Shown here: piece after piece, positions 1-64,000 of the stretch | Layout of the letters: every line of letters starts with the position of its first letter | Position numbering within the stretch: position 1 is the stretch's first letter | From: Escherichia coli | Lineage (GTDB): Bacteria > Pseudomonadota > Gammaproteobacteria > Enterobacterales > Enterobacteriaceae | Length of the DNA: 64,000 nucleotides | Assembly: GCF_044324785.1 (NCBI RefSeq) | Contig: NZ_CP172127.1 | Strand: one strand, 5' to 3' | Made by a program: the position numbers and the translations under genes | The notes under the pieces: model-generated | Told to the model about the DNA's origin: nothing | Database searches by the model: none | Seen by the model: only the letters and a program-made list of their open reading frames with translations

Positions 1-133
1 TGCCGGTTCCCGCGTCAGCGAAGCCAGAATCCCGGCGCTTCGCGAGCGGGCCAATGGCCTGTTATTGCAAGGGCAGTGGCTGGATGCCTCCATTCAACTC
101 ACTGGTGCGTTGGGCGGGGGTTACAAACGCTGA
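1..133 (+). CDS. mdtQ: 3' end of an outer-membrane efflux (OMF-type) protein gene, partial (starts before window)
   Basis: Open frame from window edge to TGA at 131-133; C-terminal residues ...LTGALGGGYKR; position upstream of yohF matches recalled E. coli synteny. Confidence 0.4.
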   Translation, partial: AGSRVSEARIPALRERANGLLLQGQWLDASIQLTGALGGGYKR

Positions 134-185
134 TGATATGCGCCTTCTATACTTAACGTTTATTCAGCGTTAAGTGGAGAACTCG

Positions 186-947
186 ATGGCACAGGTTGCG
201 ATTATTACCGCCTCCGATTCGGGGATCGGCAAAGAGTGCGCGTTATTACTGGCGCAGCAGGGGTTTGATATTGGTATTACCTGGCACTCAGATGAAGAAG
301 GGGCAAAAGATACCGCGCGTGAGGTAGTTAGCCACGGCGTACGTGCGGAGATCGTGCAACTGGATCTCGGCAATCTACCAGAAGGTGCGCAGGCGCTGGA
401 GAAACTGATTCAACGGCTGGGGCGTATTGATGTGCTGGTGAATAATGCGGGTGCAATGACCAAAGCGCCGTTTCTTGATATGGCTTTTGATGAGTGGCGC
501 AAGATTTTTACCGTTGATGTCGACGGTGCATTCTTATGCTCGCAAATTGCGGCCCGCCAGATGGTGAAACAAGGGCAGGGCGGTCGCATCATCAACATTA
601 CGTCGGTACATGAACATACGCCGCTGCCGGATGCCAGCGCCTACACAGCCGCTAAACATGCGCTCGGCGGGTTAACCAAAGCGATGGCGCTGGAGCTGGT
701 CAGGCATAAGATTTTGGTGAATGCGGTTGCACCTGGGGCGATCGCCACGCCAATGAACGGCATGGATGATGGCGACGTGAAGCCCGGCGCGGAGCCTTCG
801 ATTCCTCTGAGGCGTTTTGGCGCAACGCATGAGATTGCCAGCCTGGTAGCGTGGCTGTGCTCAGAGGGCGCAAATTACACCACCGGGCAGTCGTTGATAG
901 TGGATGGCGGCTTTATGTTGGCGAATCCGCAGTTCAACCCAGAATAG
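186..947 (+). CDS. yohF: Short-chain dehydrogenase/reductase family oxidoreductase
   Basis: ORF with ATG at 186 preceded by GGAGA (176-180); N-terminal glycine-rich Rossmann motif (ITASDSGIGKE); 253 aa, matches recalled YohF. Confidence 0.85.
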   Translation: MAQVAIITASDSGIGKECALLLAQQGFDIGITWHSDEEGAKDTAREVVSHGVRAEIVQLDLGNLPEGAQALEKLIQRLGRIDVLVNNAGAMTKAPFLDMAFDEWRKIFTVDVDGAFLCSQIAARQMVKQGQGGRIINITSVHEHTPLPDASAYTAAKHALGGLTKAMALELVRHKILVNAVAPGAIATPMNGMDDGDVKPGAEPSIPLRRFGATHEIASLVAWLCSEGANYTTGQSLIVDGGFMLANPQFNPE

Positions 948-980
948 CGCAGTGAGGTGCGTGGTTATTTCAATGGGTTA

Positions 981-1054
981 GGCCAGATAAGACACGCCAG
1001 CGTCGCATCAGGCATGGAACACTCGGTGCCGGATGTGGCGTGAATGCTTATCTG
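981..1054. repeat. REP/BIME-type palindromic repeats (two inverted REP units)
   Basis: ggccagataagacacgccagcgtcgcatcaggca and tgccggatgtggcgtgaatgcttatctg resemble enterobacterial REP consensus, in the intergenic gap between convergent yohF and yohD. Confidence 0.6.
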
Positions 1055-1065
1055 TGGCAACTGCT

Positions 1066-1644
1066 TTACGCTTGATTATCCGGCTTTTTCTTCCCGCGCC
1101 GTTTCAGCCACCAGCGCACGCCTACCACCAGAACCACGACCAGAATCAACCAGACCCAGTGCTTCAAATGCTGGTCGAGATTGTGCAACCATGGCGCAAT
1201 CACCTGACCACCAGCGTAACCGATAGTGGTAAAAATCAACGCCCAGGCAAATGCGCCGAGGATATTCAGTGGCAGAAAGATTTTCGGCGGCAGCTGGCTG
1301 GCACCAATCAGCGTCGGGCCAATCACCCGAAAGCCATACATAAAACGCGTACCAATGACAAACAGATACGGATGGCGCTGGATAAGTTTCTGCGCCCGCT
1401 CAATTTTATCCTGATGTTTCGAGAAACGGCGTAACAGCTTGCCGCCAAACCGCCGCCCGCACAGATAGAGCACCTGGTCGCCAATCATGCCGCCAAGCGC
1501 CACAGAAAGTACCACCAGCGGGAACTTTAATAGCCCCTGATGTGCCGCAACGCCTCCCAGCAAAGTCACGGTTTCACCTTCCGCCAGGCTACCGATCACC
1601 AGCGCGGCATAACCATATTGTGAGATGAGTGTATTGAGATCCAT
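1066..1644 (-). CDS. yohD: DedA/SNARE-associated family inner membrane protein
   Basis: ORF on minus strand; start chosen at internal ATG (1644) giving 192 aa (MDLNTLISQYGY...), hydrophobic membrane protein; track ORF begins 36 nt upstream. Confidence 0.8.
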   Translation of the reverse strand: MDLNTLISQYGYAALVIGSLAEGETVTLLGGVAAHQGLLKFPLVVLSVALGGMIGDQVLYLCGRRFGGKLLRRFSKHQDKIERAQKLIQRHPYLFVIGTRFMYGFRVIGPTLIGASQLPPKIFLPLNILGAFAWALIFTTIGYAGGQVIAPWLHNLDQHLKHWVWLILVVVLVVGVRWWLKRRGKKKPDNQA

Positions 1645-1813
1645 AGGCCAGTCTGTCTCCCTTTGGTTGCCTGTAAGCATACACCCTGTGAATCATTCAC
1701 GCTGAAAAAGGACGTACATCAGACGGTGCAAATTACATGGGCGAACAAAAAATAATCACAAGCTGGCTTATACTTGAACTGTCAGGTTCATGAACTCACA
1801 ACAAGGGGGCGGT

Positions 1814-2401
1814 ATGAGCCATGTCTGGGGACTGTTTTCCCATCCCGATCGTGAAATGCAGGTGATTAATCGCGAAAACGAAACGATTTCTCACCATTAC
1901 ACCCACCACGTTTTGCTGATGGCGGCGATTCCGGTGATTTGCGCCTTCATTGGCACCACACAAATTGGCTGGAATTTTGGCGATGGCACTATCCTGAAGT
2001 TATCCTGGTTTACCGGACTGGCGCTGGCTGTCTTGTTTTATGGCGTTATGCTGGCTGGGGTCGCGGTGATGGGGCGGGTCATCTGGTGGATGGCGCGCAA
2101 TTATCCGCAACGTCCATCACTTGCGCACTGCATGGTCTTCGCGGGCTACGTTGCAACTCCGCTGTTTTTAAGCGGTCTGGTGGCGCTTTATCCGCTGGTC
2201 TGGTTGTGTGCGCTGGTCGGCACGGTGGCGCTGTTTTACACCGGCTACCTGCTTTACCTCGGTATTCCGAGCTTCCTGAATATCAACAAAGAGGAAGGCC
2301 TTAGCTTCTCCAGTTCGACGTTGGCGATAGGCGTGCTGGTGCTGGAAGTGCTGCTCGCCCTTACCGTTATACTATGGGGTTACGGTTATCGTTTGTTCTA
2401 G
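1814..2401 (+). CDS. yohC: Yip1-family inner membrane protein
   Basis: ATG at 1814 follows AAGGGGG; 195 aa polytopic membrane protein (MSHVWGLFSHPDRE...). Confidence 0.8.
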   Translation: MSHVWGLFSHPDREMQVINRENETISHHYTHHVLLMAAIPVICAFIGTTQIGWNFGDGTILKLSWFTGLALAVLFYGVMLAGVAVMGRVIWWMARNYPQRPSLAHCMVFAGYVATPLFLSGLVALYPLVWLCALVGTVALFYTGYLLYLGIPSFLNINKEEGLSFSSSTLAIGVLVLEVLLALTVILWGYGYRLF

Positions 2402-2574
2402 AAAGTTCTTTTGTGTTGCATTGCTGGCGTAAATGTCAGCAATGCAGCATTTCCTCACGATTCTCCTTTGACGATCGCACTTTTTGCTCGTTATGATGGC
2501 GTCGCTAGCCTCAGTAAATCCTTACTCCGGCGGTGCGCAACCTGTGCGCGTGAACCACTATCTGAATGCTCATC

Positions 2575-3507
2575 ATGCCGAAATTTCGAGTTTCTTTATT
2601 TAGCCTGGCCCTGATGCTGGCTGTGCCTTTTGCACCGCAGGCCGTTGCGAAAACGGCAGCCGCTACCACCGCTTCACAGCCGGAAATTGCCTCCGGTAGC
2701 GCGATGATTGTTGATCTGAATACCAACAAAGTGATCTATTCGAACCACCCGGATCTGGTGCGTCCGATTGCGTCTATCAGCAAATTAATGACCGCGATGG
2801 TCGTGCTGGATGCGCGACTGCCGCTGGATGAAAAACTAAAAGTGGATATCAGCCAGACGCCGGAGATGAAAGGGGTCTATTCGCGCGTACGACTGAATAG
2901 CGAAATCAGCCGTAAAGATATGCTGTTGCTGGCGCTGATGTCTTCAGAAAACCGCGCGGCGGCAAGCCTTGCGCACCATTATCCCGGTGGTTACAAAGCC
3001 TTTATTAAGGCGATGAATGCGAAAGCGAAATCGCTCGGAATGAACAACACGCGCTTTGTTGAACCGACCGGATTGTCGGTGCATAACGTTTCAACCGCCC
3101 GTGACTTAACCAAACTGCTCATTGCCAGCAAACAATATCCGTTGATCGGGCAGTTAAGTACTACCCGGGAAGATATGGCAACCTTCTCTAACCCGACGTA
3201 TACGCTGCCGTTCCGCAATACTAATCATCTGGTGTATCGCGATAACTGGAATATCCAGCTAACCAAAACCGGCTTTACCAATGCGGCGGGCCATTGTCTG
3301 GTGATGCGTACGGTTATCAATAATAAACCGGTGGCGCTGGTAGTGATGGATGCGTTTGGCAAATATACCCATTTTGCCGATGCCAGCCGCCTGCGTACCT
3401 GGATTGAGACCGGTAAAGTGATGCCTGTTCCGGCAGCAGCGTTGAGCTATAAAAAACAAAAAGCCGCCCAGATGGCGGCGGCGGGGCAGACGGCGCAGAA
3501 CGATTAA
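2575..3507 (+). CDS. pbpG: D-alanyl-D-alanine endopeptidase (penicillin-binding protein 7)
   Basis: 310 aa with signal peptide ([25 protein letters not shown]), SxxK active-site context ([10 protein letters not shown]), SxN (SEN), KTG (KTGFT). Confidence 0.9.
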
Positions 3508-3518
3508 GTGAAGTACGG

Positions 3519-3541
3519 ATGGCGATACTCTGCCATCCGTA
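3519..3541. terminator. Bidirectional hairpin between convergent pbpG and dld
   Basis: Inverted repeat ggatggcgatactctgccatcc immediately after the pbpG stop and before the dld stop, followed by T-rich tract. Confidence 0.55.
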
Positions 3542-3545
3542 ATTT

Positions 3546-5261
3546 TTACTCCACTTCCTGCCAGTTTTTCCGCTTACTGGTTTTACCGATCCCCGGATTC
3601 ATACTGTTGGTCGGATCGTTCTCGCGATAAAACTTCTGCAACGTCTCCGGTGCTTTATACAAATGACCGACGTTATGCTCGGCAGGGTATTGCGCGCCGC
3701 GCTGCTGTAGCAGTTCCAGCATCTGTTCTTTCAACGCATGCACATCCACGCCTTTTTTAACGATGTAATCCTGATGGAAGACATAGCACATAAAATGGCC
3801 GTAATAGAGCTTGTGCACCAGTTGGCTGTCGATCTCCGGCGGTAAATGCTCATACCACTCGGTGTCGTTACGCCGCAGAGCGATATCCAGTGCCAGAATG
3901 TCTTCGACTTCATCGGAATGCACCGCCTGATAACGAATTGCTGCGCCCGCAGCGGCGAAACGGTGTAAAAACGCTTTGCTACCTTCCTCCGGCGTACAGA
4001 CAAAGAAATCGCCTTCGGCCTGTTTGAAATAATCCACCAGCCACGATTTGGCTTCACCGACGCCATCGCCCGCCATTTTTAACAGCAGATGATGTTCGTA
4101 TTTATCGCGCCAGTTTTTCATGCGCGGCGGTAAATGGCTGGGGAACAGGTGACCGAATTTTTGCATCGCACGGTCGGTAAAATGCGGACGGAAGAATTTC
4201 ACTTTCTCCAGCATCGCATCGGTGCGCCCCTTGAGATTAAAGAAGAACGGCATCTTGTCGGTGCCTAACTTATCAATCATCAGGAAGGTGTCTTTGCCGT
4301 ATTTTTCCGCAATATCGTAGATATCCCGGTGCATATATTCCCCGGCAACCGGCAGATTTTCGAAATTAGCCAGAATATGACGGCGGATTTCTGTCAGTAC
4401 TTCCGGCTGGTTGGTGCCGATATAAAACACCTGCTGATTTTTTTCCGCTTCGAAGGTATCAAGACGTACCGCAAAGACGGCCAGCTTCCCGGCGCAACCA
4501 GAAGATTCAAATAACCGATCCGGATCGGCGTTATAACGTGCGGGCGTGTCGGCTTCAATATCACGAACGCGGTGGACATAGTCATAATCGTGGGCGTGAC
4601 GACCATCGTGGCGCACATCGTCATCTTTGATGCGATCGTCATCCAGCTTGCTAAGGATCTGCTCCGGCGTTTCGCCCAGATCAATCCCCAGATGGTTCAC
4701 CAGCGTCAGTTTGCCGTCTTCATTTATACGCGCGAATAACGACATTTCGGTATACGCCGGGCCACGCTGCACCAGCGAGCCGCCGGAGTTGTTACAAATA
4801 CCGCCGATGACCGATGCGCCTATACACGATGATCCAATCACCGAGTGCGGTTCGCGTCCCAGCGGTTTGAGGGCTTTTTCCAGCGAATAAAGCGTGGTGC
4901 CCGGGTAGGCCAGCACCTGTTCGCCCTTGCCGAGAACGTGCAGCTTGTCGAGACGCAGGGTGCTGATGATCACGATATCGCGATCATAGTCGTTACCGTT
5001 TGGCGTCGATCCTTCGGTCAGGCCTGTATTGGCAGCCTGCATCAGAATAATTTTGTCGGCGGTGACGCAGGCTTTCAGCACCCGCCACAATTCCAGTAGT
5101 GAGCCAGGGAAAACGACAGCCAGCGCGTCGCCCTGACCAGAACGGAAGCCCTTGCGATAGCGGGCCGTTTTTGCGGGATCGGTGAGCAGGTGTGAATGAC
5201 CGACCAGACGGGCAAGTTCATTCAAAAAGGCTTTATTATCAGTTGTTGTCATGGAAGACAT
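3546..5261 (-). CDS. dld: FAD-dependent D-lactate dehydrogenase (membrane-associated)
   Basis: 571 aa from MSSMTTTDNKAFLNELARLVGHSHLL...; strong recollection of E. coli Dld sequence and length. Confidence 0.9.
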   Translation of the reverse strand: MSSMTTTDNKAFLNELARLVGHSHLLTDPAKTARYRKGFRSGQGDALAVVFPGSLLELWRVLKACVTADKIILMQAANTGLTEGSTPNGNDYDRDIVIISTLRLDKLHVLGKGEQVLAYPGTTLYSLEKALKPLGREPHSVIGSSCIGASVIGGICNNSGGSLVQRGPAYTEMSLFARINEDGKLTLVNHLGIDLGETPEQILSKLDDDRIKDDDVRHDGRHAHDYDYVHRVRDIEADTPARYNADPDRLFESSGCAGKLAVFAVRLDTFEAEKNQQVFYIGTNQPEVLTEIRRHILANFENLPVAGEYMHRDIYDIAEKYGKDTFLMIDKLGTDKMPFFFNLKGRTDAMLEKVKFFRPHFTDRAMQKFGHLFPSHLPPRMKNWRDKYEHHLLLKMAGDGVGEAKSWLVDYFKQAEGDFFVCTPEEGSKAFLHRFAAAGAAIRYQAVHSDEVEDILALDIALRRNDTEWYEHLPPEIDSQLVHKLYYGHFMCYVFHQDYIVKKGVDVHALKEQMLELLQQRGAQYPAEHNVGHLYKAPETLQKFYRENDPTNSMNPGIGKTSKRKNWQEVE

Positions 5262-5456
5262 TTTCCACTCCTTGTGGTGGCGAAAAAATATCACAAACTA
5301 GAATAGCGCCTTGTATGACAATTCAGCGAGTGAATATTTTGAAAATTCAGACAATAAACTGAGCATTCTTTTTCTCTCTCCACCATGCTTATGGCAAACT
5401 ACGGTTTTTGCACCATTTTCGCTGCCACGTCGGGCAACAAAGGAAGAAAAATCCAT

Positions 5457-7754
5457 ATGAAATGGCTATGTTCAGTAGGAATCGCGGTGAGTCTGGCCCT
5501 GCAGCCAGCACTGGCGGATGATTTATTCGGTAACCATCCATTAACGCCTGAAGCGCGGGATGCGTTCGTCACCGAACTGCTTAAGAAAATGACAGTTGAT
5601 GAGAAAATTGGTCAGCTGCGCTTAATCAGCGTCGGCCCGGATAACCCGAAAGAGGCGATCCGCGAGATGATCAAAGACGGTCAGGTTGGGGCGATTTTCA
5701 ACACCGTAACCCGTCAGGATATCCGCGCCATGCAGGATCAGGTGATGGAATTAAGCCGCCTGAAAATTCCTCTTTTCTTTGCTTACGACGTGCTGCACGG
5801 TCAGCGCACGGTGTTCCCGATTAGCCTCGGTCTGGCCTCGTCTTTTAACCTCGATGCGGTGAAAACGGTCGGACGTGTCTCTGCTTATGAAGCGGCAGAT
5901 GATGGCCTGAATATGACCTGGGCACCAATGGTCGATGTTTCGCGCGATCCGCGCTGGGGACGTGCTTCCGAAGGTTTTGGCGAAGATACGTATCTCACCT
6001 CAATAATGGGTAAAACCATGGTGGAAGCGATGCAGGGTAAAAGCCCGGCAGATCGCTACTCAGTGATGACCAGCGTCAAACACTTTGCCGCTTACGGCGC
6101 GGTAGAAGGCGGTAAAGAGTACAACACCGTCGATATGAGTCCGCAGCGCCTGTTTAATGATTATATGCCGCCGTACAAAGCGGGGCTGGACGCAGGCAGC
6201 GGCGCGGTGATGGTGGCGCTGAACTCGCTGAACGGCACGCCAGCCACCTCCGACTCCTGGCTGCTGAAAGATGTTCTGCGCGACCAGTGGGGCTTTAAAG
6301 GCATCACCGTTTCCGATCACGGCGCAATCAAAGAGCTGATTAAACATGGCACGGCGGCAGACCCGGAAGATGCGGTGCGCGTGGCGCTGAAATCCGGCAT
6401 CAACATGAGTATGAGCGACGAGTATTACTCGAAGTATCTGCCTGGGTTGATCAAATCCGGCAAAGTGACGATGGCAGAGCTGGACGACGCTGCCCGCCAT
6501 GTACTGAACGTTAAATATGATATGGGGTTGTTTAACGACCCATACAGCCATTTGGGGCCGAAAGAGTCTGACCCGGTTGACACCAATGCCGAAAGCCGCT
6601 TGCACCGCAAAGAAGCACGTGAAGTGGCGCGTGAAAGCCTGGTGTTGCTGAAAAACCGTCTCGAAACGCTGCCGCTGAAAAAATCTGCAACCATTGCGGT
6701 GGTTGGCCCGCTGGCAGACAGCAAGCGTGACGTGATGGGTAGCTGGTCCGCAGCCGGTGTCGCCGATCAATCTGTTACTGTGCTAACAGGGATTAAAAAT
6801 GCCGTCGGTGAAAACGGTAAAGTGCTGTATGCCAAAGGGGCGAACGTTACCAGTGACAAAGGCATTATCGATTTCCTGAATCAGTATGAAGAAGCGGTCA
6901 AAGTCGATCCGCGTTCGCCGCAAGAGATGATTGATGAAGCGGTGCAGACCGCGAAACAATCTGATGTGGTGGTGGCTGTGGTCGGTGAAGCTCAGGGGAT
7001 GGCGCACGAGGCTTCCAGCCGTACCGATATTACTATTCCGCAAAGCCAACGTGACTTGATTGCGGCGCTGAAAGCCACTGGTAAACCGCTGGTTCTGGTG
7101 CTGATGAATGGGCGTCCGCTGGCGCTGGTGAAAGAAGATCAGCAGGCTGATGCGATTCTGGAAACCTGGTTTGCGGGTACGGAAGGGGGTAATGCGATTG
7201 CCGATGTATTGTTTGGCGATTACAACCCGTCCGGCAAGCTGCCGATGTCCTTCCCGCGTTCTGTCGGGCAGATCCCGGTGTACTACAGTCATCTGAATAC
7301 CGGTCGCCCGTATAATGCCGACAAGCCGAACAAATACACTTCGCGTTATTTTGATGAAGCTAACGGGGCGCTTTATCCGTTCGGCTATGGTCTGAGCTAT
7401 ACCACTTTCACCGTCTCTGATGTGAAACTTTCTGCGCCGACCATGAAGCGTGACGGCAAAGTGACCGCCAGCGTGCAGGTGACGAACACCGGTAAGCGCG
7501 AAGGGGCGACGGTAGTGCAGATGTACCTGCAGGATGTGACGGCTTCTATGAGTCGCCCGGTGAAACAACTGAAAGGTTTTGAGAAAATCACCCTGAAACC
7601 GGGCGAAACTCAGACCGTCAGCTTCCCGATTGATATCGAGGCGCTGAAGTTCTGGAATCAACAGATGAAATATGACGCCGAGCCTGGCAAGTTCAATGTC
7701 TTTATCGGCACTGATTCCGCACGCGTTAAGAAAGGCGAGTTTGAGTTGCTGTAA
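5457..7754 (+). CDS. bglX: Periplasmic beta-glucosidase (glycoside hydrolase family 3)
   Basis: 765 aa with signal peptide MKWLCSVGIAVSLALQPALA; ATG at 5457 preceded by AAAGGAAG; GH3 two-domain architecture. Confidence 0.9.
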   Translation: MKWLCSVGIAVSLALQPALADDLFGNHPLTPEARDAFVTELLKKMTVDEKIGQLRLISVGPDNPKEAIREMIKDGQVGAIFNTVTRQDIRAMQDQVMELSRLKIPLFFAYDVLHGQRTVFPISLGLASSFNLDAVKTVGRVSAYEAADDGLNMTWAPMVDVSRDPRWGRASEGFGEDTYLTSIMGKTMVEAMQGKSPADRYSVMTSVKHFAAYGAVEGGKEYNTVDMSPQRLFNDYMPPYKAGLDAGSGAVMVALNSLNGTPATSDSWLLKDVLRDQWGFKGITVSDHGAIKELIKHGTAADPEDAVRVALKSGINMSMSDEYYSKYLPGLIKSGKVTMAELDDAARHVLNVKYDMGLFNDPYSHLGPKESDPVDTNAESRLHRKEAREVARESLVLLKNRLETLPLKKSATIAVVGPLADSKRDVMGSWSAAGVADQSVTVLTGIKNAVGENGKVLYAKGANVTSDKGIIDFLNQYEEAVKVDPRSPQEMIDEAVQTAKQSDVVVAVVGEAQGMAHEASSRTDITIPQSQRDLIAALKATGKPLVLVLMNGRPLALVKEDQQADAILETWFAGTEGGNAIADVLFGDYNPSGKLPMSFPRSVGQIPVYYSHLNTGRPYNADKPNKYTSRYFDEANGALYPFGYGLSYTTFTVSDVKLSAPTMKRDGKVTASVQVTNTGKREGATVVQMYLQDVTASMSRPVKQLKGFEKITLKPGETQTVSFPIDIEALKFWNQQMKYDAEPGKFNVFIGTDSARVKKGEFELL

Positions 7755-7763
7755 TGCTTTAGT

Positions 7764-7786
7764 AAGGGCGCGACGTCTGCGCCCTT
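7764..7786 (+). terminator. Hairpin after bglX
   Basis: aagggcgcgacgtctgcgccctt inverted repeat 10 nt after bglX stop; U-tract weak. Confidence 0.4.
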
Positions 7787-7902
7787 TAAGTATTTATCTG
7801 ATTCTGCAACTGAATCCGCCCAGACAGGCTAACCCTGTCATTATCAACTATGCTTTTCTCTTAATTCGCTGAAAACAACAGTAAAAGAATGAGGAAAGCA
7901 TC

Positions 7903-8820
7903 ATGCCACTCTCAAAGCTCTGGGCAGGTTCATTGGTTTTGTTGGCAGCCGTGAGCCTGCCGCTACAGGCGGCTTCCCCCGTTAAGGTCGGTTCAAAAAT
8001 CGATACCGAAGGCGCGCTGCTCGGCAACATTATTTTGCAAGTGCTGGAAAGCCACGGCGTACCAACGGTCAATAAAGTGCAACTTGGAACGACTCCTGTG
8101 GTGCGCGGGGCGATCACTTCCGGTGAACTGGATATCTATCCGGAATATACCGGCAATGGGGCGTTCTTCTTTAAAGATGAAAACGATGCTGCGTGGAAAA
8201 ATGCCGGGCAAGGCTACGAGAAAGTCAAAAAGCTCGATGCAGAGCAAAACAAGTTAATCTGGCTGACGCCTGCGCCTGCAAATAACACCTGGACCATCGC
8301 CGTGCGTCAGGATGTGGCAGAGAAAAACAAACTCACTTCGCTTGCTGACCTGAGTCGTTATCTGAAAGACGGTGGCACCTTCAAACTGGCTGCCTCAGCA
8401 GAATTTATTGAACGCGCCGATGCGTTACCCGCGTTTGAAAAAGCCTATGGCTTTAAGCTCGGTCAGGATCAGTTGCTGTCACTGGCTGGTGGCGATACGG
8501 CAGTGACGATCAAAGCCGCTGCTCAGCAAACCTCTGGCGTTAATGCCGCAATGGCTTACGGTACCGACGGTCCGGTCGCGGCGCTGGGGCTGCAAACTTT
8601 AAGCGATCCGCAAGGCGTGCAACCTATCTACGCGCCTGCACCAGTGGTGCGTGAGTCGGTGTTGAAGGAGTATCCGCAAATGGCACAGTGGCTACAGCCA
8701 GTCTTCGCCAGCCTCGATGAAAAAACATTGCAGCAACTGAATGCCAGCATTGCTGTGGAAGGACTGTATGCCAAAAAAGTGGCTGCCGACTACCTGAAAC
8801 AAAAAGGGTGGACGAAGTAA
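7903..8820 (+). CDS. osmF: Periplasmic glycine betaine/osmoprotectant-binding protein of ABC transporter
   Basis: 305 aa with signal peptide (MPLSKLWAGSLVLLAAVSLPLQA); first gene of a four-gene ABC transporter cluster. Confidence 0.85.
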   Translation: MPLSKLWAGSLVLLAAVSLPLQAASPVKVGSKIDTEGALLGNIILQVLESHGVPTVNKVQLGTTPVVRGAITSGELDIYPEYTGNGAFFFKDENDAAWKNAGQGYEKVKKLDAEQNKLIWLTPAPANNTWTIAVRQDVAEKNKLTSLADLSRYLKDGGTFKLAASAEFIERADALPAFEKAYGFKLGQDQLLSLAGGDTAVTIKAAAQQTSGVNAAMAYGTDGPVAALGLQTLSDPQGVQPIYAPAPVVRESVLKEYPQMAQWLQPVFASLDEKTLQQLNASIAVEGLYAKKVAADYLKQKGWTK

Positions 8821-8826
8821 TTTCCC

Positions 8827-9984
8827 GTGACTTATTTCCGTATTAATCCTGTTCTGGCGCTGCTGCTGTTGCTGACGGCAATCGCAGCGGCGCTGCCGTT
8901 TATCAGTTACGCGCCTAATCGTTTAGTTTCGGGTGAGGGGCGTCATCTCTGGCAGCTGTGGCCGCAAACGATCTGGATGCTGGTGGGCGTTGGTTGCGCC
9001 TGGATGACAGCCTGTTTTATTCCCGCTAAAAAAGGCAGCATTTTTGCACTCATTCTGGCGCAATTCGTCTTCGTATTGCTGGTGTGGGGAGCAGGAAAGG
9101 CGGCGACACAACTGGCACAAAATGGCAGTGCGCTGGCGCGTACCAGCCTCGGCAGTGGTTTCTGGCTGGCTGCGGCGCTGGCATTGCTGGCCTGTAGCGA
9201 TGCCATCCGCCGAATCTCCACGCATCCGCTGTGGCGCTGGTTGTTGCATATGCAGATTGCCATCATTCCGCTGTGGTTGCTGTACTCCGGCACGCTTAAC
9301 GATCTCTCGCTAATGAAAGAATACGCCAACCGTCAGGATGTGTTTGACGACGCGCTGGCACAACATCTGACGTTGCTGTTTGGTGCGGTGCTGCCTGCGT
9401 TAGTGATTGGTGTGCCGTTGGGCATCTGGTGCTACTTTTCCACCGCGCGGCAGGGGGCGATTTTTTCTCTGCTCAATGTCATTCAGACCGTGCCTTCGGT
9501 GGCGCTCTTTGGCCTGTTGATTGCGCCGCTTGCCTCGCTGGTTACGGCCTTTCCGTGGCTGGGTAAGCTCGGCATAGCAGGAACCGGAATGACACCCGCA
9601 CTGATTGCGCTGGTGCTCTATGCCTTGCTGCCGCTGGTGCGCGGCGTGGTAGTCGGCTTGAACCAGATCCCGCGCGATGTGCTGGAGAGCGCCAGAGCGA
9701 TGGGCATGAGCGGGGCGCAGCGATTCCTGCATGTTCAGTTACCGCTGGCGTTACCGGTATTTCTGCGTAGCCTGCGGGTAGTGATGGTGCAAACCGTCGG
9801 CATGGCGGTGATTGCGGCGTTAATCGGTGCAGGCGGTTTTGGGGCGCTGGTTTTCCAGGGGCTGCTAAGCAGCGCCATTGATTTAGTATTGCTGGGGGTG
9901 ATCCCGGTAATTGTTCTGGCGGTGCTGATCGATGCGCTGTTCGATTTGCTTATCGCACTGCTGAAGGTGAAACGTAATGATTGA
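8827..9984 (+). CDS. yehY: ABC transporter permease (osmoprotectant uptake)
   Basis: 385 aa polytopic membrane protein, GTG start 6 nt after osmF stop; overlaps yehX start. Confidence 0.8.
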
Positions 9985-10903
9985 ATTTAGCCATGTCAGC
10001 AAACTGTTCGGCGCACAAAAAGCCGTTAACGATCTCAATCTCAATTTTCAGGAAGGGAGTTTTTCGGTGCTGATTGGTACATCAGGCTCCGGTAAATCCA
10101 CCACTCTGAAAATGATTAACCGCCTGGTGGAGCATGACAGTGGCGTGATCCGCTTTGCCGGAGAAGAAATTCGCTCGCTGCCAGTGCTGGAGTTGCGCCG
10201 CCGGATGGGCTATGCCATTCAATCTATTGGCCTGTTTCCCCACTGGAGCGTGGCGCAAAATATTGCCACCGTGCCGCAATTACAAAAATGGTCACGGGCG
10301 CGGATCGACGATCGTATCGACGAATTAATGGCGCTACTGGGGTTGGAGCCAAATTTGCGTGAGCGTTATCCGCATCAGCTTTCCGGTGGTCAGCAGCAAC
10401 GTGTGGGAGTGGCGCGCGCACTGGCTGCCGATCCGCAAGTCTTACTGATGGATGAACCTTTTGGCGCACTGGACCCGGTAACGCGCGGCGCGTTGCAACA
10501 AGAGATGACGCGCATTCACCGTTTGCTGGGGCGCACTATTGTGCTGGTCACTCATGATATTGATGAGGCGCTACGGCTGGCAGAACATCTGGTATTGATG
10601 GATCACGGTGAAGTGGTGCAGCAGGGCAATCCGCTGACGATGCTGACTCGTCCGGCGAATGATTTTGTCCGCCAGTTTTTTGGGCATAGTGAACTGGGTG
10701 TCCGCCTGCTTTCGTTACGTAGTGTGGCGGATTACGTGCGTCGCGAAGAACGGGCAGAAGGTGAGGCACTGGCAGAAGAGATGACGCTACGCGATGCGCT
10801 CTCCCTGTTTGTCGCGCGGGGATGCGAGGTGCTGCCGGTGGTGAACACGCAGGGCCAGCCTTGCGGCACGCTGCATTTTCAGGATCTACTGGTGGAGGCG
10901 TAA
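9977..10903 (+). CDS. yehX: ABC transporter ATP-binding protein with C-terminal CBS-like region
   Basis: Walker [13 protein letters not shown] signature LSGGQQQRV, Walker [12 protein letters not shown]. Confidence 0.9.
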
Positions 10904-10907
10904 GCGT

Positions 10908-11639
10908 ATGAAGATGTTGCGCGATCCGCTGTTCTGGCTCATTGCTTTGTTTGTGGCACTGATTTTCTGGCTGCCTTACAGCCAGCCGCTGTTTGCTGCC
11001 TTGTTCCCACAACTGCCACGACCCGTTTATCAGCAGGAAAGCTTTGCAGCTCTGGCACTGGCTCATTTCTGGCTGGTGGGAATTTCGAGTTTGTTTGCGG
11101 TGATCATTGGCACTGGTGCAGGAATTATTGTTACTCGCCCGTGGGGCGCGGAATTTCGCCCACTGGTGGAAACTATTGCCGCCGTTGGGCAGACTTTTCC
11201 GCCCGTCGCGGTGCTGGCGATTGCCGTTCCGGTGATTGGGTTTGGTCTGCAACCCGCGATTATCGCCTTGATCCTTTACGGTGTGCTGCCCGTCCTACAG
11301 GCGACACTTGCCGGGCTGGGAGCGATTGATGCCAGCGTGACAGAAGTTGCGAAAGGTATGGGAATGAGTCGAGGTCAGCGACTGCGTAAGGTCGAGCTAC
11401 CGCTGGCGGCTCCGGTGATTCTGGCGGGCGTGCGAACTTCGGTGATTATCAACATTGGTACGGCGACGATCGCCTCAACGGTAGGGGCCAGCACGCTGGG
11501 TATGCCCATCATCATCGGGCTTAGCGGATTTAATACCGCGTATGTGATCCAGGGGGCGTTACTGGTGGCACTGGCGGCGATCATTGCAGACCGCCTGTTT
11601 GAAAGGCTGGTGCAGGCGCTTAGCCAGCACGCAAAATAA
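10908..11639 (+). CDS. yehW: ABC transporter permease (osmoprotectant uptake)
   Basis: 243 aa membrane protein starting 4 nt after yehX stop. Confidence 0.85.
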
Positions 11640-11727
11640 AGGTATAACCTGCGAGCATGACGCCACCAATTCCGCCTAACGCCATAAACAGGAACAGGGC
11701 GATGACCCCAATTTTAGCTATGCGCAT
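11620..11727 (-). CDS. yohO: Small hydrophobic membrane peptide (35 aa)
   Basis: Hand-translated: [35 protein letters not shown]; ATG at 11727 preceded by AAGGAGTG; below ORF-track size cutoff; 3' end overlaps yehW 3' end by 20 nt (convergent). Confidence 0.6.
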
Positions 11728-11786
11728 AATGCACTCCTTATGTTAACGAAAGGATTGTACAGTAAAGCGCATTTGTTAACGAATCA

Positions 11787-12518
11787 TTAAATGCCGAGTG
11801 GGAAAATATCATGGCCTTGTTCCTGCCAACTGGTAAGTTGCTGCTGTTGGGCAGAGGTTCGATTTTCACCGCACCACACCAGCAATGTACGGCCTTCGAA
11901 CAGTTCAGGGCGTAGTTGATTGAGCGAGTGGGCGAGGACATCAATGCGCCATCCTTGTTGACTGGCAATCCAGCCCTCCAGCCACAGACGGGTGGTATCC
12001 TGAATATTCCAGCCAACTACCAGCGCATCTTTACCCTGTTTTTTACGCGCCGAAGCCAGACAAATGGCGATGTAGTTGATCAGTACGCCGTCGAGGATCG
12101 CCAGCAGCGCCTGGAGAGTCGGTTGTTGGCACTGAAGTCGTCGGCGCAGAGGAATAAACAGATGTGTGGTGAGCGTCTGGGCGGGGTAATCCTGACCGCG
12201 CTCTTTGATCCACGTTCGCAGGCTATGCAGATTGCCGCTTTGCAGGTAAGTCAGTAATGTTTCTTGCTGATCGCGCCAGCCGTTCTGCACATCAACATTT
12301 TCATTACTGAGCAGCATTTTAACTTTGCTAACCTGCACGCCGTTGTCGATCCAGCGTTTGATCTCGCGGATCCGGTCAATATCGGCATCATTGAACAGCC
12401 GATGACCGCCGTCTGTCCGTTGCGGTTTCAGCAATCCGTAACGCCTCTGCCACGCGCGTAACGTGACAGGGTTAATATCACAAAGCAACGCCACTTCACC
12501 AATTGTGTAAAGCGCCAT
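11787..12518 (-). CDS. mlrA: MerR-family transcriptional regulator (curli/csgD activator)
   Basis: 243 aa; N-terminal MerR HTH (YTIGEVALLCDINPVTLRAWQRRYGLLKPQRTDGGHRLF). Confidence 0.85.
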   Translation of the reverse strand: MALYTIGEVALLCDINPVTLRAWQRRYGLLKPQRTDGGHRLFNDADIDRIREIKRWIDNGVQVSKVKMLLSNENVDVQNGWRDQQETLLTYLQSGNLHSLRTWIKERGQDYPAQTLTTHLFIPLRRRLQCQQPTLQALLAILDGVLINYIAICLASARKKQGKDALVVGWNIQDTTRLWLEGWIASQQGWRIDVLAHSLNQLRPELFEGRTLLVWCGENRTSAQQQQLTSWQEQGHDIFPLGI

Positions 12519-12739
12519 CGTCTCACCCTTGCTCGCGAGGTCCCGGTTTAACTTTAGACGCAGTTTTGCGAACCAGGTAGTTTTGCCCGTTTTTTGTGCA
12601 TCTATAGGGTGATTTTATTTTTGCCAGGCGATTTTGAGTGATCGTACTCACGAATTCTCATTTTTCTGCAAGAGTTCAAAGAAAGTTAAACGCAGGCAAT
12701 GTATGTTACGCGTTTTAAAGGGAAGTGTGGTTTGCGGGT

Positions 12740-14425
12740 ATGTACGATTTTAATCTGGTGTTGCTGCTGCTTCAGCAGATGTGCGTTTTTTTAGTCATTG
12801 CGTGGTTAATGAGTAAAACGCCATTATTCATACCGTTAATGCAGGTCACGGTTCGTCTGCCGCATAAATTTCTCTGCTACATCGTCTTTTCCATCTTCTG
12901 CATCATGGGCACCTGGTTTGGGTTGCACATTGACGATTCTATTGCCAATACCCGTGCGATAGGCGCGGTAATGGGCGGCTTGCTCGGCGGTCCGGTCGTC
13001 GGTGGGCTGGTTGGTCTGACCGGCGGGTTACATCGATATTCGATGGGGGGCATGACCGCGCTAAGTTGCATGATCTCGACCATCGTTGAAGGATTGCTCG
13101 GCGGCCTGGTACACAGCATCCTGATTCGTCGCGGGCGCACTGATAAAGTCTTTAACCCCATTACCGCCGGTGCCGTCACGTTCGTCGCTGAAATGGTGCA
13201 AATGTTGATCATCCTGGCGATCGCCCGACCTTATGAAGATGCGGTGCGTCTGGTGAGTAATATTGCTGCGCCAATGATGGTCACCAATACCGTCGGCGCG
13301 GCGCTGTTTATGCGTATATTGCTCGATAAACGCGCGATGTTTGAAAAATACACTTCGGCTTTTTCTGCTACTGCGCTGAAAGTGGCTGCCTCGACGGAAG
13401 GCATTTTGCGCCAGGGGTTTAACGAAGTGAACAGCATGAAAGTGGCACAGGTGCTGTATCAGGAGCTGGATATTGGTGCAGTCGCGATTACCGATCGAGA
13501 GAAATTGCTGGCCTTTACCGGAATTGGTGACGACCACCATTTACCCGGCAAACCGATTTCTTCGACTTATACCTTAAAAGCAATTGAAACCGGTGAAGTG
13601 GTCTACGCTGATGGCAACGAAGTACCTTATCGTTGCTCTTTGCATCCGCAATGCAAACTGGGGTCGACGCTGGTAATTCCGTTGCGTGGCGAAAATCAGC
13701 GGGTGATGGGCACCATCAAATTGTATGAAGCCAAAAACCGTTTATTCAGTTCAATCAACCGCACGTTGGGTGAGGGGATTGCGCAACTGCTTTCGGCGCA
13801 GATCCTCGCCGGGCAATATGAGCGGCAAAAAGCGATGCTCACCCAGTCAGAGATCAAACTGCTTCACGCTCAGGTGAACCCCCATTTTTTGTTTAATGCG
13901 CTTAACACCATTAAAGCGGTGATCCGTCGCGACAGCGAACAGGCCAGCCAGCTGGTGCAGTATCTTTCCACTTTTTTCCGCAAAAACTTAAAGCGGCCTT
14001 CGGAGTTTGTTACTCTCGCCGACGAAATTGAACATGTGAACGCTTATCTGCAAATTGAAAAGGCGCGCTTCCAGTCGCGGTTGCAGGTCAACATTGCTAT
14101 TCCGCAAGAATTATCCCAGCAGCAATTGCCCGCGTTTACCCTGCAACCGATAGTGGAAAACGCTATTAAACATGGGACATCACAACTGCTCGATACAGGG
14201 CGAGTGGCAATCAGCGCCCGACGTGAGGGGCAACATTTGATGCTGGAGATCGAAGACAATGCCGGTTTGTATCAACCGGTAACCAATGCCAGTGGGCTGG
14301 GGATGAATCTGGTGGATAAGCGTTTACGTGAACGGTTTGGCGATGACTATGGGATAAGCGTCGCCTGTGAGCCTGATAGTTACACCCGAATAACGTTACG
14401 ACTACCATGGAGGGACGAGGCATGA
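12740..14425 (+). CDS. btsS: LytS-type sensor histidine kinase (pyruvate-responsive two-component sensor)
   Basis: 561 aa from [14 protein letters not shown]...; N-terminal multi-TM 5TM-Lyt region, GAF-like middle, C-terminal His-kinase/ATPase motifs. Confidence 0.85.
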
Positions 14426-15141
14426 TTAAAGTCTTAATTGTCGATGATGAACCGTTAGCACGGGAGAACCTGCGCGTATTTTTGCAGGAGCAGAGCGATA
14501 TTGAAATCGTTGGTGAGTGTTCAAACGCCGTGGAAGGGATCGGCGCGGTGCATAAACTGCGCCCGGATGTGCTGTTTCTTGATATCCAGATGCCGCGCAT
14601 CAGTGGTCTGGAAATGGTGGGAATGCTCGACCCGGAACATCGTCCGTATATCGTTTTTCTCACCGCGTTTGATGAATACGCCATTAAAGCCTTTGAAGAA
14701 CATGCCTTTGATTATCTGCTGAAGCCAATTGATGAAGCGCGACTGGAGAAAACGCTGGCGCGATTGCGTCTGGAGCGCAGCAAGCAGGATGTTTCGCTGT
14801 TACCGGAAAATCAACAGGCGCTGAAATTTATCCCTTGTACGGGGCATAGTCGGATTTATTTGCTGCAAATGAAAGATGTAGCATTTGTCAGCAGTCGGAT
14901 GAGCGGTGTCTACGTTACCAGTCACGAAGGGAAAGAGGGCTTTACCGAACTGACATTACGTACCCTGGAGAGTCGTACACCACTACTACGCTGCCATCGT
15001 CAGTATCTGGTTAACCTCGCGCATTTACAGGAGATTCGTCTGGAAGATAACGGTCAGGCCGAGTTGATTTTGCGTAATGGCTTAACCGTGCCGGTCAGCC
15101 GTCGTTATCTGAAAAGCTTAAAAGAGGCGATTGGCCTGTAA
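14422..15141 (+). CDS. btsR: LytTR-family response regulator
   Basis: 239 aa; receiver domain ([17 protein letters not shown]...D at LFLDIQMP) and C-terminal LytTR DNA-binding region; ATGA overlap with btsS stop. Confidence 0.85.
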
Positions 15142-15187
15142 AAGACTGCTAAAATGGCTTTTTGCCTCATCAACACCTGAAGGCCTC

Positions 15188-15658
15188 ATGCTAAGTAACG
15201 ATATTCTGCGCAGCGTGCGCTACATTTTGAAAGCCAATAATAATGACCTGGTGCGTATTCTGGCGCTGGGTAATGTCGAAGCCACCGCGGAACAGATCGC
15301 CGTCTGGCTACGTAAAGAAGACGAAGAGGGTTTTCAGCGTTGTCCGGACATTGTTTTGTCTTCCTTCCTCAATGGCCTAATTTATGAAAAACGCGGCAAG
15401 GATGAGTCTGCTCCGGCACTGGAGCCGGAACGTCGCATTAATAACAACATCGTGCTGAAAAAATTACGCATCGCGTTTTCGCTGAAAACCGATGACATTC
15501 TGGCGATCCTCACCGAACAGCAGTTCCGCGTTTCGATGCCGGAAATTACGGCGATGATGCGTGCACCGGATCATAAAAACTTCCGCGAATGCGGCGATCA
15601 ATTTTTACGTTATTTTCTGCGTGGACTGGCAGCGCGCCAGCATGTGAAGAAAAGCTAA
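15188..15658 (+). CDS. yehS: Conserved protein of unknown function (DUF1456-like)
   Basis: 156 aa from MLSNDILRSVRYILKANNN...; internally repeated ~70-aa halves. Confidence 0.75.
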   Translation: MLSNDILRSVRYILKANNNDLVRILALGNVEATAEQIAVWLRKEDEEGFQRCPDIVLSSFLNGLIYEKRGKDESAPALEPERRINNNIVLKKLRIAFSLKTDDILAILTEQQFRVSMPEITAMMRAPDHKNFRECGDQFLRYFLRGLAARQHVKKS

Positions 15659-15667
15659 GACGGGTAT

Positions 15668-15692
15668 GGCGGCCATGCGGAACATGGCCGCC
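15668..15692. terminator. Bidirectional hairpin between convergent yehS and yehR
   Basis: Perfect 10-bp stem ggcggccatg / catggccgcc with 5-nt loop. Confidence 0.55.
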
Positions 15693-15698
15693 GACAGA

Positions 15699-16160
15699 TT
15701 ATTTCACTTCTTTAAAACCAGCGGCTTTCATCACCAGTTCCATTTGCGCCATAGTGATACCTTTTTTGGCATCTTCAGCAGAAACGTTGATTCCTGAAAT
15801 ACCCTGCAGGGCTTTAAAATCCACTTTTTCCATATCGATAGTCACGTTTTCCTGCGCGTAGGTATCGGTATAGGTTAATTTTTCTTCAACACCCGCGATG
15901 TTTTTGTATTTGGCGCTTAACGGCTCAAGTGTCTTGGCAGCGTCTTCTTTGGTGGTTGCACCAATGGAGGCAAATTGAATTTTGGTTTCAGAAGATTGCT
16001 TAAGCACCTTGTCACCTTTGTAGACATAGGTAATGGCAATTTCAGTACCGTTCAGATTGGCGCTGAATTTTTTCGATTCTTCTTTGTCACCGCAGCCAGC
16101 AAGAGAGAAAACCAGAACAGATGCAACAACGAGGGAAAACAGCTTATTGAAAGCCTTCAT
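15699..16160 (-). CDS. yehR: Lipoprotein of unknown function
   Basis: 153 aa; lipobox LAGC in signal peptide (MKAFNKLFSLVVASVLVFSLAGC). Confidence 0.8.
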   Translation of the reverse strand: MKAFNKLFSLVVASVLVFSLAGCGDKEESKKFSANLNGTEIAITYVYKGDKVLKQSSETKIQFASIGATTKEDAAKTLEPLSAKYKNIAGVEEKLTYTDTYAQENVTIDMEKVDFKALQGISGINVSAEDAKKGITMAQMELVMKAAGFKEVK

Positions 16161-16284
16161 GTAAAACTCCATTTTATTTAATCAAGGAACTGGTGACTCT
16201 CACCAGGGGCTATATAGGATATGCCTAATACTGTGGCGTGAGCAGTCCGGAACTGGAGTAGAACTCTTAGTAAAAAGCACTATT

Positions 16285-18285
16285 TCATCCTTGTTGCTGA
16301 AGCATGGGGAATAATTGTTCGCAAAGTAAAACACCGTTATTCATTGCTTCTACCCGTGCCTCGCTTTCTGTATTACGAAATTGTGCCAACACATGTGCCA
16401 GCCGATAAAAACCCACCGCGGAGAGGTCATTCGCCAGCAACTCTGCCTGACCAATAGCACTCTGTTCCTGATAGCGCCAGCCGTTATGGAGCAGTTGAAT
16501 AAGTAACGCCTGGCAGCGCATCAGCAACTGATGAGCGGTAGACGGCACAGGCAAAACGCTGGCAGAAGGTAGCGGTGCCACAGGCGCAGTTTCTGCGTCC
16601 AGCGCCCAGGCGCGAGTTTTTGTCATCATCACCCGTGGTTCCAGTGTCAATTGCCCCTCTACAAAGCTGACAAAGCCAGAAACCAGACTCACGGGGTCGT
16701 CTGTTTGTTGCAAAAGCGCCGCCATGCGTTCAACGGCAAAAGGAGAACAGGCAGATGCCGGAAGGGATAACGTCAGCACATTATCTTCCCCTTCGCCGCT
16801 AATGACCTGCGCATCCAGTGTCTGGCGGCTGCTATCCCAACCAAGCGAAATACACTCCGCTACCGGCAGAATAAATAAGTTATCGACCTGGTTGAGTGGT
16901 CGTATGCAGGCGGGGGGACGCTGGCGTAAATATTCCCGCAAAGCCACAATGCCCGGCTGGCGCAACGGCGCACTCAACATTTGCCAGGCGTCTGGCGACA
17001 GTGGAACAACACTACTCAAGCGGTTGCGGGTAGCTAACAGCAGCTCGCCATCGGCACTGCGTTTTGCTGCTTGTGAAACAATTTGCCCACCCGCCAGTGC
17101 GCCAGCCTGAAAACTAAACAGCCGACGCGTCGCTGCCGGTGAGTTTTCCTGTTCGCTTCTCGGCCAACTACGCGAAAGGTGCAAAATACTGCCGGTGTCG
17201 GGATCGGTAAACCAGATGCGTAAACCATACTGCTCAATATCCTGCCAGCAACGCATACCTAAAGACACCAGCCGCAGATGATCAAGCTTTGCTTCTCCGG
17301 CAATGCCAGCGCCAACGACCGTGCGCCACGGCATGGGAGGAACTTCACCAACACTGTCGCGCCGGGCCATCTCTTGTGCACAATTTAATCGATTGTTTAA
17401 TGCCGCAAGCTGACATAAGCATTCTCCGGCATGATAGTGGCTGGCGCGGGCGTGGAAGGCATCAACGCTGGCGCGCAGTTGCCGTAGCGATTCACTCACC
17501 CAGCGCCAGTTGCAGCGTTCCGCCGCTTGCTGCGCGCGGCTGAAAGCAGCCTCGTAATGAATAAGCGGCTGGCTGATGCCGCCAAGCCATAACGCCTGGC
17601 TTAATTGCTGAACATATTGACGACACGCGTCGCCCTCATCGTTGGCAAACGGATCGTCAGATGATGTGACGTGTTCGCTGCGCATCTGCCAGATTAAATG
17701 AGTAAATTCCGCTTGCTGCGCTTTGGCCTGGGCAAAGGCCTGTACTGCCAGTACGACATGTTCGCAAAGTGTGCCGTCAATACAATCACAGCGTGCGAAA
17801 CGAATGCTGCTGCGGGAATAAAAACGTACATCGCTCATCGGTAAGCGGGCAGAGGGAATTTCGCCAGGCGTACAGAACAACTCAATGGTGATGCCTTTAG
17901 CGACCAGTGTCTGTGCGCGTTTGCGGGTGGCATCGGGCAGGGTAGCCAGTTCTTCCAGCCAGATTGCCGGATCCCACTCTTCTTCTTTTTCCGTAGGCTG
18001 GGTGGTGGCGCAAAGTCGCTGATAACTTAAAACCAGCATCACGCGATGGCGGCACATGCCGCTGGCCCCGCAGCTGCATTGAGCCTCTTTCAGTGCCTGA
18101 CCGTTCGCCAGCTGGGTGCGGACACCGTCACTGAAGGTGGCGATTAAAGCGCCGTTCTCATGGCTGATTTCCGGGACGTTGCCATTTTCCAGTTCTTTAA
18201 GGCTGCGCTTAACAAAACCGGCATTGCTTAACGCCGTCAAAGCTTGTGGTGTCAGTTCTAATAATTCCGGCCGTAGTGAATTCAT
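16285..18285 (-). CDS. yehQ: SWIM zinc-finger domain protein, function unknown
   Basis: 666-aa ORF; two CxCx(n)CxH motifs (CSCGASGMCRH, CDCIDGTLCEH); ATG overlaps yehP stop (ATGA); precise start not certain. Confidence 0.75.
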   Translation of the reverse strand: MNSLRPELLELTPQALTALSNAGFVKRSLKELENGNVPEISHENGALIATFSDGVRTQLANGQALKEAQCSCGASGMCRHRVMLVLSYQRLCATTQPTEKEEEWDPAIWLEELATLPDATRKRAQTLVAKGITIELFCTPGEIPSARLPMSDVRFYSRSSIRFARCDCIDGTLCEHVVLAVQAFAQAKAQQAEFTHLIWQMRSEHVTSSDDPFANDEGDACRQYVQQLSQALWLGGISQPLIHYEAAFSRAQQAAERCNWRWVSESLRQLRASVDAFHARASHYHAGECLCQLAALNNRLNCAQEMARRDSVGEVPPMPWRTVVGAGIAGEAKLDHLRLVSLGMRCWQDIEQYGLRIWFTDPDTGSILHLSRSWPRSEQENSPAATRRLFSFQAGALAGGQIVSQAAKRSADGELLLATRNRLSSVVPLSPDAWQMLSAPLRQPGIVALREYLRQRPPACIRPLNQVDNLFILPVAECISLGWDSSRQTLDAQVISGEGEDNVLTLSLPASACSPFAVERMAALLQQTDDPVSLVSGFVSFVEGQLTLEPRVMMTKTRAWALDAETAPVAPLPSASVLPVPSTAHQLLMRCQALLIQLLHNGWRYQEQSAIGQAELLANDLSAVGFYRLAHVLAQFRNTESEARVEAMNNGVLLCEQLFPMLQQQG

Positions 18286-19418
18286 GACTGAAGATTCTCC
18301 GCAAGCCAGGTCGCCAGTTCGCCCGGCGTCATGGCGGCTATTTGTGCGCCGACATTAACCAGCGCCTGGGCCGTATCGTGGTCATAGCAAGGTGTTGCGG
18401 TGCTATCGAGCGCCGCCAGTCCCAGCACTTTGACGCCGCTCTGGACACACGTTTTCACCTGATGCGTCAGCAATGATGATGAACCCCCTTCATAGAAATC
18501 GCTCACGAGGATAATGACGCTTTTCGCTGGTTGTTCAATAAGTTGCCGACCATACTCCACGGCACTGGCGATATTGGTCCCGCCGCCCAGTTGTACTTTC
18601 ATTAATAACTCTACTGGATCAGCAACGTCTGCCGTGAGATCAACGACGCTGGTGTCAAACGCCACCAGATGGGTACGAATGCCGGGTAACTGCCATAAAC
18701 AGGCCGCCATCACCGCAGAGTGGATCACCGAATCGACCATCGATCCGCTTTGATCAACCAGTAAGACCAGTTGCCATTGTTCGCTTTGGCGTTTAATGCG
18801 GCTGTTAAAGCGGGGGGATTCGATATACAACTTGCCGTGTTGCGGGTGCCAGTGTTGCAGGTTGGCGCGCAGAGTACTTTTGAAATCAAAGTTTCGCGCC
18901 AGTGGAATAAATGAGCGGCGACGGCGATCGCGGACACCAGAAAAAGCCTGGCGAACTTCCTTTGCCAGTCGCGCCATAATTTCTTCAACAACCTGGCGCA
19001 CTATCCGGCGGGCGGCAGCCAGCACTTCGGGATTCATCAGATGTTTGGTGTGCAAAACGGCGCGTAGCAGGCTTTCAGAAGGCTGCATACGTTCCAGCAC
19101 GTCGAGATTCGTCACCACATCTTCAATGCCGTAGCGCAGTACGGCATCGCTTTCCAGCCGCTCGATCACCTGTTGCGGAAACAGCGTGTGAATACTGTTG
19201 ATCCACTCAGGGGTGGTGAGATTTGAGTCACCTAATCCACCGGAGCGTTCACCACGCTGGAGCCGTTCAGGATCGCGCCCATACAGCCACTCCAGCGCGT
19301 GGTCTATCTGCCGGGCATTGTCATCCAGCCCACAAAGGGTCGTTTCTGCCGCTTCGCCAAGAATTAATCGCCAGCGTTGTAGCTCACGGGTGGTCAGAAG
19401 ATCGTTCAGTTCAGACAT
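18282..19418 (-). CDS. yehP: von Willebrand factor A (VWA) domain protein with MIDAS motif, function unknown
   Basis: 378 aa from MSELNDLLTTRELQRW...; MIDAS-like DQSGS in LLVDQSGSMVDSV; start overlaps yehM stop; track ORF extends upstream into yehM. Confidence 0.8.
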   Translation of the reverse strand: MSELNDLLTTRELQRWRLILGEAAETTLCGLDDNARQIDHALEWLYGRDPERLQRGERSGGLGDSNLTTPEWINSIHTLFPQQVIERLESDAVLRYGIEDVVTNLDVLERMQPSESLLRAVLHTKHLMNPEVLAAARRIVRQVVEEIMARLAKEVRQAFSGVRDRRRRSFIPLARNFDFKSTLRANLQHWHPQHGKLYIESPRFNSRIKRQSEQWQLVLLVDQSGSMVDSVIHSAVMAACLWQLPGIRTHLVAFDTSVVDLTADVADPVELLMKVQLGGGTNIASAVEYGRQLIEQPAKSVIILVSDFYEGGSSSLLTHQVKTCVQSGVKVLGLAALDSTATPCYDHDTAQALVNVGAQIAAMTPGELATWLAENLQS

Positions 19419-21690
19419 GGAAAACTCCCCAGTGTTGCAGCGATGCCAGTGCCTGCTGTTCGAGTTGTTGATGATGTGCAATGGCTTGCGGTGGACAATG
19501 CAACGGCATTTGCAGCGCTGAAACGGGAAGCTGTGCGAGCTGGTAATGCTCAAGCACCTGATGCGCCAGCGTCCCGCGTTCCCGTGGTGGTAGCCAGGCC
19601 ATCGCCGCACGTAAATCGGGCAGGGCGTTAATAAAATCGTCGTCACTCAGTTGATTTAAATGACTACTGAAACCGGCGATAAATGCCGGCTGACAGGCCA
19701 GTTGATGGCGGGCCAGCGCCAGCAAACCGTGCAGTGCCTCGCCGGATTGTGCCGGGGATAATTGCGCCAGCATCGTCAGCGCCGCTTCGGCACTGGCGTT
19801 GGGATGTTCCAGACGCATCAGTGCGCCAAGAGCCGCGCCGCGATCCAGCGCCGGGGCATGAATCGCCTGACTGCGGCGCTCCAGTAAGGCTACCGCCGCA
19901 GAAAGAGAAACGCCGGGTAAATTAACGCCGCTATGTAGATCGCGCAGGATATGGCAAAGCGCCTGCCAGCTATGCAGGTGAGCGTGAAACTCCTTTTCCT
20001 CCGGTCTGCCGTTGGATTCACACAGCCAGAGTGTGCGATCGATAGCCGCGCATAACGTCGTCTGTAATATCTGCGCGCCTTGCATACCGCTAATTTCATC
20101 CAGCCGCCATAAGGCGTATAGCACTTCCAGCGCCTGGCCCATTTCGGCAAACTGATTTTCCTGGGCGATTAATAATGTAAGTTGCTCCAGTAATTGTTGA
20201 CTGAAGGACGCCAGACCCGCTAACGCCGCCTGGCTAAGACATGTGGTGATACTGCCGATTCCACCCGCGTCCAGCATATCGGCTTCTAATTTATTGCGTG
20301 CGGCTTCCTGGAGTGTGGCACCAAAGCAGGCGGCCTCAATTAATGCCGCATGTTGGCTAAGCGGGCGGGTTAATTTCCAGCGTTCTTCACCGTTGCCTGC
20401 AAGTGTCAGTGTGCTTCCCTGCTGGCGTACAATCCCTGGGATCTCCAGTATTGCCAGCCGATGTAACACCTGACTTTGCGCTAGTCTATTGGGGTTAAAG
20501 CGATTTAAGGTAAGCTCCGCCGGAAGAGAGATTGCGGTACGTTCCAGTTCGCAGGTGACATCTTTTGGCAGAGGCGGTTGTGGCGTAGAAGGGGCAAGTT
20601 TACCGAATCCGTCACCCGCTAATGTGTCTATCAACGTTAGCAGAATCGGATCGGTATCGGGATGAATAACGCCGCGATAGCTCCACGGCAACGGCGCGTT
20701 CAAGGCTTCTTTAATCAGCGAGCCTGCTATGGCATCCAGCCAGTCAGTGCGTAACGGTAGTATATGACCGCGCAACTGTGCCAGCGCCATCGCATGCAGA
20801 TGAGCGGCAGCCATATCCGCTGTTGAAGCAGGCAAGTGGTGCTGGCGCAAACGGGTAAGAACCGTTTTCAGCAGTTGTTCACCTGCCTGCTGCAAGCCCC
20901 ACCGCCAGCACCAGTTTTGCCAGACCGGGGCAGGCATTCCTGAAAGGTATCCTGCCAGCACATCAAGGCGCTTTTCACTGTATGGCGTGAGATAGCAACC
21001 TGTAACGGCATCATCCAGTGAGAGCAATTCTGGCGTGTTAATTTCTTGCGGGCATTCGCGCCACATTTTTGCCAGTGCCGGAGCGTGCCAGCCTCCGCAG
21101 ACGACTAATACGTCGCCATTATTTTGCTGCATCGCCCATCCAATCCAGCGGGCCATAAAGGCTTCGCGCTGACGATTGAGTGCATCGCCGGAGGCGTCGC
21201 CCCGCAGTTGTACAAAATAGTGCGCCAGTGCAGAGGGTAATATAGTTTGCTGGCTTTCATCTTCGAACAAGTGATCCCACAGGGTGTCGCTGTTATCCAT
21301 GCGGGTGGCACGCAGCAGCAAGGTCTGGCTTTCCTCTTGCGTATCAGGCGAATTGTCCTCTTCTTCACTCTGTGCCCAGCAAGGCAAATCGATGAAGTAA
21401 GTTTGTGCCTGAATACGACGTGCGGCTTGTAGCGCCTGCCACTCCGGCGAAAATTCAGCAAATGGCGTCCAGGCACCACGCCCGGGGGCCGCACCGTCCT
21501 GATACTGGCAATAACTGTAAATAGCTACCGGAAGCTGGTGGGCTAACAACAGTTCGTCTACCCGGTCATTAAAATCAGCCGGGCCTTCAATCAACACGTA
21601 TCGTGGCCGCTGGCTTTCGATTAACGATTTCACCAGCCGGGCGCAGGCCGGACTATGATGCCGGATGCCGACAATTAACGGCTCGCTCAT
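19411..21690 (-). CDS. yehM: Large protein of unknown function (759 aa)
   Basis: ATG at 21690 preceded by GAGGAAAG, 10 nt after yehL stop; Leu/Ala/Gln-rich, no motif I can assign. Confidence 0.75.
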   Translation of the reverse strand: MSEPLIVGIRHHSPACARLVKSLIESQRPRYVLIEGPADFNDRVDELLLAHQLPVAIYSYCQYQDGAAPGRGAWTPFAEFSPEWQALQAARRIQAQTYFIDLPCWAQSEEEDNSPDTQEESQTLLLRATRMDNSDTLWDHLFEDESQQTILPSALAHYFVQLRGDASGDALNRQREAFMARWIGWAMQQNNGDVLVVCGGWHAPALAKMWRECPQEINTPELLSLDDAVTGCYLTPYSEKRLDVLAGYLSGMPAPVWQNWCWRWGLQQAGEQLLKTVLTRLRQHHLPASTADMAAAHLHAMALAQLRGHILPLRTDWLDAIAGSLIKEALNAPLPWSYRGVIHPDTDPILLTLIDTLAGDGFGKLAPSTPQPPLPKDVTCELERTAISLPAELTLNRFNPNRLAQSQVLHRLAILEIPGIVRQQGSTLTLAGNGEERWKLTRPLSQHAALIEAACFGATLQEAARNKLEADMLDAGGIGSITTCLSQAALAGLASFSQQLLEQLTLLIAQENQFAEMGQALEVLYALWRLDEISGMQGAQILQTTLCAAIDRTLWLCESNGRPEEKEFHAHLHSWQALCHILRDLHSGVNLPGVSLSAAVALLERRSQAIHAPALDRGAALGALMRLEHPNASAEAALTMLAQLSPAQSGEALHGLLALARHQLACQPAFIAGFSSHLNQLSDDDFINALPDLRAAMAWLPPRERGTLAHQVLEHYQLAQLPVSALQMPLHCPPQAIAHHQQLEQQALASLQHWGVFHV

Positions 21691-21700
21691 GCATCTTTCC

Positions 21701-22789
21701 TCACGGCAGGCGGTGGCGAGCTTGATAATAAGCCTGCCAGTGAGCTTCTTTATGTGTAGCGACACGTTGTTCGAAGTAACGGCGCAGACGTGCGCGATCT
21801 TCTTCGTTATCTTTGACGATGGTTCCGGCAATACAGTCCACCAGGTCGGCTGGCTCCCCCGCGCGATTCGCTAAAAACCAGGCGCGGACGCCCACAGCGT
21901 GGGCCACGTTCACGGCTTCAGCGGTGGACATAATCGCTGTCAGTGTATCCATTGACGTTTTCTTTTCGCCGTTGGCACGCAGATCGCGGAAGGTGCGTAC
22001 CAGTAACTCCAGTACCGCGTCAGGCACTTTATGCGGAATACCGCTATGGGCCAACAAACGCGCCGAAGCACTGGCGACCAGTTCCAGCTCCTGGGCGAAA
22101 TCCATAATCGGAAAGACAGTTTCAAAATCGAAGCGACGCTTTAGCGCAGCACTCATTTCATTGACGCCGCGATCGCGGGTATTGGCAGTGGCAATAATAT
22201 TAAAGCCTTCCCGCGCATAGAGCTGACTGGCTTCACCAGTGAGTTCCGGCACCGTCATTACCCTGTCAGAAAGCATACCTAACAGACAGTCTTGTACTTC
22301 CAGCGGTGTACGCGTTATCTCTTCAAAACGGACAATTTTGCCGTCGCGCATTCCCTGGTAAAGCGGGGCAGGGACCAGCGCTTCCGTTGACGGACCATGG
22401 TTGATAAGCAGGGCGTAGTTCCAGCCATACTTGATTTGATCTTCGGTGGTAGATGCGCCGCCCTGGATGGTTAACCCGGCATCGCCGCTAATAGCGGTTG
22501 CCAGTAATTCAGACAGGAGAGATTTTGCGGTGCCAGGTTCCCCCACCAACATCAAACCGCGCCCGGTAGCGAGAGTGACTAACATGCGTTCGACAGCGGA
22601 GGGACTGATCACGACTTTACGGCTAATATTTTGCGCTTCGTCGCCAAGGATAAAAGCACGGGCCGCAGGCAAACTTAACTGCCAACCTGGCGGGCAAGGT
22701 GCGTTATCATTTTGTTTTAATTTTGCCAGTTCATCGGCGTATAACACAGCGGCAGGCGGACGCTGCAGATGTTTATTCTGCGGTGACAT
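21701..22789 (-). CDS. yehL: AAA+ ATPase (MoxR/CbbQ-like, AAA_5-type), function unknown
   Basis: 362 aa from MSPQNKHLQRP...; Walker A GEPGTAKS; Walker-B-like hhhFEEITR. Confidence 0.8.
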   Translation of the reverse strand: MSPQNKHLQRPPAAVLYADELAKLKQNDNAPCPPGWQLSLPAARAFILGDEAQNISRKVVISPSAVERMLVTLATGRGLMLVGEPGTAKSLLSELLATAISGDAGLTIQGGASTTEDQIKYGWNYALLINHGPSTEALVPAPLYQGMRDGKIVRFEEITRTPLEVQDCLLGMLSDRVMTVPELTGEASQLYAREGFNIIATANTRDRGVNEMSAALKRRFDFETVFPIMDFAQELELVASASARLLAHSGIPHKVPDAVLELLVRTFRDLRANGEKKTSMDTLTAIMSTAEAVNVAHAVGVRAWFLANRAGEPADLVDCIAGTIVKDNEEDRARLRRYFEQRVATHKEAHWQAYYQARHRLP

Positions 22790-22900
22790 ATATTCATCCC
22801 TGAAATGTATTAATGAAATAAACGATATTTTACGCGCAATAAATGTTTGGCGCATTAGTTGTTTGAGCGAAAAATATCTGGAAAGCAGATCACAGTAAAT

Positions 22901-22981
22901 AAAAAAACCTGCTGGTGAGGCAGGTTCTTTTATTTACTACAGTGACGCTAACTTGCTGATTGTGCAACATTTCGTACCAAC
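22901..22981 (-). ncRNA. orzO: OrzO-like antitoxin sRNA, copy 1 (~81 nt, boundaries inferred)
   Basis: Minus-strand TATAAT (22993-22988) 17 bp from palindromic TTGCAA (23011-23016); intrinsic terminator on minus strand (stem cctgc/gcagg 22908-22924 followed by U7 at 22907-22901); 5' 18 nt (22964-22981) complementary to zor 5'UTR 23132-23149 with one G-U. Confidence 0.5.
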
Positions 22982-23010
22982 GAATAAATTATAACCATAT
23001 CCACACTCCA

Positions 23011-23038
23011 TTGCAATTCAGTGAATGAGATTTATAAT
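23011..23038 (+). promoter_or_regulatory. Sigma70-type promoter of toxin mRNA, copy 1 (TTGCAA-16-TATAAT); the palindromic -35 is shared with the divergent sRNA promoter
   Basis: TTGCAA 23011-23016, TATAAT 23033-23038; predicted TSS ~23045 giving ~175-nt 5'UTR. Confidence 0.55.
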
Positions 23039-23219
23039 CCTGCCCGTTGGGAGGTTGTGCCGGATCGGACCAATTTTAAGTCCTGGCTACCGGACGGGTG
23101 GTGCCGCAGGCGGTGCCCTGATCCGGAGAGCAACGTTTCGTACCAACATACGTAAACCAGTATCGACAGGCAGTGTAAGGGTAAGGTGCTGGTGTTGCGC
23201 TCCTTAATAAGGAGAGCGG

Positions 23220-23309
23220 ATGGACACGCTGACACAAAAGTTAACCGTGCTCATTGCTATACTGGAGCTATTAGTGGCTCTGTTACGGTTGATTGATTTG
23301 TTGAAGTAA
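23220..23309 (+). CDS. zorO: ZorO-like type I toxin, 29-aa hydrophobic peptide (copy 1)
   Basis: MDTLTQKLTVLIAILELLVALLRLIDLLK; AAGGAGA SD 7 nt upstream; TisB-like amphipathic helix; below ORF-track cutoff; which copy is zorO vs zorP not resolved. Confidence 0.7.
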   Translation: MDTLTQKLTVLIAILELLVALLRLIDLLK

Positions 23310-23330
23310 CGGGCAAATTGAAACGCATCT

Positions 23331-23354
23331 AAGGGGGAAAACCGCTTCCCCCTT
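23331..23354 (+). terminator. Hairpin terminator after toxin ORF copy 1
   Basis: aagggggaa-aaccgc-ttccccctt perfect 9-bp stem. Confidence 0.5.
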
Positions 23355-23508
23355 TAATAAAATGATTACTGTTTTTATTAATTCATCATATAACTCATTT
23401 TTATTTATAAATTCATCGATTTTATATTCAACGTACCATTTGACCGGGATGTGAATATTTATGGTGGGCTATTGGCAAAAAATATCTGGAAAGTAGATCG
23501 CAGAAAAT

Positions 23509-23589
23509 AAAAAAACCTGCTGGTGAGGCAGGTTCTTTTATTTACTACTTTGATGTTAAGTTACTGATAGTGCAACATGGCATCTCAAC
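23509..23589 (-). ncRNA. OrzP/OrzO-like antitoxin sRNA, copy 2 (boundaries inferred)
   Basis: Same architecture shifted by 608 bp; 5' pairing region differs from copy 1 at several positions and matches its own cis toxin UTR better. Confidence 0.45.
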
Positions 23590-23618
23590 GAACGAATTAT
23601 AACCACCTCTGGACAGTG

Positions 23619-23646
23619 TTGCAATTAAGATAATGAGATTTATAAT
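23619..23646 (+). promoter_or_regulatory. Sigma70-type promoter of toxin mRNA, copy 2 (TTGCAA-16-TATAAT)
   Basis: TTGCAA 23619-23624, TATAAT 23641-23646. Confidence 0.5.
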
Positions 23647-23827
23647 CCTGACTGTTGGGAAGTTGCGCCGGATCGAACCCATTTCAAGTCCTGGCTACCG
23701 GACGGGTGGTGCCGCAGGTAGTGCTCTGATCCGGAGTGCAACATGGCGACTCAACAAACGTAAACCAGTGTCGACAGGCAGTGTAAGGGTAAGGTGCTGG
23801 TGTTGCGCTCCTTAATAAGGAGAGCGG

Positions 23828-23917
23828 ATGGACACGCTGACACAAAAGTTAACCGTGCTCATTGCTGTACTGGAGCTATTAGTGGCTCTGTTACGGTTGA
23901 TTGATTTGTTGAAGTAA
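23828..23917 (+). CDS. ZorO/ZorP-like type I toxin, 29-aa peptide (copy 2)
   Basis: MDTLTQKLTVLIAVLELLVALLRLIDLLK (I14V relative to copy 1); same SD. Confidence 0.7.
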   Translation: MDTLTQKLTVLIAVLELLVALLRLIDLLK

Positions 23918-23936
23918 CGGGCAAATTGAAACGCAT

Positions 23937-24344
23937 CTAAGGGGGAATACCGTTTCCCCCTTTAATAAAGCTATACTCGTCATACTTCAAGTTGCATGTG
24001 CTGCGACTTGAATTATCTAGAGTATATAATTCTATTTGTTGGTTGAATATATTCTGTAGTTCACAATTAAAAATTACTATTACAGGTTCAGGTGATTCGC
24101 CTCGTAATTTTTGCTCATCAATAAACTCATCTCTTATATAAATCAACGCATCATTTATTAGCGGGTCGACATCTTCTCGATCACGTTGATGAAATGTTGG
24201 ACGTAGCCGGAATCGCTCCAGCCGGTAGACGGAGCCTGTAAATAATTCAGAGCGTTTATGGATCTCAAGCCTGAAGGAAAACGGCTCTTCAGGTACAGGG
24301 GCCTCATAGTCGTAAATAGTGACCAGCTCTTTTTGCACGATCAT
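23937..24344 (-). CDS. yehK: Small protein of unknown function
   Basis: 135-aa ORF (MIVQKELVTIYDYEAPVPEEPFSF...) 60 nt downstream of yehI; C-terminal codons lie in the terminator hairpin. Confidence 0.6.
   Translation of the reverse strand: MIVQKELVTIYDYEAPVPEEPFSFRLEIHKRSELFTGSVYRLERFRLRPTFHQRDREDVDPLINDALIYIRDEFIDEQKLRGESPEPVIVIFNCELQNIFNQQIELYTLDNSSRSTCNLKYDEYSFIKGGNGIPP
23939..23962. terminator. Hairpin after toxin copy 2, abutting the yehK stop codon (convergent)
   Basis: aagggggaa-taccgt-ttccccctt; yehK stop at 23937-23939 on the opposite strand. Confidence 0.5.
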
Positions 24345-24404
24345 CGCTTTTCCCGGTGGCAGGTCGTGTTAATAACGGGCAGTCGCATCACTGCCCGCTG
24401 TGTT

Positions 24405-27400
24405 TTAATGGAAAATAACGTCGGGTGCGCTTAACGCTTCACTCAAATCAAACACATCAAGTTCGGCAAAAGTGACAGATTTATTCTCGCGGTATACATG
24501 AAGAGAACGGAAGCTCATTAGCGCTTTGCTATCAACATTGTAGTGGTTAAAACCGGATGAAAACTTAAGGACCAGCCGGTACTCGCCCAGGTCATAGACA
24601 AATGCGTTCTCATAGCCTGACTCCCAGCCTTTGTATCGCATTCCCATAAGTTGCCCAACGGTAGCAGATTTACCTTCCCAGCGATTCAAACTATTACTGG
24701 CTGACTCGTCAGGCGTGAGCAGCACTGTGCGCCGTGCCAATTGGCGAAAAGGCGGCATAATTTCGTAATCGGCAAAAAGCTGTGCAAACTCACTGCGCAT
24801 TTCTGCTGCCATTTCTAACGGGTGGGCAATGCCAATCAGAGCATCGGCAGGCAGGTCAATGGGCTCATCTTGCTCATTGCAGAACTCCCCCTCAGCGGCC
24901 ACACGAAAGGCGTTGAGTAAACGACGCGGTTCATTTGCCGGATAAACACCCCATATTAATCGCTGAGTAACCAGACGGGTAAAGGGATGATTAACAAACA
25001 GAGAATGAAAATCTGCCAGCGACCAGCGTCGGGTGGTGCGCAGGGCAGTTTCAAGACGCGGGAGCAGGTTTTTGCTCACCTGAGTGGCATCTTTTTTTAG
25101 CCCTTTTAGTCGGGCCAGTGCCTCGGGTGCTTTCAGTTGATCGTCATCGGCGCGCAACCGGGGAACGCTTTTCTGGCGAACGTTTTGCTGATCAAAGATA
25201 ACCGGGTTAAGGTTTTCATCGAAGCGAACGGTAAATTGCCGTGGACCAAAATCAAAAATCAACGCCTGCGGATCATCAAGACCCAGTGTTGGGACTAATC
25301 TGTCCGCTAACTGTTCCTGGCTTAGCCCGCGATTTTCTGCGACCACCTGAAGAAATTCCGCCGCGTTATCACGTAAGGGGCGGGATTTCGCCCGTTGCGA
25401 TATATGATGCAGCTGTATCAGTGCCATATCATTATTCATCTGAGTAAGGATGTTCAGGCCGCTGACGGCACGGGCAGATTTGCCTTCCTGTGGCCAGGCA
25501 AGGATCTGTGTCGTCAGATCCCGTGCCGTGCTTTCGTCGCCAAAGAGACTTAACGCCAGAAATGCCCAGTTGTCTTTTGCGGGAGCACCAGCTTGTTGCC
25601 ACGCGGTGAAAAGATCCCAGGCAAAAGCTGCCAGCGTTTGCGGCTGGCAGAAAGTTTTCAGTTGTTCCAGTCCGCTATAAAAACGTCCGCCCTGGGTAAA
25701 GCACAGCATTTCGCCGATAATTTCCAGAGCGTCATCGGTAACAGGCTGATTATTAGTGATAAGGCGCGGCCTGGACCACATTGCCGGCTGCCAGAAATCA
25801 GGGGCTTTTGGAATGCGTGTCGGGTAAATCTCTATTGGACTCTGTTTAAGTAATTGCTCCAGGGCAGGCCATACATCTTTACGCTGCCAGCGGTTTGCCA
25901 CGGTTTGCAGTAACTCGCCATGTCCCTGTTCGTAAAGTAAACGCAGGGCAAGTAATGCAGCTTCGCTATTATCGCTGGATTTGGTGAAGACAAGAGGGAT
26001 AAGTGCAGTAGCCGTATGTTCCGGCCAATGTAAAATCCACTGGCGAGCCAGATCACGCTGCGCCGCGAAACGTCGCCAGACGCGGGCAACGGGCAGTGCC
26101 AGTTCGGTTGCGCCGAAATTTAAAATTAACGGAAATGTTTCTTTTGGACGATGTGAAAAAGCCAACAGCAGACCTGGTAGAGCATCCAATCCGAAGATAC
26201 TGAGAAAATAGTCCTCACCCGCAGACAGATGCTTTTTCTCATTGATACGTAGCCAGAAAGTCAAAGCCATCTCACGCGGCAACTGCGCCAATAAATACTG
26301 GTTCCAGATACTCTTTTCCCGACGATAGCGTGAGTAGCTGTCATTTTCCCATATGTTAATTAACACTTCTACGTGACCGCTGCGAAGCGCCTGTTCTGCT
26401 AATTGAGCTTCCGGGGAGCTCCAGCCATTCATGATCTCTTCAACCCGCCCTGGGTAGTAATGCCACTGAACAATGAGTGAATTGCGTGCAGCATCCAGTT
26501 TTCCGGGGAGTATATAATTCAAAAACAGCCATACATCATCTCCAAAACCCAGCTCCTGTAGTACAACTCGTCCACTTTTATGTTCCATGCGTTCCGCAAG
26601 AGATTCCGTGCTGAAATAACGGGCAGACTCAGTGGCGGCAAGCCTCTCTCGTTCGCCCGGTTGCCAGTAAACTTGCGGCGTTAATTCGAACGGTGCCAAA
26701 TCAAGACGTGGAACTGTCATTTTTTTCTTACTACGCCACGGTGGTGAAACGAGGATTTCAGGCATTTGGCTGTTATCGGTGCTATCAATAACCGTTTTGG
26801 GCGGTGCCGATAAATAACTATTCAGCACTGCCTGGGCTTGAGTACTTAACCACGGCATCACCTCTTCTGCCAGTTGTGGCTGCGATGCCATCAGCGTTTG
26901 TAACAGCGTACGCCAGAATTCATCACGTGCTTTTTGCTGTGCAGGCAGCTTTTTGTCTTCGATGATTGGATAACCTGGGCGGGCTGGTGGTTCTTTTAAC
27001 GCCAGCAGTTCTGCCAGTGCGGTGAGTGTCGCATGGGGGAAGTTTTTACTGTATTTAGCCACACGTTGCAGGCTGGGTTTGTTTTTATCAGCAACTAACA
27101 GCAAGGTGCGGATGACTTGCGGATGGTTAATTTGTACCAGCAGACTGCCGCAATCTTCTTTATGAGCATACATTGCCAGGCGCGGAACGGCTGCCAGTCC
27201 TTGTTCGCGCAAAAGGGAGGCGCAGGCCGCGTAGCCGAAGCGGTTTTCTTGTGACATGTAGCTGGCTTCGCGATCGCTAAATACGTCCAGGCCCCAGTAT
27301 CGTTCGAGTTTTTTTACCGCTCTGGGGTCATTAGCAACAACTTTTAACCACTCCTTAGAATGAAAATGAGTCCGCGGGCATTCAAGGCCTACCAACTCAT

Positions 27401-28037
27401 TGGCGATTTCTGGTTTTTCCGGGAGGAGCAGCGCAATAAAAGGGCGGCGAACTTTGGTTATTCCTGGCAGTGCGGCAATGAGTTTGTCGGCGCAACGCTG
27501 CCAGCTGCTTTCCTCTGCCAGAGAGAGATGCTTACGCAGTCGGAGATCGAATTCGTTATAGGTTTCTGAGCGATAACCATAGCCATAATCCTCGTTCTGA
27601 TACTGCAATGTCACTAGCAGAGGATCACTCTCATAACACCGTGCAATAAACTGGCGTGCAATCACCACCTCAGTCGCATATTCCAGTCCCTCTTGTTGGA
27701 CGATTTCGTCGAGCAACTGTTGGCTATCATTTTGCGCGATACAGGTTAGCGCCGCCATTGTCCGGGCCGGAACTGAGGGTTTGTGTTCTCCGATCAAGTT
27801 GATGGCCTGCGTAATGGCCGACTGCCACTCCAGTGAAAAATTTTCATAACGCCAGACAATGTTTTTTTTCTTCTCAGCTTTTTGTAGCAATTCATCACCC
27901 AGTGTCTGGATGAGGCTTTCAGTGATAACAGGCACCGGTTCGCCCGGCCAACTGCGATGGCTGAGCGGCGTTTTGCCTTTTTTATATTTCAGTTCCACTT
28001 GGGCGTTATCCGCCAGCCACGGTAATTCCTTGTCCAT
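24405..28037 (-). CDS. yehI: Large DUF4132-type protein of unknown function (1210 aa), paralog of molR
   Basis: Long blocks alignable with molR product (e.g. RLRKHLSLAEESSWQRCADKLIAALPG... and FTAWQQAGAPAKDNWAFLAL...DFGPRQFTVRFDE); start 9 nt after molR stop. Confidence 0.8.
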   Translation of the reverse strand: MDKELPWLADNAQVELKYKKGKTPLSHRSWPGEPVPVITESLIQTLGDELLQKAEKKKNIVWRYENFSLEWQSAITQAINLIGEHKPSVPARTMAALTCIAQNDSQQLLDEIVQQEGLEYATEVVIARQFIARCYESDPLLVTLQYQNEDYGYGYRSETYNEFDLRLRKHLSLAEESSWQRCADKLIAALPGITKVRRPFIALLLPEKPEIANELVGLECPRTHFHSKEWLKVVANDPRAVKKLERYWGLDVFSDREASYMSQENRFGYAACASLLREQGLAAVPRLAMYAHKEDCGSLLVQINHPQVIRTLLLVADKNKPSLQRVAKYSKNFPHATLTALAELLALKEPPARPGYPIIEDKKLPAQQKARDEFWRTLLQTLMASQPQLAEEVMPWLSTQAQAVLNSYLSAPPKTVIDSTDNSQMPEILVSPPWRSKKKMTVPRLDLAPFELTPQVYWQPGERERLAATESARYFSTESLAERMEHKSGRVVLQELGFGDDVWLFLNYILPGKLDAARNSLIVQWHYYPGRVEEIMNGWSSPEAQLAEQALRSGHVEVLINIWENDSYSRYRREKSIWNQYLLAQLPREMALTFWLRINEKKHLSAGEDYFLSIFGLDALPGLLLAFSHRPKETFPLILNFGATELALPVARVWRRFAAQRDLARQWILHWPEHTATALIPLVFTKSSDNSEAALLALRLLYEQGHGELLQTVANRWQRKDVWPALEQLLKQSPIEIYPTRIPKAPDFWQPAMWSRPRLITNNQPVTDDALEIIGEMLCFTQGGRFYSGLEQLKTFCQPQTLAAFAWDLFTAWQQAGAPAKDNWAFLALSLFGDESTARDLTTQILAWPQEGKSARAVSGLNILTQMNNDMALIQLHHISQRAKSRPLRDNAAEFLQVVAENRGLSQEQLADRLVPTLGLDDPQALIFDFGPRQFTVRFDENLNPVIFDQQNVRQKSVPRLRADDDQLKAPEALARLKGLKKDATQVSKNLLPRLETALRTTRRWSLADFHSLFVNHPFTRLVTQRLIWGVYPANEPRRLLNAFRVAAEGEFCNEQDEPIDLPADALIGIAHPLEMAAEMRSEFAQLFADYEIMPPFRQLARRTVLLTPDESASNSLNRWEGKSATVGQLMGMRYKGWESGYENAFVYDLGEYRLVLKFSSGFNHYNVDSKALMSFRSLHVYRENKSVTFAELDVFDLSEALSAPDVIFH

Positions 28038-28046
28038 GCTCTTTCC

Positions 28047-31000
28047 TTATTCAAACAGGGCTTCAATATCGTTAATTAGCTCGCTGGCGGTGATGGCATC
28101 GAGTACGGAGAACTGCGCTTCCTGTGTTGAATTACTCCCCCAGCCATAGCTTTCTGCTTTGCCTTCCCATAGCCACAGCTTGCTTAAGAGTTGCTCGGCA
28201 CTGAGTTCGGCTGGCGACATGCCGACCGCAAAACCTTCATCGATTTCCATGATTAACGACCAGCGGCCCAGAGGTTTGATCATCCAGCCGATCCAGCCTC
28301 CATCCTGCGGGGTGCCCTTTATCCAGCCTTTATTCGCCAGCCCCATGACCCGACCGCTCGGGCATTTTCTGCCTGCCCAGTGGGTCAGTTCGCTGGCGTT
28401 GCGCTCGGCTTCTGTCAGGGCGTAACTGTTACGGTCAAGCTGACGGAACGGTGGTAGCAGTTCATAGTCGGCAAAAAGCTGACCAAAGGCGGCAGCATCC
28501 GTTGGTGATATTTCCAGAACGTGAGGAATGCCGATAGAGATATCGCCTTCCGGCAGGGTGAAAAGATCATCGTCAGCGGTGCTGTAGCTGTTATCTTCCG
28601 CCACGCGAAAGCAAGCCAGTAGCTCGTTTTCGGTGCTATAAACGCCCCAAATCAGACGGCGGGTTAAGTGACGAACCAGCGGATGCTCAACCAGGAAGAG
28701 CTGGAAGTTTTCCGGCGACCAGCGGCGGCGCAGGCACATGGCGGATTCCAGCCTTGCTACCTGCTGGGCGGCGATGGTACGCGCATCTTTTTTCAGCAAT
28801 TTGTAGCGGTTAACAGCATCGTTCGCCTGTGATTCATCATCGCTTTTGTTTGGTTTGGGTAAATCTTTCAGGCGGCTGCCGGAAGCGTCACGCACAAACG
28901 GTTTTAAGGTTTCATCAAAGCTGACGGTGAACTGGCGTGGGCCGAAATCCAGCAGCAACGAACCGTTATCATCCAGACCGAGATTCGGTGCTAACCGATC
29001 TTCAAGCTCCGCCACCGTGAGCTCGCGGCTTTCGGCAATGTCGGCAATTTTCTCTTTCGCCCGCTCCTGTAATGCTTTGAATTTCAGTTTCTGGGCGATG
29101 CCGTTAAGCTGCATCAGGGCGATATCACTACCGATAGCAGCGAGAATATCCAACCCAACGGTGGCGCGTTTATGCTGAGATTCGCCAGGCCAGGCGCGGA
29201 TTAATGGCGTCAGTTTGCGGGCGGTGTCATCGTTGCCGAGAACACCTAACGCAATGAACGCCCAGCTTTCTTTCGATGGCGCGCCCGCAGTCAGCCAGGC
29301 GGTAAACAGATCCCAGGCAAATTCAGCCAGAGAGTCAGAGGTACAGGCATCTTTCACCTGCAATAATCCCGGATACAGAGCCTCTTCCAGAGGGAAGCGG
29401 AGCATTTCACCGAGGTGGAGGAGGGCGTTATCTGGCAGTGATTGGGCGTTTGCTTTTAATACCGGGCGCGTCCAGAGCGATGGCTGATAAAAGGCCGGAA
29501 GAGTGGGGATTTTTGTCGGGTGATTATCTAAGGCATCGAGCGCAAGCAGAGCGTTCACCGCATCTGTTACTTCCGGCTGGTTATAACGCCGGGCGATTTC
29601 TTGCAGTAATAGCTGATGACCGTTTTCGGTAAGCATACGCAAGGCAGCGCGGGCGTTATCCTGTGCTTCACCGGCTTTGCCGAGCGCCGAAGGTAGCAGG
29701 CCGGTAATGGCGTGTTCCGGGTATTTCAGCAGCCAGGTGCGGGCGTCTTGTCGTAGGGTTTTGAGTTTGTTGAAGGCGCGGGCGATCAGTGGCGCTAATT
29801 CGATAGCCGCAAAATATTGTGCTACAGGCAGAGCTTCTTGTGGATAGCGTGAAAAGGAGTGAATAAAACCCTGTAACCCAGCGAGTTGCAGGTGTGTCAT
29901 GACAAACTCGACACCGACGTGTGGCTCTTTACTAAGGACATTCCACGCCTGCGCTGTTTTTTCGATAGGCAGGGCGGCTAACATGTAAAGCTGCCATTCC
30001 CGTTGATAGGAGTGCCAGAAGGTTTTAAATTCGCTGATCAGCGCAGAATAATCTCCCCTCTGCCAGAGTTCTACAACAGCATCAGACGCTTTCATAGAGT
30101 GGCCATTATTCCAGCGATTGAAACCCAGACGTGTCAGGTAGTTCTGAATATCCTCTTTTTGGCCGATGTCTATTTGATGTGCGTGCCAGCGATGCCTTGC
30201 ATGAATCTCTTTTTCTGCCGTCTCGGTCAATGTGCAGCATGACTCCAGCGGTAATGGCGTTAAATCCAATACCGGCATTACAGATTTTTTCTTTTTCGAA
30301 AGCCAGGGCGGTGAGACTAATACGGCAGGCAGCATATCGGCGCTGGCATGGTTTGAGGGCTGTGTCAGTTGTTGCTGGCATGATTTCAGTACGGCAACTG
30401 CGGGTGTTGAGAGCCAGGGAGTGACCTGTTCTGCTAGTGCCGGTTGCGAGATAAGCATCGTCATCAGCATAATGCGCCAACTATTCTCTTCTTTTTGCGC
30501 AAGAAGTTCCGCCAGTGCAGCCAGTGCTGCGTGTGGGAACGCAGCGCAAGCCTTAGTCATTCGTTCATGGCAGCGTTTAGTTTTGCCAGACACACGTATA
30601 AGTAGCATTAATGCTTGTGGGTGATTGATCTCTTCGAGAATACTTCCACAAAGATCAGCATAAGCATAGGGGGCGAAGCGAGCGATTCCGGCAATCCCTT
30701 GCTCCTGCAAAACGGTGACATTCCAGATGCAACCATGGTAATAGTCATTAAAAAGGTCGTACGCGCAATAAGATTCCAGTGCTTTGAGCAAGGAAGATTC
30801 TTGAACAACAAGTTTCAGCCATTCAACAGTTTGGACATTTTTCTGCTTCAGTAACTGTCGTGCGACTTCTTCTGCAATCTCCGGGCGTTCCGGTAGCATT
30901 AGCGCTACCATCGGTTGTTGAACGGGAGGAATATCAGGCAAAGCTGTAATGAATTTATCTACACAGCGTTGCCACAAAGTTTCTTCTGCTAGAGCCAAAT

Positions 31001-31796
31001 GCTTACGCAGTCGAACGTCAAAGGGGGTAACACAATGTGCGTGGTTTAATAATGGCTGAAAAGTAATGTGTATGCTTGTTCTGTGATAAGTGCAATCGAA
31101 CGAGATATATTGCATGGCAATAAACATATCCACGGCAAATTCTAGTCCGTAGACATAGACAATTTCATCCATGAGTTCAGGGCATTCGCCCCAGAATTTA
31201 CGCGAAACCAGACCAACCTGTACAGCCAACGCAGCAGGAGAAAGTGGACCATTAGCGAGAGCTTCATTGATATTCTGCTGCCAGTTAGCAGAACATGCAC
31301 TGAAATCGTATGTTGTTAATTTTCCTGATAGATTATGAATATCCTGACCTAAATTCATAAGGAGGCTGTCTTGTGGTTCGCTTACAGCATCCCCAGGAAA
31401 ACGTCGGGAAGGTAAGGCCTCCTGAGACTTTTTCTCCGATAGATGGATAGTGGAATCATCTGTAAGCCACGGGCATGGTGTCTCAGCAGGTTCAGCAACC
31501 ATACTTTGGTCAAATACGACAGTGGTTTCTGCCACGCCAGTTGTATCTACTTCGATCGTTTCTATTTTGATTGCGGGTTGGGATGGCGAAGATAATTCTT
31601 CCACATATCCCTTCTTCACCTTCTCCGCAATCAGCTTCAGTTCCGCTTTTTCCGCAGCCGCAGTATCAGCAAAGCTTTTTACCTGACTTTGCCCTTTGGT
31701 GCCAACTTTTCCCCAACTGATATGCAACTCGTTTCCCTGTTGCTCAACCGCCCAGAATTTATGTGATTTTTCGCCCTGAAAGATAAAGTGTCTCAT
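28047..31796 (-). CDS. molR: Large WGR-domain + DUF4132-type protein (1249 aa), intact
   Basis: N-terminal WGR-like motif (FQGEKSHKFWAVEQQGNELHISWGKVGTKGQ); C-terminal paralogy with yehI; continuous ORF. Confidence 0.8.
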   Translation of the reverse strand: MRHFIFQGEKSHKFWAVEQQGNELHISWGKVGTKGQSQVKSFADTAAAEKAELKLIAEKVKKGYVEELSSPSQPAIKIETIEVDTTGVAETTVVFDQSMVAEPAETPCPWLTDDSTIHLSEKKSQEALPSRRFPGDAVSEPQDSLLMNLGQDIHNLSGKLTTYDFSACSANWQQNINEALANGPLSPAALAVQVGLVSRKFWGECPELMDEIVYVYGLEFAVDMFIAMQYISFDCTYHRTSIHITFQPLLNHAHCVTPFDVRLRKHLALAEETLWQRCVDKFITALPDIPPVQQPMVALMLPERPEIAEEVARQLLKQKNVQTVEWLKLVVQESSLLKALESYCAYDLFNDYYHGCIWNVTVLQEQGIAGIARFAPYAYADLCGSILEEINHPQALMLLIRVSGKTKRCHERMTKACAAFPHAALAALAELLAQKEENSWRIMLMTMLISQPALAEQVTPWLSTPAVAVLKSCQQQLTQPSNHASADMLPAVLVSPPWLSKKKKSVMPVLDLTPLPLESCCTLTETAEKEIHARHRWHAHQIDIGQKEDIQNYLTRLGFNRWNNGHSMKASDAVVELWQRGDYSALISEFKTFWHSYQREWQLYMLAALPIEKTAQAWNVLSKEPHVGVEFVMTHLQLAGLQGFIHSFSRYPQEALPVAQYFAAIELAPLIARAFNKLKTLRQDARTWLLKYPEHAITGLLPSALGKAGEAQDNARAALRMLTENGHQLLLQEIARRYNQPEVTDAVNALLALDALDNHPTKIPTLPAFYQPSLWTRPVLKANAQSLPDNALLHLGEMLRFPLEEALYPGLLQVKDACTSDSLAEFAWDLFTAWLTAGAPSKESWAFIALGVLGNDDTARKLTPLIRAWPGESQHKRATVGLDILAAIGSDIALMQLNGIAQKLKFKALQERAKEKIADIAESRELTVAELEDRLAPNLGLDDNGSLLLDFGPRQFTVSFDETLKPFVRDASGSRLKDLPKPNKSDDESQANDAVNRYKLLKKDARTIAAQQVARLESAMCLRRRWSPENFQLFLVEHPLVRHLTRRLIWGVYSTENELLACFRVAEDNSYSTADDDLFTLPEGDISIGIPHVLEISPTDAAAFGQLFADYELLPPFRQLDRNSYALTEAERNASELTHWAGRKCPSGRVMGLANKGWIKGTPQDGGWIGWMIKPLGRWSLIMEIDEGFAVGMSPAELSAEQLLSKLWLWEGKAESYGWGSNSTQEAQFSVLDAITASELINDIEALFE

Positions 31797-31902
31797 TCTG
31801 CATCCCTGTAATTTTATCCAGTTGAATGCTGATGCTACCAGTATTTATGCGGGTTAGAGAGAGACAAAATCGCAAGAAAACAACTTTAGGAATTTATAAA
31901 GA

Positions 31903-31926
31903 AAAGGCGCTGTCGATGCAGCGCCT
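31903..31926 (-). terminator. Rho-independent terminator after metG
   Basis: aaggcgctgtcgatgcagcgcctt hairpin 10 nt below metG stop, followed on minus strand by T-rich tract. Confidence 0.6.
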
Positions 31927-31936
31927 TGAAGGGGGA

Positions 31937-33970
31937 TTATTTCACCTGATGACCCGGTTTAGCACCGGCATCCGGGCTTAGCAGGAAAATATCTTTCCCG
32001 CCAGGACCGGCAGCCATCACCATGCCTTCAGAGATACCGAAGCGCATTTTACGTGGTGCCAGGTTAGCCACCATAATGGTGTGACGACCAATCAGTGCCT
32101 GCGGATCCGGGTAGGCAGAACGAATGCCGGAGAAGACATTGCGTTTTTCACCGCCGAGATCCAGCGTCAGGCGCAGCAGTTTGTCAGAACCTTCAACAAA
32201 CTCTGCGTTTTCAATCAGCGCCACGCGCAGGTCAACTTTAGCAAAGTCGTCAAAGGTGATGGTTTCCTGAATCGGATCATCTGCCAGTGGGCCAGTAACT
32301 GGCGCGGCAGCTGCTTTCACTTCTTCTTTAGACGCTTCCACCAGTGCTTCAACCTGCTTCATATCGATGCGGTTATACAGCGCTTTGAACGGATTCACTT
32401 TGTGGCCCAGCAGCGGTTGCTGGATACCATCCCAGGTCAGTTCCGTATTGAGGAATGCTTCTGCGCGCTCGGTCAGTTTCGGCAGTACCGGCTTCAGGTA
32501 AGTCATCAGCACGCGGAACAGGTTGATGCCCATCGAGCAAATTGCCTGCAGGTCGGCATCGCAGCCTTCCTGTTTCGCCACCACCCACGGAGCCTGTTCA
32601 TCGACATAGCGGTTAGCCAGATCAGCCAGCGCCATGATTTCGCGGATCGCTTTACCAAATTCGCGGCTTTCCCATGCTTCACCAATCACTTCGGCGGCAT
32701 CAGTGAAGGTTTTGTACAGTTGAGGGTCAGCCAGTTCGCTTGCCAGCACGCCGTCAAAACGCTTGTTGATAAAGCCAGCGTTACGGGATGCCAGGTTAAC
32801 CACTTTATTCACGATATCGGCATTCACACGCTGAACGAAATCTTCCAGGTTGAGATCGATATCATCAATGCGCGAAGAGAGTTTCGCAGTGTAGTAGTAA
32901 CGCAGGCTGTCGGCGTCAAAATGATTCAGCCAGGTGCTGGCTTTAATAAAGGTACCGCGAGACTTAGACATCTTCGCGCCGTTCACCGTCACATAGCCAT
33001 GAACAAATAGGTTGGTCGGCTTGCGGAAGTTGCTGCCTTCCAGCATGGCAGGCCAGAACAGGCTGTGGAAGTAAACGATATCTTTACCGATGAAGTGGTA
33101 CAGCTCGGCGGTGGAATCTTTCTTCCAGTATTCATCGAAGCTGGTGGTGTCGCCGCGTTTGTCGCACAGATTCTTGAAGGAACCCATGTAGCCAATCGGC
33201 GCATCCAGCCAGACGTAGAAATATTTGCCCGGTGCGTTCGGAATTTCAAAACCGAAGTACGGCGCATCGCGGGAGATATCCCACTGTTGCAGGCCAGATT
33301 CAAACCACTCCTGCATTTTGTTTGCCACTTGCTCCTGCAACGCGCCGCTGCGGGTCCATGCCTGCAGCATTTCGCTGAAAGAGGGCAGATCAAAGAAGAA
33401 GTGTTCAGAATCACGCATTACCGGCGTAGCACCAGAAACCACCGATTTCGGCTCGATCAATTCAGTCGGGCTGTAGGTCGCGCCGCAGACTTCGCAGTTA
33501 TCGCCGTATTGATCCGGGGATTTACATTTCGGGCAGGTGCCTTTCACAAAACGGTCCGGCAGGAACATGCCTTTTTCCGGATCGTACAGCTGAGAAATAG
33601 TGCGGTTTTTAATAAAACCGTTTTCTTTCAGGCGAGAGTAGATAAGTTCTGACAACTGGCGGTTCTCTTCGCTGTGCGTCGAGTGATAGTTGTCATAGCT
33701 GATGTTAAAGCCTGCGAAATCAGTCTGATGCTCCTGACTCATTTCGCCAATCATCTGCTCCGGGGTGATACCAAGCTGCTGAGCTTTCAGCATGATCGGT
33801 GTACCGTGGGCATCGTCGGCGCAGATGAAGTTGACCTCGTGGCCGCGCATTCGCTGGTAACGGACCCAGACATCAGCCTGGATGTGCTCCAGCATATGGC
33901 CGAGGTGGATTGAGCCGTTAGCGTACGGCAGTGCGCACGTCACCAGAATTTTCTTCGCGACTTGAGTCAT
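31937..33970 (-). CDS. metG: Methionyl-tRNA synthetase
   Basis: 677 aa from [29 protein letters not shown] (HxGH class I motif), KMSKS present, zinc knuckle CPKC...CEVC. Confidence 0.95.
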
Positions 33971-34101
33971 AGTAGGCATTACTTCTTAATAGTGAAAAGG
34001 GGTTAGATAGTACCAAATGGGAAAATGTTAAGTAAGTACTTCTCTATATTCTTCAGGTAAACTATCAGCTGATGGTTTATCTATACAAAAAAGGAGTCGG
34101 G

Positions 34102-35211
34102 ATGAACGAACAATCCCAGGCCAAATCACCAGAAGCCTTGCGCGCAATGGTCGCCGGGACACTGGCCAATTTTCAGCACCCAACCCTGAAGCATAACCTC
34201 ACCACGCTGAAAGCGTTGCACCATGTCGCCTGGATGGACGACACGTTGCATGTGGAACTGGTTATGCCATTCGTCTGGCATAGCGCTTTCGAAGAGTTAA
34301 AAGAGCAATGTAGCGCCGAACTGCTGCGCATCACCGGGGCGAAAGCTATCGACTGGAAACTGTCGCACAATATCGCCACCTTAAAACGCGTGAAGAATCA
34401 GCCGGGAATTAACGGCGTGAAGAACATCATTGCGGTCAGCTCCGGTAAAGGCGGCGTGGGTAAATCCTCCACGGCGGTAAACCTGGCGCTGGCACTGGCG
34501 GCGGAAGGGGCGAAAGTCGGCATTCTGGATGCCGATATCTACGGCCCATCAATCCCCACCATGCTGGGCGCAGAAAATCAGCGTCCAACTTCGCCGGACG
34601 GTACCCATATGGCACCGATTATGTCTCATGGACTGGCAACCAATTCAATTGGTTATCTGGTCACTGACGACAATGCGATGGTGTGGCGTGGTCCGATGGC
34701 GAGCAAGGCGTTAATGCAGATGTTGCAGGAAACCTTGTGGCCGGATCTCGACTATCTGGTGCTTGATATGCCGCCAGGTACCGGTGACATTCAATTGACA
34801 CTGGCACAAAACATTCCAGTAACTGGTGCGGTAGTGGTCACCACCCCACAAGACATTGCGTTGATCGATGCGAAAAAAGGCATTGTGATGTTCGAGAAAG
34901 TCGAGGTTCCGGTGCTCGGTATTGTCGAGAACATGAGTGTGCACATTTGCAGTAACTGTGGTCACCATGAACCAATTTTCGGTACCGGTGGTGCAGAGAA
35001 ACTGGCCGAGAAATACCACACGCAGTTGCTGGGGCAGATGCCGTTACACATCTCCTTACGTGAAGATCTCGATAAAGGCACGCCAACGGTTATCAGCCGT
35101 CCGGAGAGCGAATTTACCGCTATCTACCGCCAGCTGGCTGACCGCGTTGCAGCCCAGCTTTATTGGCAGGGAGAAGTCATTCCTGGCGAGATTTCCTTCC
35201 GCGCGGTCTGA
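34102..35211 (+). CDS. apbC: Mrp/NBP35-family Fe-S cluster carrier ATPase
   Basis: 369 aa from MNEQSQAKSPEAL...; P-loop GKGGVGKSS; CxxC (CSNCGHH). Confidence 0.9.
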   Translation: MNEQSQAKSPEALRAMVAGTLANFQHPTLKHNLTTLKALHHVAWMDDTLHVELVMPFVWHSAFEELKEQCSAELLRITGAKAIDWKLSHNIATLKRVKNQPGINGVKNIIAVSSGKGGVGKSSTAVNLALALAAEGAKVGILDADIYGPSIPTMLGAENQRPTSPDGTHMAPIMSHGLATNSIGYLVTDDNAMVWRGPMASKALMQMLQETLWPDLDYLVLDMPPGTGDIQLTLAQNIPVTGAVVVTTPQDIALIDAKKGIVMFEKVEVPVLGIVENMSVHICSNCGHHEPIFGTGGAEKLAEKYHTQLLGQMPLHISLREDLDKGTPTVISRPESEFTAIYRQLADRVAAQLYWQGEVIPGEISFRAV

Positions 35212-35240
35212 CGCGTATTAACCTTTTTGGTTGTTTTTCA

Positions 35241-35281
35241 TACACCGCAGAGATGTTACATTGATGCGGTGTATTTGTTTT
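35241..35281 (+). terminator. Rho-independent terminator after apbC
   Basis: acaccgca...tgcggtgt 8-bp stem followed by atttgttttt. Confidence 0.6.
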
Positions 35282-35473
35282 TGCCGCATTAATGAACACT
35301 TATTTAATGCTGCGAATATTCTGCGGACCTTCGTCCGAAACTCTATAAAGTCGATTGATCGTACAGGCAATGCTTCATTATCATCCTTCGTGGCTGTGTA
35401 GTGGATGTACAGCTATAGTTTGTTATGCACTCATTCTATCCAGGCATAACCTTTACTACAGGGATAACGTTCA

Positions 35474-35755
35474 ATGAATAAGTACTGGCTGTCAGGAATT
35501 ATTTTTCTTGCCTATGGAATGGCTTCTCCCGCGTTCTCTTCACAGACTGCCACATTAACGATTAATGGCAGGATCAGTCCCCCAACATGCAGTATGGCTA
35601 TGGTTAATGGTCAACCTCAACAGCATTGTGGTCAGTTAACGTATGATGTTGATACCCGTCATCAGGTTTCTTCGCCAGTCAAAGGTGTAACGACAGAAGT
35701 GGTTGTTGCAGGTAGCGATAGCAAACGTCGAATCGTGTTAAATCGCTACGATTAA
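35474..35755 (+). CDS. yehE: Small secreted protein of unknown function
   Basis: 93 aa with signal peptide (MNKYWLSGIIFLAYGMASPAFS). Confidence 0.7.
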   Translation: MNKYWLSGIIFLAYGMASPAFSSQTATLTINGRISPPTCSMAMVNGQPQQHCGQLTYDVDTRHQVSSPVKGVTTEVVVAGSDSKRRIVLNRYD

Positions 35756-36050
35756 TTTGCCACCCTGGTTTTTTAATCGGATTTAGAAAGCTGAAATCAT
35801 TCGTGTGAATGATTTCAGCTTTTTTATTGATAGCAATAATGCCATTTACAAAAATCTGCATTAATTAATAGATGTGATAAATATTTAATATGCTTAAGTA
35901 TTTGTTGTATTTATATTGCAATAGTTAATTTGTTTTAAATCAATAAAACAATATGTTTACATTGCGGCAACTTTTTTGATGTGAGAAATTTGTTTCCAAG
36001 AGATACAGACTCTTAACAACCAAAAAATAAATTTTATTAAGGAACATATT

Positions 36051-36593
36051 ATGAAACGTTCAATTATTGCTGCCGCTGTCTTTTCTTCTTTTTTTATGAG
36101 CGCCGGGGTATTTGCCGCAGACGTTGATACCGGAACATTAACCATTAAAGGAAATATTGCAGAATCTCCGTGTAAATTCGAAGCGGGTGGCGATTCAGTA
36201 AGTATTAATATGCCAACTGTACCAACCACTGTCTTTGAAGGTAAAGCTAAATACTCGACCTATGATGATGCAGTCGGTGTAACCAGCAGCATGTTAAAAA
36301 TTAGCTGTCCGAAAGAAGTTGCTGGTGTAAAACTCTCGTTGATTACCAACGATAAAATAACCGGAAACGATAAGGCGATAGCCAGTAGCAACGATACCGT
36401 GGGGTACTATCTCTATTTAGGTGATAACAGCGATGTCCTGGATGTTTCTGCACCTTTTAATATTGAGAGTTATAAAACAGCGGAAGGTCAATATGCTATT
36501 CCGTTTAAAGCAAAATACCTGAAGCTGACAGATAATTCAGTGCAATCAGGTGATGTGTTATCTTCTCTGGTTATGCGTGTGGCGCAGGATTAA
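36051..36593 (+). CDS. yehD: Fimbrial major subunit (chaperone-usher pilin)
   Basis: 180 aa, signal peptide, pilin-like Cys pair, C-terminal beta-strand; AAGGAA SD. Confidence 0.85.
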   Translation: MKRSIIAAAVFSSFFMSAGVFAADVDTGTLTIKGNIAESPCKFEAGGDSVSINMPTVPTTVFEGKAKYSTYDDAVGVTSSMLKISCPKEVAGVKLSLITNDKITGNDKAIASSNDTVGYYLYLGDNSDVLDVSAPFNIESYKTAEGQYAIPFKAKYLKLTDNSVQSGDVLSSLVMRVAQD

Positions 36594-36629
36594 TAAATAA
36601 AACTTCAAGTTTCTCCAGGTAATAAACAT

Positions 36630-36660
36630 GGCCGCTATCCCCATGGCGGCCTTTTAATTT
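36630..36660 (+). terminator. Intra-operon hairpin after pilin gene
   Basis: ggccgc-tatccccatg-gcggcc followed by ttttaattt. Confidence 0.55.
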
Positions 36661-36673
36661 AAGAGGCATTAAG

Positions 36674-37348
36674 ATGAAAGGATTATTTGCTTTACTCATT
36701 TCTTCTATGGTCCTTCCTGCACATGCCGGTATTGTTATCTACGGGACGCGTATTATTTACCCGGCAGAAAATAAAGAAGTGATGGTGCAGTTGATGAATC
36801 AGGGAAACCGTTCTTCGCTGCTGCAGGCGTGGATTGATGATGGTGATACGTCGTTACCACCAGAAAAAATTCAGGTTCCTTTCATGTTAACGCCACCAGT
36901 GGCAAAAATAGGGGCAAATTCCGGGCAGCAAGTAAAAATCAAAATTATGCCGAATAAACTGCCCACTAATAAAGAGAGCATTTTTTATCTGAATGTTCTG
37001 GATATTCCACCAAATAGTCCAGAGCAAGAGGGCAAGAATGCACTGAAATTTGCAATGCAAAACAGAATCAAATTGTTTTACCGGCCTGCGGGTATTGCAC
37101 CGGTAAATAAAGCGACATTTAAAAAATTACTGGTAAATCGCAGTGGCAATGGATTGGTGATAAAAAATGACTCAGCAAATTGGGTGACGATTTCGGATGT
37201 CAAAGCTAATAATGTCAAAGTCAATTATGAAACTATTATGATTGCCCCCTTAGAAAGTCAGAGTATTAATGTCAAAAGTAATAATGCGAATAACTGGTAT
37301 CTGACCATTATCGATGACCATGGCAACTATATTAGTGACAAAATTTAA
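36674..37348 (+). CDS. yehC: Periplasmic fimbrial chaperone (PapD-like)
   Basis: 224 aa; signal peptide; AAGAGG SD at 36661-36666. Confidence 0.85.
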   Translation: MKGLFALLISSMVLPAHAGIVIYGTRIIYPAENKEVMVQLMNQGNRSSLLQAWIDDGDTSLPPEKIQVPFMLTPPVAKIGANSGQQVKIKIMPNKLPTNKESIFYLNVLDIPPNSPEQEGKNALKFAMQNRIKLFYRPAGIAPVNKATFKKLLVNRSGNGLVIKNDSANWVTISDVKANNVKVNYETIMIAPLESQSINVKSNNANNWYLTIIDDHGNYISDKI

Positions 37349-37363
37349 TTGCAGGAGCTGCCT

Positions 37364-39844
37364 ATGTTGAGAATGACCCCACTTGCATCAGCAATCTTAG
37401 CGTTATTGCTCGGCATTGAAGCTTATGCAGCTGAAGAAACCTTTGATACCCATTTTATGATAGGTGGAATGAAAGACCAGCAGGTTGTAAATATTCGTCT
37501 TGATGATAATCAACCCTTGCCGGGGCAGTATGACATCGATATTTATGTCAATAAGCAATGGCGCGGGAAATATGAGATTATTGTTAAAGACAACCCGCAA
37601 GAAACATGTTTATCAAGGGAAATTATCAAGCGGTTAGGCATTAATACCGATAACTTTGCCAGCGGTAAGCAATGTTTAACATTTGAGCAACTTGTTCAGG
37701 GTGGGAGCTATACCTGGGATATCGGAGTTTTTCGTCTCGATTTCAGTGTCCCGCAGGCGTGGGTGGAAGAACTGGAAAGTGGCTATGTTCCACCGGAAAA
37801 CTGGGAGCGGGGTATTAATGCGTTTTATACCTCTTATTATGTGAGTCAGTATTACAGCGACTATAAAGCGTCGGGTAATAGCAAGAGTACATATGTACGT
37901 TTTAACAGCGGGTTAAACTTACTGGGGTGGCAACTGCATTCTGATGCCAGTTTCAGTAAAACAAATAGCAATCCAGGGGTGTGGAAAAGCAATACCCTGT
38001 ATCTGGAACGTGGATTTGCCCAACTTCTCGGCACGCTTCGCGTGGGTGATATGTACACATCAAGCGATATTTTTGATTCTGTTCGCTTCAGCGGTGTGCG
38101 GTTGTTTCGTGATATGCAGATGTTGCCTAACTCGAAACAAAATTTTACTCCACGGGTGCAGGGGATTGCTCAGAGTAACGCGCTGGTAACTATTGAACAG
38201 AATGGTTTTGTGGTTTATCAGAAAGAGGTTCCTCCTGGCCCGTTTGCGATTACAGATTTGCAGTTGGCCGGGGGGGGAGCGGATCTTGATGTCAGCGTGA
38301 AAGAGGCGGACGGTTCGGTAACCACCTATCTGGTGCCTTATGCAGCGGTGCCAAATATGCTGCAACCCGGCGTGTCGAAATATGATTTTGCGGCGGGTCG
38401 TAGCCATATTGAAGGGGCGAGCAAACAAAGTGATTTTGTTCAGGCGGGTTATCAGTATGGTTTTAATAACTTATTGACGCTGTATGGCGGATCGATGGTC
38501 GCGAATAATTATTACGCGTTCACTTTGGGGACTGGCTGGAATACACGCATTGGTGCCATTTCCGTCGATGCCACGAAGTCGCATAGTAAACAAGACAACG
38601 GCGATGTGTTTGACGGGCAAAGTTATCAAATTGCCTACAACAAATTTGTGAGCCAAACGTCGACGCGTTTTGGTCTGGCGGCCTGGCGTTATTCGTCGCG
38701 TGATTACCGGACATTTAATGATCACGTTTGGGCAAACAATAAAGATAATTATCGCCGTGATGAAAACGATGTCTATGACATTGCCGATTATTACCAGAAC
38801 GATTTTGGCCGTAAAAATAGCTTCTCTGCCAATATGAGCCAGTCATTGCCAGAAGGCTGGGGTTCTGTGTCCTTAAGTACGTTATGGCGAGATTACTGGG
38901 GGCGTAGCGGCAGCAGTAAGGATTATCAGTTGAGTTATTCCAACAACCTGCGACGGATAAGCTATACCCTCGCGGCAAGCCAGGCTTATGACGAGAATCA
39001 TCATGAAGAGAAACGTTTTAATATTTTTATATCGATTCCCTTTGATTGGGGGGATGACGTTACGACGCCTCGTCGGCAAATATATATGTCTAACTCAACG
39101 ACGTTTGATGATCAGGGGGTTGCCTCAAATAATACGGGATTATCGGGAACCGTTGGAAGCCGGGATCAATTTAACTATGGGGTCAACCTGAGTCATCAGC
39201 ATCAGGGAAATGAAACGACAGCTGGAGCGAATTTAACCTGGAACGCGCCGGTGGCAACGGTGAATGGCAGTTATAGTCAGTCGAGTACTTATCGACAGGC
39301 TGGAGCCAGTGTTTCAGGGGGCATTGTCGCTTGGTCGGGTGGCGTTAATCTGGCGAACCGTCTTTCCGAAACGTTTGCTGTGATGAATGCGCCAGGAATT
39401 AAAGATGCTTATGTCAATGGGCAAAAATATCGCACAACAAACCGTAATGGAGTGGTGGTATACGACGGAATGACACCTTATCGGGAAAATCACCTGATGC
39501 TGGATGTGTCGCAAAGCGATAGCGAAGCAGAATTACGTGGCAACCGGAAAATTGCCGCCCCTTATCGCGGCGCGGTTGTACTGGTTAATTTTGATACCGA
39601 TCAGCGCAAGCCCTGGTTTATAAAAGCATTAAGAACGGATGGGCAACCATTAACGTTTGGTTATGAAGTCAATGATATCCATGGTCATAATATTGGCGTT
39701 GTCGGCCAGGGAAGCCAGTTATTTATTCGCACCAATGAAGTACCGCCATCGGTTAATGTAGCAATTGATAAGCAACAAGGACTTTCATGCACAATCACCT
39801 TCGGTAAAGAGATTGATGAAAGTAGAAATTATATTTGCCAGTAA
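37364..39844 (+). CDS. yehB: Outer membrane fimbrial usher
   Basis: 826 aa from MLRMTPLASAILALLLGIEAYA; ATG at 37364 after GCAGGAG; track ORF starts at upstream TTG. Confidence 0.85.
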   Translation: MLRMTPLASAILALLLGIEAYAAEETFDTHFMIGGMKDQQVVNIRLDDNQPLPGQYDIDIYVNKQWRGKYEIIVKDNPQETCLSREIIKRLGINTDNFASGKQCLTFEQLVQGGSYTWDIGVFRLDFSVPQAWVEELESGYVPPENWERGINAFYTSYYVSQYYSDYKASGNSKSTYVRFNSGLNLLGWQLHSDASFSKTNSNPGVWKSNTLYLERGFAQLLGTLRVGDMYTSSDIFDSVRFSGVRLFRDMQMLPNSKQNFTPRVQGIAQSNALVTIEQNGFVVYQKEVPPGPFAITDLQLAGGGADLDVSVKEADGSVTTYLVPYAAVPNMLQPGVSKYDFAAGRSHIEGASKQSDFVQAGYQYGFNNLLTLYGGSMVANNYYAFTLGTGWNTRIGAISVDATKSHSKQDNGDVFDGQSYQIAYNKFVSQTSTRFGLAAWRYSSRDYRTFNDHVWANNKDNYRRDENDVYDIADYYQNDFGRKNSFSANMSQSLPEGWGSVSLSTLWRDYWGRSGSSKDYQLSYSNNLRRISYTLAASQAYDENHHEEKRFNIFISIPFDWGDDVTTPRRQIYMSNSTTFDDQGVASNNTGLSGTVGSRDQFNYGVNLSHQHQGNETTAGANLTWNAPVATVNGSYSQSSTYRQAGASVSGGIVAWSGGVNLANRLSETFAVMNAPGIKDAYVNGQKYRTTNRNGVVVYDGMTPYRENHLMLDVSQSDSEAELRGNRKIAAPYRGAVVLVNFDTDQRKPWFIKALRTDGQPLTFGYEVNDIHGHNIGVVGQGSQLFIRTNEVPPSVNVAIDKQQGLSCTITFGKEIDESRNYICQ

Positions 39845-39859
39845 TAGTCAGGTGGTTCT

Positions 39860-40894
39860 ATGAAAATTCGCATAATGCTATTTATATTAATGATGATGGT
39901 TATGCCTGTGAGCTATGCGGCATGTTATAGTGAGTTATCTGTTCAGCACAATTTGGTTGTTCAGGGGGATTTTGCACTTAGTCAAACACAAATAGCGACA
40001 TATGAGCATAATTTTAATGATTCGTCATGCGTGAGTACAAATACTATCACCCCTATGAGCCCATCGGATATTATTGTTGGACTTTATAACGATACCATTA
40101 AATTAAATTTACATTTTGAATGGACCAATAAAAACAACATCACGTTGTCAAATAATCAGACCAGTTTCACCAGTGGTTATTCGGTAACGGTGACACCTGC
40201 GGCCAGTAATGCAAAAGTGAATGTTTCTGCGGGGGGCGGCGGTTCAGTGATGATTAATGGTGTTGCGACATTATCCAGTGCTTCATCATCGACACGCGGG
40301 AGTGCTGCAATACAATTTTTACTGTGTTTATTCGGTGGCAAGTCATGGGATGCATGTGTAAATAGCTACAGAAATGCATTGGCACAAAATGCAGGTGTCT
40401 ATTCCTTTAATCTGACATTGTCATACAACCCGATAACCACAACCTGCAAACCGGACGATTTATTAATTACTTTAGAGAGTATTCCCGTTTCACAATTACC
40501 AGCCACAGGTAACAAAGCAACAATAAATAGTAACAAAGGGGATATTGTTCTGCGTTGTAAAAACTTATTAGGTCAACAAAATCAAACATCACGGAAAATG
40601 CAGGTGTATTTATCAAGTTCTGACTTGTTAAACAACAGCAACACGATACTTAAAGGTGCAAAAGATAATGGCGTAGGATTTGTTCTTGAAAGTAATGGTT
40701 CGTCAGTCACACTTTTAAATATCACTGACAGCAGTAAAGGATACACAAATTTAAAAGAAATTGCGGCGAAGTCAAAACTTACAGATACAACGGTTTCAAT
40801 TCCGATAACAGCCAGTTACTACGTCTACGATACAAACAAAGTTAAATCTGGCGCACTGGAGGCAACCGCATTAATCAACGTGAAATACGACTAA
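39860..40894 (+). CDS. yehA: Fimbrial tip adhesin-like subunit
   Basis: 344 aa, signal peptide, Ser/Thr/Asn-rich two-domain fimbrial-like protein. Confidence 0.8.
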   Translation: MKIRIMLFILMMMVMPVSYAACYSELSVQHNLVVQGDFALSQTQIATYEHNFNDSSCVSTNTITPMSPSDIIVGLYNDTIKLNLHFEWTNKNNITLSNNQTSFTSGYSVTVTPAASNAKVNVSAGGGGSVMINGVATLSSASSSTRGSAAIQFLLCLFGGKSWDACVNSYRNALAQNAGVYSFNLTLSYNPITTTCKPDDLLITLESIPVSQLPATGNKATINSNKGDIVLRCKNLLGQQNQTSRKMQVYLSSSDLLNNSNTILKGAKDNGVGFVLESNGSSVTLLNITDSSKGYTNLKEIAAKSKLTDTTVSIPITASYYVYDTNKVKSGALEATALINVKYD

Positions 40895-40950
40895 TAACAA
40901 GCAAGACGAGCAAGTGGCTAATAATAAAAAATAATAAGGTGTCTGCATTT

Positions 40951-40977
40951 CCCCCTCATGATGAGGGGGCTTTTCTT
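40951..40977 (+). terminator. Rho-independent terminator after yehA
   Basis: ccccctcat-g-atgaggggg followed by cttttctt. Confidence 0.7.
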
Positions 40978-41314
40978 AGCGATGATAAAAAATCTCACCG
41001 TCGTAGGCTTTAATGATTTTACCGTCGGTGTCGCTGATCAACACGTATGCGCCACCCATATAGGTCCAGTGCGTTCCGGCATCAGGCGCGGGCAGATTAC
41101 GTAACTGCCACTGCTTAATGTTGTACTCATCGGTGCGGTACATCTCTGGGACGGTATCGCCTGGTTTGAAATGCTTAAAGTCAGCAATGAAACTGCTTAA
41201 CTCATACTTAGAAATTCCCGAGGTATTGGTCGAACCCGCGGTGGCTGGTGCGGCCCAGGCGGCACTGGTAACCAGCAAAAGCACACCCAGCAACATCTTA
41301 TTTTTAATGGTCAT
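40976..41314 (-). CDS. rcnB: Periplasmic nickel/cobalt homeostasis protein
   Basis: 112 aa from MTIKNKMLLGVLLLVTSAAWA; track ORF extends 180 nt upstream. Confidence 0.8.
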   Translation of the reverse strand: MTIKNKMLLGVLLLVTSAAWAAPATAGSTNTSGISKYELSSFIADFKHFKPGDTVPEMYRTDEYNIKQWQLRNLPAPDAGTHWTYMGGAYVLISDTDGKIIKAYDGEIFYHR

Positions 41315-41532
41315 AAACTCTCCACTTTGGGGATCTGTAATATCAGTCGCATATCTTTCCTGCCATACAATATAACTGACAAGCGATATTTTGTTAGTGA
41401 TCCCATGATTTCGTAAAAAGTGTAAATGAAAGGATGCCCTAAAAGCATCCTTAGCGAGCAGAGAGTCAGCGGAAATAGCTGATTTAAGAATCATCCTGGG
41501 CTGAAGATAACATGCAAGCCTAAAGGATTGAG

Positions 41533-42354
41533 TTATCGCATTATGCCCATAAAGCCATGCACACCCATATACACACCAACTAAGCCAATCAACAGACTGG
41601 AAAAATAGGGGGCGCGTTTAGCGAGAGTGTTAAATCCGCTCCAACGTTTTGCGACCTGCTGAACGCTGATTGCTGCGCCAACGCCTACGGTGACCAGCGT
41701 TAACGCCAGGCCGATGCTGAAACTGACGACCAGTGTTGCGCCCAGTGTCAGGGCTTTCAACTGAATGCAAATCAACAGCACGGTAATTGCTGCCGGGCAG
41801 GGGATAAGGCCACCGGTTAAGCCAAATAACAAAATTTGCCAGTTGGTGACCTCTCTACCATCAAAGCGTCGTTTAATGTCATTGGCATGGGCTCGTGCAT
41901 GAGCATCCTGATACTCCCCATGTTCGTGATGGTGATGATGTCCATGGTCGTGGTGATCTTCGTGATCGTGATGATGCTCATGATCATGCCCGTGCATATT
42001 CTCCAGCCAGTTGCGTTCGCCGCGCCAGGTACGCCAGAACATCCAGAACGCGGTGCCAATAATGATCACCGCGGAAATCAACTGGAGCCACGGTTCCGCC
42101 GACTGCGCAGTAAAGCGTTTGCTGATCACCATCCCGCCAAAGGCAATCAACCAGACCACTGCGGTATGCGAAATGGTTGCTGCCAGTCCGAGCATCACCG
42201 CCTGTTTAATGGTGCCTTTGATGGCGATGATAAACGCCGCCATCATCGTTTTTGAGTGCCCTGGTTCCAGGCCATGAAGCGCACCAAGTAAGATGGCGCT
42301 GGGGATGAAGAACCAGGCGTTTCCTTGCTGAAGAAGAGTGGTAAATTCGGTCAT
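41533..42354 (-). CDS. rcnA: Nickel/cobalt efflux permease with histidine-rich loop
   Basis: 273 aa membrane protein; HGHDHEHHHDHEDHHDHGHHHHHEHGEYQDAHARAH loop. Confidence 0.9.
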   Translation of the reverse strand: MTEFTTLLQQGNAWFFIPSAILLGALHGLEPGHSKTMMAAFIIAIKGTIKQAVMLGLAATISHTAVVWLIAFGGMVISKRFTAQSAEPWLQLISAVIIIGTAFWMFWRTWRGERNWLENMHGHDHEHHHDHEDHHDHGHHHHHEHGEYQDAHARAHANDIKRRFDGREVTNWQILLFGLTGGLIPCPAAITVLLICIQLKALTLGATLVVSFSIGLALTLVTVGVGAAISVQQVAKRWSGFNTLAKRAPYFSSLLIGLVGVYMGVHGFMGIMR

Positions 42355-42390
42355 GATAATAATTCTTAGTATTAATTCGGCAATCCGATT

Positions 42391-42425
42391 CTACTCCCCC
42401 CCAGTACCTGATACTACCCCCCAGT
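42391..42425. promoter_or_regulatory. Two RcnR operator sites in rcnR-rcnA divergent intergenic region
   Basis: tactcccccccagta (42391-42405) and tactacccccagta-type site (42411-42425): TACT-G/C6-N-AGTA inverted repeats. Confidence 0.75.
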
Positions 42426-42474
42426 AGATTAATAGTGCTATGATTTTTCATGTTCTTGTTAACCAGGTGTTGCC

Positions 42475-42747
42475 ATGTCTCATACCATCCGTGATAAACA
42501 GAAACTGAAAGCGCGTGCCAGTAAGATTCAGGGCCAGGTCGTGGCGCTCAAGAAAATGCTCGACGAGCCGCACGAATGCGCTGCAGTTTTACAACAGATT
42601 GCTGCTATCCGTGGCGCGGTAAACGGTCTGATGCGGGAAGTGATTAAAGGTCATCTGACGGAACACATCGTTCACCAGGGGGATGAGCTAAAACGTGAAG
42701 AAGATCTGGATGTCGTTCTGAAGGTGCTGGATTCTTATATCAAATAA
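42475..42747 (+). CDS. rcnR: Ni/Co-responsive transcriptional repressor (CsoR/RcnR family)
   Basis: 90 aa ([42 protein letters not shown]...). Confidence 0.9.
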
Positions 42748-42844
42748 TTTATTAACGCGATTGTAAAACTGCGGTTTTTACTCGTTTACAACGCGTGCGC
42801 TGGACATTACCATCCTCCTCTGCGATTTATCATCGCAACCAAAC

Positions 42845-42969
42845 GACTCGGGGTGCCCTTCTGCGTGAAGGCTGAGAAATACCCGTATCACCTGATCTGG
42901 ATAATGCCAGCGTAGGGAAGTCACGGACCACCAGGTCATTGCTTCTTCACGTTATGGCAGGAGCAAACT
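42845..42969 (+). promoter_or_regulatory. TPP (THI-box) riboswitch in thiM leader
   Basis: ggggtgcccttctgcgtgaaggctgagaaatacccgtatcacctgatctggataatgccagcgtagggaagtc matches the classic thiM aptamer including CUGAGA. Confidence 0.9.
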
Positions 42970-43758
42970 ATGCAAGTCGACCTGCTGAGTTCCGCGCAAT
43001 CTGCGCACGCGTTACACCTTTTTCACCAACATTCCCCTCTTGTGCACTGCATGACCAACGATGTGGTGCAAACCTTTACTGCCAATACCTTGCTGGCGCT
43101 CGGTGCATCGCCAGCGATGGTTATCGAAACCGAAGAGGCCAGTCAGTTTGCGGCTATCGCCAGTGCGTTGCTGATTAACGTTGGCACGCTGACGCAGCCA
43201 CGCGCACAGGCGATGCGTGCCGCCGTTGAACAGGCAAAACGCTCTCAAACACCCTGGACGCTTGATCCAGTAGCGGTTGGTGCACTCGACTATCGCCGCC
43301 GTTTTTGTCTGGAACTTCTGTCTCATAAGCCAACCGCCATACGTGGTAATGCTTCGGAAATCATGGCATTAGCTGGCATTGCTAATGGCGGACGGGGAGT
43401 GGATACCACTGACGCCGCAGCTAATGCGATACCCGCTGCACAAACACTGGCACGGGAAACTGGCGCAATCGTCGTGGTCACAGGCGAGGTGGATTATGTT
43501 ACCGATGGTCGTCGCACCGTTGTCATTCACGGTGGCGATCCGCTAATGACCAAAGTGGTAGGAACTGGCTGTGCATTATCGGCGGTTGTCGCTGCCTGTT
43601 GTACGCTACCAGGCGATACGCTGGAAAATATCGCATCTGCCTGTCACTGGATGAAACAAGCCGGAGAACGCGCAGTCGCCAGTAGCGAGGGGCCAGGCAG
43701 TTTTGTTCCACATTTCCTTGATGCGCTCTGGCAATTGACGCCGGAGGTGCAGGCATGA
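42970..43758 (+). CDS. thiM: Hydroxyethylthiazole kinase
   Basis: 262 aa ([30 protein letters not shown]...). Confidence 0.9.
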
Positions 43759-44555
43759 AACGAATTAACGCTCTGACGATTGCCGGTACTGATCCGAGTG
43801 GTGGTGCGGGGATTCAGGCCGATCTTAAAACCTTCTCGGCACTTGGCGCTTATGGTTGCTCAGTGATTACTGCACTGGTGGCGCAAAATACCCGTGGCGT
43901 ACAGTCGGTGTATCGCATTGAGCCTGATTTTGTCGCCGCCCAGCTCGATTCGGTGTTCAGCGATGTGCGAATCGACACCACTAAAATCGGTATGTTGGCG
44001 GAAACCGATATTGTTGAAGCGGTGGCAGAACGGTTGCAACGTTATCAGATCCAAAACGTGGTACTCGACACCGTTATGCTGGCAAAAAGCGGCGACCCAC
44101 TGCTTTCACCTTCGGCAGTTGCCACGCTACGCAGTCGATTATTGCCACAGGTTTCATTAATAACGCCAAACTTGCCCGAAGCAGCCGCCTTGCTCGACGC
44201 GCCACACGCGCGCACCGAACAGGAAATGCTGGAACAAGGGCGATCGCTGTTGGCGATGGGCTGTGGAGCAGTGCTAATGAAAGGTGGTCATCTGGATGAT
44301 GAGCAAAGCCCGGACTGGCTGTTTACCCGCGAGGGTGAACAACGGTTTACCGCACCGCGCATTATGACCCAAAACACCCACGGCACTGGTTGTACACTCT
44401 CTGCGGCGTTGGCTGCACTACGCCCGCGCCATACAAACTGGGCTGACACCGTACAGGAGGCAAAAAGCTGGCTTTCATCGGCGTTAGCCCAGGCCGACAC
44501 GCTGGAAGTTGGTCACGGTATTGGTCCGGTTCACCACTTCCACGCGTGGTGGTGA
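43755..44555 (+). CDS. thiD: Hydroxymethylpyrimidine / phosphomethylpyrimidine kinase
   Basis: 266 aa ([27 protein letters not shown]...); ATGA overlap with thiM. Confidence 0.9.
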
Positions 44556-44619
44556 GCACCTTACTATAGCTGCTTTGGTTATTGTCAGTCTTTGGCGCTG
44601 ACATTCAGGGATGAAACCA

Positions 44620-45438
44620 ATGCAGCTTAGAATCACCAGTCGAAAAAAATTCACCGCTTTATTATGCGCTCTTGGGCTAATTTCCATCGTTGCAATTTAT
44701 CCGCGTCAGACGGTGAATTTTTTCTACTCGACAGCAATTCAGATTAAAGACTACATCCACTTCTACGGTTATCGCCCGGTTAAATCTTTCGCTATTCGCA
44801 TTCCTGCCAGTTACACCATTCATGGTATTGATGTTTCACGCTGGCAGGAGCGAATCGACTGGCAGCGTGTGGCAAAAATGCGCGATAACGGTATTCGCTT
44901 GCAGTTTGCCTTTATCAAGGCGACGGAAGGCGAAAAGCTGGTGGACCCCTATTTTTCGCGTAACTGGCAACTAAGCCGCGAAAATGGCCTGCTGCGCGGG
45001 GCGTATCATTATTTCTCCCCGTCGGTATCCGCTTCAGTTCAGGCGCGATTATTTCTGCAAACGGTGGATTTTGCCCACGGCGATCTCCCTGCCGTGCTGG
45101 ACGTAGAAGAACGGGGAAAATTATCGGCAAAAGAATTACGCAAGCGGGTAAGTCAGTGGCTAAAAATGGTCGAAAAACGCACGGGAAAAAAGCCGATTAT
45201 TTACTCAGGAGCCGTTTTTTATCACACCAATCTGGCGGGCTATTTCAATGAATATCCGTGGTGGGTGGCTCACTACTATCAACGTCGTCCGGACAATGAC
45301 GGCATGGCCTGGCGCTTCTGGCAGCATTCCGACCGTGGACAGGTAGATGGCATTAATGGTCCGGTGGATTTTAATGTGTTTAATGGCACGGTGGAGGAGT
45401 TGCAGGCATTCGTTGATGGGATTAAAGAAACGCCTTAA
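44620..45438 (+). CDS. yegX: Glycoside hydrolase family 25 (lysozyme-like) protein
   Basis: 272 aa from MQLRITSRKKF...; GH25 signature region GIDVSRWQ...DWQRV...FIKATEG; start among two close ATGs uncertain. Confidence 0.75.
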   Translation: MQLRITSRKKFTALLCALGLISIVAIYPRQTVNFFYSTAIQIKDYIHFYGYRPVKSFAIRIPASYTIHGIDVSRWQERIDWQRVAKMRDNGIRLQFAFIKATEGEKLVDPYFSRNWQLSRENGLLRGAYHYFSPSVSASVQARLFLQTVDFAHGDLPAVLDVEERGKLSAKELRKRVSQWLKMVEKRTGKKPIIYSGAVFYHTNLAGYFNEYPWWVAHYYQRRPDNDGMAWRFWQHSDRGQVDGINGPVDFNVFNGTVEELQAFVDGIKETP

Positions 45439-45489
45439 ATAAGAAGCGGTGATATACTCCCACCAGACTCCCTGGCAGGAAAAAGACAA

Positions 45490-46236
45490 ATGGAACAAGC
45501 GCATACCCAGCTGATTGCCCAACTGAACGAGCGTATTTTAGCGGCGGATAACACGCCGCTTTATATTAAGTTTGCCGAAACGGTAAAAAATGCCGTGCGC
45601 AGCGGGGTGCTGGAGCATGGCAATATTTTGCCCGGTGAGCGTGATTTAAGTCAGTTAACCGGCGTTTCGCGCATTACGGTGCGCAAGGCGATGCAGGCGC
45701 TGGAAGAAGAGGGCGTGGTGACGCGTTCGCGTGGTTACGGCACGCAGATCAACAACATCTTCGAATACTCGTTGAAAGAAGCGCGAGGTTTCTCTCAGCA
45801 GGTGGTATTGCGCGGGAAAAAGCCCGATACGCTATGGGTTAACAAGCGTGTCGTGAAATGTCCCGAAGAAGTCGCGCAGCAGCTAGCGGTCGAAGCAGGA
45901 AGTAATGTCTTTTTGCTTAAGCGTATTCGCTATGTCGATGAAGAAGCGGTATCAATTGAGGAATCGTGGGTTCCTGCGCATTTAATTCATGATGTTGATG
46001 CCATCGGAATTTCTCTTTATGACTACTTCCGCAGCCAGCACATTTACCCACAACGTACGCGTTCCCGCGTTAGCGCCCGGATGCCGGATGCCGAGTTTCA
46101 GTCACATATTCAGTTAGATAGCAAAATACCGGTGCTGGTGATCAAGCAAGTGGCGCTTGACCAACAGCAACGGCCTATTGAGTACAGCATCAGCCACTGT
46201 CGCAGCGATCTATACGTTTTTGTGTGCGAGGAGTAG
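45490..46236 (+). CDS. yegW: GntR-family (HutC-subfamily) transcriptional regulator
   Basis: 248 aa; N-terminal wHTH (LPGERDLSQLTGVSRITVRKAMQALEEEGVV) and UTRA-like C-terminus. Confidence 0.85.
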   Translation: MEQAHTQLIAQLNERILAADNTPLYIKFAETVKNAVRSGVLEHGNILPGERDLSQLTGVSRITVRKAMQALEEEGVVTRSRGYGTQINNIFEYSLKEARGFSQQVVLRGKKPDTLWVNKRVVKCPEEVAQQLAVEAGSNVFLLKRIRYVDEEAVSIEESWVPAHLIHDVDAIGISLYDYFRSQHIYPQRTRSRVSARMPDAEFQSHIQLDSKIPVLVIKQVALDQQQRPIEYSISHCRSDLYVFVCEE

Positions 46237-47175
46237 TTCCTCGCGCGTTGGCGCACAATCACCGCCCCGATGCCCGACAACCCACGACGCCACTGCATTG
46301 CCCAGTAATACGGCATCCGCCAGTGGCAGACCAGAGGCTAGCCCGGCAAGTACGCCACCTGCATGACTGTCGCCCGCCCCAATGGTGTCTACAACTTGCG
46401 TTGGAAATGCCGGAATGCAGCCAGAAGCGTCGTTGCTGAAATACCATGCGCCCTCTTTATCGAGACGAATGATCAACGGCGCGGCAAATTTCTCCTGCCA
46501 TTGCTTGCCAAGTGTTGTTATCTCTGCGGATAAAGCAAAACGTTCGGCGGCAATCTCAGCCTCCTGACGATTGAGTGATACTAAAGGTCGACAGGCCATG
46601 ATCCGCGCCAGCAATGCATCCGGGATATCGCCAATACGTGGGCCAAAATCGATAAACGGCGTCACGTCTTGCAGCTCTTCCAGCCATTCCACTAACAATT
46701 CGCCGCAGGGCGAGGCCAGTTGATAACCTGAAAAATAGAGCAGGCTGCCAGGCACAACGGCTAATCGCGCCAGCCACTGGCGATTCCACTGATTTTCCAC
46801 GCCGCTGAACGACATAAAAGTGCGTTCGCCATCCGGCTCAACCAGCGCCAGACACCAGCCGTTATCACCTTCGGCGTTATCGATCAGGCTGATTAAGCCC
46901 TCTTTTGCCATCCGGTTGCGAATAATCTCCGCCCACACCCCCTGACCGAGCGGCAAGGCGTTACCCGCTTCGATGCCGAGGCGCTTTAACGCCACGGCAA
47001 TATTCAGTGCGCAGCCGCCAACGTTAACGCTCTGCTGTTTCAGTTCGATATCGCACCCACGCCAGGGGAGGGCATAAGCGTCGGCGATCACATCAATGAC
47101 CGCCGCGCCAATCACCATAACTGGCTGACGCGTGGTTAATTCAGGCAGCAGCGTGTGTAATCGAGCGCCGCTCAT
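46210..47175 (-). CDS. yegV: PfkB/ribokinase-family sugar kinase
   Basis: 321 aa; GAGD motif (DTIGAGDSHAGG); 3' end overlaps yegW 3' end by 27 nt (convergent). Confidence 0.8.
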   Translation of the reverse strand: MSGARLHTLLPELTTRQPVMVIGAAVIDVIADAYALPWRGCDIELKQQSVNVGGCALNIAVALKRLGIEAGNALPLGQGVWAEIIRNRMAKEGLISLIDNAEGDNGWCLALVEPDGERTFMSFSGVENQWNRQWLARLAVVPGSLLYFSGYQLASPCGELLVEWLEELQDVTPFIDFGPRIGDIPDALLARIMACRPLVSLNRQEAEIAAERFALSAEITTLGKQWQEKFAAPLIIRLDKEGAWYFSNDASGCIPAFPTQVVDTIGAGDSHAGGVLAGLASGLPLADAVLLGNAVASWVVGHRGGDCAPTREELLLAHKNV

Positions 47176-48176
47176 ACCGCCTCCCGTTGTTGACGATATT
47201 TCGCCAGCGCCGTGGCATAGCGGTTGAAATCAAGCTGATTTACCGCATCCAGTTCCGTCTTTAACGCAGGATCGATTGCGTTAACGCCATGCAACGCGCC
47301 GCAAATTGCCGTCGCCATAGCACCGATGGTGTCTGTGTCGCCGCCAAGGTTAGCGCACAGGACGGCGCAACGGTTCGGGTCGGTTTGTGCCAGTTCAACC
47401 AGCGCAATGGCGCACGGAACGGACTCAATAGTGCTGGTACCTGCGCCAACGACCTGGTAAAGCTGTTCGCTGGCGGATTCGGTGCCGTCGGCATTGCGCA
47501 CAATTTTCAGCGCAATCTCCAGGCGCGCCGCCAGTGAGGCGCTGAAGGTGGTGATGCGTTTTTGCTGTGCATGTCGCGCAATCGAGGGTAGAGAATCAAC
47601 AATCGCTGACCAGCTTTCTCCGTCAATGGCACGGGAAATCGCCCATGCGATGACTACCGCCCCCGCAACCGCCAGATCGGATTTATGTGTCGGGCTGGAG
47701 GCCAGCGCCACATCATCAATAAAGGAATCAACATCACGCGCCGGAAGCAAACAACCTAATGGCGAGACGCGCATCGCTGCGCCGTTGGTCACGCCGTTAT
47801 TTTCCAGTTCAGCAACGGGTTTACCGTCGCGAATGGCGTTAAGCGCAATCTTCGAGGTCGGACCTAGTACGTTTTTGTTAAAGGCGTCGAAACGCAGCGC
47901 CCAGTCGAGAATATTACGCCCAATCAGATCTGGATCGATCTTGCCTTCACGTTCCAGTAACGCATCCGCCAGACACAGCGCCATCGAGGTATCGTCGGTG
48001 AATTCGGCGCGGTTAAAATAACAGGCTGCGTTATTCTCCTTTGGTCCAGGCAGAAAACGATCAATCCAGCCAAAGTGTGCTTTAACGCGGCTGCGTGGCC
48101 AAAGCTCGGAGGGCATCCCCATCGCATCCCCTAACGCCTGCCCATAAAGAGCACCGAGAATACGTTCTGTTTTCAT
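47172..48176 (-). CDS. yegU: ADP-ribosylglycohydrolase-family protein
   Basis: 334 aa; 4-nt overlaps with yegT and yegV. Confidence 0.8.
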   Translation of the reverse strand: MKTERILGALYGQALGDAMGMPSELWPRSRVKAHFGWIDRFLPGPKENNAACYFNRAEFTDDTSMALCLADALLEREGKIDPDLIGRNILDWALRFDAFNKNVLGPTSKIALNAIRDGKPVAELENNGVTNGAAMRVSPLGCLLPARDVDSFIDDVALASSPTHKSDLAVAGAVVIAWAISRAIDGESWSAIVDSLPSIARHAQQKRITTFSASLAARLEIALKIVRNADGTESASEQLYQVVGAGTSTIESVPCAIALVELAQTDPNRCAVLCANLGGDTDTIGAMATAICGALHGVNAIDPALKTELDAVNQLDFNRYATALAKYRQQREAV

Positions 48177-49450
48177 TTAACTTCCCCTTGTGTCAACGCA
48201 ATATCGCGATCATCGACCTTGATAGCCGTAATTTCGTTGTCGGATTCGCGGAAAAAAATCATGAACAGCACGGCGATAATGGCAATCATCACCGCGCCGA
48301 AAGTCCACATCCCGGACCAGTTGAAAGTCAGTCCGTTTACCGGTTCCTGATAAGCGAACATCTTTTCCATCATCACACCGCCAAGACGATAGCCGAGCAA
48401 ACTGCCGAAGCCCTGGCAGCAGAGCGTGATCAGCCCCTGCGCGGCGGTACGCATATGCACGGGGGCTTTTTTATCGACATAGATGTAAGCGGTAACGTAG
48501 TAAAAATCGTAACTTACGCCGTGCAGCAAAATGCCGAGGAACAATAACGCGTAGGTGAAATATTCATCCGCACTACCGTAAATAAAGAAGCCATAGCGGA
48601 TCGCAGCGGTGACCAGACCAAGTAATAATACCTTTTTGATACCAAAGCGTTTGGTAAAAAACGGCAATGCCAGCATAAAGAAGATTTCAGAGAACTGGCC
48701 GAGCGTCATCCAGCCGGTGGCGTTTTTCATGCCGACTTCTGTCAGATAACCGTTGGCAAAGATGTAATAGAACGCCAGTGGCATCGCAAACAGGAATGAA
48801 CAGAAGAAAAAGACGAGGAAGTTTTTATCGCGCAGCAGGATCAGCGCATCCAGGCCGAGCATGACTTTAATGTCCATTTTGCCGGTGCTTTTTGGCGGCG
48901 TGTCGGGCAGGAAAAACGCAAACACAGCGAGCAGAGCAGAACTTCCGGCGGTAATCAGCAGCGGGATGTTAGTCGGTGAGATATCGGCATACCCCAGCAT
49001 TTGCGGCAAAAATCCACATGCCAGACCGGAGGCAATCCAGCCGATAGTGCCCATCACACGAATGCGTGGGAAATCACGCTCAACATCCGGCACGTTGGCA
49101 AAAGCGATACTGTTAGTCAGCGCAATGGTCGGCATATAGGTTAGCGAGTAGGCCAGCAGTAACGGGAAGAACCCGGCAAAAGTGGTCTGTTGCGCAGCGA
49201 AATACATCAGCGCCGCACCAGCGAACATCAATACCGCCAGCACTTTCTGCGCCGAGAAAAAGCGGTCAGTGATGGAGCCAACCAGAATTGGCGACAGGAT
49301 CGCCGCAATGGCGGTACAGGCATACGACCAGCCAATTTCTCCGGCACTAAAACCGCTTTTACTTAACCACAACCACAATGGCACAAACCACGCGCCCCAG
49401 ATAAACCATTCAACAAACATCATGAACGACAGCTTTGCTGTTGTTTTCAT
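48173..49450 (-). CDS. yegT: MFS nucleoside:H+ symporter-family transporter
   Basis: 425 aa, 12-TM-like hydrophobicity. Confidence 0.8.
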   Translation of the reverse strand: MKTTAKLSFMMFVEWFIWGAWFVPLWLWLSKSGFSAGEIGWSYACTAIAAILSPILVGSITDRFFSAQKVLAVLMFAGAALMYFAAQQTTFAGFFPLLLAYSLTYMPTIALTNSIAFANVPDVERDFPRIRVMGTIGWIASGLACGFLPQMLGYADISPTNIPLLITAGSSALLAVFAFFLPDTPPKSTGKMDIKVMLGLDALILLRDKNFLVFFFCSFLFAMPLAFYYIFANGYLTEVGMKNATGWMTLGQFSEIFFMLALPFFTKRFGIKKVLLLGLVTAAIRYGFFIYGSADEYFTYALLFLGILLHGVSYDFYYVTAYIYVDKKAPVHMRTAAQGLITLCCQGFGSLLGYRLGGVMMEKMFAYQEPVNGLTFNWSGMWTFGAVMIAIIAVLFMIFFRESDNEITAIKVDDRDIALTQGEVK

Positions 49451-49706
49451 CTTTTAATTCCTTCATGACAGGTAATGTAAGGTACGCTATGACAATACCA
49501 CTTAATAATACCTTTTAAATACCTTTGCGGTGAAAACTTGACCGTGCTAACATTTTTTTTGATGAATCGAGCCAACAGAAAACGCTGAAAAAACATCCAA
49601 AAGATGGAAAAACTCGCCCGTAACGACCAGGATTATGATTGCCCGCAAAAGGCGGGCCAGGACAATCCATAGCCGATATCCAATCGGAATTTACGGGAGC
49701 ATAGTA

Positions 49707-50759
49707 ATGACAGATATTGCGCAGTTGCTTGGCAAAGACGCCGACAACCTTTTACAGCACCGTTGTATGACTATTCCTTCTGACCAGCTTTATCTCCCCG
49801 GACATGACTACGTAGACCGCGTGATGATTGACAATAATCGCCCGCCTGCGGTGTTACGTAATATGCAGACGTTGTACAACACCGGGCGTCTGGCTGGCAC
49901 AGGATATCTTTCTATTCTGCCCGTTGACCAGGGCGTTGAGCACTCTGCCGGAGCTTCATTTGCCGCTAACCCGCTCTACTTTGACCCGAAAAACATTGTT
50001 GAACTGGCGATCGAAGCGGGCTGTAACTGTGTGGCGTCAACTTACGGCGTGCTGGCATCGGTATCGCGGCGTTACGCGCATCGCATTCCATTCCTCGTCA
50101 AACTTAATCACAACGAGACGCTAAGTTACCCGAACACCTACGATCAAACGCTGTATGCCAGCGTGGAGCAGGCGTTTAACATGGGCGCGGTGGCAGTTGG
50201 TGCGACTATCTATTTTGGCTCGGAAGAGTCACGACGCCAGATTGAAGAAATTTCTGCGGCTTTTGAACGTGCGCACGAGCTGGGCATGGTGACAGTGCTG
50301 TGGGCCTATTTGCGTAACTCCGCCTTTAAGAAAGATGGCGTTGATTACCATGTTTCCGCCGACCTGACCGGTCAGGCGAACCATCTGGCGGCAACCATAG
50401 GTGCAGATATCGTCAAACAAAAAATGGCGGAAAATAACGGCGGCTATAAAGCGATTAATTACGGTTATACCGACGATCGAGTCTACAGCAAACTGACCAG
50501 TGAAAACCCGATTGACCTGGTGCGTTATCAGTTAGCTAACTGCTATATGGGCCGGGCCGGGTTGATAAACTCCGGCGGTGCTGCAGGCGGTGAAACTGAC
50601 CTCAGCGATGCAGTGCGTACTGCGGTTATCAACAAACGCGCAGGCGGAATGGGGCTGATTCTTGGACGTAAGGCGTTTAAGAAATCGATGGCTGACGGCG
50701 TGAAACTGATTAACGCCGTACAGGACGTTTATCTCGATAGTAAAATTACTATCGCCTGA
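49707..50759 (+). CDS. fbaB: Class I fructose-bisphosphate aldolase
   Basis: 350 aa from [38 protein letters not shown]...; ATG at 49707 after GGGAGC. Confidence 0.9.
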
Positions 50760-50797
50760 TGCGCCTCATACGAACAGCACCACCCCGTAGGACGGAA

Positions 50798-50821
50798 AAG
50801 GCGTTTACGTTGCATCCGGCA
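50798..50821. repeat. REP-like element downstream of fbaB
   Basis: aaggcgtttacgttgcatccggca resembles REP consensus. Confidence 0.5.
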
Positions 50822-50843
50822 TAAAAACACGCGCACTTCGTTA

Positions 50844-50871
50844 CGGCTTCCCCCGGGAGGCCGTTTTTTTT
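50844..50871 (+). terminator. Rho-independent terminator after fbaB
   Basis: cggcttcc-cccg-ggaggccg stem followed by T8. Confidence 0.65.
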
Positions 50872-50889
50872 GCCTGTCATTCTGATTAA

Positions 50890-53131
<2,242 letters not shown>

Positions 53132-53552
53132 GGACGGTATATGACTAACCTGTTTGTTCGTAGCGGAATTTCTTTTGTCGATCGTAGCGAAGTTTTAACC
53201 CATATCGGTAATGAGATGCTCGCGAAAGGTGTGGTTCATGATACCTGGCCACAGGCATTAATTACCAGAGAAGCAGAATTCCCTACCGGGATAATGCTTG
53301 AGCAGCACGCCATTGCAATACCGCATTGTGAGGCGATTCATGCTAAGTCGTCAGCCATTTATCTGTTAAGGCCAACAAATAAAGTTCATTTTCAGCAAGC
53401 GGATGATGATAACGACGTGGCGGTATCGTTGGTTATTGCGTTGATTGTGGAAAATCCGCAGCAGCAATTGAAACTTTTACGCTGTTTATTTGGCAAGTTA
53501 CAACAGCCCGATATCGTCGAGACACTAATCACTCTTCCTGAAACCCAGTTAA

Positions 53553-54747
<1,195 letters not shown>

Positions 54748-54822
54748 TTAAAGGAATACTTCACAAAGTATGTTTTAGATTCAGACGAATAAATCCCTCT
54801 GTAACAATAAAAAGGACTATTT

Positions 54823-55107
54823 ATGAAACGCAAAATTATTGTCGCTTGCGGAGGCGCGGTTGCGACCTCTACGATGGCGGCGGAAGAAATTAAAGAGTTG
54901 TGTCAGAGTCATAATATTCCTGTTGAATTAATCCAGTGTCGGGTTAATGAAATAGAAACCTATATGGATGGCGTGCATTTGATATGCACCACTGCCAGGG
55001 TGGATCGTAGTTTTGGCAATATTCCGTTAGTTCACGGCATGCCTTTTGTTTCTGGTGTCGGTATCGAAGCATTACAAAATAAAATTCTGACTATCTTACA
55101 GGGGTGA
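54823..55107 (+). CDS. gatB: Galactitol PTS EIIB
   Basis: 94 aa ([22 protein letters not shown]...), active-site Cys in VACGG. Confidence 0.9.
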
Positions 55108-55110
55108 CCT

Positions 55111-56466
55111 ATGTTTTCAGAAGTCATGCGTTATATTCTCGACCTCGGCCCTACGGTGATGCTGCCGATTGTCATCATTATTTTTTCTAAAATATTAGGC
55201 ATGAAGGCAGGCGATTGCTTTAAAGCAGGTCTGCATATCGGGATTGGCTTTGTTGGCATTGGCCTTGTGATTGGCTTAATGCTGGATTCCATTGGCCCGG
55301 CGGCGAAAGCGATGGCGGAAAATTTTGACCTGAATCTGCATGTGGTCGATGTCGGCTGGCCGGGCTCTTCACCCATGACTTGGGCGTCGCAAATTGCGCT
55401 GGTGGCGATTCCGATTGCGATTCTGGTTAACGTGGCGATGTTACTGACCCGTATGACGCGGGTGGTAAATGTTGATATCTGGAATATCTGGCATATGACC
55501 TTCACCGGCGCGTTGCTGCATCTGGCAACCGGTTCATGGATGATAGGGATGGCGGGTGTGGTAATTCACGCGGCGTTTGTTTATAAGCTCGGCGACTGGT
55601 TTGCCCGCGATACCCGAAATTTCTTTGAGCTGGAAGGCATTGCTATTCCGCACGGTACGTCGGCGTATATGGGGCCGATTGCGGTGCTGGTCGATGCTAT
55701 CATCGAGAAAATCCCAGGCGTTAACCGAATTAAATTTAGCGCCGATGATATTCAGCGCAAATTTGGCCCTTTTGGCGAACCGGTCACCGTGGGTTTTGTG
55801 ATGGGGCTGATTATCGGCATCCTTGCGGGTTACGATGTCAAAGGTGTATTGCAGCTGGCGGTAAAAACGGCGGCAGTTATGCTGCTGATGCCACGGGTGA
55901 TTAAACCCATCATGGATGGTTTAACGCCCATCGCTAAGCAGGCCCGTAGTCGTTTACAGGCGAAGTTCGGCGGTCAGGAGTTCCTGATTGGCCTTGATCC
56001 GGCGTTGCTGCTGGGGCATACGGCGGTGGTATCGGCAAGCCTGATTTTTATCCCGCTCACCATTTTAATTGCTGTTTGTGTTCCGGGTAATCAGGTACTG
56101 CCGTTTGGCGACCTTGCCACCATCGGTTTCTTTGTGGCGATGGCGGTCGCCGTGCATCGTGGAAATCTGTTCCGCACCTTAATCTCGGGTGTCATCATTA
56201 TGAGCATCACCCTGTGGGTCGCGACGCAAACTATTGGTTTGCACACCCAACTGGCGGCTAACGCTGGGGCGTTAAAAGCCGGAGGTATGGTGGCATCAAT
56301 GGATCAGGGCGGTTCTCCCATTACCTGGTTACTGATTCAGGTTTTCTCCCCGCAAAATATTCCCGGTTTCATTATTATCGGTGCCATTTATCTTACCGGT
56401 ATTTTCATGACCTGGCGTAGAGCGCGCGGCTTTATTAAACAAGAGAAAGCCGTTCTCGCAGAATAA
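55111..56466 (+). CDS. gatC: Galactitol PTS EIIC permease
   Basis: 451 aa polytopic membrane protein. Confidence 0.9.
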   Translation: MFSEVMRYILDLGPTVMLPIVIIIFSKILGMKAGDCFKAGLHIGIGFVGIGLVIGLMLDSIGPAAKAMAENFDLNLHVVDVGWPGSSPMTWASQIALVAIPIAILVNVAMLLTRMTRVVNVDIWNIWHMTFTGALLHLATGSWMIGMAGVVIHAAFVYKLGDWFARDTRNFFELEGIAIPHGTSAYMGPIAVLVDAIIEKIPGVNRIKFSADDIQRKFGPFGEPVTVGFVMGLIIGILAGYDVKGVLQLAVKTAAVMLLMPRVIKPIMDGLTPIAKQARSRLQAKFGGQEFLIGLDPALLLGHTAVVSASLIFIPLTILIAVCVPGNQVLPFGDLATIGFFVAMAVAVHRGNLFRTLISGVIIMSITLWVATQTIGLHTQLAANAGALKAGGMVASMDQGGSPITWLLIQVFSPQNIPGFIIIGAIYLTGIFMTWRRARGFIKQEKAVLAE

Positions 56467-56513
56467 TTTTTACCTGAGGGGGAGTTTATCCCCCTTAATA
56501 ATCAGGAGTTTTT

Positions 56514-57554
56514 ATGAAATCAGTGGTGAATGATACTGATGGTATCGTGCGCGTTGCCCAACGAGTCATTCCTGAAATTAAACATCAGGATGAGGTGCGG
56601 GTAAAAATTGCCAGCTCGGGATTATGTGGTTCCGATTTACCCAGGATATTTAAAAATGGTGCACATTATTATCCAATAACGTTAGGCCATGAATTTAGCG
56701 GCTATATTGATGCGGTGGGATCCGGTGTTGATGATTTACACCCTGGCGATGCGGTTGCCTGTGTGCCGTTATTACCCTGTTTTACTTGTCCAGAGTGTTT
56801 GAAAGGGTTTTATTCCCAGTGCGCAAAATATGATTTTATTGGCTCGCGGCGTGATGGTGGATTTGCTGAATATATTGTCGTTAACCGAAAAAATGTCTTT
56901 GCTCTACCCACGGATATGCCTATTGAGGATGGGGCTTTTATTGAGCCGATTACCGTTGGCCTGCATGCTTTTCATTTAGCGCAAGGTTGTGAGAATAAAA
57001 ACGTTATTATTATTGGTGCCGGAACCATTGGCTTGCTGGCTATTCAGTGCGCTGTCGCGCTGGGAGCAAAGAGTGTGACGGCGATCGACATTAGCTCAGA
57101 AAAACTGGCACTGGCAAAATCTTTCGGTGCGATGCAAACATTTAACAGCCTTGAAATGAGCGCGCCGCAAATGCAGGGCGTTTTACGCGAGTTGCGCTTT
57201 AATCAGCTTATCCTCGAGACGGCTGGCGTCCCGCAAACCGTCGAACTGGCGGTAGAGATTGCCGGGCCTCATGCCCAGCTGGCGCTGGTGGGTACGTTGC
57301 ATCAGGATTTGCATTTAACATCGGCAACGTTTGGCAAAATATTACGTAAAGAGCTGACGGTTATCGGCAGCTGGATGAACTACTCCAGCCCTTGGCCGGG
57401 GCAGGAGTGGGAAACGGCGAGCCGGTTGCTGACAGAACGTAAGTTAAGCCTGGAGCCATTAATCGCTCACCGTGGAAGCTTTGAAAGCTTCGCCCAGGCG
57501 GTGCGTGACATCGCTCGTAATGCTATGCCGGGCAAAGTGTTGCTTATTCCCTGA
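56514..57554 (+). CDS. gatD: Galactitol-1-phosphate 5-dehydrogenase (Zn-dependent MDR family)
   Basis: 346 aa; zinc ligands C...H (GLCGSDL...GHEFSG), Rossmann GAGTIG. Confidence 0.9.
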   Translation: MKSVVNDTDGIVRVAQRVIPEIKHQDEVRVKIASSGLCGSDLPRIFKNGAHYYPITLGHEFSGYIDAVGSGVDDLHPGDAVACVPLLPCFTCPECLKGFYSQCAKYDFIGSRRDGGFAEYIVVNRKNVFALPTDMPIEDGAFIEPITVGLHAFHLAQGCENKNVIIIGAGTIGLLAIQCAVALGAKSVTAIDISSEKLALAKSFGAMQTFNSLEMSAPQMQGVLRELRFNQLILETAGVPQTVELAVEIAGPHAQLALVGTLHQDLHLTSATFGKILRKELTVIGSWMNYSSPWPGQEWETASRLLTERKLSLEPLIAHRGSFESFAQAVRDIARNAMPGKVLLIP

Positions 57555-57559
57555 AACCG

Positions 57560-57582
57560 CGGGCCAGCGTGATGCTGGCCCG
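57560..57582 (+). terminator. Hairpin after gatD
   Basis: cgggccagc-gtgat-gctggcccg perfect 9-bp stem; U-tract poor. Confidence 0.4.
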
Positions 57583-57659
57583 GTATTGTGCAAAACAGAT
57601 CATTCACCAATGGTCCCCCTTCGTTTACACTAGCCACAATTGAATATGGGTAAATGACG

Positions 57660-58433
57660 ATGAATTCATTCGAGCGAAGGAATAAGATCATCCAATTAGT
57701 GAATGAACAGGGAACCGTGCTTGTTCAGGATCTGGCGGGAGTATTTGCTGCCTCGGAAGCGACAATCCGTGCCGATTTGCGCTTTCTCGAACAAAAAGGC
57801 GTGGTTACGCGCTTTCATGGCGGTGCGGCGAAAATAATGTCCGGTAATAGTGAAACCGAGACCCAGGAAGTCGGGTTTAAAGAGCGATTTCAGCTCGCCA
57901 GCGCGCCGAAAAACAGAATAGCGCAGGCGGCAGTCAAAATGATCCACGAAGGGATGACCGTTATTCTCGACAGCGGAAGTACGACAATGCTTATCGCCGA
58001 AGGATTAATGACCGCCAAAAATATCACGGTGATTACCAACAGTCTCCCGGCGGCGTTTGCCCTTTCCGAAAATAAAGACATTACTCTGGTCGTCTGTGGT
58101 GGCACGGTCCGCCATAAAACGCGCTCGATGCATGGTTCCATTGCCGAGCGTTCATTGCAGGATATTAATGCCGATTTAATGTTTGTCGGTGCTGATGGTA
58201 TTGATGCGGTTAATGGTATTACGACCTTTAATGAAGGTTATTCTATTAGCGGTGCGATGGTCACAGCCGCTAATAAAGTGATTGCCGTTCTCGATTCATC
58301 GAAATTTAACCGTCGCGGTTTTAATCAGGTACTGCCAATCGAAAAAATTGACATTATTATTACCGATGATGCTGTGTCAGAGGTGGATAAACTGGCATTG
58401 CAGAAGACACGGGTAAAATTAATTACGGTGTAG
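57660..58433 (+). CDS. gatR: DeoR-family repressor of the gat operon, uninterrupted
   Basis: 257 aa from MNSFERRNKIIQLVNEQGTVLVQDLAGVFAASEATIRADLRFLEQKG (DeoR HTH) with C-terminal sugar-phosphate-binding domain. Confidence 0.85.
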   Translation: MNSFERRNKIIQLVNEQGTVLVQDLAGVFAASEATIRADLRFLEQKGVVTRFHGGAAKIMSGNSETETQEVGFKERFQLASAPKNRIAQAAVKMIHEGMTVILDSGSTTMLIAEGLMTAKNITVITNSLPAAFALSENKDITLVVCGGTVRHKTRSMHGSIAERSLQDINADLMFVGADGIDAVNGITTFNEGYSISGAMVTAANKVIAVLDSSKFNRRGFNQVLPIEKIDIIITDDAVSEVDKLALQKTRVKLITV

Positions 58434-58444
58434 TATTGTTCTGT

Positions 58445-58478
58445 ATGCCGGATAAGGTGTTTACACCGCATCCGGCAT
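58445..58478. repeat. REP element
   Basis: gccggataaggtgtttacaccgcatccggca, canonical REP-like palindrome. Confidence 0.65.
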
Positions 58479-58514
58479 TACGGATTCTCCCTGGTTCAAG
58501 AGAGAATAGTTTGA

Positions 58515-59414
58515 TTAACGCAATAATGGACAATCTGGTGGTAATCGACAACGCAACGCCGCCGGAAGTATTTCAATATGAAAGTTTTGTCCGCTCAACG
58601 GTTCGCCATCAAGATTAAAAGTGATTTCGTGTGGGGCTTGTATATCAAACCACGACGAAGCGCCTTCGATAATATTCGGGTTATCTTCGTCAGATTTTAA
58701 GGTTGATACGAGAGCCGGAAGAATTTCATCGCCGGTAAAAATGCGCAGTTGCAGCAAGCCATCGTTAATTAACGCGTTCGGGCACAATTGTTGACCGCCA
58801 CCGGCCTGACGCCCGTTACCAATACCAATGACCAGGGCGTCACCTTGCCAGTGAAAGTTTTCACCGCGGATCTCACAACGGTCCGGTTGCAGAGTATCCA
58901 TGCGCATTAAGCCATGAATGATGTAAGAGACGCCACCCAGCGCGGCTTTTAATTTTTCCGGCGTTTCTGTGGTAATACGCGTCCCAAACCCGCCTGTCGC
59001 CATATTAATAAAACAGGTTTGTTTGTTGACCTGCGCCATATCTATCGCAATGGCGTTACCGGCAATTGCCAGTTTCAGCGCCTTATCCAGTGCCTCAGGA
59101 ATCCCTACACTGGTGGCAAAATCATTGGCGGTTCCTAATGGTAAAATTCCCAGCGCGGGTATGTCATCCCCCTCACACTGAATCAACGCCGTAGAAACTT
59201 CATTAATGGTGCCATCGCCACCACCGGCAATCACCGTTGCGACGCCCAACTTCCGGGCCTCCTCTACATATCGTGCGGCATCGCCTTTCTCCCAGGTGAC
59301 CCGCACATGGATCGTCATTCCTTCCTCACGCAACAGCATAATTGCTTCGCGCAAGGGTAGATTGTCAGTACTTTTGCCATTAAGAATCAGTAAGCTGGCG
59401 GGAAATTCTGCCAT
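58515..59414 (-). CDS. yegS: Lipid kinase (diacylglycerol kinase catalytic-domain family)
   Basis: 299 aa; GGDGT motif ([13 protein letters not shown]). Confidence 0.9.
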
Positions 59415-59828
59415 GATCGTATGTGCCTTTATGATTGGTCTGTAGATAGTGTAGAGCAGAAAAGAAAAGGTGGAGTCAGAACAGGATGAAAGTCGGAGGA
59501 TAAAAAGTCAGTTCAAGTATGGAGGATTCAGTGGTTACCACCAGGAGCTTGCAATGGGGACAGTGAATGTTAACGGTAGCCACCGGTAAATTTCAAAAAA
59601 GAGCATATACCTAATATTCAATTAAACAGTGGCATCTTCACTATCTTATTCTAAATATATTAAAGCCCTCATGGGGGTACCTGGGCAGGGCTTCATGTTT
59701 GTAATTCCTACTTATGTAGGAAATGTTGTACAGAACATTTATTATAATCCTATTCAATTATAATAATCATGCCGTTATTATATTTAAACACCAGAGCGTG
59801 TCGTTGGTATTTAATGGGGGAAGGTAAG

Positions 59829-60146
59829 ATGAAAAAGATAGCTGCTATATCATTAATTAGTGTTTTTCTTATGTCTGGGTGTGCTGTACATAATGATGAG
59901 ACAAGTATCGGTAAATTTGGTCTTGCATATAAAAGTAATATTCAGCGTAAACTCGATAACCAATACTACACCGAAGCCGAAGCTTCTTTAGCCAGGGGCA
60001 GAATATCTGGTGCAGAAAATATAGTAAAAAATGATGCAGCCCATTTCTGTGTTACTCAGGGCAAAAAAATGCAGATAGTTGACCTGAAGACAGAAGGTGC
60101 AGGATTACATGGCGTCGCTCGTCTGACATTCAAATGTGGAGAGTGA
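59829..60146 (+). CDS. yegR: Small lipoprotein-like protein of unknown function
   Basis: 105 aa from MKKIAAISLISVFLMSGC (lipobox); ATG at 59829 after GGGGGAAGG. Confidence 0.75.
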   Translation: MKKIAAISLISVFLMSGCAVHNDETSIGKFGLAYKSNIQRKLDNQYYTEAEASLARGRISGAENIVKNDAAHFCVTQGKKMQIVDLKTEGAGLHGVARLTFKCGE

Positions 60147-60316
60147 GAATATTTTTTGGTAAGCGTCAAACATGCGCGTTCTGGCTGTGCGTAACCGGAA
60201 CCTGTGCGAGCACGATGCCGTTACGTGAAAGGCATCGTGCTATGAAGGGAGATTCTATCGATGTGGTCAATGGAAGACGGTCACCTGGGATCAATCCGTC
60301 TCTATGGTTTATGTAT

Positions 60317-60343
60317 AAAAAATAAGCCCGTGTAAGGGAGATT
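60317..60343. other. Candidate P2-type attachment-site core (attL) at chromosome-prophage junction
   Basis: aaaaaataagcccgtgtaagggagatt, 80 bp beyond the 3' end of the integrase gene; matches my recollection of the 27-bp P2 att core. Confidence 0.5.
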
Positions 60344-60422
60344 TAGGGTGTCACCAGTAGGGGCTTTCAACGGTACAATGCGGGTTTGAGCGGCATAAAT
60401 TACCACTGAAAGCCCTTAAACG

Positions 60423-61436
60423 TTACTCTACTGTGGACACTGTGTGGACACTCTCGGCTTCAGTACCACCTCTTAGCGGATTAAGAGAAATGGCGTCCTG
60501 AAGGTACTCTGGCGCAAAATGAGCGTAAACCATAGTTTGCTCAATCCGCGTGTGACCTAGTATCCGTTGTAGCGTGATAATACTTCCTCCATTAATCATG
60601 AAATGAGTGGCAAAGCTGTGCCTTAGTGCATGTGTGGCTTGCCCCGTTGGCAAATCCGGTTTTATTGCTTTCATTGTTCGTCTGAAGCGAGGGTAATCAG
60701 CATCAGGGAATAAAAAACCTCGTTTGTTATCCGCGATCATTTTGGCAACAGCCTCTGAGATCGGGACGGTGCGTGGTTTGTTTGTTTTCGTTTTAACAAA
60801 CGTGACGCGGTTATGGATGATATTTTCTGCTTTCAAACGAGCTGCTTCTCCCCAACGTGCTCCTGTACTCAGGCAAAGAATCGCAATCTTTTTATTGTCG
60901 CCGTCAAGTGCTGCAAGCAGTAAGGCAATTTCTTCCTGTGTGAGATAGCCTGTTTCTGGTTTTTCCTCCTTAAGCCTCTTTGTCCCTCTGATAGGGTGCT
61001 CACCAAAGAATAACTCCGCTTCAATCAGGGCTGTAAACATGCCGCTAATACATGTTAAATCACGATTGATACTCGAAGGTTTAATACCCTGACTTCTTCG
61101 GGTGGCGCAGTACTGGCTGATAAGGGATTTCGTGATTTGAAATGCGCATGGGTCATTCGTTATTTTTGTGAAGATTTCAATTTTTCCAAGATTAGATTTC
61201 CCATGCTCTTCGTGTTTACCCTTTAAATCCCACCAGATCTGTGTCAGTTCCGACAGACGTCGTTTGTCTGTTGGTTTTGATAGCCATTCTTTATTGTGGT
61301 GGTTGTACAACGTGTATTTTTCGAAAGCGACAGCTTCGCTTTTCTTATCAAACTTCCTACGGATGCGTTTTCCGTTACGTCCAGTAGGGCGGATGTCCAC
61401 TTCATATCGACCATCATCGAGTTTTTTGATTGCCAT
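60423..61436 (-). CDS. int: P2-type tyrosine integrase
   Basis: 337 aa; C-terminal catalytic region with R...HxLRH...Y (HALRHSFATHFMINGGSIITLQRILGHTRIEQTMVYAHF). Confidence 0.9.
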   Translation of the reverse strand: MAIKKLDDGRYEVDIRPTGRNGKRIRRKFDKKSEAVAFEKYTLYNHHNKEWLSKPTDKRRLSELTQIWWDLKGKHEEHGKSNLGKIEIFTKITNDPCAFQITKSLISQYCATRRSQGIKPSSINRDLTCISGMFTALIEAELFFGEHPIRGTKRLKEEKPETGYLTQEEIALLLAALDGDNKKIAILCLSTGARWGEAARLKAENIIHNRVTFVKTKTNKPRTVPISEAVAKMIADNKRGFLFPDADYPRFRRTMKAIKPDLPTGQATHALRHSFATHFMINGGSIITLQRILGHTRIEQTMVYAHFAPEYLQDAISLNPLRGGTEAESVHTVSTVE

Positions 61437-61550
61437 CAGAAAACCCTCCGAGTGGTACTTTTTTTGCTACTACTAATCGCTTTTTTCGTGGTGGCTGAAA
61501 TTTAGCCACCAATAGTAGGCACTTGTGATGAATATATTCACGATAAATTG

Positions 61551-61850
61551 TTAACCAGTCTTTTGACCGGAGTGGGGCGACGTTGTTTCGTTTTGCCCAA
61601 AGTGTGCGAGAGCGGGCGCAATTTGCCCGGCTTCTGGAGCTACCTGATCAGTCATGAACCACAAAGTATATTTAGTAAATCTGGGATGTTGTAAGACCTT
61701 CATTATGGCTTCAACTCCAGCGTTTTTTGACCGGCTCTCATAGCTCGAAAGTGAGCTGTAGGCTACACCAGTTAATTCACTGAATTCTTTACGGTTTAAC
61801 CTTTCAGATTCACGGATTAGCTTCAACTTCTCCGAAACGTCTATTGACAT
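61551..61850 (-). CDS. C: P2-type immunity repressor C
   Basis: 99 aa from internal ATG at 61850 (MSIDVSEKLKLIRESERLNRKEFSELTGVAYSS..., HTH), preceded by GGAGT; track ORF starts 72 nt upstream. Confidence 0.8.
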   Translation of the reverse strand: MSIDVSEKLKLIRESERLNRKEFSELTGVAYSSLSSYESRSKNAGVEAIMKVLQHPRFTKYTLWFMTDQVAPEAGQIAPALAHFGQNETTSPHSGQKTG

Positions 61851-61928
61851 AATTACTCCGATTGCGTAATTTCTTGCTGATAGTGTGAAATGTTGTGCTT
61901 CTGGAGTTATCCTTTTAGGCAATAATTA

Positions 61929-61946
61929 GCCATTAGGAGCCATTAG
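61929..61946. promoter_or_regulatory. Direct 8-bp repeats in the prophage lysis/lysogeny switch region (candidate repressor operator half-sites)
   Basis: gccattag at 61929-61936 and 61939-61946, 10-bp periodicity, between C and cox starts. Confidence 0.4.
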
Positions 61947-61971
61947 AAGCACTAAGGGAGAATCGTAGCAG

Positions 61972-62247
61972 ATGAATAGACAGCTTGTAAGCGTGACTGA
62001 TGCCGTGCCTTATCAGGAGTTTGCAAAACTCATTGGTAAAACTCCAAGAGCTGTAAGGGGCATGATTGAGAAAGGGAAATTACCAGTTATTGAGATTACT
62101 GACCCTCAGTCAGTATCGGGGCGTGCTGGTGAATATTGGGTATACCTTCCGGCATGGAATAACGGACTAAAACTGGCTTATGAAAGCCGTCCTAAAGAGA
62201 TTCGTGACGGCTGGTTGATGTGGTTAGGTCTCGGTGAACCACGTTAA
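61972..62247 (+). CDS. cox: P2 Cox-like excisionase/repressor of Pc
   Basis: 91 aa; position divergent from C. Confidence 0.8.
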   Translation: MNRQLVSVTDAVPYQEFAKLIGKTPRAVRGMIEKGKLPVIEITDPQSVSGRAGEYWVYLPAWNNGLKLAYESRPKEIRDGWLMWLGLGEPR

Positions 62248-62428
62248 GGAGAACCGTATGAATGAGCCTCGTTGTATTGCTCAGTTATTGCGTAACGAAA
62301 GCCCCAGGGCGATTGACTTCACCATCACCCACGGTAAGGGGCATAAGGGAATCATTATCCGCACCAAAAAACAGAGTCCGTTAAAAAAGGCTCTGACCTT
62401 TCTGAAAAGCCGGAGGGTATGGAAATGA
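62234..62428 (+). CDS. P2 orf78-like small protein
   Basis: Short ORF between cox and B in the same orientation; start uncertain. Confidence 0.5.
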   Translation: MNHVKENRMNEPRCIAQLLRNESPRAIDFTITHGKGHKGIIIRTKKQSPLKKALTFLKSRRVWK

Positions 62429-62925
62429 CAGTGATGACGCTCAATCTCGTTGAAAAACAACCAGTAACTATGCGCCGGATAATTGGTAAGCATCTTGCCG
62501 TCCCTCGCTGGCAGGAGACATGTGATTATTATAATCAGATGATGGAGCGCGAACGGCTAACGGTTTGCTTCCATGCGCAGTTAAAACAGCGTCACGCAAC
62601 GATGCGTTTTGAAGAAATGAACGACGTCGAACGTGAACGACTGGTATGTGCAATTGATGAATTGCGTGGGGCATTCTCAAAACGCCGTCAGGTTGGCGCA
62701 AGTGAATATGCATATATTAGTTTTTTAACAGTCAGTCAGCGTCGTACTTTATTTATGCATGCCGGATTGACTGAAAAAGAATTCAACCAGCCATACTGGC
62801 GAATTAATGATGAATCATGTTACTGGCGTGATGCTTTATTCCGTGCATTACGTGAATTATTCAGCCTGTTTGAGTATGCACCGACAATTCTGACGTCGGT
62901 AAAACCAGAGCAATATCTGCATTAA
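62425..62925 (+). CDS. B: P2 B-like replication protein (helicase loader)
   Basis: 166 aa from MTVMTLNLVEKQPV...; position after cox/orf78. Confidence 0.75.
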   Translation: MTVMTLNLVEKQPVTMRRIIGKHLAVPRWQETCDYYNQMMERERLTVCFHAQLKQRHATMRFEEMNDVERERLVCAIDELRGAFSKRRQVGASEYAYISFLTVSQRRTLFMHAGLTEKEFNQPYWRINDESCYWRDALFRALRELFSLFEYAPTILTSVKPEQYLH

Positions 62926-62988
62926 GTAATTAACCAGAGTTTTTAACGCACTTAATTGTGCGGGGCTTCTTTTTGCCTGGAGAAAGTC

Positions 62989-63213
62989 ATGCATACAGTT
63001 TCTGAAAATCAGTGCGGTAAATACGCATTACTGCTGCAACAGGCCAGAACCGAAGCACAGGCCGACGCAGCGACGCGCTTTTCTTCTCATCTTGACGCCA
63101 TGATTCGCCACATCACAAAGGCGGAGTTATCCCGCGTGGAGATAGTCGAGCTGCTCAGTCAGGAGTCGGAAAAATTTCACAATATCGGATTGTCTCGTGG
63201 GGAGGTGCTTTGA
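62989..63213 (+). CDS. P2 orf80-like protein
   Basis: ATG at 62989 after GGAGAAAG; 74 aa. Confidence 0.55.
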
Positions 63214-63515
63214 TGTCCTGTTCTCGTTCAATTGTATTACTGAATAACGCCTTAAAAATCGCCGTTATGGAAAATGGCGATTTGTCTCTTATTCAACTTG
63301 GTCTTGATAAAGAAAAGCGCGACATAACTGAATCTGTTATCGCGATTTATCAGAGCGAATTAAACCTCCTGTCTGATGTGATCAATTTACTTGTGAAACG
63401 CGCTGTATTTCACAAGCAAATTTCCTCAGTGGATGAACTGACAAAATTAACGACAGAACTCGCCAGCTATTGCGCTGATGAATTTAAGAAACTGAACGAC
63501 AAAAGGAACTGGTAA
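63210..63515 (+). CDS. P2 orf81-like protein
   Basis: 101 aa, ATGA overlap with previous ORF. Confidence 0.55.
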
Positions 63516-63739
63516 TGCCGGACAACGTAGATTTCATTCAGGAACAACAGGCTGAATTACTGGAGCGCCAGATTAACGCGGCAAGGGTAAAACATTGCTG
63601 TGCTTCTGCGCTGGTTTGCGAAGAGTGTGATGCGCCAATACCTGCTGCCCGTCGTGCGGCTTATCCGTCAGCCACGCGTTGTGTTTCCTGCCAGTCAGTC
63701 TTTGAAGCAAAAAACAAGCATTACCGGAGAATGGCATGA
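63515..63739 (+). CDS. P2 orf82-like DksA/TraR-type C4 zinc-finger protein
   Basis: 74 aa with CxxC...CxxC (CEECDAPIPAARRAAYPSATRCVSCQ). Confidence 0.65.
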   Translation: MPDNVDFIQEQQAELLERQINAARVKHCCASALVCEECDAPIPAARRAAYPSATRCVSCQSVFEAKNKHYRRMA

Positions 63740-64000
63740 GTATTCGTATCGAAATTGGCGAACGTTATGTCGTTACCAGTGACAGCTTTCAGTTTATTCT
63801 CCACGAGAAAAAGAGAGCGGAAAGCGGTAAAAACGCCGGCCAGGAATGGCTGGCGGTGGTTGGTTATTACCCGAAATTAAGCCAGCTCGTTTCCGGCATG
63901 ATGCATCACGATATTCTGACCGGAAGCGCAAAATCTTTTGCTGATTTAAACGCGCAGGTTGAGCAACTCAGCAAGCGTTGTTCAGAGGCTTTTGGCTCAC
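63736..64000 (+). CDS. P2 orf83-like protein, partial (runs off window)
   Basis: ATG at 63736 (ATGA overlap with previous ORF), open to window end (MSIRIEIGERYVVTSDSFQFILHEKK...). Confidence 0.5.
   Translation, partial: MSIRIEIGERYVVTSDSFQFILHEKKRAESGKNAGQEWLAVVGYYPKLSQLVSGMMHHDILTGSAKSFADLNAQVEQLSKRCSEAFGS

Follow-up and report, generated by a model that had tools for sequence, protein, structure and literature searches.

The yegTUV genes and their published repressor YegW/GgaR constitute a known locus of Escherichia coli, and the control exerted by yegW has already been published. Our analysis adds that the ARH-fold hydrolase and the PfkB kinase encoded there form a conserved pair, with genes overlapping or adjacent and with fusions in both orders. 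On balance we lean slightly towards reading yegTUV as an uptake-and-cleavage module under repressor control, acting on a non-canonical ribosyl compound of nucleoside-like type. Also new is a predicted operator, GGTATT-N5-GGTATT, whose sequence matches sit exactly at both experimentally mapped GgaR binding regions.

Gene arrangement and protein families

In the window, i.e. the whole 64-kb stretch of DNA that was analysed, yegT (48173-49450, 425 aa), yegU (47172-48176, 334 aa) and yegV (46210-47175, 321 aa) are genes 1, 2 and 3 of an operon on the minus strand, and yegW (ggaR; 45490-46236, 248 aa) lies on the plus strand. Direct reading of the sequence places the ATGA stop/start overlap of yegT and yegU at 48173-48176, with the Shine-Dalgarno sequence AGGGGA at 48183-48188, and that of yegU and yegV at 47172-47175, with GGGAGG at 47180-47185, all on the minus strand. 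The ORF list and direct reading also give a convergent, tail-to-tail coding overlap of 27 nt between yegV and yegW (46210-46236). The overlaps described in the first-pass annotation proved exact to the base, and profile searches upheld its family calls for all four genes (Nuc_H_symport, ADP_ribosyl_GH, PfkB, and GntR with UTRA). The geometry in the K-12 RefSeq annotation is identical (2178821-2180098, 2180095-2181099, 2181096-2182061 and complement 2182035-2182781). The locus is present in 5,424 of 5,426 complete E. coli genomes, and all four genes are under purifying selection, with 1-6 amino-acid against 11-25 nucleotide changes compared with K-12.

YegT is an MFS proton symporter of the NHS family, matching Nuc_H_symport (PF03825) at 1.7e-183 and TIGR00889 with 653 bits at a cutoff of 446.1. 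Its crystal structure has been published (PMC11979927). Uridine, cytidine, xanthosine and gemcitabine were not taken up in published assays, and ITC detected no binding of uridine, adenosine, cytidine or guanosine (PMC11979927). The canonical nucleosides tested are excluded as YegT substrates by these uptake and binding data.

YegU matches ADP_ribosyl_GH (PF03747) at 2.2e-66. Its AlphaFold2 model (pLDDT 97) is most similar in Foldseek to MJ1187 (TM 0.82), followed by ARH3 and DraG (0.75-0.79). The residues of the two-metal motif (Glu, Thr-Asp-Asp, Asp-x-Asp-Thr), namely E24, T60-D61-D62 and D280/D282/T283, align with their ARH3 counterparts and show full or at least 90% conservation across 22 family members. 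The scores against the NCBIfam equivalogs DraG (79.7 vs 337) and Tri1 (69.1 vs 490) are below the cutoffs. To our knowledge, characterised ARH enzymes act on ADP-ribosyl linkages and not on simple ribosides, and we know of no described activity class of small-molecule (phospho)riboside hydrolases with this fold.

YegV matches PfkB (PF00294) at 3.2e-56 and carries the motifs VGG (GG), NRQE (NxxE) and DTIGAGD (DTxGAGD) in its translation. Its best NCBIfam match, the ribokinase equivalog TIGR02152, reaches 82.9 bits at a cutoff of 299.65, and NF008353 reaches 61.6 at a cutoff of 341; since the ribokinase score is that far under the cutoff, YegV should not be filed as a ribokinase. The function of yegV was listed as unknown in 2025, and the literature searched yielded neither enzymatic assays of YegU or YegV nor a named pathway substrate.

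The comparison of 37 diverse clustered loci revealed that the hydrolase-kinase pair is kept in 31 of them and that the only recurring genes are those for U, V, W and a transporter. From Gammaproteobacteria to Firmicutes, the same two enzymes are accompanied by a GntR/UTRA regulator and by a transporter, which is of the NHS family in some loci and of the NCS1 family in others, and both ARH-PfkB and PfkB-ARH fusion proteins are found among the closest relatives of YegU. One locus (L006) has an adjacent gene for a DeoD-type phosphorylase, and another (L005) has a PNP_UDP_1-family gene in the vicinity. Edwardsiella, Serratia marcescens and Brenneria retain yegU and yegW and lack yegV. In none of the 37 loci did we find glg genes beside the pair or an ADP-ribosyltransferase partner. 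The nucleoside-like salvage suggested by the first-pass annotation is a reasonable but tentative reading: nucleoside- and nucleobase-type transporters of the NHS and NCS1 families recur, sometimes with a DeoD-type phosphorylase, but with YegT itself the canonical nucleosides tested gave no transport and no binding.

Repressor, operators and gene overlaps

YegW is a repressor of the GntR/HutC type, built of a winged helix at the N-terminus (GntR, PF00392, 3.1e-16) and a UTRA effector domain at the C-terminus (PF07702, 1.8e-36), and its closest solved structure is NagR/YvoA (4.2e-22). In 2024 it was renamed GgaR, and yegTUV was described as the single target that it represses (Saito et al. 2024, PMC10819704); the K-12 RefSeq product name is 'DNA-binding transcriptional regulator GgaR'. 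The control by yegW that the first-pass annotation had proposed was thus already shown by experiment: one ChIP-chip peak was obtained, EMSA revealed binding upstream of yegT and weaker binding inside yegT, and a single 3.3-kb yegTUV mRNA was detected in the ggaR knockout only, and derepression was about 30-fold (PMC10819704). ADP-glucose is the only published effector of GgaR, and accumulation of glycogen is the phenotype on record (PMC10819704). The uptake-and-cleavage module explains neither of them directly.

The predicted primary operator O1 (49481-49526, minus strand) consists of three direct GGTATT half-sites followed by an inverted GGTAC (49481-49485). It contains an exact GGTATTTAAAAGGTATT at 49507-49523 and the third half-site copy at 49494-49500, and overlaps a -10-like TATTAT (49505-49510) found by a search for promoter-like hexamers. 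Across 21 genera of Enterobacteriaceae this block hardly varies while its flanks diverge, and the same tandem repeat is found upstream of yegT in Erwinia, Budvicia, Providencia, Hafnia, Rahnella and Vibrio. O1 holds the sole exact GGTATT-N5-GGTATT match within the window and lies inside the 190-bp probe for which the best GgaR binding was reported (PMC10819704). The sole match with one mismatch is the predicted auxiliary operator O2 (48627-48643, minus strand; GGTATCAAAAAGGTATT), located inside yegT at ORF nucleotides 808-824 (codons G270-L275), within the more weakly bound probe covering nucleotides 571-869 of the yegT ORF and under the second ChIP shoulder (PMC10819704). Among 45 species, 13 have O2 without any mismatch and 27 have it with at most one, and its codon choice leans to the motif (GGT in 33 of 45 vs 11.7 expected, GTA in 25 of 45 vs 7.4), the species not being independent in these counts. 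The conserved predicted sites are direct repeats and not palindromes of the TGGTnT/AnACCA type. Upstream of the yegT promoter lies a CRP-like site (49537-49552, minus strand; TGTTAGCACGGTCAAG) with a conserved TGTTA-N4-G-N-TCA, and a CRP SELEX site 'fbaB<CRP>yegT' has been reported (PMC3105977).

Within the operon, the two ATGA stop/starts, the internal Shine-Dalgarno sequences and the one 3.3-kb transcript known from the literature are the features expected of a translationally coupled operon. The Shine-Dalgarno sequences AAGGGGAA and CGGGAGG lie within the upstream genes and are conserved, the one at yegT/yegU across Enterobacteriaceae. The yegT/yegU spacing is -4 in 32 species. The arrangement makes it plausible that translation of YegT, YegU and YegV is coupled. 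As such, the ATGA junctions are ordinary, since this is the commonest prokaryotic overlap class (PMC6728339, PMC10666635) and the neighbouring thiM/thiD also overlap by 4 nt in the K-12 RefSeq annotation.

At the convergent end, the codon boundaries of yegV and yegW coincide, and so a CTA Leu codon of either gene forms the complement of the other's TAG stop. In 40 enterobacterial species the overlap has this very length of 27 nt, with YegV identity down to 63%; it measures 14 nt in Erwinia/Pantoea and 4 nt in Tatumella, and in the locus comparison it was absent from Budvicia, Providencia and Gilliamella. There is no terminator in an intergenic position between yegV and yegW; instead, a candidate hairpin marking the yegTUV 3' end or terminator (46121-46174, minus strand; stem 46128-46174, then AUUUUGC) lies antisense within the yegW coding region. 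Its fold has z = -4.5 against shuffles, and nearly every one of 31 species can form the hairpin, with 89% of cells paired and a variable U-tract. Compensatory changes occur at 3 pairs and the covariation score was matched in 7 of 500 shuffles, which we regard as suggestive only. The position of the hairpin agrees with the 3.3-kb Northern band (PMC10819704). Given the 27-nt overlap, induced yegTUV transcription would run antisense into yegW, which could cut repressor synthesis and sharpen induction. The GgaR protein level was reported to be constant through growth (PMC10819704) and therefore lends no support to antisense feedback in the conditions tested.

This constancy also fits the reading that the overlaps have no regulatory function and are compaction frozen by double coding constraint, with expression set by the GgaR-controlled promoter alone; we give it a substantial chance, if somewhat short of even. 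Because the antisense overlap is in register, any change in it alters both proteins, which is sufficient by itself to fix its length; no class of overlap is more frequent in the genome at large than -4, as thiM/thiD illustrates, and relatives work with gaps (T/U +13 to +144, V/W +7 to +165) or with a divergent regulator. The overlap of yegU and yegV in every yegT-type locus compared, together with the conserved Shine-Dalgarno sequences, speaks against mere compaction, as do the overlapping transcripts that were detected (PMC12288877) and the conserved candidate hairpin antisense in yegW.

Proposed pathway and competing models

In the uptake-and-cleavage module that we favour, YegT would import a non-canonical ribosyl compound, YegV would phosphorylate this compound or the ribose freed from it, and YegU, with its intact two-metal ARH site, would cut the ribosyl C1 linkage to give ribose 5-phosphate and an aglycone. 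We slightly favour the order with the YegV kinase first and the YegU hydrolase second, by analogy with PsuK and PsuG, since the ribose is phosphorylated at its 5 position in every ARH substrate known. The lineages without yegV (Edwardsiella, Serratia marcescens and Brenneria) are better explained by the hydrolase acting first. The natural inducer is probably the phosphorylated intermediate or an ADP-sugar-like molecule.

In the published model, GgaR senses ADP-glucose and derepresses yegTUV, the supply of ADP-glucose rises by import or production, and more glycogen is formed. In vitro, 10-100 uM ADP-glucose frees GgaR from its probe while ADP and glucose do not, the ggaR knockout contains 2-3 times more glycogen, yegTUV mRNA is about 3-fold higher at 1% than at 0.25% glucose in a GgaR-dependent manner, and deletion of yegV was reported to lower glycogen (PMC10819704, citing Almagro et al.). 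However, no route to ADP-glucose via an ARH hydrolase and a PfkB kinase is evident, and in the 37 diverse loci the pair also occurs with NCS1 nucleobase-type transporters and never beside glg genes. The specificity controls were ADP and glucose only, leaving out ADP-ribose, other nucleotide sugars and ribose phosphates, and the 3-fold induction by glucose compares with 30-fold derepression in the knockout (PMC10819704). Moreover, the ggaR knockout grows poorly in minimal medium, slow growth by itself raises glycogen, and the knockout allele, if of standard Keio design, would also clip the end of yegV. We therefore judge this model unlikely. Less probable still is that YegU is a true ADP-ribosyl hydrolase for an intracellular NAD-derived product (O-acetyl-ADP-ribose, or an ADP-ribosylated small molecule or protein), with kinase and transporter serving downstream products or export. 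YegU has its ARH fold and its complete metal site in common with ARH3, DraG and Tri1, which points in this direction, and the in vitro effector ADP-glucose is itself an ADP-sugar (PMC10819704). The conserved tight link with an importer-type symporter and a sugar/nucleoside kinase, including fusions, argues instead for catabolism of an imported small molecule, and no ADP-ribosyltransferase partner was present in any of the 37 loci. The closest solved relative of YegU is the uncharacterised MJ1187 and not ARH3, and in the ARH3 alignment the segment with the adenine-contacting residues of ARH3 is shortened and substituted in YegU.

A broader extension of the uptake-and-cleavage module combines a widespread two-enzyme route using an ARH-fold (phospho)riboside hydrolase, recognition by the HutC-type repressor of tandem direct repeats at the promoter and of a conserved auxiliary site within the transporter gene, and antisense feedback on the repressor by the 27-nt overlap. 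Taken jointly, these parts make a tentative and rather doubtful proposal. If true, YegU-YegV would define a route extending from Gammaproteobacteria to Firmicutes, often as one fused protein.

Comparison with known systems

In E. coli, psuT-psuK-psuG (yeiM-yeiC-yeiN) encode a nucleoside transporter, a kinase of the PfkB family and a glycosidase whose substrate is the 5'-phosphorylated riboside and whose products are ribose 5-phosphate and the base. This pseudouridine catabolism handles a non-canonical nucleoside by the same three-part logic as proposed for yegTUV, and PsuT, like YegT, did not take up uridine, cytidine or xanthosine in published assays. PsuG belongs to a family unrelated to the ARH-fold YegU, and PsuT is a CNT and YegT an NHS transporter. 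The pseudouridine system has a known substrate. For YegV and YegU, the reaction order is a proposal. ARH3, DraG, Tri1 and MJ1187 share with YegU the all-helical ARH fold and the two-metal site (E, TDD, DxDT). However, ARH3, DraG and Tri1 strip ADP-ribose from proteins or polymers without a kinase or transporter partner, and YegU has both.

YegT belongs to the same NHS family as NupG and the transporter of the xapABR xanthosine system, with the same fold and GxxxD protonation site (PMC11979927), and in both systems the transporter gene is accompanied by enzymes for nucleoside cleavage, presumed ones in the case of yegT, and by a regulator of its own. YegT and NupG are about 27% identical, and four uridine-contacting cavity residues are not conserved in YegT (PMC11979927). 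The partner enzymes of yegT are of the ARH and PfkB families, that of xapABR is a phosphorylase.

The yegV-yegW pair is listed among the E. coli excludons defined from RNA-seq coverage with ExcludonFinder (PMC12288877), and we regard it as a candidate excludon. As in excludons, the 3' ends converge and overlap; here the overlap includes 27 nt that are coding in both genes.

GgaR resembles the HutC-subfamily GntR repressors NagR/YvoA, DasR and PhnF in its winged helix and UTRA domain. These relatives repress locally, and a phosphorylated metabolite of the pathway releases them. The half-sites are also alike, GGTATT for GgaR and TGGTCT (TGGTnT) in the dre palindrome of NagR/DasR. The operators of NagR and DasR are palindromes (TGGTCTAGACCA), whereas the predicted GgaR operator is a direct-repeat array with an 11-bp period and, unlike theirs, has an extra auxiliary site 880 bp downstream within yegT.

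Gene organisation and overlapping junctions

On the minus strand, yegV (46210-47175, 321 aa), yegU (47172-48176, 334 aa) and yegT (48173-49450, 425 aa) were read from the ORF list and the sequence, and yegW (45490-46236, 248 aa) on the plus strand. RefSeq E. coli K-12 has identical geometry for all four genes, and its yegW product already carries the name GgaR. The locus is found in 5,424 of 5,426 complete E. coli genomes. Identity to K-12 at the locus is 97.3%, and purifying selection on all four genes is indicated by 1-6 amino-acid versus 11-25 nucleotide differences per gene. The best match of positions 45400-49700 among the 5,426 genomes reaches just 99.0% which, together with the K-12 value, places the window in an E. 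coli lineage distant from K-12 as well as most sequenced strains.

The yegT product exceeds the curated NHS nucleoside-permease threshold. YegU is an ADP_ribosyl_GH protein over its full length (Pfam), and its AlphaFold2 model (pLDDT 97) finds its best fold match in MJ1187 (TM 0.82), followed by ARH3 and DraG; the metal-site residues Glu, Thr-Asp-Asp and Asp-x-Asp-Thr are invariant or nearly so within the family. YegV is a PfkB kinase with the GG, NxxE and DTIGAGD motifs which misses the NCBIfam ribokinase equivalog cutoff by a wide margin. YegW combines a GntR winged helix with a UTRA domain, its nearest solved structure being NagR/YvoA.

The 4-nt overlaps and the 27-nt convergent overlap described by the first-pass annotation were both reproduced. 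At yegT/yegU and yegU/yegV the junction is ATGA, with the TGA stop within the next ATG. The tail-to-tail overlap of yegV and yegW covers 46210-46236, and since the two frames are in codon register, each TAG stop complements a CTA leucine codon of the other gene. Shine-Dalgarno sequences on the minus strand lie inside yegT ahead of yegU (AGGGGA, 48183-48188) and inside yegU ahead of yegV (GGGAGG, 47180-47185); in the forms AAGGGGAA and CGGGAGG they are kept across Enterobacteriaceae.

For comparison, 80 loci of other species with the YegU family alignment were used, in which genes were called by BLASTP anchoring. The yegT/yegU overlap is 4 nt in 32 species, and yegU and yegV overlap in all yegT-type loci. 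The yegV/yegW overlap is exactly 27 nt in 40 species (Escherichia, Citrobacter, Salmonella, Enterobacter, Raoultella, Kluyvera, Buttiauxella, Cedecea, Pectobacterium and other genera), despite YegV identity down to 63%. It is 14 nt in Erwinia/Pantoea and 4 nt in Tatumella, and is replaced by a gap in Budvicia, Providencia, Brenneria and Gilliamella. Vibrio and Photobacterium have the regulator on the same strand, with a further transporter gene in between, which scores 427 bits against a cutoff of 320 with the 'L-lactate MFS transporter' model. This Vibrionaceae gene occupies 8025-9260 of locus L059, with equivalents between yegV and the co-directional regulator in L058, L062 and L064 (Vibrio, Photobacterium, Thalassolituus).

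It is quite possible that the overlaps reflect compaction and carry no regulatory meaning, an explanation which concerns the overlaps only and is compatible with the pathway proposed below. ATGA overlaps are the commonest prokaryotic class and K-12 thiM/thiD nearby also overlap by 4 nt, so that those of yegTUV are ordinary in kind; the same class is associated with translational coupling (PMC6728339, PMC10666635). In the window, thiD (43755-44555) lies just past yegX, and the thiM/thiD overlap shows this junction type to be locally common.

The yegV/yegW junction leaves zero intergenic room for terminators. On the yegTUV strand, folding of the 140 nt past the yegV stop is well above that of shuffled sequence (z = -4.5), and a candidate hairpin at 46128-46174 (minus strand), followed by AUUUUGC, lies antisense inside yegW. 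It forms in nearly all of 31 species; in a gap-free alignment 89% of cells pair, with compensatory changes at three pairs, and the covariation score was equalled in 7 of 500 shuffles. The covariation is suggestive only, given that YegW is encoded by the same region and given the false-positive rates stated for the tool. A transcript ending here, with a predicted 3' end near 46121-46128, would measure ~3.4 kb, close to the 3.3-kb Northern band. Given the lack of terminator room and the position of the hairpin, induced yegTUV transcription would be antisense to at least the last ~110 nt of yegW, which may lower the synthesis of GgaR. The pair yegV-yegW is among the E. coli overlapping transcripts listed by ExcludonFinder (PMC12288877). 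A Rfam scan of 45000-50000 (E<=1) yielded no known RNA family. A short hairpin at the yegW stop (GCGAGGA/TCCTCGC, 46226-46244) was attributed to chance, its left arm not being conserved in other genera.

A hydrolase-kinase module and its transporters

Among 1.84 billion cluster representatives searched, 237 YegU relatives were found (E<=1e-30). Proteins of 600-760 residues among the closest relatives are ARH-PfkB and PfkB-ARH fusions, thus in both orders (Pfam). The loci show two architectures: yegT(NHS)-yegU-yegV with the regulator convergent or downstream, and a divergent GntR/UTRA regulator beside yegU with an NCS1 transporter and yegV. The latter occurs in Aeromonas, Serratia, Lonsdalea, Chromobacterium, Endozoicomonas, Paenibacillus, Oceanobacillus and several metagenomic contigs. 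When all neighbours in 37 diverse loci were clustered, only hydrolase, kinase, transporter and regulator functions recurred, and no further conserved enzyme. From the fusions and these four-function neighbourhoods we infer that hydrolase and kinase share one short pathway acting on an imported compound. The compound would be the sort of molecule that transporters of nucleoside or nucleobase families take up, with no need for a further dedicated enzyme.

The suggested 'nucleoside-like' salvage is plausible as regards the transporter families, which recur with hydrolase and kinase, but canonical nucleosides are excluded for YegT. The protein does not take up gemcitabine, uridine, cytidine or xanthosine (Botou et al. 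2024). Its crystal structure was solved, four residues with which NupG contacts uridine are not conserved in YegT, and neither uridine, adenosine, cytidine nor guanosine bound in ITC (Xiao et al. 2025, PMC11979927). A 2025 paper still treats the specificity of YegV as unknown.

NCBIfam equivalogs assign no specific function to YegU, YegV or the NCS1 transporters, and searches of the PDB by sequence and by fold yielded just the uncharacterised MJ1187 and protein-directed ARHs, without a substrate clue. Literature searches found nothing on ARH, PfkB and nucleoside combined and no enzymology for yegU/yegV or GgaR/yegTUV; a Salmonella RikA paper deals with a different PfkB kinase, STM3547. Single loci carry other neighbours: a DeoD-type purine nucleoside phosphorylase (PNP_UDP_1 family) adjoins the module in L006 and a gene of this family lies near it in L005, and an isochorismatase and TenA are found in L014 and L010, respectively. 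These are too sporadic to name nicotinamide riboside or a thiamine-related compound as substrate.

Reduced modules were observed in Edwardsiella, Serratia marcescens, Brenneria and Lonsdalea (L069, L075, L076, L066, L072, L071), either as yegU with a convergent regulator, without yegV and often without yegT, or as yegT-yegU-regulator without the kinase. Two copies per genome are present in Photobacterium sanctipauli (L058/L081), Lonsdalea quercina (L071/L082) and a Brenneria sp. (L055/L072). In the Photobacterium and Lonsdalea pairs the NHS transporter accompanies one copy, and the second comes with NCS1 and a different operator repeat, which suggests two related substrates.

Control by GgaR and predicted operators

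The proposed control of yegTUV by yegW is correct and was already published by Saito et al. 2024 (PMC10819704). That study reports a single genomic ChIP-chip peak for YegW, binding to a 190-bp probe upstream of yegT and weaker binding to a probe of yegT ORF nucleotides 571-869. The operon appears as one ~3.3-kb mRNA visible only in the yegW knockout, with ~30-fold derepression, and fbaB is unaffected. No binding motif is given (PMC10819704).

Upstream of yegT we found the block AAAGGTATTTAAAAGGTATTATTnnnTGGTATnnTnnnnnnGTACC, which is almost invariant in 21 genera and is surrounded by a diverging spacer. The predicted operator core, GGTATT-N5-GGTATT with an 11-bp period, lies at 49507-49523 (minus strand) and overlaps a -10-like TATTAT; this tandem repeat also precedes yegT in Erwinia, Pantoea, Budvicia, Providencia, Hafnia, Rahnella, Vibrio and Photobacterium. 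The 64-kb window contains this one exact match and one with a single mismatch, a predicted auxiliary operator at 48627-48643 (minus strand; yegT ORF nucleotides 808-824). Both fall within the two GgaR-bound probes, the exact match in the stronger one (PMC10819704). The auxiliary site encodes the conserved peptide GIKKVL; of 45 species, 13 have it exactly and 27 with at most one mismatch. Its codons are skewed towards the motif (GGT in 33/45 species versus 11.7 expected, GTA in 25/45 versus 7.4, TTR in 31/45 versus 9.8), which is only suggestive since the 45 species are not independent. The motif search of the window predicted no operator upstream of yegW, in line with the lone ChIP peak and a constant GgaR level. 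Loci of the second architecture have another tandem repeat of 11-bp period, TGGAYT-N5-TGGAY, located in the regulator-yegU spacer in 9 loci, with 2 matches elsewhere.

Between the yegT and fbaB promoters, a conserved CRP-like element, TGTTA-N4-G-N-TCA (TGTTA-N6-TCAAG), lies at 49537-49552 and matches the SELEX site 'fbaB<CRP>yegT' reported for this spacer (PMC3105977). The same spacer contains an inverted repeat, GGATTATGATTGCCCGC / GCGGGCCAGGACAATCC, at 49630-49668, 40-75 nt ahead of the fbaB start codon (49707), which may be a 5'-UTR element of fbaB. Its GC-rich core is kept across Enterobacteriaceae with variable loops, conserved flanking CAGGA/ACCAGG motifs and apparent compensatory changes (GCCCGC..GCGGGC, GCCTG..CAGGC, GCCGG..CCGGC, GCCC..GGGC); RNAalifold gave no consensus on a gapped alignment and Rfam no match. 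The mechanical fbaB ORF (49635-50759, 374 aa) would span this hairpin, so that 49635 is probably not the real start; the 350 aa of RefSeq K-12 fbaB correspond to the ATG at 49707 (49707-50759).

Proposed mechanism and comparison with known systems

With moderate confidence we favour a GgaR-controlled import and cleavage of a non-canonical ribosyl compound by yegTUV with coupled translation. GgaR on the GGTATT array over the promoter, aided by the intragenic site 880 bp downstream, would keep the operon silent until an inducer binds the UTRA domain and releases it. Translation of the single mRNA would then be coupled at both ATGA junctions. YegT would bring in the compound, and YegV and YegU would turn it into ribose 5-phosphate and an aglycone.

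The published role of yegTUV in ADP-glucose and glycogen metabolism appears rather unlikely to us. It draws on the release of YegW by 10-100 uM ADP-glucose in gel shifts, which ADP and glucose do not cause, and on a knockout with 2-3 times more glycogen and poor growth in minimal glucose medium (PMC10819704). The specificity controls behind this link are thin, and a phosphorylated pathway intermediate or an ADP-sugar-like molecule would be a more probable inducer than ADP-glucose itself. The knockout was Keio strain JW2088. In the standard Keio design, the target gene reportedly keeps its final six codons plus the stop (21 nt). With 27 nt of yegV lying within yegW, an allele of this kind would cost yegV its last codon and stop (46210-46215), so a yegW deletion of the usual design likely alters the yegV end and complicates interpretation of the phenotype. 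That YegU is a true intracellular ADP-ribosyl hydrolase would suit its similarity to ARH3 and DraG; beside its association with kinase and importer, we regard this as improbable.

Gene order, overlaps and yegW control were already in the reference annotation and the 2024 paper, and as stated were nothing new. New here is the evidence on the pathway, from fusions and neighbourhoods, and on regulation, from the predicted operator. The substrate question of the conserved E. coli operon yegTUV is made directly testable by a defined predicted operator, a list of excluded substrates and the fusion and co-occurrence evidence for hydrolase and kinase in one pathway.

Returning to the favoured import and cleavage pathway, we slightly prefer that the kinase acts first, since to our knowledge all known ARH substrates carry a 5-phosphorylated ribose and since PsuK and PsuG offer a parallel for YegV followed by YegU. 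Species keeping yegU without yegV argue for the hydrolase acting first. On the regulatory side, the half-site TGGTCT of the NagR/DasR dre operator (PMC4333415, PMC2853113, PMC4398421) is similar to the GgaR-type half-sites. The dre operator is, however, palindromic, whereas the predicted GgaR-type sites are direct repeats.

Follow-up and report, generated by a model that had tools for sequence, protein, structure and literature searches.

In Escherichia coli, the repressor GatR binds upstream of gatY and holds the gatYZABCD operon off until galactitol imported by the phosphotransferase system (PTS) yields the inducer. The gatR gene of the reference strain MG1655 is interrupted by IS3E, a lesion for which the primary description is reportedly that of Nobelmann and Lengeler in 1996. 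The RefSeq annotation treats MG1655 gatR (b4498) as a pseudogene in two pieces, of 299 and 475 nt, with IS3E located between them (NC_000913.3, 2170171-2171428, genes insE5/insF5). The element is bordered on each side by the triplet GTC, which reads GAC in the direction of gatR and corresponds to a 3-bp duplication, and the predicted truncated GatR product is 110 aa in length. The disruption has been given as the reason why gat expression is high or unregulated in MG1655 (PMC3045373; PMC5094792; bioRxiv 10.64898/2026.01.05.697630), and the K-12 strain NCM3722 has been reported to be without it (PMC3045373). The gatC gene of MG1655 is also a pseudogene, frameshifted and two nucleotides longer.

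The gat locus of MG1655 is known from evolution experiments as well. All of the sequenced clones carried gat mutations, with IS insertions accounting for 79%, and all were Gat-negative (Barroso-Batista et al., 2014; PMC3945185). The mutated sites were in the coding regions of gatA, gatC or gatZ or in the gatY regulatory region (PMC3945185), and the locus has been described as a hotspot for mutation (Lourenco et al., 2016; PMC5094792).

We analysed a stretch of 64,000 nucleotides of E. coli DNA (contig NZ_CP172127.1 of assembly GCF_044324785.1), referred to here as the window, in which a complete gatR gene is found. The positions of the gat genes and of the other features discussed below are given in Table 1.

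Table 1. Features of the gat locus and of the adjoining prophage end in the window
Feature	Position	Strand	Remarks
gatY upstream region	50865..50985	+	Presumed GatR target; consensus matches
gatY	50986-51840	+	Full length
gatZ	51869-53131	+	Full length; 94% identity to the K-12 gene
gatA, truncated	53141..53575	+	137 native codons + 7 IS-encoded (RKVRTSS) + stop; native GatA 150 aa
TTAA target-site duplication, left copy	53549..53552		From the sequence
ISKpn26 (IS5 family), 1195 bp	53553..54747	+	Ends GGAAGGTGCGAAC... / ...GCACCTTCC (terminal inverted repeats)
TTAA target-site duplication, right copy	54748..54751		From the sequence; followed by the last 13 gatA codons (54751-54792)
gatB	54823-55107	+	Downstream of the IS
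gatC	55111-56466	+	Intact, 451 aa; downstream of the IS
gatD	56514-57554	+	Full length; downstream of the IS
gatD-gatR spacer, about 99 bp	57555..57659	+	Stem-loop just 3' of gatD (~57558-57583); weak -35/-10-like hexamers
gatR, intact	57660..58433	+	257 codons + stop; continuous ORF, PF08220 + PF00455, synteny
Unoccupied IS3E target, GAC triplet	57956..57958	+	Codon 99/100 of gatR; BLAST segments to MG1655 overlap by exactly 3 bases
P2-like prophage integrase	60423-61436	-	
P2-like prophage C-type repressor	61551-61922	-	
P2-like prophage Cox	61972-62247	+	
P2-like prophage phrog_235 protein	62419-62925		
P2-like prophage replication-initiation protein	63210-63515		

The ORF at 57660-58433 is gatR and is uninterrupted. 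Translation from the second in-frame ATG (774 nt) gave 257 codons followed by TAG with no internal stop; the ORF list entry begins at the first ATG (57654..58433, + strand), which would give an alternative form of 259 aa. RefSeq likewise records 257 aa for the identical protein of other strains, such as BL12 and PEC41 (WP_001295426.1). In the Pfam search the N-terminal domain matched HTH_DeoR (PF08220; residues 6-58, E=1.3e-16; score 60.5 bits, cut-off 21) and the C-terminal domain matched DeoRC (PF00455; residues 83-236, E=2.5e-51; score 174.2 bits, cut-off 31.8), the effector-binding sugar-phosphate sensor, so that both the DeoR-type HTH and the DeoRC domain of the DeoR/GlpR family were found. 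The original prediction of a continuous 257-codon DeoR-family gene was thus borne out.

The NCBIfam profiles searched contained no equivalog model for GatR, and the best matches were AgaR (232.6 bits) and SrlR (226.3 bits), both below their cut-offs (260 and 350, respectively). Identification of the protein as AgaR or SrlR was rejected on account of these scores and of the different genomic context, and the relationship is that of a paralogue. Since NCBIfam gave no passing equivalog, the assignment as GatR was based on K-12 orthology and synteny. The gene order gatYZABCD, gatR and then yegS on the opposite strand (convergent) is the same in MG1655, and the gat-yegS stretch of the window was collinear with MG1655 positions 2167844-2182000 in reverse orientation, as judged from BLAST and the annotation. 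After removal of IS3E and of one of the two duplicated triplets from the K-12 gene, the two GatR proteins were 100% identical, with six synonymous and no non-synonymous differences between the genes. The GatR of the unrelated strain BL12 was also identical to the protein in the window. The exact protein was found on at least 1000 contigs under record names such as 'DeoR family galactitol utilization operon repressor', which rules out a chance ORF.

Comparison with the gatR region of MG1655 showed the gene to be intact in the window and split by IS3E in the reference strain, with the BLAST alignment broken at the GAC triplet; this site carries no scar in the window. The premise of the original prediction, namely that MG1655 gatR is split by an IS3-family element and that gat expression is constitutive as a result, was correct: the element is named in the RefSeq annotation and the regulatory consequence is described in the three reports cited above for it.

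The frequency of the two states was determined in a sample of 5426 complete E. coli genomes. Any match to gatR was obtained in 5109 of them. A single uninterrupted place covering gatR was found in 4756 (the same figure with the flanks included), a count that may take in genes with a short insert joined into one place (e.g. an IS903B insertion) and that is blind to frameshifts and nonsense mutations. The exact MG1655 gatR::IS3 junction, probed with 300 bp at 100% identity, was present in 342 genomes; the three of these 342 matches that were listed (ER1709, an O16:H48 strain recovered from mouse gut and one other), each of about 4.6 Mb, look like K-12 derivatives. Only about ten further genomes had a partial gatR. 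No match was obtained in approximately 317 genomes, which implies that the locus has been deleted repeatedly in some lineages; one of these genomes, PCP06238, retains the last 82 nt of gatR.

An intact gatR is the norm of the species and the ancestral majority state, and the IS3 lesion is a peculiarity of strains of the MG1655 type. The contrast drawn by the original prediction between the intact gene here and the split gene in K-12 is true, but its framing was inverted, MG1655 being the exception. Because the IS3E split is a lineage-specific lesion, the contrast tells about MG1655 and not about this strain. What is seen at gatR is therefore how this well-known gene normally looks, which is not new and matters little in itself. 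The more general point is that the MG1655 reference is atypical at gat (gatR::IS3E and the gatC frameshift), so that 'differs from K-12' often means 'normal'.

In the window it is gatA that is interrupted. The size of the inserted element (~1.2 kb), its terminal inverted repeats and its 4-bp YTAR target duplication (TTAA) are all traits of IS5/ISKpn26. Its transposase ORF (53621-54613) matched PF01609 (E=1.7e-35) and PF05598, identifying a DDE enzyme of the IS5 group, and also matched the IS5-family profile NF033581 (E=6e-110, 367 bits against a cut-off of 140). The element had been called IS5 in the original prediction; the insertion of an IS5-family element is real, but the element is not IS5 proper. 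It was 99.6% identical (four substitutions and one indel) to the copy annotated by RefSeq as ISKpn26 in BL12, and a junction match carrying IS5 proper showed only 93% identity. A 1-nt deletion near 54584 alters the last five codons of the transposase (...RQWERSQ* is replaced). No second copy of ISKpn26 was found elsewhere in the window, and IS5 was not found in the MG1655 stretches compared. The exact 144-aa product of the truncated gatA is on record as WP_395765627.1/XJR01975.1 and was also found in sequencing run SRR31073010. Together, the IS5-family insertion in gatA, the intact gatC and the intact gatR agree with the original prediction in indicating a different mutational history of gat in this strain.

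The gatZ gene was 94% identical to those of both MG1655 and BL12, against 97-99% for the neighbouring genes, which suggests a divergent and possibly recombinant allele. The gatD-gatR spacer showed no difference (100% identity) between the window, MG1655 and BL12, while gatD and yegS differed by 2-3%. A separate gatR promoter may lie in this spacer, in which the consensus scan gave no sigma-70-like promoter over the threshold. Upstream of gatY the scan gave a promoter-like site, TCGACA-18-CATTAT, at 50921-50950, flanked by inverted 8-mers, TGTCGTTT (50899) and AAACGACA (50968). These 8-mers and the region around them are a candidate GatR operator. No motif of 7 nt or longer that would be a sign of autoregulation was shared between the regions upstream of gatY and gatR. 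In MG1655 and BL12 a REP/BIME-like unit of 78 bp lies between the fbaB stop codon and the terminator hairpin of this gene; the fbaB-gatY spacer of the window (50811-50812) is without it. The proximal part of the gatY promoter region shows conservation.

Among the RefSeq complete E. coli genomes no close match to the window was found, the highest identity being about 98% over 25 kb and 98.4% over metG. Beyond the gat locus, the collinearity with MG1655 stops at ~60291, and positions 60292-64000 are occupied by the left end of a P2-like prophage, where in MG1655 nothing more than the cryptic P2 remnant PR-X (ogrK, yegZ) is located. In the yehH/molR region (28047-31796, - strand) a single continuous ORF of 1249 codons is present; yehH (b4499) is annotated as a pseudogene in MG1655, and the alignment with MG1655 was broken or poor over 29861-31599. 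In the yehK-yehL region (23080-24007) ~930 bp had no MG1655 counterpart except for 216 bp that were 84% identical to the adjacent K-12 spacer; the extra sequence may have arisen by a small insertion or by duplication of the spacer.

From its DeoR/GlpR membership and its K-12 orthology, GatR would bind upstream of gatY and would be released by a galactitol-derived phosphate, and the repressor is probably working in this strain. By its insertion at the gatA TTAA, ISKpn26 deprives enzyme IIA of its last 13 residues and places a 1.2 kb IS between the gat promoter and gatBCD, on which a polar effect may be expected. With gatA interrupted in this way the strain would neither use galactitol nor induce the operon, since formation of the inducer requires the PTS. 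Judged from the sequence, galactitol uptake and phosphorylation have most probably been lost, and the gat operon is probably dead with a Gat-negative phenotype. The insertion could in addition lower GatR levels if part of the transcription of gatR is due to read-through from the gat promoter. We consider it highly probable that gatR is the wild-type ancestral gene and that the lesion is instead gatA::ISKpn26, giving a locus that is likely to be galactitol-negative and non-inducible with an intact repressor.

An insertion that is not inactivating, with the 144-aa GatA keeping its IIA activity, gatBCD still transcribed and the strain galactitol-positive and GatR-regulated, appears quite improbable. 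The PTS_EIIA_2 profile match in GatA (residues 10-132, Pfam) does lie wholly within the 137 retained residues, gatB, gatC and gatD are intact downstream of the element, and IS5-family elements can activate adjacent genes. However, no outward promoter was detected by the consensus scan at the right end of ISKpn26, the element contains terminator-like hairpins and its 1.2 kb of foreign DNA separates the promoter from gatBCD; furthermore, the evolved MG1655 clones with gat mutations, among which are mutations in the gatA coding region, were all Gat-negative (PMC3945185).

We give rather more room, though still as the less likely case, to a gatR that is intact but decaying or irrelevant, being no longer selected after the gatA lesion and owing its integrity to a recent IS insertion. 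The few differences from the BL12 copy of the element are consistent with recent insertion, and PEC41, in which the gat structural genes are heavily damaged by IS elements, still has an intact gatR, as would be expected if gatR were a small target. The absence of non-synonymous changes among the six differences from K-12 shows purifying selection over the longer history, and this reading is in any case compatible with the gatA lesion as the main explanation and bears only on present selection. That the intact gatR is an artefact of assembly or consensus, for example through omission of a collapsed IS, can be given practically no weight. Nothing specific speaks for it; short-read assemblies do break at IS elements, as in a Logan contig with the same truncated GatA that stops at the IS, but the gatA element is present in the window, so IS copies are represented, and gatR is continuous, scar-free at the GAC site and collinear with thousands of genomes.

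The duck isolates BL12, GS04 and BHD6 carry ISKpn26 at the identical gatA TTAA and in the same orientation as the window. Sharing by descent was rejected: differences between the flanking sequences come close to the element on both sides (at 8 and 23 bp on the left, at 87 bp on the right) and amount to 2-3% overall, and the insertions were therefore taken to be separate events in different gatA alleles. An ancient insertion into gatA with later homogenization of the IS copies is formally admissible. The gat operon contains 53 YTAR sites, the chance of coincidence at the same site being ~1 in 100, which hints that the gatA TTAA is a preferred target of ISKpn26. The fuller proposal, in which this TTAA at gatA codon 137 is a preferred target that has been struck independently in unrelated natural gatR+ lineages, is tentative and on balance doubtful. 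If it holds, loss of galactitol use would be favoured time and again, by selection or by mutation, in wild E. coli whose regulation is normal, and would not be only an artefact of the constitutive expression of MG1655, as the mouse-gut work might suggest.

Other natural isolates have different lesions. CUPS04 carries ISKpn26 in gatB and ISVsa5 in gatC (the stretch compared ends within gatC), and PEC41 carries IS1 in gatZ, IS5 in gatC and a frameshifted gatD, with gatR annotated as intact (WP_001295426.1). From such comparisons of sequence, it seems that IS elements repeatedly strike the gat structural genes of natural isolates, including those in which the operon is under normal repression. 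The IS hits in the gat genes of gatR-intact isolates are only a mildly new angle, which may interest students of gat-negative sweeps in the gut. For annotation, gatR should be entered as functional and gatA as a pseudogene interrupted by ISKpn26, with the strain noted as probably galactitol-negative.

Among the closest described systems is the gat locus of MG1655, which has the same gene order and the same orientation relative to fbaB and yegS, with 94-99% nucleotide identity per gene. E. coli GatR (b4498 in MG1655, WP_001295426.1 in other strains) has the same gatD-gatR-yegS locus and the same length, and the gene in the window differs from that of MG1655 in having no IS3E at codon 99/100 and in the six synonymous substitutions. 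The repressors of the amino-sugar and polyol PTS operons, AgaR and SrlR, have the same two-domain architecture as GatR but a different genomic context. In the evolution of MG1655 in the mouse gut the inactivating event was likewise the insertion of an IS into a gat structural gene, gatA included; those events took place in a gatR-null constitutive background, whereas in the window, BL12 and PEC41 the repressor is intact, and the element in the window is ISKpn26. The lesions of the two loci are complementary: MG1655 is without the repressor (and, in the sequenced stock, without gatC) and has kept gatA, whereas the strain analysed here has kept gatR and gatC and carries gatA::ISKpn26.

Follow-up and report, generated by a model that had tools for sequence, protein, structure and literature searches.

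The described systems closest to the yegS–yegR intergenic region are the promoters of the EvgS/EvgA regulon (ydeP, safA-ydeO, yfdX, frc and emrKY/evgAS), promoters of the sigma-S type, and horizontally acquired AT-rich genes silenced by H-NS and counter-silenced with the help of an activator. EvgA is said to bind the motif TTCYTACA-NN-TGTARGAA, reportedly described by Masuda and Church in 2003. We checked this consensus empirically on 27 kb of MG1655 around evgAS and ydeP. With two mismatches or fewer, the pattern occurred there in only five intergenic regions, upstream of emrK/evgA, frc, yfdX, safA and ydeP, and the genes beside these matches are all members of the EvgA regulon. In promoters of the sigma-S type, the –10 element is CTACACT, with C at position –13; such promoters combine a CTAcacT –10 with the lack of a –35.

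Here, we analyzed the interval between yegS and yegR in a 64,000-nt stretch of E. coli DNA, referred to as the window. We give a probability of roughly 85% to the following reading: the interval is a divergent regulatory region composed of two parts of different age, an ancestral yegS promoter and an Escherichia-specific, EvgA-controlled part that belongs to yegR.

The gap between yegS and yegR

The left border of the gap is yegS (58515–59414, – strand), which encodes a lipid kinase of 299 aa and was identified from the ORF list, the RefSeq annotation of matching genomes, and Pfam matches of homologues (DAGK_cat and YegS_C). On the right is yegR (59829–60146, + strand), listed among the ORFs and named 'protein YegR' in RefSeq. 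Its 105-aa product has a signal peptide and a lipobox (LMSGC), and the family search gave weak lipoprotein-signal matches only. Because yegS ends at 59414 and yegR begins at 59829 in the ORF list, the gap comprises exactly 59415–59828, or 414 bp. Its GC content is 37.9%, and that of the segment 59701–59828 is 31.2%, compared to 50.1% for the whole window. Both the borders and the composition agree with the first-pass annotation, which had described an AT-rich divergent gap of 414 bp.

The gap was found in 5423 of 5426 complete E. coli genomes. The allele carried by the window is rare, with identity of at least 99% in just 9 of the 5424 matching records; 5246 records fall in the 90–95% band. 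Differences between alleles are concentrated almost wholly in 59541–59700.

The RefSeq records of K-12 AB1157, strain N3 and MG1655 (NC_000913.3) leave the gap without any annotated feature. The curated MG1655 record lists the nearby sRNA cyaR, and no ncRNA between yegS and yegR. The earlier statement that the gap has no assigned feature is true of genome annotation only: in the literature, a yegS transcription start site (TSS), an RpoD SELEX peak carrying an H-NS flag, and binding of EvgA have been reported. The same first-pass annotation had also raised the possibility of divergent promoters, and this is supported by the yegS TSS at 59441, the RpoD SELEX peak, the conserved putative EvgA box, and the EvgA binding stated in a review. 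The gap is an ordinary divergent promoter region, previously described, with no novel element.

Several other features of the window were recorded along the way. Beyond yegS, an ORF of 259 aa at 57654–58433, which we take to be gatR, is assigned to the DeoR/GlpR family in matching RefSeq genomes; it is intact here, and the K-12 copy is split by IS3E. Between this presumed gatR and yegS, positions 58446–58481 gave a sub-threshold match to the Rfam family naRNA4 (36.1 bits versus a gathering score of 59.5, E = 3e-4), a suspected REP-type repeat. Rfam matches above the gathering score elsewhere in the window were a Peptidase-S11 RNA (2490–2570), a TPP riboswitch (42839–42935) and two OrzO-P antitoxin RNAs on the – strand (22901–22974 and 23509–23582).

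The yegS side and its ancestral promoter block

Kim et al. 2012 (PMC3415461, Table S1) report a single TSS for yegS, at NC_000913.2 2166709, supported by 4 reads in one dataset and giving a 5′ UTR of 27 nt. The 51-nt upstream sequence listed there matches 59441–59491 of the window (– strand) with one mismatch, which places the TSS at 59441 and the 5′ UTR at 59415–59441 (–). Read relative to this start, the yegS promoter has the –10 element C-TACACT at 59454–59448 (–), with the hexamer at –12 to –7 and the C at –13, and no good –35. The element conforms to CTAYRCT, with C at –13, and ends 6–7 nt upstream of the mapped TSS, as is typical of sigma-S-type –10 elements. In alignments, TACACT is invariant across Escherichia, Salmonella and Citrobacter. 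Moreover, yegS appears in a table of RpoS-controlled genes of strain EDL933 (Dong & Schellhorn 2009, PMC2907692). From the –10 sequence and this one microarray list, we infer that the yegS promoter may depend on sigma-S.

To what extent is this side of the gap shared with other genera? The yegS loci of Salmonella enterica, Citrobacter koseri and C. amalonaticus were retrieved via YegS homologues. Directly upstream of yegS, both Citrobacter loci have a Peptidase_U32 gene that we take to be yegQ, and yegR is absent between the two genes. Homology between the window and the sequences upstream of yegS in Citrobacter and Salmonella was limited to ∼60 bp, 59440–59499, with the form TTTCATCCTGTTCTGAC...TTTCTGCT(C/A)TACACT. 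This block (– strand), delimited by the multi-genus alignment and by local alignment with the yegQ-yegS spacer of C. koseri, contains the invariant sequence CCTGTTCTGAC. Adjacency of yegQ and yegS is likewise described for K. pneumoniae by Kim et al. 2012 (PMC3415461). Because the homology is confined to 59440–59499, we regard this block alone as ancestral, and the other ∼330 bp, together with yegR, as specific to Escherichia. At the yegS-side boundary of the Escherichia-specific segment, a degenerate version of either the cyaR terminator or the P2 att core was considered and rejected, because local alignment scored 15, below the mean of 17.7 for shuffled sequences.

Another promoter-like sequence on the – strand, TTGAAA-18-TAACAT, lies at 59596–59567, and strains differ there only at positions 3 and 4 of the –10 (TAACAT, TAGTAT or TAATAT). 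The segment 59587–59622 stands out from the sequence around it by higher conservation, which extends to a divergent Escherichia (L005, ∼80% identical). Together, these sequence features are weak hints of a second, upstream promoter facing yegS, and nothing more.

The variable spacer and its hairpin

Next to the ancestral block, alignments define an Escherichia-specific spacer (59500–59700), of which 59541–59700 is hypervariable and contains a 9-bp indel as well as a ∼68-bp insertion in strain N96. That insertion (L019 ∼1560–1640, aligned to window ∼59549) falls in the variable core; the yegR of N96 is divergent and is annotated merely as a hypothetical protein. Among 10 strains, pairwise diversity was 0.165 for 59624–59700 and 0.087 for 59541–59623, versus 0.013 for yegS and 0.032 for yegR; since the strains were picked by a 'spread' ranking on this locus, the absolute values are inflated, and the contrast with the flanks, drawn from the same strains, stands.

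The only structural clue pointed out in the gap beforehand, a weak hairpin at about 59671–59701, does exist, as AAGCCC...GGGCTT, but its true position is 59663–59693, and it belongs to a rare allele. Only 7 genomes out of 5426 contain its exact 36-mer. The folding energy of the hairpin on the + strand, –15.2 kcal/mol, corresponds to z = –1.30 and is equalled by 23 of 200 shuffled sequences, so its stability is no more than expected by chance; on the – strand, z = –2.42. Minimum free energy structures at the site vary from strain to strain, and this stem is missing from the consensus that RNAalifold computed for 10 alleles (total –7.67 kcal/mol, covariation term +0.28). The terminator scan returned 0 sites in the region. 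Of the hallmarks of a terminator, namely a stable GC stem, a short loop and a direct U-run, the + strand lacks the U-run, and the – strand has the interrupted sequence UUUAAUAUAUUU and a 13-nt loop region. The GC-rich hairpin in the middle of the gap is unconstrained spacer without sign of function. There is a lesson here, in that the hairpin visible to the eye can be the least constrained part of an intergenic region.

We weighed several ways of giving this segment a role. The broadest, which we consider improbable, starts from the GC-rich, quasi-palindromic core itself (about 59624–59700), whose diversity is ∼12 times that of the flanking genes. The core might act as a strain-variable terminator or insulator on the – strand, might be where a short divergent transcript started at a bidirectional, AT-rich yegR promoter has its 3′ end, or might be a template-switch mutational hotspot that tunes the cross-talk of the EvgA-driven yegR promoter with yegS.

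More specifically, the – strand could encode a small RNA of ∼100 nt, with a promoter overlapping that of yegR and an end at the hairpin (59693–59663) followed by UUUAAUAUAUUU. The AT-rich stretch 59743–59781 does yield promoter-like matches on the – strand as well, and the region contains TTTAAA-17-TATTAT (59788–59760) and ACGACA-16-TATAAT (59804–59777), the former predicted by Shimada 2014 (PMC3946193) as a promoter facing yegS. Read on the – strand, the hairpin (z = –2.4) is followed by a U/A-rich run, and some GC-rich hairpin is kept at this place in most strains. However, promoter-like matches are not enriched, with 5 found versus 2.7 ± 1.7 expected, and variability is highest in the putative terminator, whose structure changes between strains and shows no covariation. 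Rfam at the gathering threshold gave nothing in the gap when the whole window was searched, and a permissive search of 58300–60500 gave only chance-level matches there (caiA, E = 5.6; U6, E = 5.5). Thus, the gap holds no Rfam or curated MG1655 ncRNA entry, no terminator from the scan, no conserved structure, and no second TSS for yegS in Kim 2012 (PMC3415461). The supplements of Adams 2021 and of SMRT-Cappable-seq name neither yegS nor yegR. The possible small RNA of the first-pass annotation is therefore unsupported: conservation within the gap is lowest at the hairpin that served as its clue, and the look at TSS data that had been suggested as a check goes against it, the yegS TSS being the only one listed for yegS and yegR in Kim 2012 (PMC3415461). 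We find such an RNA very unlikely.

The hairpin could instead be an insulator, that is, an intrinsic terminator on the – strand that protects yegS against transcription, antisense or bidirectional, originating in the AT-rich yegR promoter. Its orientation fits, in that the A-rich run upstream on the + strand would be a U-rich tail on the – strand, and every E. coli allele retains a GC island amid AT-rich sequence. Against this, the hairpin did not pass the terminator scan, the U-tract is interrupted, and the stem pairing shows no compensatory changes; furthermore, the hairpin is not recognisable in L005 and is disrupted in N96. This reading, too, we hold to be highly doubtful.

The yegR side and its putative EvgA box

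The segment 59700–59828, beside yegR, is well conserved in the alignments of 11 E. coli strains and L005. It contains an 18-bp inverted repeat, TTCCTACTTATGTAGGAA, at 59705–59722, singled out by motif match, conservation and position as a putative EvgA box and proposed activator site of yegR. The repeat is the sole match to TTCYTACA-NN-TGTARGAA in the 64 kb of the window, with one mismatch, where 0 matches are expected by chance. From its end to the yegR ATG is 106 nt, within the range of other EvgA targets (97–251 nt), and the site is intergenic, as theirs are. Of 5426 complete E. coli genomes, 5035 share an unchanged 32-mer with the box at its centre, and the arms of the box are invariant in the alignment of 11 E. 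coli strains. Pairwise diversity is 0 inside the box versus 0.165 in 59624–59700, indicative of purifying selection. Even in L005 the palindrome is kept, as TTCCTACAAACGTAGGAA, with changes at the innermost base of each arm and in the 2-bp spacer. The inverted repeat also folds far better than shuffled sequences (z = –5.1, with 0 of 200 as good).

Published data point the same way. EvgA 'strongly binds' the yegR promoter according to a review (PMC8147483), and induction of yegR goes together with that of ydeO, yfdX and frc (PMC5811628). We also note an expression correlation of 0.49 between yegR and yfdE. Taken together, these data suggest that 59705–59722 is an EvgA box and that yegR is the EvgA-regulated member; binding is stated by the review, and the EvgA dependence of yegR is the probable consequence.

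Half-sites of NarL/FixJ-family regulators resemble one another, so the repeat could in principle be the site of another member of that family, such as RcsB. Alternatively, it could belong to a long yegR leader and act there as an RNA hairpin, with a stem of 7 bp. We consider either reading extremely unlikely. The repeat matches the full 18-bp EvgA arrangement, the same that marks the five known EvgA-target promoters, and yegR is named as an EvgA-bound promoter in the review (PMC8147483). As for a leader hairpin, the repeat is probably not transcribed on the + strand, because the –10-like elements lie downstream of it.

The chance that the gap encodes an unannotated small protein is close to negligible: several ORFs of 20–44 aa occur, two of them intact in 10 of 11 strains (59421–59489, +; 59535–59621, –), but, in keeping with the earlier remark that no ORF was convincing, none of at least 20 aa is intact in all 11 E. 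coli strains or matches a Pfam or NCBIfam family. Stop codons or frameshifts interrupt each of them in one strain or more. The best-kept one runs across the conserved yegS promoter on the other strand and is disrupted in N96 by a 2-nt deletion that L005 shares; the other starts with TTG and shows many amino-acid changes, and MG1655 has no small-protein annotation there.

Returning to the EvgA box, the candidate core promoter of yegR lies downstream of it (59743–59781, +). Three –10-like hexamers can be read from the sequence: TATAAT at 59743–59748, TATAAT at 59759–59764 and TATTAT at 59776–59781. The box would be centred at about –41.5, –57.5 or –74.5, depending on which hexamer serves. The second TATAAT lies 37–42 nt past the end of the box, the same offset as that of TATATT after the ydeP box. 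Which –10 serves yegR, and by which class of activation, we infer. This candidate region is conserved, with a diversity of 0.028 on the same inflated scale. In the study of Shimada et al. 2014 (PMC3946193), the yegR/yegS spacer has an RpoD-holoenzyme SELEX peak and an H-NS flag; Kim 2012 (PMC3415461, Table S1) assigns no TSS to yegR. The yegR promoter predicted by Shimada (PMC3946193), TAAACA-18-TATATT, fits MG1655 and was not adopted for the window, because a 9-bp insertion in the window breaks its spacing.

Just upstream of the ATG at 59829 is the yegR ribosome-binding site, GGGGAAGGT (59817–59825, +), read from the sequence. Within this region, TAATGGGG..GAA is invariant in 12 of 12 aligned sequences. 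An in-frame ATG at 59769 would lengthen yegR by 20 codons (59769–59828). This extension has no stop or frameshift in 10 of 11 strains, and its ATG is present in 9 of 11. It is probably unused, because the strong ribosome-binding site sits at the annotated yegR start.

Beyond Escherichia, YegR homologues with 82–84% amino-acid identity were found in Klebsiella sp. (L007 3001–3309), Cedecea sp. (L008 3001–3309) and an Enterobacteriaceae MAG (L009 677–985). These share only the coding sequence and not the upstream region, and yegS is not adjacent. Because the DNA homology is limited to the CDS and the neighbours differ, yegR behaves like a small mobile lipoprotein cassette. A contig of 385 bp labelled Xanthobacter autotrophicus (L006 1–385) matches E. 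coli yegR, together with the sequence upstream of it, at 97% identity and probably reflects assembly contamination.

On the far side of yegR, an ORF of 337 aa (60423–61436, –) is presumably a P2-like integrase, recognised by its length and sequence. Given the position of this ORF immediately downstream of yegR, the site (window 60147–61436 and beyond) appears to hold a P2-like prophage. In K-12, all that is left there is the ogrK/yegZ remnant (PR-X), and in strain N3 the site is empty. Positions 60258–60343, which show 78% similarity to the MG1655 sequence that separates cyaR from ogrK, are probably the att core.

In the explanation we propose, the ∼85 bp beside yegS (59415–59499) would be the ancestral yegS promoter and leader, a weak promoter with no good –35, the element C-TACACT, and a start at 59441. 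The other ∼330 bp, AT-rich, would have entered with yegR in the Escherichia lineage, with the EvgA box (59705–59722) as their functional core. Under mild acid, the EvgS kinase would phosphorylate EvgA. A dimer of EvgA would then bind 59705–59722 and recruit RNA polymerase to a TATAAT-like element 20–60 bp downstream. The polymerase so recruited would overcome silencing by H-NS, and yegR would be transcribed.

The value of this reading lies mainly in annotation hygiene, in that a gap left empty by RefSeq contains a regulatory site documented for the acid-resistance network of EvgS/EvgA, along with a mapped start of yegS. Annotating the EvgA box and the yegS TSS would keep future scans from calling the interval unexplained. 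The locus is also a small, clean example in which a lineage-specific gene, yegR, came with a regulator-specific promoter beside an older, conserved one.

How does the region compare with the known systems? Next to sigma-S-type promoters, yegS has the same C-TACACT, correctly placed with respect to the TSS, and stands on a list of RpoS-dependent genes. It differs in that RpoD holoenzyme binds in the spacer (Shimada 2014, PMC3946193); its dependence on sigma-S is a putative one. The yegR segment resembles H-NS-silenced acquired genes in its GC content of 31–38%, its restriction to one lineage and the small size of the gene; its spacer carries an H-NS flag (Shimada 2014, PMC3946193), and homologous CDSs occur elsewhere in other genera. 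Occupancy by H-NS and counter-silencing by EvgA would probably apply at yegR. The likeness is closest to the EvgS/EvgA regulon promoters (ydeP, safA-ydeO, yfdX, frc and emrKY/evgAS). The yegR promoter has the same 18-bp repeat, within their range of 0–2 mismatches, the same intergenic placement 97–251 nt before the start codon, and likewise an AT-rich promoter with a poor –35. Nothing essential differs: the left arm of the yegR repeat ends in T, not A, and the window strain has a rare allele of the upstream spacer.

What the first reader, a model, noticed from the sequence alone, without database searches (positions are those of the whole stretch)
60317..64000. P2-like prophage left arm integrated next to yegR, with candidate 27-bp att core
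Seen in sequence: integrase (337 aa), C repressor (99 aa), Cox (91 aa), B and small early ORFs in the P2 order, beginning 80 bp after aaaaaataagcccgtgtaagggagatt. Established knowledge (from memory): K-12 retains only a small P2 remnant (ogrK/yegZ) at this locus, so this strain carries a fuller prophage whose late genes, and any accessory cargo between tail and ogr genes, lie beyond the window.
Basis: partly seen in the sequence, partly recalled or inferred. Interest (0 to 1): 0.5.

Follow-up and report, generated by a model that had tools for sequence, protein, structure and literature searches.

The report
P2-like prophage end at cyaR site
This is the integrase end of an ordinary P2-family prophage sitting in the well-known P2 attachment site at the 3' end of the small-RNA gene cyaR, an arrangement found in about one in seven complete E. 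coli genomes.

Summary
The 27-bp string at 60317-60343 is identical to the annotated attP core of phage P2. It is also identical to the last 27 nt of the sRNA gene cyaR, which is P2's preferred site (locI). To its right lie the P2 P' arm and nine open, unfragmented ORFs in P2 order. These are int (336/337 aa identical to P2), C, cox, orf78, B and orf80-83. Only a 313-bp cassette (N-terminus of C, the operator/promoter spacer, N-terminus of Cox) differs from P2. C is 65% identical to P2 C, so this phage probably has a different immunity specificity; its repressor is identical to that of vB_EcoM-720R8. The same yegR-int junction is present in 740 of 5426 complete E. coli genomes. The far end cannot be seen in the window. 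A contig 100% identical to the last 9.25 kb of the window, followed through near-identical contigs, reaches D-ogr-core-cyaR-trhP. That gives a 33.3-kb prophage with a second exact core. One minor extra: the "bacterial" arm left of the core is itself a decayed P2 P arm, present even at unoccupied E. coli sites. Low interest; already known.

The parts
60238..60316 (.). 'Bacterial' arm of attL. It is a decayed copy of the P2 ogr-terminator 3' half, the P arm (one of two Int arm-type repeats kept: TCGATGTGGTCAATG) and the IHF region. It is also present at unoccupied E. coli sites.
   Evidence: Local alignment with the P2 P arm, core excluded, scores 25; 2000 shuffles gave 8.5 +/- 1.5, maximum 16. 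blastn homology starts at 60258, which corresponds to the first base of the annotated P2 'Int P arm' site. The same arm is in empty-site strain Ecol_545 and in K-12. It is absent from Kluyvera cyaR loci.
60317..60343 (+). attL core: 27 bp identical to the P2 attP core. On the minus strand it is the last 27 nt (terminator 3' half plus U-run) of cyaR, here separated from the cyaR body.
   Evidence: K-12 cyaR is 2167114-2167200 and the core is 2167174-2167200
60344..60457 (.). P' arm of attL. By position it contains the Cox-binding region (60360-60433) and the two Int arm-type repeats TGTGGACA (60431-60457) annotated in P2.
   Evidence: Identical to P2 from the core to the end of int except for one base; coordinates transferred from the AF063097 annotation
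60423..61436 (-). int, P2-type tyrosine integrase, 337 aa
   Evidence: 336/337 aa identical to P2 Int. The identical-length 337-aa product in L028, whose DNA is 100% identical to the window across this gene, carries PF24624 Int_N and PF00589 Phage_integrase.
61551..61850 (-). C, immunity repressor, 99 aa. The N-terminal DNA-binding half has diverged from P2; the C-terminal part is identical.
   Evidence: 65% identical to P2 C. 100% identical to the vB_EcoM-720R8 repressor and to the last 99 aa of E. coli W ADT75726.1.
61681..61993 (.). Immunity cassette: the only stretch that does not match P2 at megablast level. It comprises the 5' part of C, the Pe/Pc-operator spacer 61851-61971 and the 5' part of cox.
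   Evidence: Megablast pieces against P2 end at 61680 and resume at 61994. In the spacer alignment the TTGACA -35 is kept but the P2 operator repeats are not.
61972..62247 (+). cox, 91 aa: repressor of Pc and excision directionality factor
   Evidence: 84% identical to P2 Cox, with differences concentrated in the N-terminal half; PF10743 Phage_Cox on the corresponding 91-aa product in L028
62258..62428 (+). orf78, 56 aa
   Evidence: 55/56 identical to P2 Orf78
62425..62925 (+). B, replication protein, 166 aa
   Evidence: 97% identical to P2 gpB; PF26815 Phage_RepB
62947..62962 (+). Terminator-like hairpin after B, at the position of the putative terminator annotated in P2
62989..63213 (+). orf80 (DUF2732), 74 aa
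   Evidence: 73/74 identical to P2
63213..63515 (+). orf81 (DUF5405), 100 aa
   Evidence: 93% identical to P2
63515..63739 (+). orf82, TraR/DksA-type zinc finger, 74 aa
   Evidence: 97% identical to P2; PF01258
63736..64000 (+). orf83 (DUF5405), cut by the window end
   Evidence: 86/88 identical to P2

Best explanation
The stretch is the attL junction and early (int-C-cox-B-orf80-83) region of a P2-family (Peduovirus) prophage. The phage integrated by Int/IHF-mediated site-specific recombination between its attP and the chromosomal site formed by the last 27 nt of the sRNA gene cyaR (P2 locI). Integration duplicates the core. cyaR should therefore stay intact at the far (ogr) end, while an orphan copy of its terminator half sits next to int at 60317-60343. 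Lysogeny is held by the C repressor acting on the early promoter Pe. Cox represses Pc and directs excision. Because the C/operator/Cox-N-terminus cassette has been swapped, the phage should be heteroimmune to P2 while using P2's integrase and attachment site. What is shown: the sequence identities, the gene order, the identity of the core with both attP and the cyaR 3' end, and the population frequency. What is inferred: that the prophage is complete in this strain, that attR exists about 33.3 kb further on, and that the immunity specificity differs.
For: The core equals the annotated P2 attP core and is unique in the window. The P' arm is identical to P2 and Int is 336/337 identical. Gene order and 93-99% protein identity hold for orf78 to orf83. 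In K-12 the core is the last 27 nt of cyaR, and PR-X lies between cyaR and yegR. The E. coli W genome paper lists 'cyaR RNA' as a P2 prophage insertion site, occupied in W and B and holding ogr-D' in K-12 (PMC3032704). 740 of 5426 complete E. coli genomes have the contiguous yegR-int...orf83 stretch. JNE25-003 has a full 34-kb prophage there with two exact cores. Contig CATRGX010000003.1 is 100.000% identical to window 54748-64000 and continues with A, cargo, Q, P ... S. It is 99.99% identical over 10 kb to L046. L046 is 100% identical over 16.6 kb to L059, which ends D-ogr-P arm-core-cyaR-trhP. C is 65% identical to P2 C, whereas immunity groups share at least 95% (PMC3448106).
Against: The window stops in orf83, so neither the late genes nor attR of this particular genome were seen. 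The source genome itself was not found: the best complete E. coli genome is 98.7% identical, and the genome-contig scan found no two-core record. Decayed or truncated versions exist among relatives, for example frameshifted L034/L055 and the truncated L011. No operator repeats for the variant C could be identified, so heteroimmunity rests on sequence divergence alone.
Confidence: 0.9

Rival explanations
1. Only a left-arm remnant is present. The prophage is truncated or rearranged shortly beyond the window, mirroring K-12 PR-X, which keeps only the right arm.
For: The window ends at orf83. P2-like prophages do decay at this locus (K-12 PR-X). Relatives include frameshifted copies (L034/L055) and one case where the early region stops inside orf82 and is followed by colicin/microcin genes (L011).
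Against: All nine ORFs in the window are open and full length. The contig that is 100% identical over 9.25 kb continues uninterrupted through A, the cargo, Q, P, O, N, M, L, lysis genes, R and S. Near-identical contigs then reach ogr and attR.
Confidence: 0.08
2. It is phage P2 itself (same immunity class), so a P2 lysogen in the strict sense.
For: Int, the att core, the P' arm and the early genes are 93-100% identical to P2.
Against: C is only 65% identical and Cox 84%. The 313-bp switch cassette does not match at megablast level. Immunity groups are defined by at least 95% identity of C (PMC3448106).
Confidence: 0.02
3. The 27-bp match is a chance or merely host-derived sequence (the cyaR terminator), with no role as a recombination site.
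For: The sequence is host sRNA terminator sequence in every E. coli.
Against: Here it is detached from the cyaR body. It sits exactly at the switch from host-type to P2 DNA and is followed by the complete P2 P' arm. In related genomes a second exact copy closes the prophage next to cyaR. Zero matches are expected by chance.
Confidence: 0.005

Closest known systems
Bacteriophage P2 (AF063097 / NC_001895) as a prophage at locI
   Same: Identical 27-bp core, identical P' arm, Int 336/337 identical. Same order int-C-cox-orf78-B-orf80-83, with 93-99% protein identity outside the switch.
   Different: The immunity cassette 61681-61993 is replaced: C 65% identical, Cox 84%, operator spacer not conserved. 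In the near-identical relatives the A-Q hotspot carries a C5-methyltransferase plus two unknown proteins instead of P2's own genes there; old and tin are named at that locus in P2 by PMC9122126.
Escherichia phage vB_EcoM-720R8 (ON470606, a prophage record that includes yegS/yegR)
   Same: 98.4% identical over the whole stretch, identical C repressor, same yegR-side junction.
   Different: The bacterial arm differs by a small deletion and a few substitutions. It is not the same strain.
E. coli K-12 cryptic prophage PR-X (yegZ/ogrK)
   Same: Same attachment site between yegR and cyaR, with the same decayed P-arm-like bacterial arm next to yegR.
   Different: K-12 keeps only the first 18 nt of the attL core fused to the 3' part of gene D, then ogr and attR. 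It lacks int, C, cox, B and orf80-83, which are all present here.
E. coli W prophage at cyaR (called Wphi2 in PMC3032704)
   Same: P2-type prophage listed at the 'cyaR RNA' site. An E. coli W 'repressor protein C' (ADT75726.1) is identical to this C over all 99 residues.
   Different: I did not verify which of the two W prophages encodes ADT75726.1, and I did not compare the rest of the genome.

Membership tests
P2-like phage (Peduovirus) with P2-type regulatory region | P2-type tyrosine integrase immediately next to the attachment site | tested here: met
   336/337 identical to P2 Int; Int_N and Phage_integrase domains recorded for the corresponding 337-aa product in L028; stop codon 79 bp from the core
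P2-like phage (Peduovirus) with P2-type regulatory region | attP-derived core and P' arm (Cox sites, Int arm-type repeats) | tested here: met
   Core identical to the annotated attP core; P' arm identical except for one base
P2-like phage (Peduovirus) with P2-type regulatory region | Divergently arranged C repressor and cox genes, followed by the early operon orf78-B-orf80-83-A | tested here: met
   Gene order and identities; A lies beyond the window but follows in the identical contig L028
P2-like phage (Peduovirus) with P2-type regulatory region | P2 late genes (Q P O N M L ... FI FII E T U D) and ogr, closed by attR with a second core | not testable with these tools
   These lie outside the window and the source genome was not found. 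They are present in the 100%-identical proxy contig up to gene S, and in near-identical contigs up to ogr-core-cyaR. They are also present in JNE25-003.
P2 immunity group (homoimmune with P2) | C repressor at least 95% identical to P2 C, with the same operator repeats | tested here: not met
   C is 65% identical; the P2 O1/O2 region is not conserved; the threshold comes from PMC3448106
Prophage integrated at the cyaR 3' end (P2 locI) | Core equals the 3' end of cyaR, and the prophage lies between yegR and cyaR/trhP | tested here: met
   Core equals the last 27 nt of K-12 cyaR. yegR lies 170 bp left of the core in the window. The cyaR side was seen only in relatives. The site is listed in PMC3032704.
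Cryptic remnant of the K-12 PR-X type | Only D'-ogr-attR retained, with the int side deleted | tested here: not met
   The int side is complete here, unlike K-12

The most novel reading that the evidence does not exclude
The 'bacterial' arm of this att site (60238-60316) is not neutral host DNA. It is the fossil of the ogr-terminator/P-arm end of an older P2-like prophage, fixed in Escherichia and present even at 'empty' sites. The low-GC gene yegR beside it could then be a domesticated leftover of that ancient element. The surviving Int arm-type repeat might also influence how well P2-type phages use or leave this preferred site.
Probability: 0.3. Interest if true: 0.3.

Novelty: already known. 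Interest (0 to 1): 0.08.

Why it matters
It matters little beyond annotation. It marks the boundary of a P2-family prophage, tells an annotator that cyaR should be looked for about 33 kb further on, and predicts an immunity type different from P2. P2-like prophages are already known to be common: about 30% of ECOR strains carry one (PMC1904263), and 14% of complete genomes have one at this very site. Their cargo hotspots have been mined systematically for defence systems (PMC9122126). The small additional point, that the att site's host arm is a decayed phage arm, is a footnote on the long history of phage traffic at cyaR.

Tried and rejected
(1) Finding the source genome so as to read attR directly. 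The best complete E. coli genome is only 98.7% identical. A scan of the species-representative genomes for the core gave 11 single-core loci (Kluyvera spp., E. coli E69, Escherichia sp. MOD1-EC7003, two MAG contigs) and no two-core record. NZ_CP164475.1 is not in the annotated collection. I therefore walked along exact-protein look-ups, which gave a proxy, not the source.

(2) The second 'aagggagatt' at 60244-60253, which looks like a partial second core. I rejected this reading. It aligns with the 3' half of the P2 ogr terminator (GAGGGGCTTTT) within the fossil arm, and it reads aaggaggatt in K-12.

(3) Operator repeats for the variant C repressor. The repeat finder found none, and hand inspection was inconclusive. 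The promoter scan did not pick up Pe/Pc because the -10 elements fall below its threshold.

(4) An RNA structure role for the orphan core at attL. Folding the minus strand 60425-60305 gave no terminator hairpin involving the core, z = -2.3. Rfam found no CyaR in the window, as expected if cyaR lies beyond the prophage.

(5) A phage origin for yegR. tblastn against phage records hit only two records that include host flank.

(6) Naming the cargo proteins. PADLOC and NCBIfam recognise only the C5-methyltransferase; the others fall in PHROG families of unknown function.
Full report
OBSERVATION. The 27-mer AAAAAATAAGCCCGTGTAAGGGAGATT is at 60317-60343 on the + strand. It occurs once in the window even when 3 mismatches are allowed, and it had 0 matches in 100 dinucleotide-preserving shuffles.
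- int 60423-61436 (-), 337 aa, with its stop codon 79 bp from the core
- C 61551-61850 (-), 99 aa
- cox 61972-62247 (+), 91 aa
- orf78 62258-62428
- B 62425-62925, 166 aa
- orf80 62989-63213
- orf81 63213-63515
- orf82 63515-63739
- orf83 from 63736, cut by the window end

To the left are yegR (59829-60146, +), yegS (58515-59414, -), an intact gatR and the gat operon.

WHAT IT IS. Megablast against phage records matches bacteriophage P2 over 91% of 60300-64000 at 96.7% identity. It matches the prophage-derived record vB_EcoM-720R8 over 100% at 98.4%. In the P2 record the 27-mer is the annotated attP core, 24356-24382. From the core to the end of int, the window is identical to P2 except for one base. 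This stretch carries the annotated Cox-binding region and the two Int arm-type repeats of the P' arm.

Protein identities to P2 are as follows:

| Protein | Identity to P2 |
|---|---|
| Int | 336/337 |
| Orf78 | 55/56 |
| B | 97% |
| Orf80 | 73/74 |
| Orf81 | 93% |
| Orf82 | 97% |
| Orf83 | 86/88 |
| Cox | 84% |
| C | 65% |

The divergence is confined to one cassette. Megablast pieces against P2 stop at 61680 and resume at 61994. That interval covers the N-terminal (DNA-binding) half of C, the Pe/Pc-operator spacer and the N-terminal part of Cox. The -35 TTGACA of Pe is kept, but the P2 operator repeats are not.

Immunity groups of P2-like coliphages share at least 95% identity in C (PMC3448106). 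Seven to ten such classes are known (PMC1904263; PMC3448106). This phage is therefore a P2 relative with P2's integrase and att site but most probably a different immunity specificity. Its repressor is identical to that of vB_EcoM-720R8 and to the last 99 residues of an E. coli W 'repressor protein C'. It has been seen on at least 1000 contigs, the counting cap.

THE SITE. In K-12 MG1655 the 27-mer is exactly the last 27 nt of the sRNA gene cyaR: cyaR is 2167114-2167200 and the core is 2167174-2167200. Cryptic prophage PR-X lies between cyaR and yegR. Read in window orientation, K-12 has the following order:
- yegR
- the same bacterial arm
- the first 18 nt of the core, fused to the 3' part of gene D (yegZ)
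- ogrK
- the ogr terminator
- the P arm
- a complete core
- cyaR

The E. coli W genome paper lists 'cyaR RNA' as a P2-prophage insertion site: occupied in W and B, holding ogr-D' in K-12, and empty in Crooks (PMC3032704).

Among 5426 complete E. coli genomes, 740 carry the contiguous yegR-int...orf83 stretch. A synthetic unoccupied site (yegR-core-cyaR-trhP) is covered at 80% or more in 4562 genomes. That second count joins pieces up to 884 bp apart, so it includes sites with short K-12-like remnants. Strain JNE25-003 (98.7% identical to the window here) has a complete 34-kb prophage bounded by two exact cores.

BEYOND THE WINDOW. The source genome was not found. Exact-protein look-ups did give contig CATRGX010000003.1 (GCA_958309045.1). 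It is 100.000% identical to window 54748-64000, and it differs upstream only by lacking an IS5. On that contig the prophage continues with A, three cargo genes, Q, P, O, N, M, L, X, the lysis genes, R and S. That stretch is 99.99% identical over 10 kb to L046. L046 is in turn 100% identical over 16.6 kb to L059. L059 runs through V, W, J, I, H, G, FI, FII, E, T, U, D and ogr, then the terminator, the P arm, the exact 27-bp core, cyaR and trhP.

Chaining these coordinates gives a core-to-core length of 33,324 bp and places attR near window-equivalent coordinate 93,640 (derived). This is strong indirect support that the prophage is complete, but it is not an observation of the source genome.

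In this lineage the A-Q hotspot carries a C5 DNA methyltransferase plus two proteins of unknown function: PF20553 / phrog_19983, and HATPase_c_3 / phrog_20521. Unknown genes of 261 aa and 175 aa occupy the S-V and G-FI positions. The A-Q interval is an established hotspot of anti-phage systems in P2-like phages, with 1,650 gene arrangements reported in E. coli (PMC9122126).

HOW IT WORKS. This part rests on established P2 biology applied to the anatomy; it is inferred, not tested here. Int, with IHF, recombines attP with the cyaR 3' end. Because the phage carries the same 27 nt, cyaR is reconstituted at attR, and an orphan copy of its terminator half is left beside int at attL. C represses the early promoter Pe and maintains lysogeny. 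Cox represses Pc and is required for excision. B and A drive replication.

A SMALL EXTRA. The 'bacterial' arm left of the core (about 60238-60316) is significantly similar to the P2 P arm even when the core is excluded. The local alignment score is 25, against 8.5 +/- 1.5 and a maximum of 16 in 2000 shuffles. blastn homology begins at 60258, which corresponds to the first base of the annotated Int P-arm site. One of the two arm-type repeats (TCGATGTGGTCAATG) is intact.

The same arm is present at an unoccupied site (Ecol_545) and in K-12. It is better preserved in Escherichia sp. MOD1-EC7003. It is absent from the cyaR loci of five Kluyvera species. In the divergent strain E69 the core abuts the yegS upstream region, with neither yegR nor the arm. 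yegR is low in GC, 33-39% against about 50% in the flanks.

The simplest reading is that the Escherichia attB carries the scar of an older P2-like prophage end. Whether yegR belonged to that element, and whether the scar has any effect on recombination, is open. The alternative is that E69 lost this DNA by imprecise excision.

VERDICT. The finding is real and correctly interpreted, and it is ordinary: a heteroimmune P2-family prophage in the classical cyaR/locI site. Novelty: already known. Interest: low.

Noticed in passing
window 53553-54747 (target duplication TTAA at 53549-53552 and 54748-54751): A 1195-bp IS5 is inserted in the 3' end of gatA, with terminal repeats GGAAGGTGCGAACAAG.../...CTTATTCGCACCTTCC and a 330-aa IS5-family transposase ORF (53621-54613). 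It is absent from all eight related contigs compared (L028-L035), including the one otherwise identical to the window. It is likely polar on gatBCD.
   Followed up: partly
window 60238-60316: The host-side arm of attL is a decayed copy of the P2 ogr-terminator/P-arm/IHF region. It is also present at unoccupied E. coli sites and in K-12, and absent in Kluyvera, so it looks like the scar of an older P2-like prophage at cyaR.
   Followed up: partly
window 59500-60150 (yegR) compared with L018 (E. coli E69) and L027 (Escherichia sp. MOD1-EC7003): yegR lies in a 33-39% GC stretch directly between the yegS promoter region and the fossil arm. E69 has yegS, about 110 bp, then core and cyaR, with no yegR. 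MOD1-EC7003 has most of yegR deleted or inverted but keeps the fossil arm.
   Followed up: partly
window 22901-22974 and 23509-23582 (-): Two tandem OrzO-P antitoxin sRNA matches (Rfam RF02083, 89-92 bits), that is, a duplicated zorO-orzO type I toxin-antitoxin locus. From memory this locus is absent from K-12; I did not check that here.
   Followed up: no
window 57654-58433: gatR is intact (259 aa), whereas in K-12 MG1655 it is split by IS3E. Combined with the IS5 in gatA, the gat operon here is disrupted in a different way from K-12.
   Followed up: no
L028 13928-17437 (same phage lineage, beyond the window): The A-Q hotspot cargo is a C5 DNA methyltransferase (383 aa) with a convergent pair: a 330-aa PF20553 protein (phrog_19983) and a 472-aa HATPase_c_3 protein (phrog_20521). 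Neither of the pair is in PADLOC or NCBIfam. This could be a restriction-like or other defence module. The exact 472-aa protein is listed in 430 blocks of the collection.
   Followed up: partly
L046 10525-11310 (-) and 17059-17586 (+): Two further non-P2 genes of unknown function in the same phage lineage: 261 aa (phrog_2407) between S and V, and 175 aa (phrog_5483) at the Z/fun position between G and FI.
   Followed up: partly
L011 (CP133101.1) 10303-20303: A P2-like early region (331-aa integrase type, at a different chromosomal site) stops inside orf82. It is followed by ParE toxin, an RNase T-like gene, colicin Ia, microcin V and an ABC exporter, so this is a prophage remnant fused to bacteriocin genes.
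   Followed up: no
L022 (MAG 'Collinsella sp.') and L019 (MAG 'Citrobacter sp.'): Contigs binned to Collinsella and Citrobacter carry E. coli-type P2 attR-cyaR and yegR-attL junctions respectively. This is probably mis-binning or contamination of the MAGs.
   Followed up: no
L026 (Kluyvera intermedia) 890-1000: A diverged P2-type P arm directly precedes the core and cyaR, indicating that P2-like phages also use the cyaR site in Kluyvera.
   Followed up: no

Follow-up and report, generated by a model that had tools for sequence, protein, structure and literature searches.

The direct repeats in front of the cox gene of this P2-type prophage are most likely part of a predicted Cox-binding array over the promoter Pc. 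They comprise the motif gccattag at positions 61929-61936 and 61939-61946 of the 64-kb stretch of Escherichia coli DNA analysed here (the window), in the 121-bp gap between the divergent genes C and cox. A sequence-only reading had reported them at exactly these coordinates, and had proposed that they were operator half-sites for the immunity repressor or Cox and that their sequence would define the immunity specificity of the prophage. Protein-binding sites were the most likely interpretation, with Cox as the best candidate on the grounds of positional homology, phasing, and conservation; the repressor half of the proposal did not hold, given the spacing and position of the repeats and their conservation despite differing C proteins. 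The proposed role in immunity was contradicted by the constancy of the array across switch types with differing C halves and operators, and by a separate operator-like pair, 26 bp apart, at the −35 hexamer of the promoter Pe. We infer Cox binding, the exact register of the boxes, and the position of Pc from the sequence.

Gene content and left junction of the prophage

By homology, the locus is the lysis/lysogeny switch of a P2-type prophage, which bears out its earlier designation as a prophage switch region: a P2-type integrase, C, and Cox were recognised by homology (Table 1), in the P2-type gene order int-C-cox. The genes C and cox are divergent, yet P2 homology indicates that Pe and Pc, their promoters, point towards each other within the spacer. 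The C protein is 65% (64.6%) identical to P2 C, with 45% identity in the N-terminal 58 aa (the DNA-binding half) and 93% in the C-terminal 41 aa. Cox is 84% identical to P2 Cox and carries E33. Its recognition-helix region reads KTPRAVRGMIEK, against KSTGAVRRMIDK in P2, and differs at four positions (24, 25, 26, and 30), with T24-P25-R26 and G30 in place of the S24-T25-G26 and R30 of P2; the specificity of Cox may have shifted with these four differences. Over the whole of the 821 bp surrounding the switch, the identity is 99.9% with Escherichia phage vB_EcoM-720R8 and 76.8% with phage P2. The core 211 bp of the switch were found at an identity of at least 95% in 348 of the 5426 complete E. 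coli genomes (~6%), and the exact C and the exact Cox proteins each occurred in more than 1000 contigs.

At the left junction of the prophage (60317-60457), the attL core, the Cox site, and the Int P' arm repeats were all 100% identical to P2 attP; the host side carries yegR, yegS, and the gat genes of E. coli. Because the P2 att module is fully conserved at this junction, a heteroimmune C module appears to have been joined here to a P2 integration module. Provided that the prophage is able to excise, its Cox must recognise P2-type boxes, since its att Cox site does not differ from that of P2; in line with this, the Cox protein of P2 Hy dis is reported to complement a P2 cox mutant (PMC3936717).

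Table 1. Features of the switch and the left junction, with positions in the window.
Feature	Position	Strand	Size, sequence or basis
attL core	starts ~60317		from 60317 onward 100% identical to P2 attP core
attL Cox-binding site (P' side), second predicted Cox target	60360-60433		100% identical to annotated P2 attP Cox site
P' arm Int sites	~60431-60457		TGTGGACACTGTGTGGACAC; 100% identical to P2 attP; repeat at 11-bp offset
P2-type integrase (int)	60423-61436	-	ORF list, homology search
C immunity repressor	61551-61850	-	99 aa; BLASTP, HTH_3, PDB 2XCJ/2L49 (E 2.5e-39)
P2 Hy dis-specific primer A3-44	61800-61815	+	CCTTTCAGATTCACGG; exact 16-nt match; primer from PMC1904268
Putative C operator half-site	61828-61835	+	TTCTCCGA; inside C coding sequence
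Putative Pe	61844-61872	+	-35 TTGACA (61844-49), 17-nt spacer, -10 TAATTT (61867-72)
C-cox spacer	61851-61971		121 bp
Putative C operator half-site	61854-61861	+	TACTCCGA; between Pe -35 and -10; overlaps C ribosome-binding site on the other strand
Predicted Cox-binding array	61913-61961	+	four, possibly five, same-strand boxes, 10-bp period
Candidate box B1	61913-21	+	TTTTAGGCA; consensus scan
Putative Pc -10	61922-61927	-	AATTAT on minus strand; homologous to annotated P2 Pc -10 TATAAT
Candidate box B2	61923-31	+	TAATTAGCC; consensus scan
Exact repeat copies	61928-61946	+	AGCCATTAG; each = 3' end of a box + 1-nt spacer + 5' end of the next box
Candidate box B3	61933-41	+	TTAGGAGCC; consensus scan
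Putative Pc -35	~61942-61947		P2 Pc -35 mapped by alignment; inside the repeats
Candidate box B4	61943-51	+	TTAGAAGCA; consensus scan
Weak candidate box B5	61953-61	+	TAAGGGAGA; overlaps cox ribosome-binding site; may not be a box
Cox	61972-62247	+	91 aa; Phage_Cox PF10743 (E 1.7e-42), PDB 4LHF (E 6e-51), full-length

The phased repeat and the predicted Cox boxes

Read directly from the window, the exact repeat is gccattag plus one more base, with copies of AGCCATTAG at 61928-61936 and 61938-61946. If each unit may contain one mismatch, the repeat grows to 2.3 copies of a 10-mer, AGCCATTAGG AGCCATTAGA AGC (61928-61950). This 10-bp repeat was derived by script and was not listed by a general repeat search. 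No other exact repeat of at least 9 nt has an offset of 10 bp anywhere in the 64-kb window; two were present at 11 bp, one of them being the arm-site repeat for Int in this prophage. When the 121-bp spacer was simulated 200,000 times with a first-order Markov model, a run of at least 9 nt at an offset of 10 or 11 arose with a frequency of 0.0014. In the host DNA, AATACCTTT is repeated at an 11-bp offset (49507-49526) and is one of the three exact repeats of at least 9 nt found at 10-11 bp. A recent slippage duplication of 10 bp was considered as the origin of the repeat in the spacer and was rejected, as the array keeps the register seen in P2 and in Klebsiella phages, with no 10-bp indel.

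The boxes bound by P2 Cox follow the consensus TTAAA(G/C)NC(A/C), with starts 10-11 bp apart and at least six boxes per site, and overlap the −10 and −35 hexamers of Pc (PMC3936717, PMC5009727). P2 Cox assembles into a filament that has one protomer for each turn of the DNA and wraps ~70 bp (PMC3936717). A scan with the consensus gave four clear boxes in front of cox, starting at 61913, 61923, 61933, and 61943, and a weak fifth, a number below the six of the P2 sites. The window boxes match 4-6 of the 8 specified consensus positions, compared to 5-8 for the P2 boxes at homologous positions. In this register, the gccattag copies are the junctions of three adjacent boxes. The array aligns with P2 775-823, where a scan with the published consensus placed plus-strand cox-boxes at 776, 786, and 795; the gccattag copies themselves align with the P2 sequence GACATTAA ACGCAATTCA, a stretch lying partly on and partly between the annotated hexamers of Pc (the −10, TATAAT on the minus strand, and the −35). 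By its position relative to these annotated hexamers, the array overlaps both the −10 and the −35 of Pc. The homologous region of P2 is an experimentally footprinted Cox site (PMC3936717).

A perfect 8-nt inverted repeat, GTGCTTCT (61895-61902) and AGAAGCAC (61945-61952), brackets boxes B1-B3 in the cox leader. A conserved RNA hairpin formed from its two arms was considered and rejected, because the left arm varies among copies of the switch without a compensating change in the right arm.

Conservation among and within switch types

Scanning viral contigs with the window Cox yielded 80 loci, which together with P2 gave ten switch types. Among these, Cox was 84-89% identical to that of the window, while the N-terminal halves of C were 45-76% identical and each type had its own direct repeats on the Pe side, all of them differing. 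The phased array in the 60 bp before cox was kept in all ten. Its invariant or near-invariant alignment cores were A.TA (columns 27-30), C-A-T-T (columns 36-39), and C.ATT (columns 45-49), i.e., three cores at 10-bp steps, and the most conserved core across the types was CATT(A) at the box junction, not TTAAA. Mean pairwise identity was 54% in the Pe-side half of the spacer vs. 66% in the cox-side half. Across these alignments the array is seen to track the conserved Cox, not the variable C. The sequence-only reading had named a lack of conservation in related prophages as grounds for refutation; the phased array was conserved both in the ten types and in the copies of the window type described below, with box sequences that differed from those of P2.

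One of the loci, L081 (IMG/VR UViG_2639762989_000002), carries at 679-800 P2-type operators, with GTGTTTAGAT present three times at 22-bp spacing. It has a P2-like N-terminal half of C, yet a non-P2 recognition helix in Cox (KTPAAVRG), and so appears to illustrate clearly that the C/operator module and the Cox/box module have been exchanged independently of each other.

A 10-mer matrix was trained on the nine other switch types only, leaving out the window type. Its best phased array in the 64 kb was at 61922, with a three-box score of 24.6 vs. 18.2 for the next and a four-box score of 27.9 vs. 23.6. The runner-up among four-box matches, at 58223, falls within coding DNA of the host (yegS/gat region) and is probably a chance match. 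Single-box matches were common in AT-rich host DNA, so a single-box scan is not specific. The att site was weakly enriched in single-box hits, with 4 in the top 0.8% within 74 bp vs. ~1.1 expected. It was not among the top phased arrays of the 64-kb scan, as some of its boxes point one way and some the other.

Within the switch type of the window, 44 copies representing 20 haplotypes were compared. The array was invariant at all of its 57 positions, whereas elsewhere in the spacer 11 of 55 positions varied (Fisher p = 2e-4). The conservation of the array may be partly due to the overlapping Pc hexamers and cox ribosome-binding site. A hypervariable patch at 61877-61897 varied at 10 of its 21 positions, mostly by transitions shuffled into many combinations; variable positions numbered 3 of 300 in C and 10 of 276 in cox (patch vs. 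coding sequence, Fisher p = 2e-10). Situated immediately after the Pe −10 and before the putative Pc start, the patch falls where the convergent transcripts from Pe and Pc should overlap. It could reflect relaxed constraint, a mutational hotspot caused by transcription collisions, or tuning of promoter interference.

Putative C operator and immunity type

The −35 hexamer of Pe overlaps the start codon of C, the same as in P2, and its sequence TTGACA is unchanged in the P2 alignment and stands at the same position in nearly all related loci; the region of P2 O1/O2, unlike the hexamer, is not conserved in that alignment. A simple sigma-70 consensus scan of 61700-62100 returned no promoter at its threshold, and Pe and Pc were therefore placed by homology to P2 alone. 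Published C operators of the P2 family consist of two half-sites 22-34 bp apart (22, 26, and 34), which flank the −10 or the −35 of Pe (PMC1904268). In P2 Hy dis the operator is a pair of direct half-sites of 8 bp each, placed 26 bp apart so that the Pe −35 lies between them, and one of the pair carries a natural point mutation (PMC1904268, PMC2995052). In the window, the pair TTCTCCGA/TACTCCGA, also 26 bp apart, was the only direct repeat matching at 7 of 8 positions that flanked the Pe −35 at an offset of 18-40 bp. Applied to P2 and W-phi, the same repeat search picked out their published operators (GTTTAGAT, 22 bp, and a 10-mer, 34 bp, respectively) on the Pe side and never in the array, from which the method appears sound. 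We infer that immunity specificity is set by the N-terminal half of C together with these 26-bp-spaced half-sites, not by the gccattag repeats.

Several features were shared with P2 Hy dis. Primer A3-44, used to amplify the P2 Hy dis operator (PMC1904268), matches the window exactly and was absent from P2 even when 3 mismatches were allowed. The putative half-sites are 8 bp long, 26 bp apart, flank the Pe −35, and include one natural mismatch, and Cox carries Glu33 as that of Hy dis does. The identity of C to P2 C (64.6%) and to W-phi C (49.5%) compares with published values for Hy dis of 63 and 44%, respectively. A difference is that the window Cox has Thr24-Pro25, compared to Thr25 for Hy dis Cox (PMC3936717). 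In that study T25 is listed as conserved between P2 and Hy dis, and T25 and R30 are implicated in function (PMC3936717); either its numbering is off by one or the window Cox is not identical to Hy dis Cox. A sequence-cluster look-up of C and Cox returned generic names only, with no Hy dis label. The immunity type may be P2 Hy dis or a very close relative.

Alternative explanations for the repeats

Two circumstances favour taking the repeats as half-sites of a C operator, and hence as immunity determinants: they lie in the C-cox spacer, and the C proteins of P2-like phages recognise direct, not inverted, repeats (PMC2995052). When they were compared with the P2 and W-phi operators, as the sequence-only reading had suggested, their geometry was unlike that of C operators, and they aligned with the P2 cox-boxes instead. 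The units are 10 bp apart vs. the published spacings of 22, 26, and 34 bp (PMC1904268), and they stand 55-75 bp downstream of the Pe −10 (61867-72) instead of flanking the −10 or −35 of Pe. A Hy dis-like 26-bp pair is, moreover, present at the Pe −35, and the array is common to phages with different DNA-binding halves of C, including L081 with its P2-type operators. We regard a C operator at the repeats as extremely improbable.

It is also conceivable that the spacer holds no dedicated site, and that the Pc hexamers, the cox leader or ribosome-binding site, or AT-rich phased curvature account for what is seen, with the match between the two 9-mers being fortuitous. The array does, by homology, overlap the two Pc hexamers and the Shine-Dalgarno sequence of cox, the consensus matches are moderate, and single-box matches are frequent in the window. 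However, a strict 10-bp spacing of three to four conserved cores is more than two hexamers ~17 bp apart can explain; the exact repeat has a chance of ~0.0014, the array was the top phased array in 64 kb for an independently trained matrix, and the homologous region of P2 is a footprinted Cox site (PMC3936717). The absence of a dedicated site is thus considered unlikely. A Cox array shared with a second factor, be it a host nucleoid protein or C itself spreading from Pe at high concentration, would draw on the observation that P2 Cox spreads towards Pe at high concentration, from which occupancy of the spacer would depend on concentration (PMC3936717); such sharing seems very unlikely here. The preferred reading remains a Cox-binding array over Pc.

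Proposed regulation of the switch

Under the preferred reading, Pe would fire rightward into cox, and Cox, a small winged-helix protein, would bind the phased boxes cooperatively, with one protomer per DNA turn. The DNA would wrap around the Cox filament so that the −10 and −35 of Pc are occluded. As Pc would be the leftward promoter of C and int, its occlusion would switch off the synthesis of repressor and integrase and lead to lytic commitment, while Cox would also act at the att site (60360-60433) and direct excision. Conversely, C made from Pc would bind the half-sites at the Pe −35 (61828-35 and 61854-61) and switch off Pe.

A tentative and rather doubtful extension of this scheme concerns Cox proteins with the helix KTP(R/A)AV(R/K)G, found in the window prophage and in relatives from Klebsiella and other Enterobacteriaceae. 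These may read a different core, approximately (G/C)C(C/A)ATTA(A/G), with a strict 10-bp period, and the Cox filament might then nucleate with high affinity at the two perfect tandem units, so that the shut-off of Pc in this immunity type would be sharper than in P2. Separately, and equally speculatively, the patch at 61877-61897 could tune promoter interference.

The main value of these results lies in a correct assignment of parts, separating immunity elements from Cox elements, and they have little meaning beyond annotation. The comparison of ten types points to the phased CATTA cores as the conserved part of Cox sites and could be used to refine the cox-box consensus.

Comparison with known systems

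Helically phased Cox sites over Pc, the P2 Pe-Pc switch, and the Hy dis immunity type are already known and have been biochemically characterised. Binding of P2 Cox to the cox-boxes over Pc was reportedly studied by Saha et al., and the developmental switch of P2 Hy dis is said to have been the subject of work by Renberg-Eriksson et al. in 2001 (Virology), with its kinetics covered in PMC1904268. The closest characterised parallel to the present locus is the Pe-Pc switch of P2 (Berntsson et al., 2013, PMC3936717), with which it shares the int-C-cox order, the Pe −35 over the C start, a Cox of 84% identity, and an att Cox site of 100% identity. The two arrays also agree in strand, in their 10-bp phasing, and in where they stand with respect to the Pc hexamers and the cox ATG. 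The two loci differ in the boxes themselves, TATAAGACA and TTAAACGCA in P2 vs. TTAGGAGCC and TTAGAAGCA in the window, where the two adjacent units are nearly identical; in the N-terminal half of C and the operators, which in the window are of another immunity type; and in the Cox helix at positions 24, 25, 26, and 30.

W-phi Cox and 186 Apl offer a wider parallel: each is a small recombination directionality factor that also serves as the repressor on the lytic side, and binds direct repeats between face-to-face early promoters as well as at att. In phage 186 the Apl sites are one helical turn apart (PMC7498355); Apl differs in that it belongs to the 186-type CI/Apl module. W-phi Cox recognises a different, 12-nt direct repeat (PMC5009727). 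It is 43% identical to the window Cox, and the W-phi repeat CCTAGAA(A/G)GGAC was found at a 20-bp offset in L004, the W-phi spacer.
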